A DNA stretch of 64,000 nt from Macrostomum lignano (GCA_002269645.1 NIVC01002440.1:109484-173483); one strand, 5' to 3'. Counted from the stretch's first letter, positions 1 through 64,000 are shown. Made by a program: numbers and translations. Notes: generated by a model not told the origin, from the letters alone.

Positions 1-1338
1 TGATGGTGCCGATCAGCATCCGGTGCGCGTCAACATCGACGTCCAGGTAGAACTCGCCGAGCGGCTTCGTGCCGACCTCCACGATTTTCTCGTCGAAAGT
101 GATGTGCAGCACGAAGGTGCCGCGCTGCTCGATGAGGCGCTCCATCAGGAAGTTGAGCTGCTTGGGGGCATCCTTTGATTCCTGGACGCGCAAAATCTTC
201 TGCTCGGTGATGAAGTCGAGCAAGTCCACGGGGCGGCCCAGGCCGTGCAGCTGCACCCGCAGGGTGTACGCCATATTGCGCAGCGCCACCAGGTTGCTGC
301 CGCTCTTCACCGCGCCCGGCTCCATCGTGACCGACTGCACCTTGCTGTTGCCCTCTTCGTGCGAGATCAGAATGATGTCGATGGGCCGGGTGAGCTGCTC
401 CGGCTTGGGCAGCACGACGCCCAGCTGGTCCTTCTTCACCTGGTAGATCACCTGCATGTTGGGCAGGTAGTCGCTGGTCTGCTTGTGCGGGCACTCCTCG
501 GTGGCGGGTGCCTGGTCCTCCGCTTGCGGTGCCTGGTCCTCTGCTTGCGGTGCCTGGTCCTCCGCTTGCGGTGCCTGGTCCTCTGCTTGCGGTGCCTGGT
601 CCTCCGCTTGCGGTGCCTCCTCCTTAAGCTGGTCGTACGGGTCCTCGACCTCCGACGGCGGCGGCGGCGGTGGCGGTGGGGGCGGCAGCGATGTTGGCGG
701 GGGCGGCGGCGGCGGGGGCGGCGGTTGCGGCTCCGCCTGCTGCACCGGCGCGGGCTCGGCCGGGGCGGAGGCGACCGGTTTGATGCCGAGCGGCCTGCTG
801 CCGATCTCGTCCACCGCGCCAGTGGGGTTGAGGATCTTGGCCCGTTCCAGCCACTTCATGAACCAGTAGGCCAGGACGCCCTTCTCCTGCACTTCAACGT
901 CTTGCTCTCGCGGTGTCAGCGCCAGCAGCGCGGTGACGGGCTGCTTGTCGAAGCGCAGGCAGTACAGATACTCCTGGTGCGGCGTGAAGGGCACGGAGCC
1001 CTGCGGGTCGCCAGCGCGGTCCTGGTACAGCTTCTGCGTGCGACAGGCCTGGCAGGCACTGTCCGCGCAGTCCGCGCGGCATTTCTGCCTGGTGAACAGC
1101 AGCACGTCGGCGCCCTCGGTGTCGGCGACGCCCTGCACGCGCAGCAGGCGCATCTCCCTGGTCTGGAAGTTCACGTGCACCTGCACCTCATAGTCGCTGG
1201 AGTCCGCCAGTGGGGGTAGGGCACCGGCGGGTAGTGCGAGCTGTTGTTCACGTTGGCCAGGTTGTTGAGGTTGCGGGACTCGGGCGCGGCCGGTGCCGGC
1301 ACGAGCTTGCGGGTGACGATGCTGGAGCTGCCGGTCAT
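1..1338 (-). CDS. Uncharacterised protein, 5' part (about 445 aa visible, runs off the left edge), with poly-Pro tract and APQAEDQ repeats
   Basis: Manual translation: MTGSSSIVTRK...PPVPYP, then a 1-nt slip in the C-run at 1212-1216, then PLADSSDYEVQVHV...VLAYWFMKWLERAKILNP...YTLRVQLHGLG...HRMLIGTI, open to base 1. High GC3 and a CAG directly before the ATG. No family recognised. Confidence 0.7.
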
Positions 1339-1811
1339 GCTGGCGACTGGCTGGCCTGAGTGCACTTTAGAATCCGCTCGGGCTCCCAATCTGTGCTTTC
1401 CAACCACTGCTCTCGCTGCTAGCTGTGTTAGCTGCCTAGGAATAGATCGCTCACTAGAGCTGACTGTACACCGCGGGCCCGAGGCCCTCCCGGCCATAGA
1501 CAGTCGCCAGATCTGCGGCTATTTTTAACCACCGGGTGGTGACTGCCAGACTAATTCTGCTGAGTGCAGCCTGAGCTCACTAATCCCTTCCTCACTGCTC
1601 ACCTCATCTTGTGCTGAGTCCACTGATGTACAGCGCGGTAATCAGGGAGATCCAAAGCGCTCAAAGGGGAAGGGGAAAATTGTGCCGCCAGAAATCCGGC
1701 AGATTAGCGGCCTGCTTTGGAGCCGGTGGCAAGTGCCAATCAACAAGAAGTGCTGGACAGACCCCTGCAGGCAGCTTAAAGCCTTGAAGGGGAGGATAAA
1801 CCGGGCCTGAG

Positions 1812-1970
1812 ACAGGGAATTGGGAATGTGACGGTGAATTCACAGGGAATTGGGAATGTGACGGTGAATTCACAGGGAATTGGGAATGTGACGGTGAATT
1901 CACAGGGAATTGGGAATGTGACGGTGAATTCACAGGGAATTGGGAATGTGCCAGTGAATTCACAGGGAAT
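1812..1970. repeat. 30-bp minisatellite, about 5 copies
   Basis: Unit acagggaattgggaatgtgacggtgaattc. Confidence 0.95.
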
Positions 1971-2139
1971 GCTTTCACCGTGTAGCCGTATGTCGGCTTC
2001 AATGCAGGAGTGACAATTCGGAAAAAGCACGCAGCCTGTAGCAAAAAATGTTGCTCCACCTCCTGATTTCAGTTTGCAACAAAACTTCAGCTTAGTAAAA
2101 TTATTTTATTATTCTTTCCCAACAGCTTCTTACTTCATC

Positions 2140-2385
2140 GGCATTTAATCAGAAGTTGCTCTTTGTAGAACAAAGGCTGCAGAAAGCAATGTTCTTGGCC
2201 TTTGTTACCCCTGCTCAAAGCCCTTGATGTTCTGATGGCATCCGTGCTCTTCTGAGTAGTCACCCATTTTGTAGCCTCGGTGAGAGCTCACTGCTTTTCT
2301 TCTGTATGATTTGAGCAGGTCCTCAATGAGTTGCTTATGGTTGGATACCTTGGGGTTACCAAGAAATCTCTGTACGACTGCTCAC
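2140..2385 (-). mobile_element. Degenerate CMC/Chapaev-type DNA transposase C-terminal fragment
   Basis: Translates AVVQRFLGNPKVSNHKQLIEDLLKSY...MGDYSEEHG-CHQNIKGFEQG*. This resembles the recalled VVxNFLGN...YxxLVxxML...LGAVSDEHGERFHQDI motif, with the HFLHSH segment missing. Confidence 0.55.
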
Positions 2386-2402
2386 AGCTTCTTTATGTAG
2401 TT

Positions 2403-3387
<985 letters not shown>

Positions 3388-3933
3388 AAGGCAAAGGCGG
3401 CAAGCTGCAGCCAAATTGAGTTCATATCCGAGCGCCATTGGATTTCAGCGGGGCCCGCAGACCGGGCCGCTGAGCCCCTCAATTCAATTTTCGCCACGCC
3501 CGGAATTCGGACCGCAGCCGCCACCGCCTTTCAGGCCGCGCCGAGGGGGGATAAAAGGGTCGCCGAGCTGGAGGGAGTTGAAGAGGGAAATGGGGAAAAA
3601 GAGACGAATAGAAAGTGTGGCTGGAAGGGAAGGTGAGTTAATTGACACCTCAGTGCGGCCATCCAAAGCCTGTTAGATCGCAGCTGCAGTCCCCGCAGCA
3701 GGTGGGCTTGGATTTTTGGCCGCGGCCAGTTGCCGGGATAAAATGGATAGGATAAAGGCGTCGTAAGTGGATGCCTGAAATTGGAAATGCCCATTTCTGA
3801 CAATGGGATTTGAGTGGATAATTGATGGGGTAGGTAGGTACTTAATTAGGTTGAGCTGATGCTGTATGGATGTACCGTACAGTGTGGGGTAGATACGGCA
3901 GATGCAGTGGAATAGATTCGTATTCTGCATGTA

Positions 3934-4197
3934 GGTGGGGTAGACAGGGTGGGACAGTCAGGGTGGAGTAGACAGGGTGGGGTAAGTCAGGGTGGGGTAA
4001 GTCAGGGTGGGGTAAGTCAGGGTGGGGTAGACAGGGTGGGGTAAGTCAGGGTGGGGTAGACAGGGTGGGGTAGACAGGGTGGGGTAAGTCAGGGTGGGGT
4101 AGACAGGGTTGGGTAGACAGGGTGGGGTAAGTCAGGGTGGGGTAGACAGGGTGGGGTAGTCAGGGTGGGGTAGTCAGGGTGAGGTAGACAGGGTGGG
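3934..4197. repeat. 14-15-bp G-rich minisatellite
   Basis: Unit cagggtggggtaga / cagggtggggtaagt. Confidence 0.95.
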
Positions 4198-4379
4198 CCA
4201 GTCGCATTGGCAAAAAGATCACAAATATTAGCAGTATTTTCGATGCAGGACGCAGAGCTGCTGCGGCGCCCGCTCAGCACGGCTCCAATATATTTGTCAG
4301 AAACTCCAAAGTCAAGTGTCAGCAAATGTCAGCAAGTGTCAGAGTCACCCTGTCGGGTCAGCTCCGGCCCCAGTTGGTG

Positions 4380-7300
4380 TCATTCCAAGTCCTCCCAGCG
4401 GAGCCGGCCGCCCCTGGTCTCCCGGCCGCCGTCGCCGTTGCGGAACGGCGGCTCCTTGGGCTGGTCGGCCTCCTCAAAGGTGTACTTCATCGGCCACCAG
4501 CGCTTGCTGCGGGTGGGTGGGGTGCTGAGGTGTCGCGTGTGCGTGCAGCTGCACAGGGAACGGGGCGGATGGTGAAGTGAAAAGTGGAAACTGGGAGATA
4601 GATGGGGCTGGTTTAGATATGACTAGGAAGATAGGGAACTGGGAAGTGCGAGAAGGGGATAAAACCAGATAATCAGGAAAGGGGAGTCGTGAGAAGGGAA
4701 TCGGGAGAGGGGAGTCGGGAGAGGGGAGTCGGGAGAGGGGAGTCGGGAGAGGGGAGTCGGGAGAGGGGAATCGGGAGAGGTTAATCGGGAGAGGGGAGTC
4801 GGGAGAAGGGAATCGGGAGAGGGTAATCGGGAGAGGTTAATCGGGAGTGGGGAGTCGGGAGAGGGGAATCGGGAGAGGGGAATCGGGAGAGGGGAGTCGG
4901 GAGAGGGGAATCGGGAGAGGGGAATCGGGAGAGGGGAGTCGGGAGAGGGGAATCGGGAGAGGGGAATCGGGAGAGGGGAATCGGGAGAGGGGAATCGGGA
5001 GAGGGGAGTCGGAAGAGGGGAATCGGGAGAGGGGAGTCGGGAGAGGGGAATCGGGAGAGGGGAGTCGGGAGAGGGGAATCGGGAGAGGCGAGTCGGGAGA
5101 GGGGAGTCGGGAGAGGGGAGACGGGAGAGGGGAGTCGGGAGAGGGGAGTCGGGAGAGGGGAGTCGGGAGAGGGGAGTCGGGAGAGGGGAGACGGGAGAGG
5201 GGAGCCGGGAGAGGGGAGACGGGAGAGGGGAGTCGGGAGAGGGGAGACGGGAGAGGGGAGTCGGGAGAGGGGAATCGGGAGGGAGGGAGTCGGGAGAGGG
5301 GAGACGGGAGAGGGGAGTCAGGAGAGGGGAGACGGGAGAGGGGAGACGGGAGAGGGGTAGTTTGCGAGTATGATAATAATAAAGAAATAATAATAAGGAA
5401 AATCAAGAAAGTTTTGTCCGGGGATTGGAATCGTGAATGGGGAAGAGAAGGGAATTAGGAGAGGAACTTTGGAAAGGGAAAATTAGGGAAGACTTAGAGA
5501 GCTAACTAGGAAAGAAATTGAATCTAGACAAGGGAATTAGGAGAAGGGGAAGTTGGGGAAGGAGGATCAAGATAGGAATTGAAATATGAGAGCGCATTCA
5601 AGTTATTGCAGATTTGGGCAGAAAGGGACTGAATGGTGCAGCTCAAGGAACTGCAGTTTGCAGTGAGCAGATAAACAACTCGCGAAAATTGCAGTTTTTA
5701 TCCAACTTCATCTCCCTTGATAGTGGAGAAGGGCAGCTCGCAGCATGCTGCCCACCTGCCTGCGCAGTTAGCTGTGTCTGGATCTGCAGCACCCCTCCAA
5801 GAGAAATAAGCATACACCCCATCAGACTGCTGTGTTTGCAGGCTGTGAGCTCTTTGATTTCGAGTTTTAACTGCAGTTTCTGCTGCTTTCGCTGAAGGCA
5901 AAGTTCCGAGAGCTGCAGAGTGAGAGCTCATCCGCGCGGATGCTTCGCTGCGAGACCTCTGAGGGCGCCGCCGGATTTTGGGGAAAAATCAGAAAATTGC
6001 TCCACGGGTCAGTGACTAGGGTTAAGGGAGCCACCTGTTACTCAGGGATTATCGCCTGATAGTCAGGGACTTTCACTTGTCAGTCAGGGACATCACCTGT
6101 CAGTCAGGACATCAGCTGTCAGTCAGGGACATCACCTGTCAGTCAGGGACATCACCTGTCAGTCAGGGACATCACCTGTCAGTCAGGGACATCACCTGTC
6201 AGTCAGGACATCAGCTGTCAGTCAGGGACATCACCTGTCAGTCAGGGACATCACCTGTCAGTCAGGGACATCACCTGTCAGTCAGGGGCGTCATCTGTCC
6301 AGTCAGGGACATCATCCGTCAGTCAGGGACATCACCTGTCAGTCAGGGACATCACCTGTCAGTCAGGGACATCACCTGTCAGTCAGGACATCAGCTGTCA
6401 GTCAGGGACATCACCTGTCAGTCAGGACAGGACATCACCTGTCAGTCAGGGACATCACCTGTCAGTTAGGGACGTCACCTGTCAGTCAGGGGCGTCACCT
6501 GTGAAATCAGGAAAATTCCGACCACAAAAGGAGCTGGCCTTTGATCCCGCGGCGAGCGCACGGGACCCGCTGGCTCTTTGAGCTTTGAACACTTTCTGCT
6601 CTAATCCCCACCCAAAGCCCCTGCAGGTGATTTTAGAAGCCGGACATTTCCGGTTCGCCAGAATCTGCGGCTATTTGAAGCGCGGGAGAAAACTCTCAGC
6701 CTTGGACTTTGGCAAAAATTAAAAATCCCGAACTTCTCTGTATTAAGCCGCTTGTACCCTACATATGTAGTCTGAAAAAGTTCGTACTGTGTTCCAGTAC
6801 TGACCAAACCCAACACCCGGGGCCGATCTACATGTAGAATCCAACACCCGGTGCCGATCTACATGTAGAACCCAACACCCGGGGCCGATCTACATGTAGA
6901 ATCCAACACCCGGGGCCGATCTACATGTAGAACACAACACCCGGTGCCGATCTACATGTAGAACACAACACCCGGGGCCGATCTACATGTAGAACACAAC
7001 ACCCGGTGCCGATCTACATGTAGAGCCCAACACCCGGGGCCGATCTACATGTAGAACCCAACACCCGGGGCCGATCTACATGTAGAACCCAACACCCGGG
7101 GCCGATCTACATGTAGAACCCAACACCCGGTGCCGATCTACATGTAGAACCCAACACCCGGGGCCGATCTACATGTAGAACCCAACACCCGGTGCCGATC
7201 TACATGTAGAACCCAACACCCGGGGCCGATCTACATGTAAAACCCAACACCCGATGTGCCGATCTACATGTAGAGCCCAACACCCGGTGTCGATCTACAT

Positions 7301-7662
7301 GTAAAACCCAACACCCGGTGTCGATCTATATGTAGAACCCAAAACCGGCTACAGCCTATATGTAGAACCCAATTGATGCATTTCAATCAGTGATATTGTT
7401 CTACCCACAGGCCCAATTAAACCCTTATCATCAAAGCTGTTGTTAGCGATACATGTCGGCTCGCAAACGCTCACCCCTGCATCCAGGGCTCAGCTGACTC
7501 AGCGGGCAGTGCACGGGCAGGCGGCAGCGCCAAAAGGGTGGCTGCAATCGGCGAGACGGTTAAGTCGGTGAATCGTGAAAGGCTACTCAGAGAATTTGAG
7601 CAGTGGAACTCACAGGCGCACAGGGCGGCCAGCAGGCAGGTCAGCAGGGCGAGTCGAGGCAT
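4380..7662 (-). CDS. Candidate secreted neuropeptide-like precursor, 3 exons (7614-7662, 7475-7541, 4380-4506), 80 aa
   Basis: Joined product MPRLALLTCLLAALCASTLLALPPARALPAESAEPWMQGKRWWPMKYTFEEADQPKEPPFRNGDGGRETRGGRLRWEDLE*. Donors are GTGAGT and GTGAGC, acceptors ATTGCAG and CCCGCAG, and phases are compatible (1, 2). Hydrophobic N-terminus; GKR is formed across the last junction. Confidence 0.5.
4680..5358. repeat. 14-bp G-rich minisatellite (intronic)
   Basis: Unit gggagaggggagtc / gggagaggggaatc. Confidence 0.97.
6076..6500. repeat. 20-bp minisatellite
   Basis: Unit gtcagtcagggacatcacct. Confidence 0.97.
6806..7372. repeat. 31-bp minisatellite
   Basis: Unit aacccaacacccggggccgatctacatgtag, containing the palindrome ctacatgtag. 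Confidence 0.97.
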
Positions 7663-8083
7663 TCCGAGTTGAATTTCGAGCTGCTCCAAGCGGGTGTTTG
7701 GGAAAATTAACAGAAACCCGAGCGAGGAGAGCGCGGGAGGAGGGCTGCTCAGGCTTTTGAGTGCGGCAGCAGGCTGGGGCAGCTCAGCCGCCATTGGCTA
7801 GGCTTGTCAGACTCAGCTGCTCACTGCCCAGCGGGTTGGCAAGGCCTGCAGCCAGTTGCCAGGGGGTTTAAACTGAGTCCGAGTCAAAAGAGAGGCGAGT
7901 CAGCACTCCGCCATTCAGTGATCAGCGATAACAGTGCAGATACTTCAACAGCAGCTGCCGCTGCGACTCCCCAAAGCAAGCAGCAGGTCAAGGCGGTCTC
8001 GTGTATTTCTGGCTGCGAGCTGAGACTGCAGCGCATGAGTAAAAATATGCACAGGCCGAGAACGAACCAGGGCCCGAGAATTG

Positions 8084-8590
8084 GGGAGAGGGGATAGAAT
8101 GGGAGGGGGATAGAAGGGAGAGGGGAAAGAATGGGAGAGGGGAAAGAATGGGATAGGGGATAGAATGGGAGAGGGGATAGAATGGGAGGGGGATAGAAGG
8201 GAGAGGGGATAGAATGGGAGAGGGGATAGAAGGGAGAGGGGATAGAATGGGAGAGGGGATAGAAGGGAGAGGGGATAGAAGGGAGAGGGGATAGAAGGGA
8301 GAGGGGATAGAAGGGATGGGATAGAATGGGAGAGGGGATAGAATGGGAGAGGGGATAGAAGGGAGAGGGGATAGAAGGGATAGGGGATAGAATGGGAGAG
8401 GGGATAGAATGGGAGAGGGGATAGAATGGGAGAGGGGATAGAAGGGAGAGGGGATAGAATGGGAGAGGGGATAGAATGGGAGGGGATAGAATATGAGAGG
8501 GGATAGAATGGGAGAGGGGATAGAAGGGTGAGGGGATAGCATGGGAGAGGGGATAGAAGGGTGAGGGGATAGAATGGGAGAGGGGAGAGA
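8084..8590. repeat. 17-bp purine-rich minisatellite
   Basis: Unit gggagaggggatagaat. Confidence 0.97.
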
Positions 8591-8811
8591 AGGGGAGGGA
8601 AAGAGATGAGGGGAAGATAGGGTGCAGGAGGCACCAAAAGAACAACAAAATACAGCAAAGTACAATGAAATACAGCAAAATACAGCCAAGTACAGCAAAA
8701 ACAGCACAGGCAGAAATCCGTGAGCAGCATGATGAGCATCGAAGCCCCGATTGCAAGCCAGCAGCGGCCGCAGCTCTGTACACCGGCCCGGAGTACTCAG
8801 CAAGGGGCCGC

Positions 8812-9340
8812 TCAGGTAAAATACGGCGGCCGCTGCACGTTGATGCCGCACTCCTGGAAGGCCGGGCCGAGGTCCTCCATTGTCAGTGTCAGGCGCTTGC
8901 CGGGCTGGCCGGAGGAGCCGCCGCCGCCAGCGGCAGCCGAGCCGGCAGCCCCGGCAGCTCCGGGGGCGGCGGAGGCGGTGCCGGCGGCCGCGGCTCCCGG
9001 GGTGCCGCCGCTGGCCCGCTTGGCCGCGGGGCCGCCCTGCCTGGCTCGGCAGTGGTGCATGGCGTCGCTCACGATGTCTGAAATGAACTTCTGGCCGGCT
9101 AGGGACACCAGGCGGAGCAGGCGCTGGTCGGCCACCTCCAGGCCGCTGCGCTCCAGGTAGTACTGAGTGACCCGGTCCGGGATGGTGGGCTGGTATTCGT
9201 CCAGCTGCAGGAAGAAGTCCGACAGGGACACCGGCTGCTGGAACTGCGGCCTCTGCTGCTGCTGCGGCTGCTGCTCAGCCGGGGAGAGGCTCTCGTCACC
9301 GTTCTGCAAGCGTCGGGGGCGGCTTCGCTGCTGCTGACAT
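8812..9340 (-). CDS. TAF10: TFIID subunit 10
   Basis: LSDFFLQLDEYQPTIPDRVTQYYLERSG...RLVSLAGQKFISDIVSDAMHHC...LTLTMEDL...GINVQRPPYFT matches the TAF10 histone fold. The ATG at 9340 joins the ORF if one extra T at 9308-9309 is removed. Confidence 0.95.
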
Positions 9341-9688
9341 GGGCTGGGGAATTGCGGAGGCGGGGTATGGGATGGGGAATTGCGGAGCGGGGTATGGGCT
9401 GGGGAATTGCGGAGCGGGGTATGGGCTGGGGAATTGCGGAGGCGGGGTATGGGCTGGGGAATTGCGGAGGCGGGGTATGGGCTGGGGAATTGCGGAGGCG
9501 GGGTATGGGCTGGGGAATTGCGGAGGCGGGGTATGGGCTGGGGAATTGCGGAGGCGGGGTATGGGCTGGGGAATTTCGGAGGCGGGGTATGGGCTGGGGA
9601 ATTGCGGAGGCGGGGTATGGGCTGGGGAATCGCGGAGGCGGGGTATGGGCTGGGGAATCGCGGAGGCGGGGTATGGGCTGGGGAATTG
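9341..9688. repeat. 28-bp minisatellite abutting the TAF10 start
   Basis: Unit gggctggggaattgcggaggcggggtat. Confidence 0.97.
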
Positions 9689-10209
9689 CTAGGGAACCAT
9701 AAAAGCGGTGAGAATGAATGAGAATGGCAACCGTAGAGGCCGTGGCAGGTAAGCAGGAGGTCGCAGAGCTACAGGGCAGCATTAAACTATCATATTCAGA
9801 TCAAGCCCCAGCCATCAATGCTTGGCCAAGCAGTCCCCTAAGCGTTGCTGCTTCTAAAAGCAGGAGAGCTCCGCAGCGCTTTCAAAGCTGAAACAGACTG
9901 GCTGAGCAGGGAAGATGCAGAGATTAAAGAGGCTGAGAGCCGGAAGCAGGGGGATTAGCTAGCGGGTCAAGCAGGGGATGACGAGCCTGTTACTAATCCC
10001 AGAGCATCCCCAAGAAAACAAGGGCAAAGACGGGCAGTTGTGAATGAGAAGCGACAGCCAAATCAGAGCAAATTGCGGCTGGTTTATTTTGCTTTATCGA
10101 GTAAATGCGGCCTGCAGGCTGGCCGAGCGGAGCAGTTCGGAGACAAAAATTATTGCAGCTGGGAGGGGGCGGAGTCAGGAGCACCAGGTTCGAGCTCGGG
10201 CCCGAGAAT

Positions 10210-12030
10210 TCACGGCTTCCGCTTAGCGGCCGAGAAGCCAAAGAGGCCGCCGCCGGGGCCGCCAGCCGGGGCGCCGAAGCCGGCGAAAGGCGCTGAGGCC
10301 GCAGTGGCGCCGAACGCCGGCGCCGCCTGTCCAGCAGCGGAAAATCCACCGAAGCCGCCGGCGCCGCCGAAGAGGGACGGAGCGGCCGCCGCAGGCTGGG
10401 TGGCCACGGAGGCGGCGGCTGCGGCGGCGGTGGCGGCCGCAGAAGCAGCAGCCAGCGAGTCGTCGCAAGGCGGCGGCCCGAAGTTCGAGTGGCGGCCGCG
10501 GCCGGAAAACGGGGAGGTAGCGGAGGCGGCGCGCGGCGAGGCGGAGGCGGCGAACGGGTTGCGGAAGTCGCCGCGGGAGCGCCGGTAGGCGAGGAAGTCG
10601 GCGCGCAGGCGGTCGCAGGTGGCGCTAGCGGCGCCCAGCTCGGCGGCGCAGGCAACCAGCGCCTCACGCGCCTGCCGCAGCGCGTTGAGCAGCTCCTGGC
10701 CGCTGACCCGGCCGCTGCTGCCGTCTAGACAGAGCGCAGCCTCGAGGTCCTCGATCTCCGCCCTCAGCAGGCGAATTTTGCCGGCCGCCTCGGTCACCAG
10801 CTGGCCCAGCAGGTCCAGCGCCTCCTGGCTGTCCGCCTGCTGCCAGGCCGGCTGCTCGAAGCTCCGACGGGCCACCGACAGCTGCCTGCCGAGCTCCGCC
10901 AGGTCGCTGCGAAGCCTCACGGCGGCGCTGACGCTGGCGGCCCGGCCGGTGGCCAACCGCCTAACGGCCTGCGCCACCGACTCCGCCTCTTCCGCCACCC
11001 TGCCGAGCTCCTGCGCCAGCCCCGCCCTGTCCGCCTCCATGCGCAGCCGCAGCTCCCGCTGGGAAGCGACGTGGCGGCGGAAGGCCTCCACAGTCACCAG
11101 GACCTCATGCGGGATCTCCGACTCCAGCACGCTCTTCGCCTCCGTCGTGGAGCCGCTAGCGCCGGCGCCACCGCTGCCGCTTGAGCTGCCGGCGCCAAAA
11201 CCGCCGATTCCCGCGCCGCCGCTGCCAGCAGCCGCGGAGCCGCTGGCGAGACTCGAACCCGGGACGCCGCCGAGGCCACGAAAGGCTGGCGCCGCAGCTG
11301 CTGGCGCTGATGTTGCCGCAGCCGCCAAAGTGGAAGCGCCAGGCGCCGGAGCCGAGGTGCCGAACGAGAAGCCTCCTGGCGCTGGAGCGGCCGCAGCGGT
11401 CGGAGCGGCTCCGAGCGTCAGGCTAAGTGCCGGCTTGGCTGCAGCTGAGGCAGCAGCCGGGGCTGCCAGAGACAGCGGCGCGGTGGACAGGTTGAGCCCT
11501 ACGATGGTGGACGACTGAGTGGAGGCCCCAGCGCCTCCGAGGCCCTTAAGGGCGGCCCCAGGTGCCGCAGCAGCAGGTGCGCCGGTCGTCGATGCCGAGG
11601 CAGCGCCAAAAAAGCTGCCAAAAGCCGGCGCTGGGGCGCCAGACGGAGCGGCGGCGGTGGCGGGCTTGGCGCCAGTGGCTGAGGCGCCAAAGCCAAAGGG
11701 CGCCGGCTGGCCGGCTGCTGGCGGCGCCGAGGGCGCGGAGGCGAGGGAGCTGAGGGGCGTGGTGGAGGACAAGTTGAGGCCCACGATGGTTGAAGACTGC
11801 CCGGCCGCCGCTGGGCCGCCAGCCGCTCCAGGCGTCCCGCCGGCCGCCCCGGCCGCTGCCAAGGAGCCGCCCGTTGACGCCGCGGCCCCGAATGCGGGCG
11901 GCTGTTGCGGCGTCAGCGACAGGTTGAGGCCGCCCAGGGTGCTGGAGCTGCCCGCCGCCAGGGGGGCCACCGTGGCCAGCTTCGGGCCCGCCGAGGCAGC
12001 CGGACTGGCGCCGAATGAGAAGGCGGACAT
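10210..12030 (-). CDS. NUP58: FG nucleoporin p58/p45
   Basis: N-terminal FG/FSFG and GLNLS repeats; coiled coil ESEIPHEVLVTVEAFRRHV...AEIEDLE...QELLNAL...FLAYRR...NPF aligns with the recalled Nup58 core; C-terminal FG tail. Intronless, ATG at 12030. Confidence 0.85.
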   Translation of the reverse strand: MSAFSFGASPAASAGPKLATVAPLAAGSSSTLGGLNLSLTPQQPPAFGAAASTGGSLAAAGAAGGTPGAAGGPAAAGQSSTIVGLNLSSTTPLSSLASAPSAPPAAGQPAPFGFGASATGAKPATAAAPSGAPAPAFGSFFGAASASTTGAPAAAAPGAALKGLGGAGASTQSSTIVGLNLSTAPLSLAAPAAASAAAKPALSLTLGAAPTAAAAPAPGGFSFGTSAPAPGASTLAAAATSAPAAAAPAFRGLGGVPGSSLASGSAAAGSGGAGIGGFGAGSSSGSGGAGASGSTTEAKSVLESEIPHEVLVTVEAFRRHVASQRELRLRMEADRAGLAQELGRVAEEAESVAQAVRRLATGRAASVSAAVRLRSDLAELGRQLSVARRSFEQPAWQQADSQEALDLLGQLVTEAAGKIRLLRAEIEDLEAALCLDGSSGRVSGQELLNALRQAREALVACAAELGAASATCDRLRADFLAYRRSRGDFRNPFAASASPRAASATSPFSGRGRHSNFGPPPCDDSLAAASAAATAAAAAASVATQPAAAAPSLFGGAGGFGGFSAAGQAAPAFGATAASAPFAGFGAPAGGPGGGLFGFSAAKRKP

Positions 12031-12140
12031 GTCACTCGGTAGATGCTGGAGTGTCACTCGGTAGACGCTGGAGTGTCACTCGGCAGACGCTGGATGTCAC
12101 TCGGCAGACGCTGGATGTCACTCGGTAGACGCTGGATTGT
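12031..12140. repeat. 22-bp minisatellite abutting the NUP58 start
   Basis: Unit gtcactcggcagacgctgga(t/gt), about 5 copies. Confidence 0.9.
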
Positions 12141-12817
12141 CACTCTCCAGACAATGCAGGTCACTTGGCAGCAGAAACGCACAAACAGAGCAGTGTTGAG
12201 TCAGGTAGAACTCATTGATAATCAATAATTAGTGCATAATTAACACTTGAATCCCCTATCAGCAGTAATTTAAATAAACAGCAAAACAGAGACTGATCTC
12301 ACTCACCGCGTGTCAGTTTGACAAGCAGAGCTGGCAAGGCTTAAATTTTATTTACAAATGACAGCTTCAGCTACAGGCATTACAGAGCACAATATTTGCA
12401 GCATTGAATTACCGAGCACACAGGGGACACGCGGGAGCTGAAAGCTATCCCAGCCTGCAGTCGCAGCTGAATACCAGGCTGGCAGTTGCCGCACCCACTG
12501 GGAGCCGATTGCCACCAATAAAATGGCATATTGACAATCTCCGGGACTTGGGGAAGCGGCGCCGAAGGCTGCCGAGTTGAACTGGGGGCAAACATCCGCC
12601 AGGATGCGGAACAATGGGGCGCTGCGCCAGGGCAAACAGAGCTCAATGAAAATCCCCGGGTTTGCGACTCGGCACCGTTGCGGCTCAGTGGCTTTCAGCG
12701 GCAATTTGACACCGGCTGAATTCCCCACTGAAGCTGCCTGCCTTGCCGCTCGAATCCCCCGCCATTCTCACTGATCCCTGCGCCTGCTTAAGGCCTTTAC
12801 TGGCGGCTTGGGGCGAT

Positions 12818-13250
12818 TCTGAGGGTGGGGCTGAGGGAGATTCTAAGGGCGGGCTGAGGGAGATTCTGAGGGTGGGGCTGAGGGCGATTTTGAGGGTGGG
12901 GCTGAGGCAGATTCTGAGGGTGGGGCTGAGGGAGATTCTAAGGGCGGGCTGAGGGAGATTCTGAGGGTGGGGCTGAGGGAGATTCTAAGGGCGGGCTGAG
13001 GCAGATTCTGAGGGTGGGGCTGAGGCAGATTCTAATGGCGGGGCTGAGGCAGATTCTGAGGGTGGGGCTGAGGGCGATTCTGAGGGTAGGGCTGAGGGAG
13101 ATTCTGAGGGTGGGGCTGAGGGCGATTCTGAGGGTGAGGCTGAGGGCGATTCTGAGGGTGGGGCTGAGGCAGATTCTGAGGATGGGGCTGAGGGAGGGGC
13201 TGAGGGCGATTCTGAGGGTGGGGCTGAGAGCGATTCCGAGGGTGGGGTTT
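12818..13250. repeat. 23-bp minisatellite
   Basis: Unit ggggctgagggagattctgaggg(t). Confidence 0.95.
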
Positions 13251-13388
13251 GAGAGCGATCATCAAATGATTATTATGAGTTTAAAATCAGCCTAATTAAA
13301 AAAACTGAGCGGTTATCAGAACCGGACGGTTCACATCGCGTCCATGGCTGAATGCAGAGCAGGGCCCAGCAGTTCAGACACCGGCCCT

Positions 13389-14885
13389 CTAAGCCTTGCG
13401 GAACGCTTGCTTCTCCATGTCGTCGTGCCGCCGCTGCACCTGATTGGCCCGCCGCCTCACCGCCTCCTCCAGGCTGCACTCTGCTGACTTGTTCGCCAGG
13501 CCGCGGATGAACTCGCCGCCCGGGCCCTCGCCGCCGCCTCCGCCGTTGGCCACAGCGGCCGCAGCCGCCGCCACTCGGGCCTCCAGCCGGGCCCGTCTGT
13601 CCGCCTCGCGATCGCGAGCGTCCTGCATCATCTCGGCCAGCCGCCGCGCCCGCTCATCATCCGGCTTCGTTCCGGATGACGATCTGTCCGACCGGTCCTT
13701 GTGACTAGATGAGCTGCCTGACTGGTCTGTGTGCCTAGGAGGCGACCTGTCCACCCGGCCTCTGTGTCTGGGAGGCGACCTGTCCACCCGGCCTCTGTGT
13801 CTGGGAGGCGACCTGTCTGGTCGGTCTTGGTGCCTGCGAGGCGACCTGTCTGGTCGGTCTTGGTGCCTGCGAGGCGACTTGTCCACCCGGCCTTGCTGCC
13901 TGCGAGGCGACTTGTCCACCCGGCCTTGCTGCCTGAGAGGCGACTTCTCCACCCGGTCTTTGTGTCTGGGAGGCGACCTGTCCATCCGGTCTTGGTGCCT
14001 GAGAGGCGACCTGTCCACCCGGCCTTTGTGTCTGGGAGGCGATTTCTCCACCCGGTCTTTGTGTCTGGGAGGCGACCTGTCTGGTCGGTCTTTGTGTCTG
14101 AGAGGCGAACTGTCCACCCGGCCTCTGTGTCTGGGAGGCGACCTGTCTGGTTGGCCTTGGTGCCTGGGAGGCGACCTCTTCATCTGGTCTTTGTGCCGGG
14201 GAGGCGATCTGCTGTACCGGTCTTTGTGACTGGGCTGAGGCCTGCCCGACGGGTCCCGGTGATCACCGGACTTCATCTGGTCTTTGTGCCGGGGAGGCGA
14301 TCTGCTGTACCGGTCTTTGTGACTGGGCTGAGGCCTGCCCGACGGGTCCCGGTGATCACCGGACTTCCCCGGTTCCTTGTTCACGATGGCCAGGTACTGG
14401 TTGAGCAGCTCGTCCCCGCTGGACTCTTCGGAATCCGAGCCCGATGAAGACGACGCTTTCTTGTTTCTCTTCCTCTTCTTGGTCTTCTCCTTCTCCTGCA
14501 AAGCCTGGGTCAGCTTGCGCATCTTCACCGGGTTCTGCTGCAGCCGGCGCAGCCGCTCAGCCTCCTGCTGCCTGATGAGGAACAGTGGGTCCTCGCGCAT
14601 CTTGGCCTGCATGTCCAGCACGGCCCGCCGCTCGATGATGCCGGAGTCCAGCTCCTTGCTGACGCCCTGCAGCTGCGCGGAGTCATCGATGGCGGACAGT
14701 TTAGAGACATCCGTGATCCGCTTGCCGCGCAAGTAGTCCTCTGCGCTGGGCCGGCTCATGTCCTCGTTGTAGAGAAACTCCACCCGCTGCTGCCCGTCCG
14801 AGCTGTACTTCTCGCGGAGCAGCTTCAGCATCTTCTCGCGCTCCTCGGAGTCCAGGTGCTCCAGGTCGAGGGCGCGGTTCGACAT
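13389..14885 (-). CDS. CWC25: CWC25-like pre-mRNA splicing factor
   Basis: VEFLY...SAEDYLRGKRI, DMQAKMREDPLFLIRQQE...QNPVKM, and C-terminal RARRLAEMMQDA...SLEEAVRRRANQVQR...EKQAF match recalled CWC25 motifs. Central 11-aa RSPPRH repeats. Confidence 0.85.
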   Translation of the reverse strand: MSNRALDLEHLDSEEREKMLKLLREKYSSDGQQRVEFLYNEDMSRPSAEDYLRGKRITDVSKLSAIDDSAQLQGVSKELDSGIIERRAVLDMQAKMREDPLFLIRQQEAERLRRLQQNPVKMRKLTQALQEKEKTKKRKRNKKASSSSGSDSEESSGDELLNQYLAIVNKEPGKSGDHRDPSGRPQPSHKDRYSRSPPRHKDQMKSGDHRDPSGRPQPSHKDRYSRSPPRHKDQMKRSPPRHQGQPDRSPPRHRGRVDSSPLRHKDRPDRSPPRHKDRVEKSPPRHKGRVDRSPLRHQDRMDRSPPRHKDRVEKSPLRQQGRVDKSPRRQQGRVDKSPRRHQDRPDRSPRRHQDRPDRSPPRHRGRVDRSPPRHRGRVDRSPPRHTDQSGSSSSHKDRSDRSSSGTKPDDERARRLAEMMQDARDREADRRARLEARVAAAAAAVANGGGGGEGPGGEFIRGLANKSAECSLEEAVRRRANQVQRRHDDMEKQAFRKA

Positions 14886-14988
14886 GGCGGCTAGTTCGGT
14901 TGCTGATGGGGTTGAGGCCAGGGGGCAGCAATTGCGACAGGTTGGTGTGTGGGTTCGAGTTTCAGTGTGCAGTGATTTTGAGGTGGCC

Positions 14989-15350
14989 ACGGTCACACCT
15001 GAGGATCTGGGAGCTGAGCGGTCATACCCTGGTACCTGAGGATCTGGGAACTGAGCAGTCACACCTGAGGATCTGGGAACTGAGCGGTCACACCTGAGGA
15101 TCTGGGAGCTGAACGGTCACACCTGAGGATCTGGGAACTGAGCGGTCACACATGAGGATCTGGGAGCTGAGCGGTCACACCTGAGGATCTGGGAGCTGAG
15201 CGGTCACACCTGAGGATCTGGGAACTGAGCGGTCACACATGAGGATCTGGGAGCTGAGCGGTCACACCTGAGGATCTGGGAGCTGAGCGGTCACACCTGA
15301 GGATCTGGGAACTGAGCGGTCACACCTGAGCATCTGTGAAATGAGCGGTC
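14989..15350. repeat. 29-bp minisatellite upstream of CWC25
   Basis: Unit ggtcacacctgaggatctgggaactgagc. Confidence 0.97.
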
Positions 15351-15792
15351 ACACCCGATGATTGAGATCTGAGCAAACAGGGTTATCTGGGGAAAGTACC
15401 AGAAGAAATAAACCCCAAATAACCTTCACGAAATCATTTGAAAATGGAAATATGAATCGCTTAGTATAATTAAAATATCAACTTCCGTGTTCAAAACAAA
15501 AGCAAGTCAGGAAACCTTTAACAAAAAGTAATTAAAAAATCGTCATTAAGCAGGAAGGAAGTGGTGCGTTATAGATATTTTTCATTGAAGTAAAAAAGGA
15601 AGTCAAAGTCAGACACCTGCGCACAGCTTCACAGAGGAAATATTGAACAAATGACAGTTAATGAATGCATTTACAGACAGCCAGACAGACAGGTCACCTG
15701 TTTAACCGGATTCAACATTGTTAAGCGATCTGAACAGCAAACTATTAAATCTCAGAGGGCGATTGCGTGGCAACAATTGAGTCATGCTGCAA

Positions 15793-16254
15793 TTCTAAGA
15801 AATATTGAAAATATTTCAAAATGATTTTCAGTTTTGCGTTCGGCAAAGTTCAAATACTAGCAGAAATAGAAGCAGAAATTTTTGTTAGAATTTTCTGGAA
15901 CACGGCAAGATTTGGGCGTTCCGGATTTGACTATTTTACCGGATTTGACTATTTCAGAATCTGAGAAACGGCTCGATGTCGGTGCCAAATATTCTTAGAA
16001 ATGGCACGAACAGTTTTTGTATGAATCTTTTCGCCGATTCGAAACGATAAAACCACGGTTAGAAAAGCAGATCCAGGAACGGCAATGACTGCTTCTAAGA
16101 AACGTTTTGACATTTCTAGGAAATAGACAAATTCTTAGAAATGCTGGTCCAGGAACAGGGGCTCTTCTCTTTCTAAACTCTTCTAAGTGTTTCTATGAAG
16201 TGGAAAGCTTTCTAAAAGAGCAGATCTAATAATCGCAGAGGCGGTTTCTATGAA
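15793..16254. promoter_or_regulatory. Cluster of seven TTC-N3-GAA (GAS/STAT-type) palindromes
   Basis: Exact sites start at 15793, 15992, 16093, 16114, 16132, 16191 and 16246. Function is unproven. Confidence 0.35.
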
Positions 16255-16365
16255 AGCTTCAGCTTTTCAGAAATGCGCATTCAGGTGAGAACTGGAGGCG
16301 GCCAAGCCTAATCCCGGATCCCATCCCAAGAAACGCAGCAGACTCAAGCGGCTCAGGACAAGCGG

Positions 16366-17034
16366 CTAGCCGTCAAACAGCAGGTGCCGATGCGAGCTCA
16401 GGACCAGCTCAAACCAGGGCGTGGGCGGTTCGCCCGCAGCTCGCCGCTCGGCCACAAAGTCGTCCAGCTCAGCGTCGGCCAGCCAAGCCGTGGCGGCCAC
16501 CTCGTTGGGATCCGGCCACAGCTTCCGTTGCACATCCTCGTTCGCGCCGGCCGGCAGCCGCAGGCGCAGCACGTGATCGACCTCGTGCTCGGCTCACTGG
16601 CCGGTGGAGTCGCAGTCGGCCTGGTAGACGATGGTCGCCAGGTGCTCCATCTGGCCGGGCGGCAGCCGCAGGCCGAGCTCCAGCCGGGTGCGCCGGGCCG
16701 CGGCCAGCTTCACGCCCAGGCCGGGCTGCAGCTCATCGGCCGTGTGCAGCGGGTGAGAGCAGCAGGTGTTGGTCCACCTGCCGGGGAAGGTCAGCTTCAG
16801 CAGCGACCTCCGCTGCAGCCGGCCGGCGCGGACATTGTCGGCCCGGTGGCAGAACTCCTTGGAGGCGGCGCCCAGAACCCGGTCTGAGGTGTCCACCAGG
16901 ATGCACTGCTCCGACAAGAGGGCCGCCTGCGACGGGTGCACCGTGCCTGATGTCGGAGGGGACGGCGGAGCCGCGCTGCCACACAGCAGGCGGCCAGCCA
17001 ACCGGCCGGCGAGCGATGGGGCTGGGAGAGGAGG
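16366..17034 (-). pseudogene. IDI1: Isopentenyl-diphosphate delta-isomerase with an internal deletion and an in-frame stop
   Basis: EQCILVD...SKEFCH, KLTFPGRWTNTCCSHP, GVKLAAARR, EHEVDH, PDPNEV and TPWF are IDI1 motifs. The HRAFSVFLF segment is absent (near 16818), and TGA at 16594-16596 replaces the conserved Trp before EHE. Confidence 0.8.
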
Positions 17035-17104
17035 CTGGAAGTTTATCGGGCAAGTTTTAATTAGGGCCTGAATTCAATGACACCTGTATTTCTCCTGATT
17101 ACTC

Positions 17105-17630
17105 CCAGTTCGCTGACTCCCAATTCAGTGACCTCCAAACTCCCAGTGACCCCTAACTCACTGTTCAGTGACCCCCCCCCAGACTCCCAGTTCAGTGACC
17201 CACAAGCTCCCAATCTAGTGACCCCCTAACTCCCTGTTCAGTGACCCCCAGACTCCCTGTTCAGTGACCCCCAGACTCCCTGTTCAGTGACCCCCCTAGC
17301 TCCCTGTTCAGTGACCCCCAGACTCCCTGTTCAGTGACCTCCTAACTCCCTGTTCAGTGACCCCCAGACTCCCTGTTCAGTGACCCCCTAACTCCTGTTC
17401 AATGACCCCCTAACTCCTGTTCAATGACCCCCTAACTCCTGTTCAATGACCCCTAACTCCTGTTCAATGACCCCCTAACTCCTGTTCAATGACCCCCTAA
17501 CTCCTGTTCAATGACCCCCTAACTCCTGTTCAATGACCCCTAACTCCTGTTCAATGACCCCCTAACTCCTGTTCAATGACCCCCTAACTCCTGTTCAATG
17601 ACCCCCTAACTCCATGTTCAGTGACCCCTA
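17105..17630. repeat. 21-24-bp minisatellite with graded unit change
   Basis: ctccctgttcagtgacccccaga grading to taactcctgttcaatgacccc. Confidence 0.95.
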
Positions 17631-18070
17631 ACTCGGAGTAAAATTAGCCCAAGTCCAGGATCAGAGACCTGGCCAACCGTGCCACGGCAGTGCATAGAAA
17701 AGTTCTCCCCATCGCACACAGTTGCACGGCAGGCAGGCAGGCAGAGCCCGAGGCCGCAGCAACGACAAATCTAATAAACAGTCGCGGTAATGAAAGTGCA
17801 GGCAGCCGGGCACTCCCGTATCAGCCAGCCAGCCCGGTGATTTGACACCCGCCTGACCGACTTCTAGTAGCAGGAAGAAGCGCAATCAGGCCTCCGAGCA
17901 GCGCCAGCGGATTAATAATCTCAAGGAGAAATCGAGATCGGCTTGAGACCCCCTCTGCTCCAAGGTGCACCCAATGTCAGCAATAAAGAAAGCAAAACAG
18001 GGTGGGGAGAAGTTAATCCGGTGGGATGGAGAATGACGGTGAGCACTTGAACGGGGAAGTGCATCCCACC

Positions 18071-18250
18071 TTGAGCACCGGACCGGACTTACGGACTGTT
18101 TAATATGGGGAACTTGGCCTGAGCACTCAGCAGCGGACTTGCGGACTGTTTAATATGGGGAACTTGGCCTGAGCACTCAGCAGCGGACTTGCGGACTGTT
18201 TAATATGGGGAACTTGGCCTGAGCACTCAGCAGCGGACTCACGGACTGTT
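18071..18250. repeat. 50-bp tandem repeat, about 3.5 copies
   Basis: Unit gagcactcagcagcggacttgcggactgtttaatatggggaacttggcct. Confidence 0.9.
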
Positions 18251-18746
18251 TCCAGTTGTCAGGCATGTACACTCAGTCTTGGGGGGTGTCATGGGTATGA
18301 AATCACACGACAACCCCACTACCATATTTAGTGCACAGAATCGAAGCAGGGGTCACGGCGGAGTGCTCTGCCCTCCCAGCCTAAGGACTTGGCCAGGACT
18401 GTCTAGCGAGCTGCAAAAATTAATAAAGAAATTTAGGGAAGAAACGTTTAATAAAAAGAATCATAAAATACTACTGAAGTAGCTGGAAGTAGTATGGCTC
18501 GTTTATTTACACAATTTTTTTTGGATTTCCAACAAAAACATACACCAAAAGAAGTTACTGGACATATTATTGGACACCTGCTTCTTACTGGCATTCATTA
18601 TTCATAATGCCATTAATCAACATGGAGATTTGTTAGACTCATGCAACTATTGGATCTACAGGATGCGGAATTAATAAAGCATAATATTTCTAGGAAACAA
18701 GTAGGGATCTGGGAAAAGATCGGACCCGAAGCCTGCTGACTGGTTA

Positions 18747-18945
18747 TCTGAGCAATTCCCTCTGAGCCTGTTGGCTGGCATCTGAGCAATTCCCCTGAGC
18801 CTGCTTGATTGGCCATCTGAGCAATTCCCCTGAGCCTGCTTGATTGGCCATCTGAGCAATTCCCCTGAGCCTGCTTGATTGGCCATCTGAGCAATTCCCC
18901 TGAGCCTGCTTGATTGGCCATCTGAGCAATTCCCCTGAGACTGCT
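18747..18945. repeat. 35-bp minisatellite carrying CCAAT boxes
   Basis: Unit ctgagcaattcccctgagcctgcttgattggccat. Confidence 0.95.
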
Positions 18946-19082
18946 GGCTTGAGTAAGTCCCTTTCCCCAAGATTGACAGCGAGCAGTTGACAGCAGGAAA
19001 AGATGGAAGAGACGGGCGGCGGCATTTCATAGAGCGGAGCCAAAGAAGCTTCACTAGCAGGCCTGCTTGGCAATTTCTGCTC

Positions 19083-19550
19083 CTAGGAGGAGCCCGAAGG
19101 TTTGGCCGCCTGAGCAGCCGGCGGCGGCTCAGCAGGCCGGGCGATGAGCTGCCGTTCGGCCTCGAGCTCGCGCTCCCGCTCGGCCTGACGCTTGAGCAGC
19201 TCGGTCTGCTTGGCCTGCTGCAGCTGGATCGCCCGCTTCTTCAGCCGCTGCAGCCGCTCCGCCTGCCTGTGCATCTCCTTGCGCAGCCGGGCCAGCCGCT
19301 GCTGGTACTCGCGCACCTGCTCAAGCCGGCACTCCATCTCCTGCAGGCCTGAGCAGTCCGCCAGGTGCGCCCTCTCGTGCTGCACGCTTTCCAGGAACGA
19401 CTGCTGGCAGGTGAGCAGCTCCGCTAGCGCCGCCTCGCGGGCAGCCAGGCTGGGCCGGTGAAAGGCGAGAGCGCCGGCGGACAGCGCGGCGATGCTGGCG
19501 GAAGTTGCCGCGGCCTCCGGTGAGGGCGCCTCAGCGGGGTCGGCAGCGAG
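19083..19550 (-). CDS. BLOC1S6: BLOC-1 subunit 6 (pallidin); no ATG, ORF begins in phase 0 after acceptor CCTCAG at 19551
   Basis: LAELLTCQQSFLESV...YQQRLARLRKEM...LKKRAIQLQQAKQ...ERERELEAERQLIARPA matches the recalled pallidin C-terminal half. Confidence 0.85.
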   Translation of the reverse strand, partial: LAADPAEAPSPEAAATSASIAALSAGALAFHRPSLAAREAALAELLTCQQSFLESVQHERAHLADCSGLQEMECRLEQVREYQQRLARLRKEMHRQAERLQRLKKRAIQLQQAKQTELLKRQAERERELEAERQLIARPAEPPPAAQAAKPSGSS

Positions 19551-19679
19551 CTGAGGATCCGACAGCGGTGACACGGTGGGGCGTCAGGGCGGATGATGCG
19601 GAAATTGTTTATGTGGGGGAGTCAGAGGGGACGAACGAGCAATATGTCAGGAGGGTACTAGGGTGTCAGGGGATGATAG

Positions 19680-20040
19680 AGAAATCGGTCAGGGGAGGGT
19701 AGTAGTGTCAGGGGGTAGTTGAGAAATTGGTCAGGGAGGGTAGTAGGATTAAGAAATCGGTCAGAGAGGGTAGTAGGATTAAGAAATTGGTCAGAGAGGG
19801 TAGTAGGATTAAGAAATCGGTCAGAGGGTAGTAGGATTAAGAAATTGGTCAGGGAGGGTAGTAGAATTAAGAAATTGGTCAGAGAGGGTAGTAGGATTAA
19901 GAAATCGGTCAGAGAGGGTAGTAGGATTAAGAAATAGGTCAGGGGAGGTAGTAGGATTGAGAAATCGGTCAGGGGAGGGTAGTAGGATTGAGAAATCGGT
20001 CAGCGGAGGCTGGTAGGATTGAGAAATCGGTCAGGGGAGG
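19680..20040. repeat. 30-bp minisatellite
   Basis: Unit gggtagtaggattaagaaatcggtcagaga. Confidence 0.95.
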
Positions 20041-20569
20041 TAGTGGGGGTGTCAGAGCGGGTGACTGAGATGATCAGGGGCAGTGGAATCTGAGGTCTCA
20101 CATTGGCAAAACAGCAAGGCAAAGCTCATTAAGTATCTCTGGATAAGCAAGAATGTATTTAAATAAATTATAATATTAAATTCTAGACACAGCAGTTCAT
20201 GAAAGGGACTGCAAAGTTGATATCAAACAGACGTGTGTACACAACCTCATAGGCTTAAAAAGCGAATTAAACAGATTTAATAATCACAACGCATTTCATG
20301 CAGGAAACGCTACTACGAGCGTATAGGCAATTGGGAAACCTGTGAGAACGAAAACTGGTCTACGTAACACAGATATAACAAATATAACAAATATAAGACA
20401 AATATAACACAGTCGAGGGAAGCAACATCTAATAGGCTGAGTGCAATTTGCGAATGAGGAAAAACTATTCGTGGGACAAAATATTTTTGCTAAGCCTGCT
20501 ATGCAACTCCAAAGATGAACCCGCCGACAGCAAATGTGCGGAACGGCGACCTCTGACCCGATCCGATGA

Positions 20570-21433
20570 CCTCTACCAGCTACTAGTAGTAGTAAGTAGA
20601 CAATCACGGATGCTGTCACTGCCAGCTACTAGTAGTAGTAAGTAGACAATCACGGATGCTGTCACTGCCAGCTACTAGTAGTAGTAAGTAGACAATCACG
20701 GATGCTGTCACTGCCAGCTACTAGTAGTAGTAAGTAGACAATCACGGATGCTGTCACTGCCAGCTACTAGTAGTAGACTATCACGAATGCTGTCACTGCC
20801 AGCTACTAGTAGTAGACTATCACGAATGCTGTCACTGCCAGCTACTAGTAGTAGACTATCACGAATGCTGTCACTGCCAGCTACTAGTAGTAGACTATCA
20901 CGGATGCTGTCACTGCCAGCTACTAGTAGTAGACAATCACGGATGCTGTCACTGCCAGCTACTAGTAGTAGACAATCACGGATGCTGTCACTGCCAGCTA
21001 CTAGTAGTAGACTATCACGGATGCTGTCACTGCCAGCTACTAGTAGTAGACTATCACGGATGCTGTCACTGCCAGCTACTAGTAGTAGACAATCACGGAT
21101 GCTGTCACTGCCAGCTACTAGTAGTAGACTATCACGGATGCTGTCACTGCCAGCTACTAGTAGTAGACTATCACGGATGCTGTCACTGCCAGCTACTAGT
21201 AGTAGACTATCACGGATGCTGTCACTGCCAGCTACTAGTAGTAGACTATCACGGATGCTGTCACTGCCAGCTACTAGTAGTAGACTATCACGGATGCTGT
21301 CACTGCCAGCTACTAGTAGTAGACAATCACGGATGCTGTCACTTCCAGCTACTAGTAGTAGACTATCACGGATGCTGTCACTTCCAGCTACTAGTAGTAG
21401 ACTATCACGGATGCTGTCACTGCCAGCTACTAC
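20570..21433. repeat. 39-bp minisatellite (first units 44 bp), about 21 copies
   Basis: Unit tcacggatgctgtcactgccagctactagtagtagacta. Confidence 0.98.
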
Positions 21434-21896
21434 TCGCCCAAGAGGGATTTCAGGCAAGATTTGCAGCCGTGGGCCCAGCAGCAGCGGAGGCAAAATCAGT
21501 GAGATGTGAGCGGCAAAACAGAGAGAAAATGCGCAGATCAATAGGGCTAATGGGCAGGTGGGGAATTGTCAGGTTAGCCTCAAAATAGACAGGCGGTTGG
21601 AAATGTGCTTGATGGTTAATTCACAATAAACAAATAACGCTTTAATAGCATTAATAAACTAGTAAGTAAATGTTTGCTGAACATTATGCGCATTAGAAAG
21701 ATTATATGTGTAGCGTATCTGCTGTGGGATTACAACACCAATAACAATAATGATAATATAATATGATTAATATAGAATTTATCTATATATTTCTTACCGA
21801 AAATTATGAAGACTAGATCCTAGTGACTGACGCCTACCTGCCTTGTAACTTTGGGTTCAAGGTGGTGTTTTATTGAAGCTCATAGTTCCACTGGCC

Positions 21897-22523
21897 GATG
21901 CTCATAAACTATGGTATCTATGACACAGCTCGATGCTCATAAACTGTGGTGTCTATGACCCAGCTCGATGCTCATAAACTGTGGTATCTATGACTCAGCT
22001 CGATGCTCATAAACTGTGGTGTCTATGACCCAGCTCGATGCTAATAAACTTTGGTGTCTATGACCCAGCTCGATGCTCATAAACTGTGGTGTCTATGACC
22101 CAGCTCGATGCTAATAAACTTTGGTGTCTATGACCCAGCTCGATGCTCATAAACTGTGGTATCTATGACCCAGCTCGATGATAATAAACTGTGGTGTCTA
22201 TGACCCAGCTCGATGATAATAAACTGTGGTGTCTATGACCCAGCTCGATGCTCATAAACTGTGGTGTCTATGACCCAGCTCGATGATAATAAACTGTGGT
22301 GTCTATGACCCAGCTCGATGCTCATAAACTGTGGTATCTATGACTCAGCTCGATGCTCATAAACTGTGGTGTCTATGACCCAGCTCGATGCTAATAAACT
22401 TTGGTGTCTATGACCCAGCTCGATGCTCATAAACTGTGGTGTCTATGACCCAGCTCGATGATAATAAACTGTGGTGTCTATGACCCAGCTCGATGCTCAT
22501 AAACTGTGGTGTCTATGACCCAG
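21897..22523. repeat. 35-bp minisatellite, about 18 copies
   Basis: Unit gatgctcataaactgtggtgtctatgacccagctc. Confidence 0.98.
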
Positions 22524-22524
22524 C

Positions 22525-22908
22525 CCAGTGGTCATAAAAAATCTTAATCTGCTATAAATAAAACTCTCTATGCAGTTGATATTACTTTTGCAAAAGCTTT
22601 ATGCAAGCTTGGAACGGCAGGGGCCCAGCGGATGGAAAGTACAAAATCAAGAGGCTCCCAGTACCACTTGGACACCCGATAACTACTTGAAAAAGTCGCC
22701 AAAAAGTCCCCCCAGTCCAGTGGTCATAAAAAATCTTAATCTGCTATAAATAAAACTCTCTATGCAGTTGATATTACTTTTGCAAAAGCTTTATGCAAGC
22801 TTGGAACGGCAGAGGCCCAGCGGATGGAAAGTACAAAATCAAGAGGCTCCCAGTACCACTTGGACACCCGACAAACTACTTGAAAAAGTCGCCAAAAAGT
22901 CCCCCCAG
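22525..22908. repeat. 192-bp direct tandem duplication covering the DnaJ stop region
   Basis: ccagtggtcataaaaaatc... starts at 22525 and again at 22717; the copies are nearly identical. Confidence 0.95.
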
Positions 22909-25316
22909 TCCTGTTTTCTTGGGCGAGTTGCTGACGCTGGTGACGGGGCCGTGTTTGGCTTGGGCGGCCGCGATGTACTCCTGATAGCTGGCCTCCCGCT
23001 GCTTGATAAGCTCCTGCACCTCCTTGGTCTCCTCCTCAAGCCGCTGGCAGGCCTCCTGGTAGCGCCTGGCGGCCTCCATGTACTCGTCCTTGAACTTGGC
23101 CAGCTCGTCCTTCTTGGTTCGCAGGCTGGCCTCCACTGACTTGATCTGCTGCACCTGCTGGCAGTTTGAGGGCTCGCCCACCACCATGCGCAAGGTGTAC
23201 TTCACGTCCTGCAGCCAGTTGTCTCCGTACAGGCACACCAGGTGCTTGCCGGGGTTCAGGGAGATGCTGTGCGCCGGCTCATACATGTGCAGCAGGTAGA
23301 AGCTGATGGGCGTGTCCTTGTCCTCCTGCGGAACCGGGGTCAGGGTGGGATGCAGTGAATGGGGGTCAGGGTGGGCATGCGGTGAATAGGGGTCAGGGTG
23401 GGCATGCGGTGAATGGGGGTCAGGGTGGGCATGCGGTGAATGGGGGTCAGGGTGGACATGTGGTGAATGGGGGTCAGGGTGGGCATGCGGTGAATGGGGG
23501 TCAGGGTGGACATGTGGTGAATGGGGGTCAGGTTAGGATGCGGTGAATGGGGGTCAAGGTGGGCATGTGGTGAATGGGGGTCAAGGTGGGCATGTGGTGA
23601 ATGGGGGTCAGGGTGGGCATGTGGTGAATGTGGGTCAGAGTAAATGGGGGTCAGGGTGAATGGGGGTCAGTGTGAAAGGGGGTCAGTGTGAAAGGGGGTC
23701 AGGGTAAATGGGGGTCAGGGTGAATGGGGGTCAGGGTAAATGGTGGTTAGGGTGAATGGGGGTCAGGGTGAATGGGGGTTAGGGTGAATGGGGGTCAGGG
23801 TGAATGGGGGTCAGGGTAAATGGTGGTCAGGGTGAATGGGGGTCAGGGTGAATGGGGGTTAGGGTGAATGGGGGTCAGGGTGAATGGGGGTCAGGGTGAA
23901 TGGGGGTCAGGGTGAATGGGGGTCAGGGTGAATGGGGGTTAGGGTGAATGGGGGTCAGGGTAAATGGGGGTCAGGGTAAATGGATGTCAGGCAAAGGATG
24001 CCGTGAGCAGCAAAGGCAAAGTTACCTGCAGGAAGCGCAGCGGGAAGAGCTCTGAGAGGTGCATGCGGTCGAAGGGCACCAGGAACATGTCCGCGTGTGT
24101 CCCGGACGGCCGACCAGCGCTGCTACGGCAGGACTCCTCGATGGTGCGCACCCCGCCCTCCTTGTCGAACAGCACCAGCTTGAACTTGGAGGAGGAGGAG
24201 CTGTGCGCCAGCAGCAGCACCCCGCTGGCTGCGGCCGCCTCGTCCACATTGAGCCAGTAGAAGCGGGCCGCCTGCCGCTCCACGCGGTCCTCCACCTGCC
24301 TGTTGGTTGGCGGGTTGGAAATTCAAATTGCGGGCACAAACTGCCAGCTCTACTTGCAGTAGTGCTGACGAATGAGTGACAGGCATGGGTTTACAGGATT
24401 GCGGTCCAGTGTGCGGACCTGGGAGGTCAGCCAGAGGATTTGGGAGGGAGGTCAGCCAGAGGATCTGGGAGGGAGGTCAGCCAGAGGATCGGGGAGGGAG
24501 GTCAGCCAGGGGATCTGACAGGGAGGTCAGCCAGGGGATCTGACAGGGAGGTCAGCCAGGGGATCTGACAGAGAGGTCAACCAGGGGATCTGACAGGGAG
24601 GTCAGCCAGATCTGACAGGGAGGTCAGCCAGGGGATCTGACAGAGAGGTCAACCAGGGGATCTGACAGGGAGGTCAGCCAGGAGATCTGACAGGGAGGTC
24701 AGCCAGTAGATCTGACAGGGAGGTCAGCCAGATCTGACAGGGAGGTCAGCCAGGAGATCTGACAGGGAGGTCAGCCAGGAGATCTGACAGGGAGGTCAGC
24801 CAGGGGATCTGACAGGGAGGTCAGCCATAAAATCCGGGAAGCCCAAGCAGGCTGTCAAGCAATTCAATCGCACCTTCCCGGCACCAGAGTGGCGACGGTG
24901 TCGGCTGGCGTCTCGCCGGTGACGAGCTGGCAGGCCTGGGACAGCACCTTGGGCGCAATCTGGGTGGGAATCGGCACTCCTAGGCTGCTGAACAGGGCGC
25001 CGAACACGCGGCCAAGGCCTCCCACCTCATCCATGTTGACGCCTTCGAAGTCCATGAGGTTGGCGCCCTCGCCGAGCTGGCGGCCGCGATCGTACTGGTG
25101 CCGCTTGTTGGGGTCGCTGAGCACTGCGTAGGCGATGCTCACCTCCTTGAACTTCTCGGCCGCGGCGGCGTCGCCAGGGTTTTTGTCCGGATGAAGCCGG
25201 ATGGCCAGCTTCCTGTAGGCGTTCTTGATTTCGGCTGCGCTGGCGGACTTCTCCACGCCCAGCAGCTCGTAGTAATCCTTCCGCTTGCCGCCCCCATTGC
25301 TGCCGCTGCTGGCCAT
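22876..25316 (-). CDS. DnaJ protein of the ARG1/AtJ15/AtJ16 / C. elegans dnj-16 type, 3 exons (24874-25316, 24026-24299, 22876-23325), 388 aa
   Basis: J domain DYYELLGV...LHPDKNP...[11 protein letters not shown], then [29 protein letters not shown] and [10 protein letters not shown], ending in a coiled coil. Canonical splice sites with matching phases. Confidence 0.9.
23335..23985. repeat. Intronic G-rich minisatellite (27-bp then 16-bp units)
   Basis: ggggtcagggtgggcatgcggtgaatg, then ggggtcagggtgaatg. Confidence 0.95.
24420..24827. repeat. Intronic 22-25-bp minisatellite
   Basis: Unit gggaggtcagccaggggatctgaca. Confidence 0.95.
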
Positions 25317-25339
25317 TGCTGCTTCTGCATGCAAAGATT

Positions 25340-26305
25340 TGAGCAATGGGAACTGCTACACTTTCCTGTGGTTTTTATGAGCAATGGGAACTGGTACACT
25401 TTCCTGTAGCTTTTATGAGCAATGGGAACTGCTACACTTTCCTGTGGTTTTTATGAGCAATGGGAACTGCTACACTTTCCTGTAGCTTTTATGAGCAATG
25501 GGAACTGCTACACTTTCCTGTGGTTTTTATGAGCAATGGGAACTGCTACACTTTCCTGTAGCTTTTATGGGCAATGGAAACTGCTACACTTTCCTGTGGA
25601 TTTTATGAGCAATGGGAACTGCTACACTTCTGTAGCTTTTATGAGCAATGGGAACTGCTACACTTTCCTGTGGTTTTTATGAGCAATGGGAACTGCTACA
25701 CTTTCCTGTAGCTTTTATGAGCAATGGGAACTGCTACACTTTCCTGTAGCTTTTATGAGCAATGGGAACTGCTACACTTTCCTGTAGCTTTTATGAGCAA
25801 TGGGAACTGCTACACTTTCCTGTAGCTTTTATGAGCAATGGGAACTGCTACACTTTCCTGTAGCTTTTATGAGCAATGGGAACTGCTACACTTTCCTGTA
25901 GCTTTTATGAGCAATGGGAACTGCTACACTTTCCTGTAGCTTTTATGAGCAATGGGAACTGCTACACTTTCCTGTAGCTTTTATGAGCAATGGGAACTGC
26001 TACACTTTCCTGTAGCTTTTATGAGCAATGGGAACTGCTACACTTTCCTGTAGCTTTTATGAGCAATGGGAACTGCTACACTTTCCTGTAGCTTTTATGA
26101 GCAATGGGAACTGCTACACTTTCCTGTAGCTTTTATGAGCAATGGGAACTGCTACACTTTCCTGTAGCTTTTATGAGCAATGGGAACTGCTACACTTTCC
26201 TGTCACTTATGAGCAATGGGAACTGCTACACTTTCCTGTCACTTATGAGCAATGGGAACTGCTACACTTTGCTGTCACTTATGAGCAATGGCAACTGCTA
26301 CACTT
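25340..26305. repeat. 38-bp minisatellite, about 25 copies, directly upstream of the DnaJ ATG
   Basis: Unit atgagcaatgggaactgctacactttcctgtagctttt. Confidence 0.98.
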
Positions 26306-26649
26306 TATCAGAGGTACTACAAGGAAGGGCACCAAAATTTAACAATTCAAAACATCATTTTGAATCAAATTAAAACTTCATAAGACTGAAATTTTATATA
26401 ATAGAAAAATCAATATACAAGGCCCCTAATAAGATCAAAATTTCAGCATTCCTTTGGTTTACAATCATTTCAAAATTTGGATTTTGGTTTATGGTCACCA
26501 TACAAATTACTGAATCTCAACAATAAAAATATTTAAAAACATGAAAACATTAAATCATTAAAAACATTAAAATGGCATATTTCAAGCAAGCATCTAAAAA
26601 GGGGGATGTAAAAATGAAAGCCAGGAATTTTCTCTCCTCAAAAAAAGAC

Positions 26650-26945
26650 TTATTGCCATCACAGATTTGGTGTCTTCAATGGCCTGGCAATGCATTAATA
26701 AAGAGAATTGGATCAACCTCTTGCAATTAGAGGGATTATTGGCCAACACCATTCTATGTCCTACCTGTGGCTCAAAAATGAGGCTTGTAAAAGTCAGATA
26801 GATATGTCTTTAGATGCAAAAAGTCAGCATTATCTCTATTGGGGGTTTTTGAAAAGCATGTGACTACTAATAATAAAGTGGTCTTTCTTTGAAGAATCAA
26901 AACTAAACCCCATGGACATAGTTGGCATAGCTACTAGTTACTTGC
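26650..26945 (+). mobile_element. Degenerate Merlin/IS1595(ISXO2)-type transposase N-terminal fragment
   Basis: Reads WINLLQLEGLLANTILCPTCGSKMRLVKV...DRYVFRCKK...FFEESKLNPMDIVG across frameshifts, resembling the recalled GLLxxxxxCxxC...M...FRC...SFFExSKL pattern. Confidence 0.5.
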
Positions 26946-27405
26946 TTGATAAAGCAAAGGTAAGTATAGAAAAGTTAGAAACAACCTGCTTAGATCATAT
27001 ATATATCAGCTTTCATTAATGATCATTTTAATTGTTTGTCACCTTTTCAGATGATTCTAAACTGAAGCTGGGTAGCTACCCAGCTTGGTTGATTATTTAA
27101 TTGGGAAAACTATATGTGATTGATTGTATACTAAAGTAAGAAGGGTTAAAAATAAGGACACATTAGCTATAAATGCCTCTTTATGGAAATTGCTTTGCCT
27201 TCTTGTAGGTGCCTATAGAAAATATATGGAATTGAATATCTATGAACATAGATATAATATAAATGCTACCATAAATTCTAGATTAGGCCTAAAAATTGTT
27301 GCTATTTTCAATGATTCTCTTATTCTTTATATTGGTGATTATCACTTTCACTTTGCATAGTGATTGTAAAACCAATGGCAATGAATGCCAAAATTAGACC
27401 TCCTA

Positions 27406-27581
27406 ACCAAAATTTCACAATGCCAAAAACTCAAAATACAAAGCCCCCATAAGACCAAAATATTAGAATGTCAAAAATTTTAGTCTTAGGAAATTTTATG
27501 CTTAAGCCTATAAAATATTGGTCTTAGGCCCTACTCCTATGAGAGACCATGCTATAGTTTTTGGCATTGTAAAATTTTGGT
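27406..27581. mobile_element. Foldback / MITE-like remnant with 26-bp inverted repeats
   Basis: accaaaatttcacaatgccaaaaact (27406-27431) vs agtttttggcattgtaaaattttggt (27556-27581), 1 mismatch; an inner taagacca...tggtctta pair is also present. Confidence 0.55.
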
Positions 27582-27590
27582 CCTATAAAA

Positions 27591-27669
27591 CAAGTAGTAT
27601 GAAGATGCACACGTCTTTTTGCCACCAGTGAATGGGCTTCTTTTTAGATGTGGGTCTTCATACTACTTG
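27591..27669. repeat. 79-bp element with perfect 15-bp inverted ends
   Basis: caagtagtatgaaga (27591-27605) and tcttcatactacttg (27655-27669); no clear TSD. Confidence 0.6.
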
Positions 27670-30465
27670 ATAAACCTAGTTTTGTACCGATGAAAAAGAA
27701 CTTTGAAAGCTCAATAAAAATGTAAATCTCTACTTCTCCCATTTTCTCTCTTTGTCTGTTCTGTTTCTCTCCACTCTAATCTCTCTCTAGTCTTCCCTCT
27801 TCTCTCCTCTCGCTTCTAGCTCTTGTCTTATCTTTTATCTTTTCTTTAGTCTATCTCTTCTCTATTCTCTTTCTCTCTCATCTGACCCGCAGCCATAAGC
27901 TGGAATCGAATCTTCTATAATAGGCTCTAGAAGGCCTCGATATAAAAAAATTTCTAATGACTAAAGTCTACAGAGCATAGCAAGGTTATATACCACCTCA
28001 TTAAGCTGGTTGTTTTGGCGCATGCTCCTCTTAGCATCAGCTTAAGTGCTTGGAAAGTCAGGCCAGTTTTGTGGGACATAAACGTAAACCTCGTACTCTC
28101 ATCTCAATCAGATAGTATACTTAAGTTACCCTAAGGCTTTTCATTCTCCAACGGAGTTGCAAAGAAAGCTATAAATAAGTCTTTCCAAAACACTGTACAT
28201 ACCTACTTCAGAAGCCGTATCGCCTGACTTTTTAGTTGGAGGGGGGAGGATTGTACACGTAGTGACTTGGATCTTGCGTTTGACAAACTTTGTACTGGGC
28301 TTGCAATTCAAATGTGCAGTTAAAGAGCTAAATTTAATACGAAATTCTAATCACGTGACGCCCGTTTATCGATCTAATTTCCCTTGGTCTGTGTGCGAGT
28401 CAAATGAAGCTCTATTACATGCCCTCCAAACCAAGCCGCCAAGCCCTCTCGCGTTGCCACAACCCCACTTAGAAGGGACGGGTGTGTATATTGTATGTAC
28501 AATTATTCCTTCCTTTCCTTTCCTTTCTAAACAGCTTAACTCAGCCCAATGCCAAAGCCATGCAAGCAATTGCATGCAAATGCAGATTATGCAAAGCGGT
28601 ATGCAGTTTAATGTGATGAATTTTGATGCAAAAAAGGCATTTTTTACATGAAAAAACATTGAATGGTTATGAAATTCAAGAAATTTGTTAAATTAACTAT
28701 ATGGAACACTGTGCATTAGTTTCAGTGCAAAATTTCTACCATTTCCCAGTTAAATAGCCTCAGAAATAACAAAAGTGTCAAAAATCATGTTTTCAGCTTT
28801 TTATTGATAATTTTTTACCCAATGAACCGAATCTCTAGAAATTGCACAAAAATGTGCCTTGTTATGTGGGAAATCAGATTTCATAAAAATATTGTTGTCT
28901 TACTGCGTTATTGTGCCTGATTTCAAGCAAAATATTAAAAAATCACTACTTTGATCAATTTCCAATCACTTTTAACACATGAGCACTTGTTGCAGACACT
29001 CAAAAACTTGGTTGATTTTAGCCAGACATAAGTACAACTTGTTGCAGTATCCGCATTTGATCTACCATTCTTTTAAAATTTTAATAATCCATTTTTTGGG
29101 CACCCATCCAGCCAAAAATCACTAATTATCAATTTCGGATCGATTTTTCAACCCAAAAGCAGCAAAATCAGATGGCAACAATTTAAACCAATATAGTACA
29201 GCAACTATGCTATAGAAATTCGAAATCGGCTTATTCGCACTATGTTATCAAAATTATAATGAGCAATAATGCAAAAGTCATGTGATTTTCTTCAAAATAG
29301 ATCTTTGTCGATTTTCTCAGCACTGCAGAATTGTAGGGAAACAAAACTTTAGACACTTGTAGATTTTTGCATTGCACATCCAACTGCACTGCTTTGAAGC
29401 CCAAACTCAAAAAGCTTTGTAGGAAAAAGTGGGGAAATAATAATACAAGGCTCATTTTTTTACCCAAAAAACCCACAAAAACTGCATAAAGATGCTGAAA
29501 TAAATTAAAGTGCCATATACCATTTTGTAGGAAATTTAGTTTGACAACTTTGATCCTCAGATATTGAAGCTGTATCTTGTAAGGTGTACCAGAATTTTGA
29601 GATCTCCTAGAAGCACTTTTGAAAAATTTGTCTTTCCAGCTAAATAACGGCTTAGTATAAAAATCTTTGCACTTAAAAGTATATTCATTCGATAGATCTA
29701 AAAGTTTTCTATCAATTGGCACTTCACTCAACTCAATCGGAGTAGTGGCTACAAAACAGGAGCACTTTTTGGTGAAAAAATGTGAAATTTCAAAATGCAT
29801 TGCGGTATAATTTATTTAGGCCTATTCGTAAATACTTTCTAGCCCATGTTGGCCTTCAGCGGCGCCAGGCTCAGCTTGTTCACTGGTGGAACTAGTCTTA
29901 TGAAGGCAGGTAGGTGTCTTTTAGTTTCAATAATTAGTGTTATTAAATTTTGGTCTTGTGAAAGCAACCCATTTAATGGGTCCCATTACAAGGAATTAAA
30001 GGAAGTAAAGGCTCTAAACTTCTAAATAAAGTAGTTATTAGGTGCTAGGCTATATAATTAAGCCTAGACCCGATGCTTTTTCAATTTAGTATCAATAGAC
30101 TAGGCCTATATAGGCCTTAGGCCTATTATAGCCATAGGTAGAATTAGTACAATAGACACAACCGAGTCTAGACCCAAGTTGAAATTTATCATACCATTTG
30201 GCATTTTGATTTTTATTCTGTCTGACTAGTGACTGAGCCTAATCATACACATTGAAACTTCAAATTTGTTTCCATAATAGACTTAGGCATAGATAGGCAC
30301 TATACACTTGTCAACAATAAGATATGAAATTATTAGACCCTAGGCCTACATACTAACATACATCAACACTAACAGTAGGCCTAAATTCTTCAGTTCAAGA
30401 AGTTTTTTTTATTTTACAAAGTGGTTAGGCTAGGACCTAGGGCTATAGGCCTTTAACTATATAGT

Positions 30466-30594
30466 ACAGACAAAAAGAGATCTAGCTAGGGGCCTACTAC
30501 CTAGGCCTAGTCTTTGTGTGGATGCATTCGCAGAACAACTGAGAGGGGCAAGTCATGGTGGACTGGGGGCTAAGCCCAATGGCCTAATGCCGAT
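30466..30594 (-). mobile_element. Short 3'-end fragment of the same RTE-like LINE family as 43363-43840
   Basis: acagacaaaaagagatctagctag...ctttgtg...gcagaacaac...ggcaagtcatgg..gactgggg aligns to 43363-43460 with an about 21-bp insertion. Confidence 0.75.
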
Positions 30595-31581
30595 GGCTAG
30601 GCCCAAACAAAACCATTATTCATTGCTAAGCCAAAAGCTAAGAATATGTACTTTTTTATTTTGTAAATCTGAATCCAACAATTGATAATATACATTATGA
30701 GTTCAGATTCCTTTGGTCTCCATAGATTCTTGATAATTTAACACGACACTAGTGAGGCTCTTCATATTGCTTGTTCAGGTTCTAGAACCAGAACACACCA
30801 ATTTGTAAAGTATAACTTTTTGTTTCCTAAACTATAGGGATATTAGTGCTTTAAAATTGTGATTATTGAATGGCAATAGCCAAGAAGAAAGTGAAAAATT
30901 GTGCAAAGTGAGCCAGTGAGGCTGTTAAGGCAGTCAAACATTCAACAAAGTTAAAAAATTATATTGCTTTTTTATTTTTTTTCTTGGAAATCCGAACCGA
31001 TTCTGGTTCTGGAATCGATTTCCATGAAGAGGCTCCCTCTAGCTCGGTTACGATTGTCTATTATTCTGATAAATTGATAAGAGGTAGTTGCGTTAAATTC
31101 AATTATCAATTAATAAAAATTGTTTTATTTCGTTATTTTGTAAGTAACAAATCATTATTAATTGCTTTTTTACCTGAGATAGTTTGTAGTTTTGTTAAAA
31201 ACAGTAAATAAACATTTTTGAATAATTAAAAAGTTGAAAATTTTTCATATTAATAATTTGTCTCGATCGATCGACAGTTGCTTTTTTATTTTTTACAGAG
31301 AAAGAGAAAAGAATTGATTACTTCGTAATTCGTACTTCCTCCTAGTAATTGTCACATTGTGATTGTATTAGTAGGTATTTAATGTCATTGTCTTGATGTT
31401 TAGTATAGTAAATAATTTTATAGAAATAGAAAGTAGGCTTAAAGAACAAAACATACTATAATAATATTACTAGATATACAATATTACTACTAGATATATA
31501 ATATTACTACATACTAGAAAACGACAGTAATGGGATGCTGGGACTTAAATTTTTCTCGGAAAGTTGGATGGAGTTGTTTAA

Positions 31582-31801
31582 CTAAAGACAAACGGTAATG
31601 TTGAGGGCTCCGGGGCATGTTGAGCATGTCTGTTGGTTGGCCAGAAGATGGAAGGTTGCCATCCAGTTGATGCAGTCTCTAGGCGTCTGGGTGATGTTGG
31701 CCAGCTCGCGCATCGTAAAGTTTATGTCGCACAGCTCCAGCGAGGGACGCAGTTGTCCAGGAGGGACGATGAATGTAGGTGCCGCTGGGCGCCCAGCCAT
31801 G
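31582..31801 (-). mobile_element. Second Merlin/ISXO2-type transposase N-terminal fragment
   Basis: MAGRPAAP...MRELANITQTPRDCINWMATFHLLANQQTCSTCPGAL* shows the CIxW...LLAN...CxxC pattern; truncated. Confidence 0.5.
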
Positions 31802-33759
31802 TTGCAGTTCGAGTAAAATTTAATAAAATTTAACAAGTGAAGACTCAATGCAATAAGTCAAAGCTCATGCGAGAGTGGGAAGGGGAGCAAGGAGCGAGTG
31901 CAAGCTGCTGCCTATACTCCGCCACGAACCGAGTAGGTGAGTAGTGCCATAGACATGTGTCAGCAGCAACCCCATGTCCTTTCCACTACTGCCACATCAT
32001 TTTTTCAATAGGCACAATTTCAAATGCTGCCACGTCACTTTTTCGCGTCTACGCACCGATTCAAATAGAAAAAATAATTTAACGAACGAAAGAGGAAAAT
32101 CGCCGAAAAACCCATATTGGTTAAACTAGCGAAAAATTAAAACAAAATGCATAAATGAACAAATTTAAATCAAAGAAACAAAGCAGTTAGTAAGTTGAAT
32201 TAAGAGAACTGGCATTTGATAGATAGATACCAACATACCATTTAGTATATGGGATTTGGTGGATAGTATTTATTTTCAATACTTTTGTGGTTTTGAGTAT
32301 CAAACAAAAGTGAGGAAACCAAGTATTGCATAATAAATAAAGTAATAAATTAAATGTGTGGAATAAAGTATGGATCAGTAACATGCGGAAAAACATATGG
32401 AATAATGTTCAAAATAACATGCGGAACAACATACAGAATATGTGGAATAATGTGCAGAATAACATGTGTAGTAATGTGCAATGTATATTAACACTCATTA
32501 TTGCAGGTCGGCCTAGAATGCTTTAAGAATTGCAAGTGCCAATTAAAACAAATCTTTATTATTAACATTATTATTAATATTGCTCTGAAGTCCTAATTAG
32601 TTTGTAAACTATATTTAAACTTGATGGCTTTTTATTTGATTTAGAAATGTTCATAGAAGGCAACTGATATTTAGTCTATACCTATCATATTCATTCATTT
32701 TTCGCTAATATAGTACAATAATAGTCTTATTAGGATATAATTAACTTATGCAAAAATCATCATTCATTTGTGTGCACTTGTTAAGTTTTTGTACATTTGC
32801 ATATTGAATAGATGCTTGCTTATATACTCTTAAAGGTGTATACATGCTTATATTATATACCTTTGCAAAAAGTTACATGCTTGCACTGCTTAGATCAAAT
32901 AACTAGGGCCTAGGCCTAGTCTTAATAGAATACAATTGGCAAGAAGATTTAGGAGTGAAAAAAGCTATTTGCCATAGTCAAAATCCCTAGCTTTGATTTT
33001 TAAATGTATGCAAATGATACAACATGGTTATAATATATGTTCACATTCTATTTTTAACTAATATGCACATTTGCATGTTGCTCCAAGAATTCTATCTTAA
33101 CCAAGTAGTCTGAAAGCTATCTTTGATAAAAATATCAAAATTTGTTGTGATATATATATGGATCTTTTTATTAAGAAACATAACCTAGATTGCTTTTTAG
33201 GATATATTCCCTGATCTAGCCATAGGAATTTTTAGTTTAACAAAAATTAAAACTTAGTTTTCTGTAAAAACTCATTTTTAAATAATGACAATGCTATTAA
33301 AGTCTTGAAGTTAGAGTTCCTAGGCATAAAAACCAGAATGAAACAATTTTTTAGGTCAAATACTGATTTTATATACAATGGTTATTTATCTTTAGTCAGT
33401 ATTCATAGTCTAAGAAGTGGCTTCTACATGACTTTTCAATTCAAGACAAAGGTGGAATTGATGCTGTTCATACTAATAATGATAAACACAATGCAAATTT
33501 AGCACTAATCAACCAAAACTATGTTTTTTTTAGATGCATCCAATGCTATTAAGAATCCCTATATAGTCCTATAGATATTTTTGTACCTTTAAGATTTATG
33601 AGTGGTTTCTGCAGTTGCTTTCAATAGATTGACAAGCAACTTTGAGCTGACCAGAGATAATCGAAATATAGGAAGTTAGACAGGAGTTAAACATACAATG
33701 GAATGCATACAGATTTTTTGTCTGGCACACATGCTACCCTGCCTGCACCACTGCAGCCA

Positions 33760-34122
33760 ATGGCCAGCCAAAGCAGGGCGGTGCTGCAGGCCTACAAGGC
33801 GCTGCACCGGGCAGCCCAGGTCACCTTCGCTGGGGACTCCTATGCTCTTGGCATTGTTGGCGACCGCATCCGGACTGGCTTCCGCGAGCAGGCAGCCCTG
33901 ACTGACCCGGCGGCGGTGGCCAAGCAGCTGCTGATTGCCAGGGACTGCGCTGCAATGCTGAGAACGCACGTTGTCAGGGCAACCAGGGAGTCCGAGGGCG
34001 AGGCTTTCCGTGTGCAGCTGGGCGAGGACACCTACCTGGAGGACTCGCCGACGCCTTCGGCAACGCCGGCAACGGAGGCGCCTTCGGTTGGCGGCTGCGG
34101 CGGGGCGGCTTCGTCCCGATAG
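33760..34122 (+). CDS. LYRM7: LYR motif protein 7 / complex III assembly factor (MZM1-like), 120 aa
   Basis: VLQAYKALHRAAQVTFAGDSYAL...RIRTGFRE...LRTHVVRA aligns with recalled LYRM7. CTGCAG lies 3 nt before the ATG, and AATAAA is at 34378. Confidence 0.85.
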   Translation: MASQSRAVLQAYKALHRAAQVTFAGDSYALGIVGDRIRTGFREQAALTDPAAVAKQLLIARDCAAMLRTHVVRATRESEGEAFRVQLGEDTYLEDSPTPSATPATEAPSVGGCGGAASSR

Positions 34123-34424
34123 GGGAGGAGATGCTCGTATTGGATTGCTGCAGACTGCAGAGCCCTATCTGCTAATGCTTTTGTATTTGACTATTTGTTT
34201 TTGTCATTCATTTAGCTGTAGAGGCTTCCCATTGATCTGCCTGCCTTAGATTGATTTCGCATTTGCAGTCAGCCAGTCTGTCACTGGCTGGCAGTTCACT
34301 AATTACACTGCATCACGGCCGCTCCGCGTGCTCCGTTTTGTTAGTCATGTTGGCAGCTTCTCTGATTGTTTTTTATCAATAAATATTGGTCATTAGGCCG
34401 ATGAGAGTCAGATGCCCCCCAGCT

Positions 34425-34812
34425 GCCCCCACTGAGCAGTCAGATCCCCAGCTCATCCCACTGTCAGCAGTCAGATCCCCAGCTCATCCCACTGTGAGCA
34501 GTCAGATCCCCAGCTCATCCCACTGTGAGCAGTCAGATCCCCAGCTCACCCACTGTGAGCAGTCAGATCCCCAGCTCACCCACTGTGAGCAGTCAGATCC
34601 CCAGCTCATCCCACTGTGAGCAGTCAGATCCCCAGCTCATCCCACTGTGAGCAGTCAGATCCCCAGCTCATCCCACTGTGGGCAGTCAGATCCCCAGCTC
34701 ATCCCACTGTGAGCAGTCAGATCCCCAGCTCATCCCACTGTGAGCAGTCAGATCCCCAGCTCATCCCACTGTGAGCAGTCAGATCCCCAGCTCATCCCAC
34801 TGTGAGCAGTCA
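34425..34812. repeat. 31-bp minisatellite between LYRM7 and NF-YC
   Basis: Unit cagtcagatccccagctcatcccactgtgag. Confidence 0.97.
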
Positions 34813-34841
34813 GCCGCAGCTGCCCTGCCCGCACACTGCAG

Positions 34842-36059
34842 CAGCACCAGCAGAACTCAGGCGCCCGCGCCGGCGACGTCGCCCGCAACGAGATCGAGGC
34901 CCGCGTGCTGCTGTTCTGGAACCACGAGCTGCGGGCCATCGAGTCCATGCCCCCCGAGCTGTCCGCCTTCAAGAACGCCGAGCTGCCGCTGGCGCGCATC
35001 AAGAAGATCATGAAGCTGGACGATGACGTCAAGGGCATGATGATAGCCGCCGAGGCGCCGCTTCTGTTCTCCAAGGCCGCTGAGATCTTCATCCGGGAGC
35101 TCACCATCCGTGCCTGGGCGCACACCGAGCGGGCCAGGCGGCGGACTCTGCAGCGTAACGACATCGCCATGAGCGTCGGCGACCCCGACACCGACCAGTT
35201 CGACTTCCTCATCGACATCGTGCCAAGGGAGGAGATGCGGCCTGCCGGGCAAACCGAGACTGGCAAGCAGGTGAGTGAATGAATGAGTGGGTGAGTGAGT
35301 GAGTGGGTGAGTGAGTGAGTGAGTGGGTGAGAATGGGTGACATAACCATCCCGCCCCCGCATTGCCATCTTCAGTCCGTCCCGACCCAACCATCCCGCCC
35401 CCGCAGTGCCATCTTCAGTCCGTCCCGACCCAACCATCCCGCCCCCGCAGGCCGCACAGGGTGCTGCAGTGTCGGCCGCGGACCATCAGCAGCAGCAGGC
35501 GGTGCAGCTGTCGCAGGATGCGGTGCAGGAGGCAGCGGTGGCGGCGCCGGTGCAGTACGTCATCCAGCTGCCTGTCAGCGCTGCGGGTGGGCCCGCCGTA
35601 TCCGCCAATGGGCAGCAGCAGGCGGTGCAGATCTTCTTCAACAGCTCGGAGGAGGCGGCGGCGGCCGGTATTCTCACCAGTGCCGGCCAGGAGCTGCCGC
35701 AGGACTCGCAGCAGCTGCAGCAGCTGGAGGAGCCGCAGGCCGCCGCCGCCGCCGTGGACTCCGACGCCCTGGTGATGGACGTGAAGCCGGTTATCGCGCA
35801 GCAGCCCGAGGATGCTGAAGCGGGGGGATTTGCTGCAGCCGTTGAAGCTGCCGCCGCGGACTCGCAGGTCGCTGCCGCCGACGTCCCCGACGCCGCCGCT
35901 GTGCCTGTCGATCCGGTCGACGCCGCGGTTAGCGCGGCTGAAGAAGCTCCTCCAACTGCCGCCTCCACAGGCATCGCCGAAGAGGCCGCCGCTGCCGCAC
36001 CCGCTGCTGAATCCGCTTCGCCCGCGGCCGCGGCGGAAACTGGGGACACCGCCGCCTGA
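34842..36059 (+). CDS. NFYC: Nuclear transcription factor Y subunit gamma, exons 34842-35270 and 35451-36059; no ATG upstream of the histone fold in this exon
   Basis: FW...ELPLARIKKIMKLDDDVKGMMIAAEAPLLFSKAAEIFIRELTIRAWAHTERARRRTLQRNDIA...DQFDFLIDIVPREE; Q/A-rich tail; GTGAGT donor and CCCCGCAG acceptor. Confidence 0.95.
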
Positions 36060-36129
36060 GGCAGCAGCTTTCGGCTGCACAGCCTGTTGGGGTCCGATCT
36101 GTGACTGCGTGCTGCTCGCTGTTGGGCTG

Positions 36130-36730
36130 CAAGTAGCTGCTCACTGTTGTGTTTGTTGCAAGCAGCTGCTCACTTGTGTTTGTTGCAAGCAGCTGCTCAC
36201 TGTTGTGTTTGTTGCAAGCAGCTGCTCACTGTTGTGTTTGTTGCAATCAGCTGCTCACTTGTGTTTGTTGCAAGCAGCTGCTCACTGTTGTGTTTGTTGC
36301 AAGCAGCTGCTCACTGTTGTGTTTGTTGCAAGCAGCTGCTCACTGTTGTGTTTGTTGCAAGCAGCTGCTCACTGTTGTGTTTGTTGCAATCAGCTGCTCA
36401 CTTGTGTTTGTTGCAAGCAGCTGCTCACTGTTGTGTTTGTTGCAAGCAGCTGCTCACTGTTGTGTTTGTTGCAAGCAGCTGCTCACTGTTGTGTTTATTG
36501 CAATCAGCTGCTCACTTGTGTTTGTTGCAATCAGCTGCTCACTTGTGTTTGTTGCAATCAGCTGCTCACTTGTGTTTGTTGCAATCAGCTGCTCACTTGT
36601 GTTTGTTGCAAGCAGCTGCTCACTTGTGTTTGTTGCAAGCAGCTGCTCACTTGTGTTTGTTGCAAGCAGCTGCTCACTTGTGTTTGTTGCAAGCAGCTGC
36701 TCACTTGTGTTTGTTGCAAGCAGCTGCTCC
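36130..36730. repeat. 27/29-bp minisatellite 3' of NF-YC
   Basis: Unit gcagctgctcac(tg)ttgtgtttgttgcaa. Confidence 0.97.
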
Positions 36731-37507
36731 CTAATCAGTCAGCATTGAGAATCCCCTATCTGTTTTGCTTAGAATCCCTGGATCTGAGGATCTAGATCAA
36801 GTTTTATTAGCCTATTATGCAATCTGCTTGTTATCCGCTTGTATTCCTGTAAATAGTCTACATTTACCCGCAACTTTTATTCCCTCTCGCTTTTATTGTT
36901 ACGCAAATGTTGTGCTGACTACTTTTATTAGTAAAGATTGACTTTTCCGACACGCGTTTCTGATTGACTTCTTTGTCTTTTTTATTGTAATCATTTATCA
37001 GCGAGTGGGCAGGGCTGATTCTGACGGAATCTCCATCCTTGTCAGCAGCCTGGCCGCTCAGTCTAGTCAAATCTGATGTCACTTTGCCCCAGTTTTACAG
37101 TGAGCTGCACTGAAGCTTGAAGATCCCCTGGCCTCTGCAACATTCTTATGCGACCAAATCAACTGTCTGAATAGCAAATTATTTCACTCTGTCCGGCAAT
37201 ATTTGTTGTTCCCCGTTTTTTACAATCTTTTTGCATCTCACCATGGCCTCTGTGTCAGCTTTATACAGTCTGTAGCATGCTTCATTCATTGCTAACATAC
37301 ACGAGTTTTCAGTGCTCAGCGCATCTGACACTTTGGCTGGGTTTTGGTTCTCCACTCCAGAAACCAGTTCCGCTTGTCTGTTTGTGGCAACTTAATTTGA
37401 ACAAATGCAATCTGTGAAAATCCGTTTCTCTGTGAATTCGTACAACGGTATTCGGAAATGGATTTTTGGGATCACTGAGCGGAGTCCAGCCTGCCGTCCA
37501 TTTAAGC

Positions 37508-37810
37508 GCCACAGCCCAGACTAGTGGTCTAAAGGTGCAACGCTCTTATGTGCCAGCGGCCCAGGCTCGATTCCTAGTTGTAGTCACATCAATTTTGAGC
37601 TCAATTAGCGCCAAAGCGCAGTGAAGTGTACATGCCTAACGATAAATATAGCTAGGGCCGCTGTACACTCCTGTGTGAGCGTGTGCCTGTGCGTTTGACT
37701 GCGTACGTATCCGCGCGCTTGTGTGCCTGCTCAGGGGAGTCGGCGGAATGGACAGCAATGCCTCTCTGCGGTTGTGACAACGTCGCTTAAAAATCGAAAT
37801 CAAAATTATT
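37508..37810 (+). mobile_element. Possible tRNA-derived SINE (decayed tRNA-like head at 37508-37586)
   Basis: A-box-like TAGTGGTCTAA and B-box-like GGCTCGATTCC inside the stem CCAGG/CCTAG, a CGCT/AGCG anticodon-like stem, then a unique body and an A-rich end. Confidence 0.4.
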
Positions 37811-38519
37811 AAAACCAGACTAAAAGCTACGTGTACAGGTAGAGGCGCTAGAATTTCAACAGAAATACATCGGAGTGGATTCCTGACCCTACATGTAATT
37901 CAGCTCACGTGATTCGGGCTTCTATATGGGATTAAACAATGATTACCTTGGTTAAGACGGGAGAATTGGAAAAGCCTGGTGTCCGGCCCACAGATACTAT
38001 AAACTATAAACTAGTGTTTATAGTATCTGTGGTCCTGCCTGACTGCCTTCAAACCGGCAGGCTGGCTCAGCTGCAGGAGCAAAGCGGATGTGCATGCATG
38101 GTGCAGGGGATGGCAAAGTGTAGCACAGACCAGAAGCGACAGAAACTTGACGGTAAACACGGTGGGGGGGGGGCAATGCAAACTTGAGAAGGAAAGGGGG
38201 CAGATCGCAGAGCAGCAGATGCGGGAACTATTGAGCGCAGTTGCGCTGGCAACAAAAAGAAAATAACGGAAACCGGCATCCATGCCGCGAAGCAAGTTTA
38301 CGGGAAATGTTTTGCTCCGGAAATATGGGGGGTAAACGTCTTCCTGCTCGTAGCGGAGATAAACTCCCCACAATTTCCATTGTCGGCCAGAATTGAAAGA
38401 ATTTCAACCAAAGCATCTGTGGCGACCGGCTACAATTTTACTTGCAGAAATCCACAACTTTGGAGCCTGAAAAACTGCCTTCTGAAACCAGATAACCCTA
38501 TAAACATTTCTAAGAAAGC

Positions 38520-39969
38520 ATGGAATTCGCCGCAGGCCGCATCTGCCTGCTGCTGATAACCAGCTGTATTGCCGTCAACGCGGAGTGCGATGACAGCTCC
38601 GCCCTGTTCCAGCCCAAAAGCATCTGTCCCGCTGAACCGTTCGGCGTGGAGGCGGTGCCCGCGCCCAGCGAGTCCGAGTGCGTGCTCCGCTGCACCCTGA
38701 GCAGCGGGTGCCGGCAGTCCGTGTACCTGACAGACAGTCGTGTCTGCTACAGCCTGCCACATGCGGCTGTAGCTGCAGCCTGCAGTCCTGGAATGATCGC
38801 TAGAGGAAAGCTGTCTCCGACGACACCTCCCGCCCTGCTGTCGCTCTCGTTTTCCATGCAAATTGTTCTGCTGTACAACTTTCGAAAGAGCTACAAAAAT
38901 CTGGCCAACTCGTGTGAATTCCCAGCTGAGCCGGTGGGCATCGCCGAGCAGAACTCGATTGACGGAGTCCGCCTGCAGGGCTCGAGCAGCTCCCACGTGA
39001 AGGTCTCAACTCCCGGATTCTACAAATACTTCAACTACGGACAGAAGTTCAGCCTGTTCTTCCAAGGAAAATTTGGAATGAACTTCTCGTAAGTACACGT
39101 ATATGTGTTACGCGCATTTATTAATGCAAGATAAAGCCTTAAGCTCCAAACTGGAGCCAGAGTAACCTACATTGTATGTACACAAATGATACGCTATTCT
39201 GCTCACAGTGAAGCAGGGTTTGGCAAAAAGCAACCAAAACCTGACTGGGGATAGAGGAGAACGAGCAAGCGGATAATTATAGGGACCATTATGTCAATTT
39301 AAGCAGATTGTGGATTCCCAAATTATCCTCTTGCTTGTTCTCCCCTATCCCAAGTCCAATTTTCGTCGCGCATTTTGCTAAAAACAGCTTCCTTGTTGTC
39401 AGAGCAGAATGGCGTATTATTTGTGTACCAGGTTACTCGGGCTCCACTTTTTGATATTAAGTGACAGGCCTCTACAGCACTCTTAGAATTATGCAACTGG
39501 TAAGCAAGCTGCCGATGAAACTTCCAGATCCAAATGCTTTGGTGCATTCGTCGATGTCACGAGAAACGACATGTACTCGAGCACTTTCCATGCCGACATC
39601 CAGGGAAGAATTTCTACCAAAGTGTTTTTCCCAACCGGAGATGTGCTTTTCCGCCATTACACCAGCAACAACGCTCTGGATGTCGGCTCGGTTCAGAGAG
39701 TGGAGAGCGTCGGAATCAACTTTGATGGCCTGGACTTCGCTACCCCGGTTTACCTGAACGGAGCCACGGTGGCGCGCCAGACTTGGGGCGGTGGTCCCAG
39801 GAACTCGGGTGGCAGCCTGTACACCATCCACGACACCCTGCTGATTGGAAACTGCATGAGAAACGGAATCGAACCGTTTGACGGCTGGCTGCAGTGCTGG
39901 GCTCTGCTGACTGGAAACCTCGACACGAGCCAGTTCGACGAACTGCGGAACCTCTGCAACTCGCCGTGA
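38520..39969 (+). CDS. Secreted protein with a PAN/Apple-like domain and a ConA-like (LamG/pentraxin-type) domain, 2 exons (38520-39088, 39528-39969), 336 aa
   Basis: Signal peptide MEFAAGRICLLLITSCIAVNA; SESECVLRC...C...SVY...VCY (Apple pattern); VYLNG...TLLIGN...PFDGWLQCWALL...L (LamG pattern); phase-2 GT-AG intron. Confidence 0.7.
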
Positions 39970-41040
39970 ATCAGCAATCGAATGGCAACACAAAGCAGCT
40001 CGAACTGCTGATCCGATCGAGCTGGAGGATCTCAATAAACAAAATGGAGCTTTTCCCGATAATAATTGGTTTATGCCAGAATGTCCGGTTTCATTTTCAA
40101 GTACGGGGCAATATGAGAAAATTTTCGCAGAAAAGGTGGGTATTTGAGTGTTATTTTTCTGAGCCATCTCCGATCAAATTAGTGCTCATGTACTACCCTG
40201 TATTCCAGTTACCAGCAGAAGTTAAATAACAATTTGAATCACACAAATACAAGTGAAAAATCCTGTCCTTTTATAGGCTAACTCTGTCTATCTGCATTGC
40301 ACATTAAGTAGTTCTCTGTTAAATCACCATTCAATTTGTTACTAGCATAACCACAATACATGCACAGTACTCTCCCAAGATCGTACATGCCAGAGTCGCC
40401 AAAAATAGTGTCAAAATCATCACTTAGAAGCCCATGCGACTAGCTAATTAAGAAATTAAGCCCAGGGTTCATAAGGTAACTAACCTATCTACGTCAAGTT
40501 GTGACCCCCAAAGCTTTACAAACACTCGATAATCGTTAATAAATTAAGAATTAATTGATAGCCACTTTATGGTGACAGTTTTGTCTAACAAACTTCACAC
40601 CGAAATTAGCGAAATAAGAGAGCATCGAAACGAACAGAACATTTTCAATATTAGCAAGGCAATGAAATGAGTCCAATATTAGTTCAAAGCACAATGGCTT
40701 TCTCAATGTATCATCAGAATATGTACACAGCAAAAAACAAGAAAGCTGTACTGGCAGGAACCCTAACCATAACACAAGTTAACAGCTGTCATACGTTGCT
40801 AATGCTTAAATTTAACGCATTTACGATATTACAGCTTCTACTGAATGAGTTAACAGTGCAATCTGTCTTCCCAGCTCTAAGGTGAAATCCTATCAGTTAC
40901 TTTATCAAATGACATTCAGGGTGAATTGAAAACCAGGCACCGCCTACAGCAAACTGTTGGGTATTAATAAACAGAGATTTACTGATTAACACAATAATGT
41001 GAGTATAAAAATCTTCCACTAGCCAGCAACTTGCACACTG

Positions 41041-44000
41041 CTAACTGCTGAACACTGTCAGCATGAGTAGTATGACAAAGATGTTCCACAGGCCGATAAA
41101 CACGCGAAAGTAGCGAAGGCTGCGCAGAAACTCTCGCGTTTTGTCCCCGAAGGAGGCGCGGCTGGCGTCCTCAAACTCGAATTGGTGCTGCTTCTCGTCT
41201 CTCCTGGGGTTCGAGAGTGGGTTTGAGCAGTGTGGTGTTGGAGTACCAGCAGTGTGAATTGGTTGGCATTGGAGCACCAGCAGTGTGAGTCGGGTGGCAT
41301 TGGAGCACCAGCAGTGTGAGTTGGGTGGCATTGGAGCACCAGCAGTGAGTTGGGTGGCATTGGAGCACCAGCAGTGTGAGTTGGGTGGCATTGGAGCACC
41401 AGCAGAGTGAGTTGGGTGGCATTATTGAAGTGCCAGCAGTGAGTTGGGTGGCATTGGAGCACCAGAAGTGAGTTGGGTGGCATTGGAGCACCAGCAGTGT
41501 GAGTTGGGTGGCATTGGAGCACCAGCAGTGTGAGTTGGGTGGCATTGGAGCACCAGCAGAGTGAGTTGGGTGGCATTATTGAAGTGCCAGCAGTGAGTTG
41601 GGTGGCATTGGAGCACCAGAAGTGAGTTGGGTGGCATTGGAGCACCAGCAGTGAGTTGGGTGGCATTGGAGCACCAGCAGTGTGAGTTGGGTGGCATTGG
41701 AGCACCAGTGTGAGTTGGGTGGCATTGGAGCACCAGTGTGAGTTGGGTGGCATTGGAGCACCAGCAGTGAGTTGGGTGGCATTGGAGCACCAGCAGAGTG
41801 AGTTGGGTGGCATTATTGAAGTGCCAGCAGTGAGTTGGGTGGCATTATTGAAGTGCCAGCAGTGAGTTGGGTGGCATTGGAGCACCAGCAGTGTGAGTTG
41901 GGTGGCATTGGAGCACCAGCAGTGTGAGTTGGGTGGCATTGGAGCACCAGCAGTGTGAGTTGGGTGGCATTGGAGCACCAGCAGTGAGTTGGGTGGCATT
42001 GGAGCACCAGCAGAGTGAGTTGGGTGGCATTATTGAAGTGCCAGCAGTGAGTTGGGTGGCATTATTGAAGTGCCAGCAGTGAGTTGGGTGGCATTATTGA
42101 AGTGCCAGCAGTGAGTTGGGTGGCATTGGAGCACCAGCAGTGAGTTGGGTGGATTTATTGAAGTGCCAGCAGTGTGAATAGGATGTGCTTAGAGAACTAG
42201 TCAATAATGTTGGGGTGATTTTTTTGTCGAAAATTAGCCAATATTCAAATACATCACAATGTATCATTTTTTGCTTTCTATTTATTATACAGAAAAACAA
42301 AAGTTCAAAACTTACAATTTAAAGTTGAGAATTGCACAGGCATTGATGACAAGTGTTCTAAAATGGTTAAATAAAAAGGATACATAATGTTACATGCACA
42401 AAATCAAAAATTGAATACTATACACATAGTTTTTCCAGGGATTATAACTTCTAGTCAGTGAGTACCCTATAAATTATGGTAATCTAGTCTAGTATACAAA
42501 AGCCATTTGCAAAATTGGCATATACTTAAGCATATAGGAATAATATACAATTTGAATATATGCAATATAATCTAGATATTGCTACAAAAAATTAAGCATA
42601 TCTTAAAATAGCTAAATTTTAATTATTTATATTTAATATTAAGTACTAATATAGACCAAGAAGGAGGGAGCTACAAGTTACATGCTAATAGATAAACTGA
42701 AAATAGATAGAATCACATTATGCAATCAATAACTATATCTTATATGTAGCTCTCCCTAGGCCTATCTTAATAACTAATTATTGTTTATTATTATTATTAT
42801 TAAAGCTATATAGGGCTAGGCTTAATAAATGAAGTCTAAAAATTGTTATAATTTAGACTTTTATAATGCAAACATCTTAATAAACTTCTAGCTGCATATC
42901 ATGTATTACACGATTGTTTGAGACCTTGTTGTAGATAGGAATTCTCTCAAAAAAAACAATGTCAAGAGTAAAATATCCTAAAGTTACAATTACCTAAGTG
43001 CTTTAAATAAACTAAAATATTAACAAAAAGAAAAAAATTATCAACAAACTAAAACAATAGTTAATAGAGCTCCCCATTCTTGAATCTTATATTATATATT
43101 AAGGGCAATTGTCAAGTTTTGTTTGTTAACTTATTTTGACTAGAGAAAGTAATCTGCAAACTATTTTAAGTACAAACAAATACTTTTAAGATACCTTGGC
43201 CTGATTAAGCACTAATTTGATGCTTCAAAACTTTTTATAATGTATCTGACACTGGAAAGCTGCAATAGTCTATGGCTAGAACATTTAAACATTTTTTGAC
43301 TTGAATAAAGGTCTATAAATAAATTTCTATCTGCAACACAGATCTGCAATGCAGAGAGTAACACAGACAAAAAGAGATCTAGCTAGACTTTGTGCCGACA
43401 CGTTTGCAGAACAACCAAGAGAGGCAAGTCATGGCAGACTGGGGACTGAGCCTAGTGGCCTGCAAGTCAGTCAGAAACATATCATTTAGCGTCACAGTTT
43501 GGCCTTGGCCATAGCGCAGGCACTCAGTGGGCTGATGCAGGAGAGCCAGCACCAGAGGATTTAGCTTGCTGCAGCCGTGGCTTCTTAGGCAGTGGCCAAG
43601 TAATATCTGACAGCATTTATGGATAGTGCAGCTAAGCAGGGGAACACCAGCGCAAGTCATCAGGTCCCTGGTTGGCACAGTATCAGGGTAGTGCATGCCT
43701 AGGGCATAGCAGAGCAGTGACCCATAGTAGGCATCCAGGGCTTGCTGTCGCATCGAAGTCATTGGCACAGCCTCTATGCCATATAGGAGAATTGGCTCAA
43801 TGGCCTTTTGCAGAAAAGGCTTACGAGAAGAAAGCCAAGGCCCAGCATAGTTGTTGGAGCAGACTCCATTGAGCACCAAAAGGCCCTATTGGCTAACCAT
43901 TACCACAATATGCTCAATGCCCCTGCCTCATCACTACCACTGCTTTCAATACCAAACTTTAGACCAGCAGACACCAGTGCCTTCAACACTAGTCCTATTA

Positions 44001-46083
44001 TGGTGGACAAGGTCAGCCAAGCTCTAAAGACCATGCAAGCAAATGCTGCTGCCAGTGTTGACTTGATACCCCCAAGTAGAGGTCGGACGGGATCCCGATC
44101 CCGAAATCTCGGGATCCCGAGGAAAATTGAATTCCCGCGGGACCAGAATCCCGACCCTGAAAAACTCGAGATTCGGGAACAGGTCTTTTGATTAATAATT
44201 TATAGAATTAGTGATTACTTGAAGGTATTTTGCTTTAACTTGTACTCGTTACATTATTTACTTTGTTGGTTACAAAACTTCATATCAATTTCGTTGTGTT
44301 TTACTTCTTGATCTTGACAATCTTTTCTCAATTTTGTTTAACTTTACATGGACAATACACTAAAAGACCTGATCCCGATTCCCGAATCCTGATCCCAATC
44401 CCAAGAAAAAAATTATTCCTGATCCCGATCCCGCCCGAAGATTTCAATCCCGTCCGACCTCTACCCCCAAGGGTCTTAAAGCTTTCAGAACTGACTCTAG
44501 CAATTACCAGCTTGCTTAACAAGCACTGTGTTCTTGGAGGCAACGCCAAAGCCTACGCCCCTGCTCTATGGCACATTTCGAAGATAGTTTCTATTCCAAA
44601 GAAGGGCACCTCTACTAGCCTGGACAATAAGCATAGCATAGCATAGAATATACTGCGGCCTAGCTACTTAATGCAGTGCTGCGCAACTGCCTTCTGCCTA
44701 GGCTAAATCTGCTGCTTCTTAGCTGGCAAAGTGGTTTCAGACCAGGCAGGTCTATAACTGAGCAGGTTGCAACCATCCACTGCATCATTGAAGCCTATAA
44801 GATGCACCAGTGTTTCATCTCAATTGATTTTGTCAACTTCCACAAAGCATTCAACTTAGTTGACAGACCTACACTTCTATGGATTCTGTCCTACTATGGC
44901 ATTCCTTCTGAACCTGTAGCTGCTATGATGGACTTGTACAGTAATTCAAGAGCATTTGTTCAGTTGAGCAATGGCCCCATTAAAGAATTTAGCACAACTT
45001 CTGGCATCCTTCAGGGTGACACACTGGCTCCACTACTATTCATTGTTGTGGTAGACTATGTTCTTCGCCAATGCCTGCATGAAGATGATGGCTATGTGCT
45101 AATCTCATGCCAAAGCTCCCAATATCCTGCTATCTTACTGCTTGCTCTTGCCTATGCTGATGACATTGCTCTTCTATGTTGCAATCCAGCTGCTGCCCAA
45201 TGGGCTCTGTTTAGACTCTACAAGAGGGCACCTAAGTTGGCTTGGTGATCAATGCATCTAAGACTGATGTACTCCACGTGGGCATTGCAATTATCCCTGC
45301 ACTAGCTCTTCTAAATGGAGAAGTTGTCAAGGTGTGCAAGGACTTCCGCTACCTTGGCTCCCTTGTCTTGAGCCCTGACACCATTGTCTCTGACAGGAGG
45401 ACTCAGGCCTAGCATGCAACACACATGCTCAGGAGTGTCTTCAATTCAACCACTTGCGATGACCTAAAGGTTTATGGTCAAGTCAAAACATCAATGATCT
45501 TTAACAAGTTGACAAATAACAAATAACAAAAAGTCCTAAATTTAGCAAGGCTATGCTGCCATGCTTTGCAAGGGCTTTACAAACCCTATTTGAAACTTAG
45601 AGGAATTGTTGTATCAAGTATCAACTGAACCTAATGAAACCATTTGGGAATATCCTATTATAGATTTCCCTCTAGGCCTACTATAGTGCATAGGCCTAAA
45701 GCTTTTGCTGTTTGTTGGCAATTTGACCATAGACAAAGTCAAAATATTAAAAAAATTAATGAATGGAACTTGACAATTGCCTAAAATTCTAATATAGAGC
45801 CTACAATGGACCTGAAAAGTAAAAAATGGACAACATAAAGTATCTAATGTATAGAACATTTTGCTAGATAATTGAGGCAGAGCTGGCTTATGGCGTAGGC
45901 CATAGCTGTTAGCATATAAAAGACCAAAATGTTGTAATGCAAGTTTTGTTGCAACACAAAAAGGTCATTTATTGAAGCTATTGACATTATTTTTATTAAG
46001 CTTATTTTATTCTCAAATACAATAAAACTAGGCCTAGCTGAGATCATTTCTACTTACACTGCAATGACAAAATCGGAAATCAT
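41041..46083 (-). CDS. SMIM7: Small integral membrane protein 7, 3 exons (46058-46083, 42316-42357, 41041-41203), 76 aa
   Basis: Joined MISDFVIAVTLVINACAILNFKLRDEKQHQFEFEDASRASFGDKTREFLRSLRYFRVFIGLWNIFVILLMLTVFSS* matches recalled human SMIM7; two phase-2 introns with GTAAGT donors. Confidence 0.92.
41225..42175. repeat. 28-31-bp minisatellite filling SMIM7 intron 2
   Basis: Unit gtgagttgggtggcattggagcaccagcagt and variants. Confidence 0.97.
43363..45472. mobile_element. Decayed RTE/RTEX-like non-LTR retrotransposon with internal inversion (3' part on minus 43363-about 43840; RT on plus about 43830-45472)
   Basis: Plus strand: QSGFRPGRS, FVNFHKAFNLVDR, GILQGDTLAPLLFIVVVDY, LAYADDIALL, FRYLGS. 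Minus strand: AIEPILLYGIE...LLGHCLR. Stops and frameshifts are present. Confidence 0.88.
44077..44463. mobile_element. 387-bp non-autonomous hAT-type MITE inserted in the LINE
   Basis: Perfect 17-bp TIRs tagaggtcggacgggat / atcccgtccgacctcta; 8-bp TSD cccccaag at 44069-44076 and 44464-44471; subterminal gatcccg repeats. Confidence 0.93.
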
Positions 46084-47373
46084 GCTGAGAAAGTTGTTCT
46101 TTTTTCTTCTGCCTTAATTGCTGCTTCACAGGTAAAAGTTATTTAGATTAGGGGTAGGCCTAATTAAATCTGAAGTTAAGAACGCTACACGCTAGGTAGC
46201 AAAATGCGAATTGGAATAATATGTGATCAATTTATGCAGAATTAAAAAATGTTAAATAAAATTTTATCCCAATGTACTAAATCTTATTTTGCTATAACAG
46301 TTTTGCTATAACTTGCTATAACAGATATGAATCTGGAGAATCTATATAACCTGTACGTACACTAAATTTACCGGAATTTACGGAATAACAGATTTTTGCG
46401 TCGTGTCAAGAAAAAAAACAAAGTCGCTTACGCACAATAACTAAGTTGCAGAACTACCTAAAATTGATTATATTTTTAAAAAATATACCTTAAAATAACA
46501 CTTATTATTGCTGAATATATGCTCAAATTATGTTGACAGTGTAAACAAGCCAAACCTAATTTAAACTGAAGTTCAAGTATGAATTGAACGCGTTCGATAA
46601 GGCATAATTCATACAATCCGGTTTTTAAAGGCACTACAGAGGTTGCCAGATAAATGGCGATTAAATAAATAAATACTACGCGGTCTATTAGCTTTTGACA
46701 TCTGATATTTGGTTTTATTTACTACAATCACTTAAATGTGCTGCTAATACAAATTTCTGTGCCGCAAAATTTTCATATTCAAATTTTACTGCACAAGATT
46801 TTTTGCTTGCTTTGGACGGACAAAGGCTAAAATTTTCTAAACGTAGTTTCGATTAGACCAACATATTGTGACTCATAACTCACTCGAAACATTTAATATG
46901 CATGCAATACAGAGATTTTATAAATTTTCGATTTAATTTTCGGAATAGTAACATCACTCATCACGACATCAGTATTAAATTTGTTACACAGGCACATGAG
47001 AAATTTGTTTTGATTATTGATTAGGATGCATAAAAGCAATAGTTTTAGACTATATAGCGCTGGCAATTTCCTTTTAAGTAGCAGGGAGTGCAAAATGAAA
47101 AGCTGCTGAAATTATGTTTGTTCTGAGATTTACTTCATTAGATTTCTGATTTAATCTGATTGCACTGATTTAGATGCTAACAAAACTTATTTAGTAACTT
47201 TCAGTCACCAATATTTTTAGAAAGAATTGCTCATCTGCATTTTTGGATTATAAATACACTCTGGTTTCTTGTCGCAGCTTTATCAAAATATAAAAACTTT
47301 TACAATGCACGCATGAAGCTTCTGATGCTGATACTTTTTCAGGGTCACTTCGTTAATTTCTGAAGTCCACCGA

Positions 47374-50300
47374 ATGGATAAAAATTTCCTTTCAAAAAAG
47401 GCGCCTGCCAGGAGTCAGGTGTCAAAGCAGGCTCCGCCGCAGCTGCTACAGAAGCCTCCACCGCTGCCTGAGATTCAGCAGCAACAGAAGCAGCAGCCGC
47501 CACCGCCACTGCAGCAGCAGCAGCAGCAGCAGCAGCAAAAAGTATCACAACCCCGCAGGCCATTAAAACGATTGCCAAGCGTGGCCGGGCCACTCGACAG
47601 AGCCGGGAGCCCAGCCTACAGCATGTCGTCTTTCGGAGTTGAGGATAAATATGGCGGCCTGTTTGGGAGCGATGATGACGACATTTTGAATGAGCAGGAG
47701 CTGCGTTCAGCGGAGGCTTCGCCGCAGCGTTCGCCCAGGTTTGAATCGCCAACCGGGTCGGTTGAGCCGCTGCGAAAGGCCGCCAAGTCGGAGGTCGTCG
47801 CTGACGTGTTCGAACGGTTCAGACTGAGAGACGGCTTGCTGGCGGTAAGATGGATGATCGCCCCGAGAACACTACGATCCAGAATTTTCTTGGAGTTCCC
47901 TAAATGTACAAAATATTTGTTACATTTCTTTCTTGAAACTCTTGAACTTTGCAGAGAAAGTTAGAAAACATTGCGGTCGAAGACTCCACGGTGTTTTTCA
48001 GCTCGGACGGAGCCGCTCCGAGGAGCGAAAGAATGCCGGTTTGGTCCAGCCTGCTGACCGACCTCACCCTCAAGCACCTTTCTGCGGCGCTGGTAGGCAG
48101 ATTCTCATAAATATTTTTCATTTGACAAGCTAAACTTATGAAAAATTCAACAACAATTCTTATCTGATGCTGTAACCCCGATTCCTTGCAGGCCATGAAG
48201 GCCGAGAAGGCTGCAGCCGATCGCTTTCGCCTATCGTTCAGGGGCGAAAGTCACATCACGGACGAGGGAATTCGCTGGCTCTGTGAAACTCTCAAGGGCG
48301 GAGATGCGAGTCGGGCTAAGGTGAGAGCGATAGGTGCAGGCATCAGTCAGTGAGTAGTGGCTAAGGTGAGAGCGATGGGTGCAGGCATCAGTGAGTGAGC
48401 AGTGGCTAAGGTGAGAGCGATGGGTGCAGGCATCAGTCAGTGAGCAGTGGCTAAGGTGAGAGCGATGGGTGCAGGCATCAGTCAGTGAGCAGTGGCTAAG
48501 GTGAGAGCGATGGGTGCAGGCATCAGTCACGGAATGGCAAAGAAACCAGCTGCCTTCAATTGCTTTGATTGCAGACCCTAACGGTGGATGCGGACATCCG
48601 CCAGTGCCCCGGACTCACTGCTAACTCCGTCCATCTGCTGCTCAACACATTCGGCTCCAAATCGACAGTTCGCAGCGATCTGCTGTCCGGCATTCCGGAC
48701 AGCCCGGCCGAGCTGCAGCCGGATCTGTCCGCCGCTCTGTCAGTGTCCAGCCTGCTGTTCCTGACGCCGCCGGACCTGCAGTACAGCCCGCTGCGCACCG
48801 TGAAGGAGTGCCGCCTCAGGCCGGCTGTGCGGGGAACGGCAGCGGACTCGCAATTCATGGAGGCCGGCGGGCTGCTCAAAGTGGCTGCGGTTGAGCTGTG
48901 CCTGTCGGTGAGCGTACTCCTGCGTTTTATCAACTCCAAAAAATGGCTTGAAAAAAAACGTTTAATTATTTTAACAAGGATGCCCAACATATGAATGTTT
49001 GTCCTCCGCCGAGGGGCTCTCCCAGAGCGGAAAAACATGAAAGAATTGGGATTTCCCGTGAGCTTACTCTGTCACCGTCTCCATTTGAAAGGTTGCAGCT
49101 CATTTAAATCCCCACGCTTCTTTGTTTGTCCCCTTGGAGAGCCCGGAATAGGCCAGATCAGCGGGATTTCAGCATCAGTTCTGCTGTCTGTCTGCAGAAT
49201 CAAAAGTGCATGAAATTTCACAGCCCCTTCGCAACCCCGCGCGCAGGCCTACAACACGCAGTTCTTCACCAGCCAGCCGGATCAGGTTGTGATCGCCGTG
49301 GAAAACGATTTTGACAGCGCCGTCGCCCACGTGACCGCCTGTCTGACCAACTTCGTGTCTCGGGTGAGTTCTTGAGTACTTGAGTACGTGAGTTCTTGAG
49401 CCAACTGATAAGCACTGAGCAAGATTGCAACTGAAATCCCACATCCACTACTCATAGGAGAACCCAGTGCTCAGGAAGAGGACCGCCCCCAAGCCGCGCC
49501 TGGTCCTGCAGCAGCCCGCCGCCGCCATTCCCGTTGTCAGTCGAGAGGCGCCAGTGCAGCTGAAGACCGCCTCGAAATTGAACTTGATTACAAAGAAAAA
49601 GCAGACTAAGAAGGTCAAAAAGTCCAAAGGCGCCGTGTTTGATGAGGCACAGATGGACCTGGAGATGCTGCAGTCCGAATACCAAGAAGGGGATCAGCTC
49701 CAGGAGCCCGCGGTGCTGCAAACAACCGAAGCAGGCCTATGCGCTGCAGCCAAAGTGGAGCAGGGCTGGGTGTAAGTGGAGCAGGGCTGGGTGTAGGTGG
49801 AGCAGGGCTGGGTGTAAGTGGAGCAGGGCTGGGTGTAAGTGGAGCAGGGCTTGGTGTCAAAGTGGAGCAGGGCTGGGTGTAGGTGGAGCAGGGCTGGGTG
49901 TAAGTGGAGCAGGGCTGGGTGTAAGTGGAGCAGGGCTGGGTGTAAGTGGAGCAGGGCTGGGTGTAAGTGGAGCAGGGCTGGGTGTCAGTGGAGCAGGGCT
50001 GGGTGTCAGTGGAGCAGGGCTGGGTGTAAGTGGAGCAGGGCTGGGTGTCAGTGGAGCAGGGCTGGGTGTCAGTGGAGCAGGGCTGGGTGTCAATGGAGCA
50101 GGGCTGGGTGTCAGTGGAGCAGGGCTGAGTGTAAGTGGAGCAGGGCTGGGTGTCAGTGGAGCAGGGCTGGGTTTCAGTGGAGCAGGGCTGGGTGTCAGTG
50201 GAGCAGGGCTGAGTGTAAGTGGGTGCAGTGACTTGACCATCCCAAGCCTTCCTATTCCAGGCTACCCCTGCTAAACCGAGGCGGCGCCTTTCTGAGCCGG

Positions 50301-53300
50301 CAGCCGCTGAAGCAGACTCCCCTGTGCGGCTTCTCAGTGCAGAGCGCGAGCCGCTCTTCCTTCAGCGCTGGGATTGGGAAAATTTCGGCAAAATTCTTTG
50401 ACAATCCTCAACTGGCGCAGCTGCAGGAGCAGCTCGAGCAGTCAGCGGGAGTTCTGCTGCTCTTCAGCAGCAAAAATCCGAATCAATAGTAAGCAGCCGG
50501 TGCGAATTAACTTTGTTGCAAACGATGCAGGCTTGCAGTCAGTTGCTTTTCCCCATCCGCAGCATGCTGACCTGCAGCTACGCCAGGCCCGATGGCGGCA
50601 GAACGAAGACCCAGAGCATCCCCATCGCAGCCGCCGCAGAGTTCCAATTCGCCGTAGAAATCTCGGACCCGATCGACAGCAAGGACGCCTGCCACGTCAG
50701 CGTTTTCGTTAACCAAGACTTGCTTCAAGACTTTCAAGTCCGAACGAGCGCTCTGTTCGGCGATGCGTCCGAGTTGACGCACGGCTTCGTCTCCTGGGCC
50801 GCCGCGGACGTGTCCGAGAAGATGGGCTTCTGCCAGATCGACAAGGCGCTGACCAACGAGGACATTAAGAAGCACCTGGACCAGCTGAAGATGACAGGAG
50901 ACGTGGAAGTCAGCGACGAGGGCGCGCATCGGACGCGATTTCGCATCCTTTGCCGCAAAATCGACCATCAGCGAGGAGGCGCTGACCGGCTTCGCTCGGC
51001 CGTCCAAGATGCCATGAAGGCCAACGCGGCAGCGCTGGAAGCAGCATCTCTGGCTGCAGCAGAGTCGGCTGCGAGGACGCAGGGCTTCGAAGCGGAGCGG
51101 CGCGCAGCGGAGTCGCTGGTGGCAGCGGAACGAGTGCAGCGGTTCCTGCGGACTCGCTTCGACCAAGAGCTGGACATCTTCGACGCCGAGGCCGACGGTG
51201 GAGGGGGCGAGGGCGGACTTCGAGACCTGCGCCAGGCGCTCATAGAGACTGCGGTTGCCGCCTTCTCCGCGCTGGCGCCTGCGGCCTCAGCGCACGCGGC
51301 GACCACAGAAGTCGTCGTCGCTGCGTGCCGAAAGTTGGCGAGCAAGGAGGCTGGCGGCCGGCTGGTTTCCGTGGACCAGCTGGCGGGCAACACGGAGATC
51401 GACCGGACCTTCTTGACTCACGATTTGGACTGGCTGCACCAGAGGGTGAGTCGCCTCAGCTTGTGATGCAAAAATTCTCGGCACTACACGAACAATAAGC
51501 GCATATTGAATTTTTTCAGGGCATCATCATCTATCTGAAGCGCCTCCGCATCGTGGTAGCCGACCCGCCATGGTTTTTCACCCTGCTGGAGTCGCTGCCA
51601 TTTGAGCCGCCCCTGTTTGCCGGGCCGCTGCTGCCCGGACTGAGCCCCGGGGCCGGAGTGTGGAGCCAGCTGGGTCTGGACAAGTCGCTGCAGCAGGCCG
51701 GCTTGTCCGTGCAGGAGGTGAGCGGATCATCTACTCAACCACTTTCTCAGTCACCAGCTCAAATAACTAGCTCAATCAGCTACTCAATCACTTGCTCAAT
51801 CAGCTGCTCAATCACTTGCTCAATCAGCTGCTCAATCACTTGCTCAATCAGCTGCTCAATCACTTGCTCAAATAACTAGCCCAATCACTTGCTCAATCAC
51901 TTGCTCAATCACCTGCTCAATCACTTGCTCAATCACTTGCTCAATCAGCTGCTCAATCACTTGCTCAATCACTTGCTCAATCACCTGCTCAATCACCTGC
52001 TCAATAACTTGCTCAATCACTGGCTCAACCACTTGCTCAATCAATTAGCTCAATCACCTGCTCAATCACCTGCTCAATCACCTGCTCAATCACCTGCTCA
52101 ATAACTTGCTCAATCACTGGCTCAACCACTTGCTCAATCAATTAGCTCAATCACCTGCTCAATCACCTGCTCAATCACCTGCTCAATCACTTGCTCAATC
52201 ACTTGCTCACCACTTGCTCACCACTTGCTCAATCACATGCTCAACCACCTGCTTAATCACCTGCTCAATCACCTGCTCAATCACTTGCTCAATCACTTGC
52301 TCACCACTTGCTCAATCAATTAGCTCAATCACATGCTCAACCACCTGCTTAATCATCATTGCAGATGGACCACCTCATCAGCATATTCAAGGACTCCGGA
52401 GCCCTGCTAGAGGTGCTTCCAATTCGAGAGTCGCCTGCCGATGCCAAGCTGTTCTACACCAACATGTTCTGTGCCAACGCCAGGCAGCTGGACTGGCCTG
52501 TTAAGTCCGCCAAGGACGCCGAAGGCCTGGGTCTCGCGGCCGTCCACCGCTGGTACCGCGGCATCAACCTGAGTGCGGACCGAATCCTGCCGGCCCTCAG
52601 CTCGCTGACGTCGCATCTCGGCTCCCTCTGCTGCCTGTCTGCCCGCGGCTTCGTCAGGTGTCTGTGGGGAGCGGAGGTGGCGGTGCACTTTGACGATGAG
52701 GAGCGGCTGCTGAGGCTGACTGCCTACCAGCCTGCTGGAGCAAGCTCTGGTGGAGCGGCTGAGGCCACTCAGCGGATGCTGTGGTCCGCACTGCACCTGT
52801 TCACGGACTGCGCTGACTGCCTCATGATGAGGCACGGCGTCATCGCGGAGACTGCGCCATCGAATGGCGAACCGGGTAGGCAGCGGGACTGCTCCGGGGT
52901 TTTGGGAGGGTTTCAAGAAATTCTGAGTCCATGGTTGATTGCATGCAGTGGGAATTCTGAGTCCATGGATGATTGCATGCAGTGGGAATTCTGAGTCCAT
53001 GGTTGATTGCATGCAGTGGGAATTCTGAGTCCATGGATGATTGCATGCAGTGGGAATTCTGAGTCCATGGTTGATTGCATGCAGTGGGAATTCTGAGTCC
53101 ATGGATGATTGCATGCAGTGGGAATTCCGAGTCCATGGTTGATTGCATGCAGTGGGAATTCCGAGTCCATGGTTGATTGCATGCAGTGGGAATTCCGAGT
53201 CCATGGATGATTGCATGCAGTGGGAATTCTGAGTCCATGGTTGATTGCATGCAGTGGGAATTCCGAGTCCATGGTTGATTGCATGCAGTGGGAATTCCGA

Positions 53301-56300
53301 GTCCATGGTTGATTGCATGCAGTGGGAATTCCGAGTCCATGGATGATTGCATGCAGTGGGAATTCTGAGTCCATGGATGATTGCATGCAGTGGGAATTCC
53401 GAGTCCATGGTTGATTGCATGCAGTGGGAATTCTGAGTCCATGGATGATTGCATGCTTACACACGCGTGAACGCCTGTCTTCATTTACTTTGAGGCTCAT
53501 GAATCAAAATTTTTATGGGCTTGTCCGATTCACGTAAGATGCGCATCCGTGTGCATGCCCTGAGCTAGTTCTGAGGCCACAGTTGACCCACAGGCAGAGA
53601 GAAGGCCAGCAGTTATGGTCGCTTCCCTGGTCCCTGAGCACGCGCACGGATTAGTACAAAAGCGCACCATCATTGATTGTGCAGCGGCCCTGACTTTCCT
53701 GCGCTGAGGGTCTCCTGTCGCCCAAAAAGCCACCCTCACGAACTACCCGGTAACAAACTGGCCAGCGCAACCGCCGTTCCCCGCCTGAGCAGAGAACTGC
53801 TCCGTCCACAGCGAGCACTGCTGGGAGCTGCAGCAGCTGGACGGCGAGCCGCAGCAGTCGGTCTGCTCGCTGTGCGGCAGCTGCTCGGTCGGCGGCTCCG
53901 ACTGCGCCTTCAACCGGATCGACTCCGGCGCTCCCGGCCGCTGCCTCTGCGGCGCCCTCGGCGGCGCCAGCTGTGACTCCTGCGGCGTCTGCGGCCGCTG
54001 CGCCGCGCGGCTCTGGGCGGTGGGCAGTGATGTGCGGCCCAGCCGTGTCCTGCCGGGCTACATCGACGATGGCGACATTGCGGACAGCAGCCGGTGCGTG
54101 CGGCTCTGCCCCAGCGCCCCGCTGCAGTCGGTGCTGGCGCCTGAGGTCAGCTTCAGCATCAGCCCCAGTGGTTCCCAGCAGCAGCAGCTCAGCGTCCTGC
54201 TTTGGGAGTGAGTTGACGACTAATTTTTTGGGGCTGTATAGTTAAAAAAAGTCTCATTGAAAAGTTTTGCAAAGTGTTGGTGCTTCAGAATGGCTTCTTG
54301 GCAACAATCAGTCATGAATCAAAACTGATCAGAGAGTTATCAGAATACGAAAACTTTTTGGGGTTTAGGAAGATGAAGCAGAACTTGACTCGATGACCTC
54401 TGCTCGCTTCTGCTATTTTAGAAAGCATACGCCGAGGTACTTGGAGGTTTATCCAAAGCTATCCGAAAGCCAGACAGGTGAGAAAATGAAAACTTTTTAT
54501 AATGATATTTAGAAGCCTGAATATGCGTTTGCTGCACCGTGCCCGCAGATGCGGTTTTCTCCACAAGCCAGGTGCTGCTGGAGGAGCCGATTACTGTCAC
54601 CTTCCGGCTGTCCGCTGTTAATGTGAGCGCGGCTTGCTGTTTTAGCTCTTGCCGATAAATGGTGATTGGGATCCCCACTGGTTGGCCTTCCAGCCCGTTG
54701 ACGATGTAATGGACGGCGCACTCAGCGTGGACCGCAGGTTCAGCTTCGCTCTGAGGTCCTTCTGCTCGGTGTGGCAGGAGACGGGCGTCGCGTTCTACTG
54801 GTTCAACACGCTGCAGGAATCTGCTGGGCTGGCCGCCTCCAACATATTCGTTCCCGTGGCCACCCTGATCGGGGAGAGACGCCTGACCAGGAGCAGCAGT
54901 TCGTTTGAGATTTGTAAGTTGCCGGACTGCGGAACTCAATCGAAACCAGAACCACTGGCGTACGTCGCTTAACTGTAAGTGACTTCATTGCAGGCATTGA
55001 GAACAAGGGCGTTAAAGGAAATATTTCCATTGGAGTCGTGCCGGCCGACTTTCCCGTGATGGCCCAGCCCGGCACGCTGCCTGGCTCTGTTGGTTACAGC
55101 GGCGTGGACGGCAGGTGATAGAGCTCCTGATTGATGGTGCTAGACTAAGACAACTCAGTTGAAGCTGAGCCGGACTCAAAGCCAATGCATTGCAAATGCA
55201 AAATATCCACGCCATCTTGACACAAACCGCAGACTGCTCACAGCTGGCGGAGCGGCAGAGCCGGACCCGAAGTTCAAGTTCTCCGGCCCGAAGCGGCCCC
55301 GGGCTGCCACGTGCGCTGCCAGCTGCGGTTCGTGGGCCCCAGCCGGGCGCGGGTCCTGTTCTCGGTGGACCAGCGGGGCAGCGGCTCGTTCGAGGACTGC
55401 CACGTCAGCGAGCCGGTGGACGTCCCGCCCACGGGGCTGTTCCCCTGCGTTACTATGCAGTCGCCCAGGGAGGCTGTGCGGCTGACCAACCGAATTCCCT
55501 GGCTGCCAGCGACCTACGCTGAGCAGCTCCCGGTCGGTGTGACGGAAGACTTCCCGGATGACCCTGCCGACACAGCCGCTGTTGCGAAGATTTTCCCCGA
55601 AGACAGCCGCCTGCTCTGCCTGAAGGAGAAAACCGAGATGCAGCCCAGCTTCTCAGCTGTAGTCGCTCTGCAGCTGCTGGCCCCCGGGCAGACGGAGTTG
55701 AAGGTGAGAAACCGTTATAAAAACAATTATTGAGGCACTGTTCACCTTCCGCAGTAATCTGTACGAGCTCACGGAATTCCAGGTGACTTCATCCCGTCAC
55801 GTGATCTGCAACTCTGCCACGGTGGACCCGGGTGCCGCAGTGTCAGGCGGCGAGCAGGATCAGAAGCGGACGGCGTACTTCGCATTGTCGCCCAAAGATC
55901 AGGAGAGAATCGTGATTCTCAACGTGCTCATTTTGTACCCAAAAGAGAGCAGCAAAGACCCGGATTCGAGTCCCGACGCTCAGTCGCTGGAGTTTTCGGA
56001 ATTCCTGCGCAAAGAGTGCAGTCTGGAGATCTCGCTGGACAACAAGTCGGCGGGGCACCAGGAGAAGCGGCTGACCTTCGATCTGCAGCCGGAGATGTCG
56101 CGGCACAACTCGGCACCTCTCGTGGCTCTTCAGGACAGGGAGGAGAACAGAATGAAGCTGGGCGGCTCGTGCGACCTGTTGGAGGTGCTGGAGAATGGAG
56201 TTACCGTCCGAAAGGTGCTCGTGCCGCGCAGGAACTACGGCTGGGTTTTCAACGCTTCGGCGGGTGCCGCCGTCTGCGTCAGCGCTTCGAATTTCCCGGT

Positions 56301-59300
56301 GGGTTTTTAATGAATATCTTCTTCTGTTTCCAACGGCACAGTGAAACTCATAGACCGCTCCAACTCCAGGCCGTGAACTACTCGAGAGAGCTCAGCCCTG
56401 GCGACTGGCTGAGACTCGAAGCCGGGAAGTCCGGAAAACCCGGCGGCGAACTCAGCAGGGTCGTCAAGGCCGACTCCAAGTCGGTTACTCTGCAACCGGC
56501 AGACGCCGCACTGGCTGCAGTGACGGTTGAAATCAGTGCTGGCAGCTTCAGAGCTCCCGACCGGCTGGACAGAGCGAACTTCAGCTGTAAGCGCGTAGCA
56601 TTAGAAATAGCATTAGAAATAGCATTAGAAATAGCATTAGAAATACTCCGCTGCAGGTGGACAGCTGCGCTAACGGCCTGCTTAACTCGCGCACCACTTC
56701 AGCCTCAGCGATCAGCGATCCTGCGCTACCGATACCCAATTTCCCCAGCCCGAACGTCCTGCCCCGCTGGAATCAGACCAGCGACCTGACGGACGACTCC
56801 ATCCTCTACGGCCAGCCCTGCCGCTGCGTCGGCTTCCGAGGGCCCGCCGGCTTCGGCCGCAGTGTGCTGGCGTCTCTGGCGAAGAAGGCCGGCGTTGGCC
56901 ACGGCTTCCTGTGGGTTTTCCTGCCCGAACTCACCAGCGAAGAGGGCCGCCTGTTGTGCCAGCCCAGCATCCTGGATGTAGCAGATTCTGGCAAACTGAA
57001 AGCGCACCTGCTGTGCAACAGCGGTTAGTAAACACCGTGCTCAGTGGATTCCGTCTGAGTTCCTTACTGGGACCATTTTCACTAAATCATTGACTCCCTG
57101 CTTAACTAACACGCAGGTTCCGTGACGGACGTGCACCTGGTGGACTCTGCAGGAGTGAAGCACCCACTGCCATCAGCTCTGGACTGCCACCTGACAGCAC
57201 AGGCTGCCGTCAGGGCTTTGATGCAGCACAGGGTAAGGGGCTGAATACCAGCTGATGCTGCCGCTCCACCCACCATCAGCTGATGCTGCCACCCCACCCA
57301 CCCTCAGCTGATGCTGCCACCCCACCCTATCCTTAGCTGATACCCCACTCACCCTCAGCTGATGCCGCCACCCCACCCACCCTCAGCTGATGCTGCCACC
57401 CCACCCACCCTCAGCTGATGCTGCCACCCCACTCACCCTCAGCTGATGCCGCCACCCCACCCACCCTCAGCTGATGCTGCCACCCCACCCACCCTCAGCT
57501 GATGCCGCCACCCCACTCACCCTCAGCTGATGCTGCCACCCCACCCATCCTCAGCTGATGCCGCCACCCCACCCACCCTCAGCTGATGCCGCCACCCCAC
57601 TCACCCTCAGCTGATGCTGCCACCCCACCCCCCCTCAGCTGATGCTGCCACCCCACCCCCACCCTCAGCTGATGCTGCCACCCCACCCCCACCCTCAGCT
57701 GATGCTGCCACCCAACCCCCACCCTCAGCTGATGCTGCCACCCCACCCCCACCCTCAGCTGATGCTGCCACCCCACCCCCACCCTCAGCTGATGCTGCCA
57801 TGCCACGAGCTGCTCACCGGCCCCGGCCATTGCCGCTCAGTTGCGGAGGCTGTCGTGAAGCGGCTGCTGTTGCTCGGAGCCGCCCTCTCGCACTGGCGCA
57901 GCCTCTTCGCCGCATCAGCCGCTGAGCAGCCCGATGGACTCGAAGACCTCAAGAAGCGCCTGACTGCGGAGTTCACTCAGCCCCCTGGCGGGCCGCTGGT
58001 TCTGCAGGCGCAGCAGCAGCAGGGCCAGGACCTGCAGCCCGTGTGCAGGGCTCACCAGCTGGCTGCCGGCAGCCCGACCCTCATTGACGAGCTGGTCGGC
58101 TCCGCAGCTGCAGGCGAGGGAGAAGCGGCTGTGGCGGCCACTCTGGCCACTTTCGGCAGCTGCGTCCGCTCGGCCCTCATCAGCTCGCGCCTCATCAGCA
58201 GCGCCTCCTGCCTGACGGGCCTCACCGGATTAGAGACTCTCCATCTGCACAGGATGGAGAAGATGCAGAGTCTGGACAAAAGCTGGCCGATGCAGCGCCT
58301 GCGAAGCCTCACGATAACCCAGTCCGACCTGCTGTCAATTGACTGCAACGCTCCTAATCTGCAGAGCCTCACCATCAGCATCGCGAAGGTCTCACAGCTG
58401 CCAAACACCTGCAGCACCAAGCTCGAGTCTCTGACGCTTGACAGGTGCCTCATCACTGCCCTTCCAGCATCCATCGGACAGCTAGACAGACTAACCATGC
58501 TGCACCTCCTGCAGCTGCCGATCCGCACTCTGCCGAAGGAGTTCGCCAACCTGCGCTCGCTGCAGGAGCTCGTCATCGACGGGATTGCTTGGCCTGACAG
58601 AGTGGCGGACCAGATGGATGAGCACGACAGCGGCGCGGGAACAGCATCGCCTTTGGATGCGACTTACCTGCGCAACCCTGGCGTCACACTGGCGGGCCTG
58701 GAGCCCGTGCCGCCGGAGCAGCAGTTCTTCAGCCTGCTCATCACGAGGAGCAAGCCAAACGGATCGCGGACTGCCGCGGCCTTCACTACATGCTGACTGA
58801 CGTGCCGCGCATGGGGCTGGAGAGCGTGGACGATGATGAAACCGGCGGGATCCCGCCCTGCCTGTTCGAGCTGACCAACCTCAGGGAGCTGCGACTTTCG
58901 CATCAGGTAAGCGGGATATGTGGCTTCTTAAATACTCCTTTGAGACTGTTTTTTTTAGATAAACTTTATCAGTGGCCATTGGAGTGCACAAGCGTCACAT
59001 CTCACTGCAGGCAATCCATCAAGTTCCTGACAAGATAAAAAGCTTGAAAAAGCTGCAAAGGCTGGTCCTCGATCACAATCCGAGGCTGAAGTCCCTGTCG
59101 CCCTGTCTGTCTGAGCTGCCACAACTGAGTCACGTGGACGTGTCCAGGTGCCCGTCTCTGCAGACTCCGCCTGTGGAGGTTGCCAAGAGGGGCTCGAGCG
59201 CTATGCTCAGCTACCTCAAATTTCTCGCTTCCGACCAAGTGGAGTGCAAGAGAACAAAGCTGATGTTTGTCGGACTGGGTAAGTTTCCGGGTCTCTCCTG

Positions 59301-62300
59301 GCCGGAGCATGTGGTACCCGGTCAGAACAGTGTGCATAGTTAATCAGCTTCTTACCGCTTCCAGGCGGAGTTGGGAAGACCAGCTTGCTGCGCGCCCTGC
59401 GCAGTACCACCGGGACCACCAGCGTCATCGGTGCCGAGGAGATCACCGACGGCATCGACATTGGCGACTGGCAAATCGACATCGGCGACGGCAGTCCGCC
59501 GCTGCACTTCAGCACGTGGGACTTTGCTGGACAGCGGGTGTACTACAACACCCACCAGTTCTTCCTCACACACAGGGCTGTCTACCTGCTGCTGTACACA
59601 GTGAGGACTGGCTACGAGCACGCCGGCCTAAACTTCTGGCTCAGCTCCATCGCCAGCCACGCACCGAACGCTCCGATTCTGGTGGTGGGCACCCATGCTG
59701 ATCAGGTGAGAAGTGCTTTAAGTCACCTAACACCTTACTGTGCCTACAATGGAGGTTACAAATATACTGTTTCAGGTGGAGAAACCGGACAAGATTCCCA
59801 TGGAGACGTTCAAATCGCGATATCCTCAGATCTGCGGATTTCACATCATTTCATCGCACAGCGGTAAGCAGTTACAGCAAGTCTTTCTGCCCAGGTGGCT
59901 TCCCCTCCTAAGCAGAACACCGCATTCCCCACCACCGCAGGCATGGGCATCGGCGACCTCCGCAAGCAGCTGGTTCAGGTCGCCCTCCAGCAGCCGTACA
60001 TGAGCGAGCGGCTGCCGCGGATCTTCCTGGACTTTGAAGACCGCCTGATCGAGAAACGAACCCGGGACCACGTGAAAATTCTGGACTGGCAGGAAGTGGC
60101 CGACCTGGCCCAGTCGCAGGGCCTCTACGAGGACAAGCACGTGAGGCAAGCGGTCAGCTTTCTGAACGACATCGGCTCGGTGCAGTACTTCGACACGGAC
60201 TACCTCAGACACAAAGTGGTCATCAACCCGAAGTGGATTGTGGATGTCATGGCGTGCGTTGTCAGCGTGAAGAACTCGCCCATTCAGGTGAGCTTCTCCG
60301 TCACAGTAGCTTGTACATTATCAGCATGGCATGAACCTGAGCCGAACTTTAACAACCCATCAAACTGCAGAACGGCCAGCTGAAAAGATCCGACATTCCA
60401 GCGATCTGGAGCAAGTTCGATCCAGCACTTCACGAGTGGCTGCTGAAGCTTACAGAGGCCTTCGACTTAACGTACGCGATGAAGGAGGACTGCAACATCG
60501 TGCCCTGCTTGCTTCCAGAGGACGTGCCGGAGGTACCTTTGATTCTGACGAGCTTGTGTTTTGTTCAAGATAGATAGATGGATAGAGACACAAAAACTAG
60601 TGAGTTCTTGCGCACACGCGCTCAAGAAACAGGTAGAAGGGGCAGGCAACTGCGGTCTGGGGCTGAGACTCTGGGCCTACAAGTCTGTCACAAAACAGTC
60701 TGTCAGTGTCACAGTACGCCCTTGGCCACGGCGCTTCCGCTACGTCGGCTGGTGCAGGTGCTTTGCTCAAACAACTAGACTGAAGCCATTGCCCATAGTT
60801 CATGCAGGAAAACCGAGATCCATTGTGAATTAGCGATTTAATTCGAACACCTTCGCGCAGTACTCGTTCCCGCAAGAGGCGGACGGCGAGGGCAACACGC
60901 TGGCGAGGTTCATCTACCAGTTCGACTACCTACCAGCCGGGCTGTTCAACCGGGCTCAGGTCCGGCTGTTCGAGTTCACCGACAGCAACACCATCTGGAA
61001 GCGCGGCTCGCTGCTCCGAAAGGACGCCCACATCGCCGTCATCACCATGGACGAGAGACAGCGCCTGATCGCGACTGTGTTCGGACCGAGGCCCGAGAAC
61101 GTACTCTTCATGATTAACGACGTGTTCGACAGTCTCATCAAGGAGACGTTCCACGGCGTCCACTATGAAGAGATTCTGCCCTGTCCCGAGTGCCTGAATT
61201 CCTCATCGGGTGACAGTGAGCGCAGCGTCATCCGAGTTGCCATGATTCGCAAGGCCAGCAGCCGTCAGGTGTCATTCCTGCAGTGCCCGTTCGAGTTTCA
61301 CATCCTAAACCTGAGCCAGCTGCTCGCAAGCATCCGCCCAGAAAGTCTGACGGAGTTCGACCATCAGCTTGAACAGAGTCTGCTGCGGCTTCGCAGAGCT
61401 CGACTGGAGATGAGCAGAGATGTGTGTCTGCTGTTTCTTGCGGATGATTTTCAGAAAGACGGCAAGGACAGAGGACAAACTTGCCCTGAGGCTGTGGCCA
61501 AGAAGCTGGAGGCAGAAGGGCTCAGCTGGTAAGCCATTGCGGAATACTCTGGTGCACCTCGCTTCTGTTCACCTTGCTTATCCCAGATGCTGTTCACTTT
61601 TCAGCTACCCGCCGTACCCCGAGCAGCAGGAGGACAAGCAGCTGCACATGAGCGACTGTAGCGCTGTGCTCGTGTTCCTCACAAAGTCCTTCGCTCAGAC
61701 AAGGCCTGCCTGAACTCGCTGTTCAGCGCCAAGAACAACCTGCGCAAGAAGCTCGTCTACCTCAGCGTTGGGGCGGACAAGTCGTGGCGGGACTGCACCG
61801 AGCTCGCCTTCCTCGTCGGCACAGACAAGTATATTGATCTGACGGATGCCAAAAAGTCCGTCTACGAAGGGCAGCTCGCAGAGGTCATCAAGGACGTCTC
61901 GGCTGCGGTTGAAACATCCAATCAAAAACCCAGTGGCGATGACTCTCGCGACAAGGACGTCTTTGTTTCCTACTGCTGGGCAAATTCTCACGACGCCGTG
62001 GCGAAGGGAACCCGAAACGGAGCTCTTGGCTGCGAGGACAGTGACCCGCGTCGGCTCAGGGAGAGATTGGAAGCAGAGGGGATTCGATGCTGGCTCGACG
62101 TCAAGGACACTGGAACCGTAGGTTTCGCAGATATTAATTACACTATAAATCGATGAATGTGTCAGTAAAGCTTTGAAGTGATGGTATTTTATCTCCAATG
62201 CTCGTAAACATCTCAAGATCTCGACGTGTAACGTGAAGAAGAGCATTCACACATTCATTAAAGCTCATTGTATCTCTGATATCAATCCTTAGATTATAGG

Positions 62301-64000
62301 GCTGTTAGTAGTTATCGTGTCAGTCTGTAAAAGGCATGTTGTGGGAATTTGTTAGAACAGTAAAAATGGAGCAGATAGACACGAAGCTCTCCCTGTCCGG
62401 TTTCACTTGCAGCGCAGCCTATTCGAGGACATCAGCTCGGGCCTCGGCCGGTGCCCGCTAGTCCTGGCTTTTGTCAGCGACGAGTACCAGCGCAGCGCCA
62501 ACTGCATGATGGAGTTTCGCTTCGCGGCAAAGAACCTGCGCAAGCCGATTGTGACTGTCGTGGTGGGCCAGACGCAGGCCTTCAAGACCCAGGAGCTGGG
62601 CATGCTCAGCCTGGGCTACGAGGAGTTCGACTTTCGCAAGGATGTTCCGGCTTTGGAATTTAAAAGACTGGTTGCCGGAATCAAAAGTCTGCTGGCCAAA
62701 GAGGCCGAAAAAAGATCGGCAAACGTGCCGCTGATGAAACGAAAGACCACCGTTGCTATGCCGTTGCCAAGCCAGCCCGGCCTGTTTCGAGAGGAGGCCG
62801 AGCTTGCGCAGCGCCGGTTTCTCAAGCAGTTCAGCCACAGCGACCTGCCGCGGCTGCTTGTGCCGGACTTCAGCGACGTCACCGACTTCAGTGACGAGAG
62901 CCGGAGCAAGGATTCAGACGGCGGCAAGCTGGAAGAATTGGTTGGTTTACCTACGAACCTACCAAAATTGCAGTAATGTGCAGTGTGATCCATTGATTGA
63001 ATTTTATACAGCTTTTCCTTCCACCGCAAATCCACAGGTGCTGATCAGAGTGTTTTGCGAGAATCAGCGGGTGAGTTGCATGGTATGGCAGATTAAAGCG
63101 CAGGCGGTTCTTAGCAGGGCTTTGCGGGACACCGGGACAACTTCCGATCCATGGCCTGGAATGCTTTAACATCATCGCGCTTCTCACACTTACGCTTCTC
63201 AATGTCCCCACTATTAAGAATAGATTGATTATAGTGTCGAAATGCATGATAGGTTTGGTTCCAAAACGCAATGTATCCTTGAAACACTACAGGGCTGGCA
63301 CGCCCACGGACCGGCCGTGAGCCTCGCGACGCCAGCAAGACGGGCCGGGAAAACCTGCTGTCTGCGCGCCTCAGTGTACCTGCTAAGGATCTGCTCGCTG
63401 CTGCAGGCCAGCGGCATTCGGTTGAACTGCCTCGAGGGAATCCAAGCCGAGGAGTTCCTGCAGGCAGTCCGTGTGGAGGCTGCGGTGTCGCCGAAGTCGT
63501 TCATCGACGCCTACCGAACGGTGCAGCAGCTGTACTCGGATGCCACCAGTGAGTGGGGCGGGTGTCGATTGCTCAAAGTCCGTTTGCTGGTTTTTTTAAA
63601 CTCAGTGCTCCGTGAATGCATTTCTATGCGTTACTTGGTCGCAAGTTCATGCGCAACCATGAATATAGAACTCGATGACAGTCAACGGTTTTCGTCACTG
63701 AACATAAATTTCAGCTTCTACAGTGTAGTTCTGTGTCCAGAACTGAGATTCGAACGCGCAATAGCCCAGGGCATTCGTTTCAGAGAGTTCCTACTCTTCC
63801 TTAGCAGACCACAATAGCAATCCATAAATACAGACCATGTTCGAACTTTTATTGACTGATAGATCATAGGTTTGATTGATCTCCTGTAATGCCGCTCAGC
63901 TCGAAATTTTGTCTGAGTCTCATCCGGTCTTCCGTGTGCATGTTCCAGAGGGCGAGCAGCGCCACTCCGGGCTGTCCAAGTGTGCGCTGGGCAGCGGCAA
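47374..64000 (+). CDS. Giant multi-exon Roco-family protein (LRR-like, degenerate ROC/COR, Cys module, SPRY, LRR, ROC-COR, TIR x2); continues past the window
   Basis: The exons I traced join in phase through GT-AG introns. ROC motifs [28 protein letters not shown] and VVGTHAD at 59245-59700; [16 protein letters not shown]...VVINPKW and YLPAGLFNR; TIR DVFVSY...CWLD...FVSDEY...CMMEF. 1-nt slips near 58745 and 61698. Confidence 0.85.
48313..48530. repeat. 45-bp tandem repeat, 5 copies, each containing a splice donor
   Basis: GCTAAG|GTGAGA at 48321, 48366, 48411, 48456 and 48501. Confidence 0.95.
49754..50222. repeat. 21-bp minisatellite starting inside an exon end
   Basis: Unit gtggagcagggctgggtgt(aa/ca). 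Confidence 0.97.
51745..52350. repeat. 12-bp-based intronic minisatellite
   Basis: Unit ctcaatcac(t/c)tg. Confidence 0.95.
52920..53456. repeat. 34-bp intronic minisatellite
   Basis: Unit ttctgagtccatggttgattgcatgcagtgggaa. Confidence 0.97.
56597..56646. repeat. 12-bp repeat, 4 copies
   Basis: Unit agcattagaaat. Confidence 0.9.
57250..57800. repeat. 28/30-bp intronic minisatellite ending in the exon start
   Basis: Unit cagctgatgctgccaccccacccaccct; the last five units are 30 bp. Confidence 0.97.

What the first reader, a model, noticed from the sequence alone, without database searches (positions are those of the whole stretch)
47374..64000. Giant double-Roco protein with SPRY and tandem TIR: candidate innate-immune or cell-death sensor
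Seen in order in one phase-consistent gene: Q/P-rich start, LRR-like ITDEGIRWL (about 48270), degenerate ROC-like and COR-like region (48575-52875), Cys module (53793-54020), SPRY (54700-55510) and a further beta-rich region, LRRs (58200-59220), intact ROC (59245-59990), COR (to about 61350), TIR (61420-61870), TIR (61960-62700), and more C-terminal exons. No kinase domain is visible in the window. Established: LRR-ROC-COR-TIR proteins occur in invertebrates. I do not know this full arrangement with a second N-terminal Roco module from any described protein. The immune role is inference.
Basis: partly seen in the sequence, partly recalled or inferred. Interest (0 to 1): 0.8.

Follow-up and report, generated by a model that had tools for sequence, protein, structure and literature searches.

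The report
Giant flatworm Roco–SPRY–TIR gene
This is one very large gene of the flatworm Macrostomum lignano that joins a GTP-switch module (Roc-COR) to sensor-like repeats and two TIR signalling domains; it belongs to an unstudied but already catalogued family shared with molluscs and a ribbon worm, and this copy carries three single-base frameshifts.

Summary
Window 47374 to 64000 (+) holds 32 exons of one gene. The window end cuts it off; about 168 aa are missing.

Domain order: Q/P-rich start, weakly conserved N-terminal region, coiled coil, divergent COR domain with no detectable Roc, 10-Cys module, SPRY, unassigned region, LRR, intact Roc, COR-A, COR-B, TIR1 (degenerate), TIR2, and a conserved C-terminal domain. 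There is no kinase and no TM helix.

The organism is Macrostomum lignano. A roughly 97% identical sister copy is in GenBank (PAA58707.1, 2913 aa), annotated from RNA-seq. Collinear giant proteins exist in a scallop, a freshwater mussel and a nemertean. The architecture is therefore catalogued, although I found no paper describing it.

- The gene is not phase-consistent. Three 1-bp deletions relative to the sister copy (about 55288, 58744, 61693) break the ORF. These are either assembly errors or a decaying duplicate.
- "Double Roco" is half true. The N-terminal COR is confirmed (hhalign E 5e-6; AlphaFold model matches Roco/LRRK COR structures). No N-terminal Roc could be shown.
- The immune or cell-death role remains inference.

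The parts
47374..47844 (+). Exon 1: start codon and Q/P-rich low-complexity N-terminus
   Evidence: First ATG after an in-frame stop; donor GCG|GTAAGA. The start MDKNFLSKK aligns with the N-terminus of paralogue P0125.
47955..49363 (+). Exons 2-5 (47955-48092, 48192-48320, 48575-48907, 49247-49363): weakly conserved N-terminal region. It holds the [11 protein letters not shown] motif (48249-48281) and the [11 protein letters not shown] block.
   Evidence: Matches paralogue P0125. Only a weak collinear hhalign to the Tubulanus/Sinanodonta N-termini (E 0.04). No Pfam hit. No similarity to Roc. AF2 model pLDDT 36.
49458..51289 (+). Exons 6-8a (49458-49771, 50261-50440, 50563-): Lys-rich linker, beta-rich segment (50606-50965) and Ala-rich coiled-coil-like segment (50978-51289)
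   Evidence: Exons supported by P0184/P0122/P0183 at 91-99% identity. The stretch directly upstream of the COR-like domain does not align to Roc.
51302..52841 (+). N-terminal divergent COR domain (COR-A-like plus COR-B-like) with no detectable Roc. It spans the end of exon 8, exon 9 (51520-51717) and exon 10 (52365-52875).
   Evidence: hhalign versus true Roc-COR: prob 85.8%, E 5.3e-6, mapping onto COR-A and the start of COR-B. AF2 model pLDDT 78.7. Foldseek top hits are 3dpt COR of C. tepidum Roco (E 1e-6, TM 0.53), LRRK2 and LRRK1.
53858..54016 (+). 10-Cys module (C-x2-C-x2-C-x6-C-x12-C-x-C-x7-C-x2-C-x2-C-x2-C), presumably zinc-binding, in exon 11 (53793-54207)
   Evidence: All 10 Cys and an upstream His are invariant in 5 homologues. 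No Pfam or PDB match.
54727..55502 (+). SPRY domain across exons 14-16 (54694-54913, 54994-55114, 55233-55703)
   Evidence: Pfam SPRY E 0.0075 here, significant at the aligned site in orthologues. phmmer hits multi-SPRY proteins.
55288..55288 (+). Frameshift 1: 1-bp deletion relative to sister copy L001 (GGCACCGAA to GGC-CCGAA). The unpatched frame stops at about 55483.
55783..57232 (+). Conserved unassigned region after SPRY (exons 55783-56298, 56370-56586, 56703-57023, 57117-57232). It includes the small bridging exon that refutes the two-gene model.
   Evidence: Junctions match P0183 exactly. Orthologue HSPs start at aa 1828-1861 and run through to the end of the protein. No Pfam hit.
57789..59278 (+). 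LRR region: block 1 (58212-58586), degenerate EF-hand-like insert (58710-58816), block 2 (58844-59172). Exons 57789-58906 and 59011-59278.
   Evidence: Pfam LRR_8/LRR_4/LRR_14. Alignment to Haliotis, Patella and Pinctada homologues, which carry a canonical EF-hand here.
58744..58744 (+). Frameshift 2: 1-bp deletion relative to L001 (ATCACCGAGG to ATCA-CGAGG). The unpatched frame stops at 58794-58796.
59248..59987 (+). Roc GTPase domain with intact motifs (GLGGVGKTS, DFAGQ, THAD). Exons 59011-59278, 59365-59705, 59776-59863, 59941-.
   Evidence: Pfam Roc 9e-18. Spliced chain. Closest solved structure is LRRK2, 1.5e-39.
60009..61334 (+). COR-A (60009-60532) and COR-B (60900-61334)
   Evidence: Pfam COR-A 2.8e-15 and 1.6e-7; COR-B 3.6e-28.
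61413..61901 (+). TIR1: divergent, lacking the conserved Glu (ACLNSLF)
   Evidence: Pfam TIR_2 E 0.0026, below the cut-off. Two TIR_2 stretches in scallop orthologue P0137. Conserved in P0002, P0021 and P0015.
61693..61693 (+). Frameshift 3: 1-bp deletion relative to L001 (TTCGGCTCA to TTC-GCTCA) inside a conserved TIR1 motif. The unpatched frame stops at 61708-61710.
61950..62694 (+). TIR2 (exons to 62117 and from 62413). It keeps the Glu of the S..C..E motif (NCMMEF).
   Evidence: Pfam TIR_2 5.5e-14. Weak PDB match to the CRISPR-associated TIR Cat1. The Glu is invariant in all homologues shown.
62794..64000 (+). Conserved C-terminal domain of unknown fold (exons to 62940, 63038-63070, 63293-63548, 63949-64000). 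It is truncated by the window end. A compensated -1/+1 indel pair lies at 63330/63366.
   Evidence: 24 invariant columns in 6 homologues. No Pfam or PDB match. About 168 aa more in P0183, ending in CNIQ.

Best explanation
Window 47374 to 64000 is most of a single Macrostomum lignano gene of at least 32 exons. It encodes about 3,560 aa when the three frameshifts are repaired.

The product is a cytosolic, kinase-less Roco protein of a spiralian family. Its domain order is: N-terminal region, coiled coil, orphan Roc-less COR domain, 10-Cys zinc-type module, SPRY, unassigned region, LRRs (with an EF-hand remnant), Roc, COR-A, COR-B, TIR1, TIR2, and a conserved C-terminal domain. A CaaX-like tail is seen in the sister copy.

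Shown: gene structure, domain identities, conservation, and purifying selection.

Inferred mechanism:
- The LRR and SPRY surfaces bind a ligand or partner.
- The Roc-COR unit acts as a nucleotide-dependent conformational and dimerisation switch, as in LRRK2 and bacterial Roco.
- The extra COR may provide a second dimerisation or intramolecular docking surface.
- The switch controls self-association of the C-terminal TIR pair. TIR2 retains the Glu needed by NAD-cleaving TIRs; TIR1 is a non-catalytic partner.
- The output is TIR-TIR adaptor signalling or NAD+ cleavage, possibly at a membrane.

The copy in this window cannot make the full protein as assembled.
For: Gene structure:
- 32 exons with GT-AG sites give an open 3,392-aa frame after three 1-nt patches.

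Sister copy:
- The exons map at 97-100% aa identity to PAA58707.1, on a collinear locus about 97% identical.
- That annotation derives from genome-guided RNA-seq assembly (PMC5730564).

Selection:
- pN/pS is 0.22 overall and 0.14, 0.27 and 0.22 in the three thirds. pS is about equal to intron divergence.
- 1-bp indels are about 10 times rarer in exons than in short introns.

Orthologues:
- Ylistrum (3222 aa), Tubulanus (3306 aa) and Sinanodonta (2838 and 4435 aa) have SPRY, LRR, Roc, COR-A, COR-B and TIR in the same order. They align collinearly over aa 753-1495 and 1828-3392.

Domains:
- Pfam hits.
- N-terminal COR by hhalign and by AF2 plus Foldseek.
- Roc-COR is closest to LRRK2 and C. tepidum Roco.
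- No TM helix.

Context:
- TIR2 Glu is invariant and TIR1 lacks it.
- TLRs are absent from M. lignano (PMC8609888).
- LRR-Roc-COR with variable effector domains is viewed as a conflict or immune architecture (PMC8195603).
- COR+TIR proteins have been noted in the Aplysia immunome survey (PMC9334734).
Against: - There are no functional data of any kind. No expression, induction or biochemical evidence was available here.
- The conserved Glu also occurs in non-catalytic TLR TIRs (my own knowledge), so NADase activity is open.
- This copy has three ORF-breaking deletions. The sister copy has its own lesions in exon 5. No intact full-length copy was seen in one piece.
- The 5' exons 1-7 are joined to the rest only by overlapping computational models (P0184, P0125) and orthologue collinearity. 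They are not joined by the RNA-seq-based model, which starts inside exon 8.
- The ligand-binding role of LRR and SPRY and the role of the extra COR are pure inference.
Confidence: 0.6

Rival explanations
1. Two adjacent genes: an N-terminal COR-like/Cys/SPRY gene ending at the in-frame stop at 57026-57028, and a separate LRR-Roc-COR-TIR gene starting at ATG 57642.
For: An ATG-initiated ORF starts at 57642. 57030-57780 has low coding potential and a minisatellite. The public annotations split the locus in different ways (P0122 of 498 aa versus P0121 of 2457 aa).
Against: A donor at 57024, a 116-nt exon (57117-57232) and an acceptor at 57788 reproduce PAA58707.1 exactly. The bridging exon has 1 mismatch in 116 nt against 2.7% in introns. 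Orthologue alignments run uninterrupted from aa 1828-1861 to the end. Four orthologues carry SPRY and Roc-COR-TIR in one protein. ATG 57642 lies inside the intronic 28-bp repeat array.
Confidence: 0.06
2. The copy in this window is a decaying duplicate (pseudogene) produced by the recent genome or chromosome duplication of M. lignano. The frameshifts are real and the locus makes no full-length protein.
For: Four 1-bp deletions and one 1-bp insertion in coding exons relative to L001. Three of the deletions each give a premature stop, and the -1/+1 pair at 63330/63366 replaces 12 conserved residues. One of the deletions is not in a homopolymer. M. lignano DV1 assemblies hold 180 Mb of duplicated blocks at least 95% identical (PMC5730564). 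The other copies also show lesions at different places.
Against: pN/pS is 0.22 and exonic 1-bp indels are 10-fold depleted relative to introns, so decay, if real, is very recent. The public assemblies are PacBio-based and such assemblies typically leave 1-bp indel errors (my own knowledge). Two of the three sites are GG or CC dinucleotides. No reads were available to check.
Confidence: 0.4
3. The protein is not an immune or death sensor. It is a housekeeping signalling scaffold, for example in membrane trafficking or the cytoskeleton like LRRK2 and LRRK1, with the TIRs serving only as protein-interaction modules.
For: The closest solved relatives of Roc-COR are LRRK2 and LRRK1. The gene appears to have only a few paralogues in M. 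lignano and 1:1-like orthologues across phyla, rather than a large lineage-specific expansion. It is under purifying rather than diversifying selection. Its neighbours are housekeeping genes.
Against: TIR domains in animals are almost exclusively immune or SARM1-type death signalling modules (established knowledge). LRR-Roc-COR with a variable effector is a recurrent conflict-system layout (PMC8195603). The TIR2 Glu is invariant.
Confidence: 0.3

Closest known systems
Predicted proteins PAA58707.1 / A0A267ECV5 and A0A1I8IUY9 (Macrostomum lignano)
   Same: Near-identical sister or allelic copies: 97-100% per exon, with the same exon structure from exon 8 onward.
   Different: Their models lack the 5' exons and are auto-named 'non-specific serine/threonine protein kinase' without a kinase domain. 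The window copy has three extra frameshifts. L001 has exon-5 lesions.
Uncharacterised giant proteins XP_060065175.1 (Ylistrum balloti), XP_074647641.1 (Tubulanus polymorphus), KAL3880394.1 / KAL3880395.1 (Sinanodonta woodiana)
   Same: Collinear orthologues with COR-like, Cys module, SPRY, LRR(EF-hand), Roc, COR-A, COR-B, TIR, TIR, C-terminal domain and a CaaX-like end.
   Different: 23-38% identity. The mollusc proteins carry extra N-terminal SPRY repeats and a canonical EF-hand. KAL3880395.1 is probably fused to a downstream BTB/Kelch-like gene.
LRRK2 / LRRK1 (human Roco kinases)
   Same: LRR-Roc-COR core; best solved-structure match (1.5e-39). The N-terminal COR model also superposes on their COR.
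   Different: No kinase or WD40 here; the effector position is taken by two TIR domains. This protein has an extra Roc-less COR, a Cys module and a SPRY domain.
Chlorobium tepidum Roco (3dpt, 3dpu, 6hlu) and bacterial LRR-Roc-COR-effector 'AP-GTPase' conflict systems
   Same: LRR-Roc-COR with a variable C-terminal effector. The COR fold is the best structural match for the N-terminal module.
   Different: The bacterial proteins are about 1,000 aa with a single COR and have no SPRY or Cys module.
Aplysia californica ROC/COR-containing TIR proteins (PMC9334734)
   Same: LRR, EF-hand, ROC, COR and TIR combined in a spiralian. Accessory Mbt, NHR and Death domains were reported. They are discussed as possible novel GTPase-linked TIR signalling.
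   Different: They were described only as InterPro cartoons. No orphan COR, Cys module or tandem-TIR analysis was given. Orthology to this gene was not tested here.
MFHAS1/MASL1 (vertebrate kinase-less LRR-Roc-COR protein; from my own knowledge)
   Same: A Roco without a kinase; reported to modulate TLR signalling.
   Different: No TIR, SPRY or second COR, and about 1,050 aa. Not compared here by any tool.
SARM1 and prokaryotic TIR NADases such as Cat1
   Same: A TIR with the conserved Glu. The only PDB sequence hit of TIR2 is Cat1 (E 0.021).
   Different: The similarity is marginal. The regulatory domains are entirely different. Catalysis is untested.

Membership tests
Roco proteins | Roc (Ras-of-complex) GTPase domain with G1, G3 and G4 motifs | tested here: met
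   Pfam Roc 9.1e-18; GLGGVGKTS, DFAGQ and THAD present.
Roco proteins | COR domain immediately C-terminal to Roc | tested here: met
   Pfam COR-A and COR-B (3.6e-28); contiguous with Roc in the spliced model.
Roco proteins | GTP binding and hydrolysis | not testable with these tools
   Needs a biochemical assay.
'Double Roco' (second complete Roc-COR module at the N-terminus) | Second COR domain | tested here: met
   hhalign prob 85.8%, E 5.3e-6. The AF2 model matches the 3dpt COR at E 1e-6 and TM 0.53, and also LRRK2 and LRRK1. Pfam and the PDB HMM search do not see it.
'Double Roco' (second complete Roc-COR module at the N-terminus) | Second Roc/G domain preceding that COR | tested here: not met
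   hhalign of both candidate stretches versus Roc-COR gives prob 0.15% and 11% (the latter only over the COR-A start). Orthologues have a single Roc Pfam stretch. The AF2 model of the candidate is unusable at pLDDT 36.
LRRK-type Roco kinases | Protein kinase domain C-terminal to COR | tested here: not met
   No Pkinase hit in the window pieces, in P0121/P0183 or in the orthologues.
TIR-domain proteins | TIR fold recognised by a profile | tested here: met
   TIR2 TIR_2 5.5e-14. TIR1 is only E 0.0026, below the cut-off, but is seen as a second TIR_2 stretch in P0137.
NAD-cleaving TIRs (SARM1, plant or bacterial type) | Conserved catalytic Glu | tested here: inconclusive
   The Glu is present and invariant in TIR2 (NCMMEF) and absent in TIR1. 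It also occurs in non-catalytic TIRs, so this is necessary but not sufficient.
NAD-cleaving TIRs (SARM1, plant or bacterial type) | NADase activity | not testable with these tools
   Needs an enzyme assay.
Toll-like receptors | Transmembrane helix between ectodomain LRRs and the TIR | tested here: not met
   No 19-aa window has Kyte-Doolittle hydropathy above 1.6 (maximum 1.51). Roc-COR lies between the LRRs and the TIRs.
SPRY-domain proteins | SPRY profile match | tested here: met
   Weak in this copy (E 0.0075) but significant at the aligned site in three orthologues. phmmer E 4e-68 to a six-SPRY Mya arenaria protein.
TRIM-like (RING/B-box plus coiled coil plus SPRY) | RING or B-box zinc finger | tested here: not met
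   The Cys module has no Pfam or PDB match and its spacing is different.
STAND / NLR receptors | NACHT or NB-ARC NTPase | tested here: not met
   No such Pfam hit in any segment or orthologue.

The most novel reading that the evidence does not exclude
In TLR-less flatworms, and in some molluscs and nemerteans, this family could be a previously unrecognised class of cytosolic, membrane-tethered innate immune receptor. In this reading, a Roc-less 'pseudo-Roco' COR together with the Zn module and SPRY forms a sensor or autoinhibitory arm. That arm docks on the C-terminal Roc-COR as an intramolecular pseudo-dimer. Ligand binding releases it and drives assembly of a TIR1-TIR2 heterotypic NADase or signalling platform.
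Probability: 0.12. Interest if true: 0.75.

Novelty: new variant of a known kind. Interest (0 to 1): 0.45.

Why it matters
Roco proteins are studied mostly through LRRK2, and animal TIR signalling mostly through TLR/MyD88 and SARM1. This is a conserved spiralian protein that wires an intact Roc-COR switch directly to a tandem TIR output. It also carries an extra orphan COR domain, an unclassified 10-Cys module and a SPRY domain. The host animal has no TLRs.

If the TIR pair is an effector controlled by the GTPase, the family would be a tractable example of GTP-gated TIR signalling in animals, because M. lignano has transgenesis and RNAi. It would also be a natural experiment on what a COR domain does without its Roc.

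For annotation, three practical points follow:
- Current database names ('serine/threonine protein kinase') are wrong.
- The existing gene models are truncated or split.
- Different assembled copies carry different ORF-breaking lesions.

Tried and rejected
- Pfam on raw stop-to-stop pieces and on a first spliced draft of the N-terminal half gave nothing.
- My first 15-exon draft ended at a stop at 57026 and suggested two genes. It was rejected after mapping PAA58707.1 and finding the bridging exon 57117-57232.
- I first read the 61529 junction as a further frameshift. This was an off-by-one error: the donor is at 61528|GT and the phases match.
- An HMM of the N-terminal COR-like alignment against PDB sequences found nothing. 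Profile-profile comparison and structure prediction were needed.
- Tests for an N-terminal Roc gave no support: hhalign of the 48.6-49.4 kb region and of the 170 aa directly upstream of the COR-like domain, and an AF2 model (pLDDT 36, not searched further).
- Homology of the first ~400 aa to orthologue N-termini is only E 0.04.
- The Cys module and the C-terminal domain have no PDB sequence match.
- The first homologue search returned only proteins under 905 aa and no self hit. The exhaustive representative search found the real relatives.
- Literature searches for ROCO+TIR+SPRY and for Macrostomum+TIR/LRRK found no description of this architecture.

Full report
**What is in the sequence.**
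The region is eukaryotic and full of introns, so the bacterial-style ORF list was of no use. Stop-to-stop translation and a codon-usage scan showed coding segments on the + strand switching frame every few hundred bases from 47374 to the window end.

Pfam on the raw pieces confirmed the C-terminal half at once:
- LRRs
- Roc (9e-18)
- COR-A
- COR-B (3.6e-28)
- a TIR_2 match split by an intron

The N-terminal half gave no Pfam hit, either as raw pieces or as a first spliced draft.

**Identity of the locus.**
An exhaustive HMMER search with the N-terminal half found two near-identical predicted proteins (94-98%) and a set of distant relatives. Cluster look-up named the organism as Macrostomum lignano. 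The close relatives are:
- A0A1I8IUY9 (2457 aa)
- PAA58707.1 (2913 aa, BOX15_Mlig008399g1, contig NIVC01002342.1)
- A0A1I8GHK8 / A0A1I8GAJ4 (5' fragments)
- the paralogues A0A1I8FIN7 and A0A1I8IYN6, which UniProt calls 'COR domain-containing protein'

PAA58707.1 maps to the window exon by exon at 97-100% identity. Its locus (L001) is collinear with the window from 42.9 kb onward at about 95-98% DNA identity. The window is therefore a sister copy, either a duplicate or a divergent haplotype, of an annotated gene.

According to the genome paper, the GenBank annotation of that assembly comes from a genome-guided RNA-seq transcriptome. The same paper reports that the DV1 assemblies contain 180 Mb of duplicated blocks at least 95% identical and 15% simple/tandem repeats (PMC5730564).

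**Gene model.**
I used PAA58707.1, A0A1I8GAJ4 and the paralogue P0125 as guides and required GT-AG junctions. This gave 32 exons from ATG 47374 to the window end. With three single-N patches the frame is open for 3,392 aa. PAA58707.1 continues for about 168 aa more and ends in CNIQ.

The junction that decides between one gene and two lies between 57023 and 57789. A donor at 57024, a 116-nt exon at 57117-57232 and an acceptor at 57788 reproduce the GenBank protein exactly.

Independent support for a single gene:
- BLASTP alignments of the window protein to the mussel and nemertean orthologues start at aa 1828-1861, upstream of this junction, and run without a break to the end.
- Between the window and L001, pN/pS is 0.22 overall and 0.14, 0.27 and 0.22 for exons 47374-50440, 50563-57232 and 57789-64000. 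pS (0.023) is about equal to intron divergence (0.027).
- One-base indels are about ten times rarer in exons than in short introns.

All parts therefore behave as constrained coding sequence.

**The frame is not intact.**
It is not. Relative to L001 the window has 1-bp deletions at three sites:
- about 55288, in the SPRY exon
- about 58744, in the LRR / EF-hand-remnant exon
- about 61693, inside a conserved TIR1 motif

Each leads to a stop within 15-200 nt. A compensated -1/+1 pair at 63330/63366 replaces 12 residues that are conserved in orthologues.

The sister copy has its own damage in exon 5: a 1-bp insertion giving a stop, a 6-bp deletion and a ~155-bp deletion. This explains why its annotated protein starts at a Met inside exon 8. 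The ML2-derived model P0121 shows further frame anomalies elsewhere.

I cannot tell assembly indel errors from real decay of duplicates without reads. The low pN/pS and the exon-specific depletion of indels show that any decay is recent.

**Domains, from N to C** (coordinates).
- *aa 1-157.* Q/P-rich.
- *aa 158-560.* This part matches the M. lignano paralogue but matches the orthologue N-termini only weakly (hhalign E 0.04). It holds the single [11 protein letters not shown] motif and the [11 protein letters not shown] block. Neither has Pfam support. hhalign to a true Roc-COR profile gives prob 0.15%, and the AlphaFold model was unusable (pLDDT 36).
- *aa 576-803.* A beta-rich segment and an Ala-rich helical segment. 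The spacing from a conserved strand to the COR-A-like motif is 157-173 aa in five homologues. This stretch does not align to Roc.
- *aa 808-1080.* A genuine though very divergent COR domain. Profile-profile comparison with true Roc-COR gives prob 85.8%, E 5.3e-6, over 210 columns that map onto COR-A and the first part of COR-B. A template-free AlphaFold model (pLDDT 78.7, pTM 0.71) has as its best PDB matches the COR domain of C. tepidum Roco (3dpt, E 1e-6, TM 0.53), the RocCOR tandem, LRRK2 and LRRK1.
- *aa 1114-1166.* A module with ten invariant Cys, and no Pfam or PDB relative.
- *aa 1285-1477.* SPRY.
- *aa 1545-1934.* Conserved but unassigned.
- *C-terminal half.* Two LRR blocks flanking an EF-hand that is canonical in molluscs and degenerate here. 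Then an intact Roc, COR-A, COR-B, TIR1, TIR2 and a roughly 170-aa C-terminal domain with 24 invariant columns but no known relative.

There is no kinase domain and no TM helix. TIR2 keeps the Glu of the S..C..E motif in every homologue shown, and TIR1 lacks it in every one.

**Relatives.**
The same order is present in XP_060065175.1 (Ylistrum balloti, 3222 aa), XP_074647641.1 (Tubulanus polymorphus, 3306 aa) and KAL3880394.1 / KAL3880395.1 (Sinanodonta woodiana). That order is COR-like, Cys module, SPRY, LRR, Roc, COR-A, COR-B, TIR(s), C-terminal domain and a CaaX-like end. Fragments occur in Mytilus.

In all of them Pfam sees only one Roc and one COR pair. The orphan COR is thus equally cryptic everywhere, and none retains a recognisable second Roc.

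Shorter or partial Roc-COR-TIR-TIR proteins occur in gastropods, an annelid, rotifers and the nematode Plectus.

In the literature available to me:
- COR+TIR proteins with accessory EF-hand, Mbt, NHR and Death domains were noted in the Aplysia immunome survey (PMC9334734).
- LRR-Roc('AP-GTPase')-COR with variable effectors has been interpreted as a conflict-system layout (PMC8195603).
- No paper describing this full architecture was found.
- M. lignano and other flatworms lack TLRs (PMC8609888).

**How it probably works.**
What is shown is a cytosolic multidomain protein with an intact-looking Roc-COR switch, putative binding modules (LRR, SPRY) upstream and a TIR pair downstream. It is conserved under purifying selection.

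What is inferred, from established knowledge of Roco proteins (nucleotide-dependent conformational change and COR-mediated dimerisation) and of TIR domains (signalling or NAD+ cleavage on self-association), is this. Ligand or partner binding is coupled through Roc-COR to assembly of the TIR pair. TIR2 is the possible catalytic or signalling unit and TIR1 its degenerate partner. The CaaX-like tail, seen only in the sister copy and orthologues, suggests a membrane location. The orphan COR may add a dimerisation or intramolecular docking surface.

An immune or death-sensor role is plausible but untested. A housekeeping scaffold role is a serious rival, given the low copy number, cross-phylum orthology and purifying selection.

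**Verdict.**
Its 'double Roco' claim is half right: a second COR is present, but no second Roc can be demonstrated. Its 'phase-consistent' claim is wrong for this copy. Its novelty claim is weakened because the architecture is already in public protein sets, although these are unnamed, mis-named or split, and undescribed in print.

I rate it a new variant of a known kind, of moderate interest.

Noticed in passing
window 48314-48529, 49753-50222, 51734-52355, 52919-53456, 56596-56645, 57249-57800: Six introns of the gene carry minisatellites (units of 45, 21, 12, 34, 12 and 28 bp). Each begins at or within about 45 bp of the 5' splice site. At 48314 and 49753 the repeat unit includes the exon end plus the GT donor, so the donor site is iterated. 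Several of these arrays create long spurious ORFs, for example the ATG ORF at 57642.
   Followed up: partly
L001 8762-9038 (NIVC01002342.1), equivalent to window 49458-49771: The annotated sister copy has a 1-bp insertion (creating a stop), a 6-bp deletion and a ~155-bp deletion in exon 5. This probably explains why PAA58707.1 starts at an internal Met. Every assembled copy seen has ORF-breaking lesions at different positions.
   Followed up: partly
beyond the window end; P0183 C-terminus and orthologues P0137, P0143, P0147: The proteins end in CNIQ, CSIQ, CNIS and CSIQ. This is a conserved CaaX-like box suggesting prenylation and membrane anchoring.
   Followed up: no
public records A0A1I8IUY9, A0A267ECV5, A0ABD3X2D0: These records are automatically named 'non-specific serine/threonine protein kinase', although no kinase domain is detectable. 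Two 5' fragments of the same gene are named 'Helicase ATP-binding' and 'SWIB domain-containing'. These are likely annotation artefacts.
   Followed up: partly
window 58710-58816: The insert between the two LRR blocks is a canonical EF-hand in the mollusc homologues (D-x-N-x-N/S-G-x-L-D) but has lost the calcium-binding loop in the flatworm protein.
   Followed up: partly
window 43382-45245: A non-LTR retrotransposon remnant lies about 2 kb upstream of the gene start (RVT_1, E 3e-16 for 44664-45245 +). It is also present upstream of the sister copy, since the L001 alignment starts at 42923.
   Followed up: partly
window 10213-12075 (-), 13392-15116 (-), 19086-19583 (-), 24867-25355 (-), 33691-34119 (+), 34806-35279 (+): The neighbouring genes look like housekeeping genes: FG nucleoporin, CWC25 splicing factor, Snapin/Pallidin, a DnaJ protein, a LYR-motif protein and a histone-fold (NF-Y/NC2-like) protein.
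   Followed up: partly
window 1-42000: There are strong GC contrasts (34-38% in 26-34 kb and 42-48 kb, up to 73% at 10-12 kb). Many long coding-looking minisatellite arrays occur, for example 2791-3633, 4626-5455, 6016-6578, 8815-9800, 13631-14444, 20688-21585, 36105-36792 and 41044-42029. This is consistent with the repeat-rich M. lignano genome.
   Followed up: no
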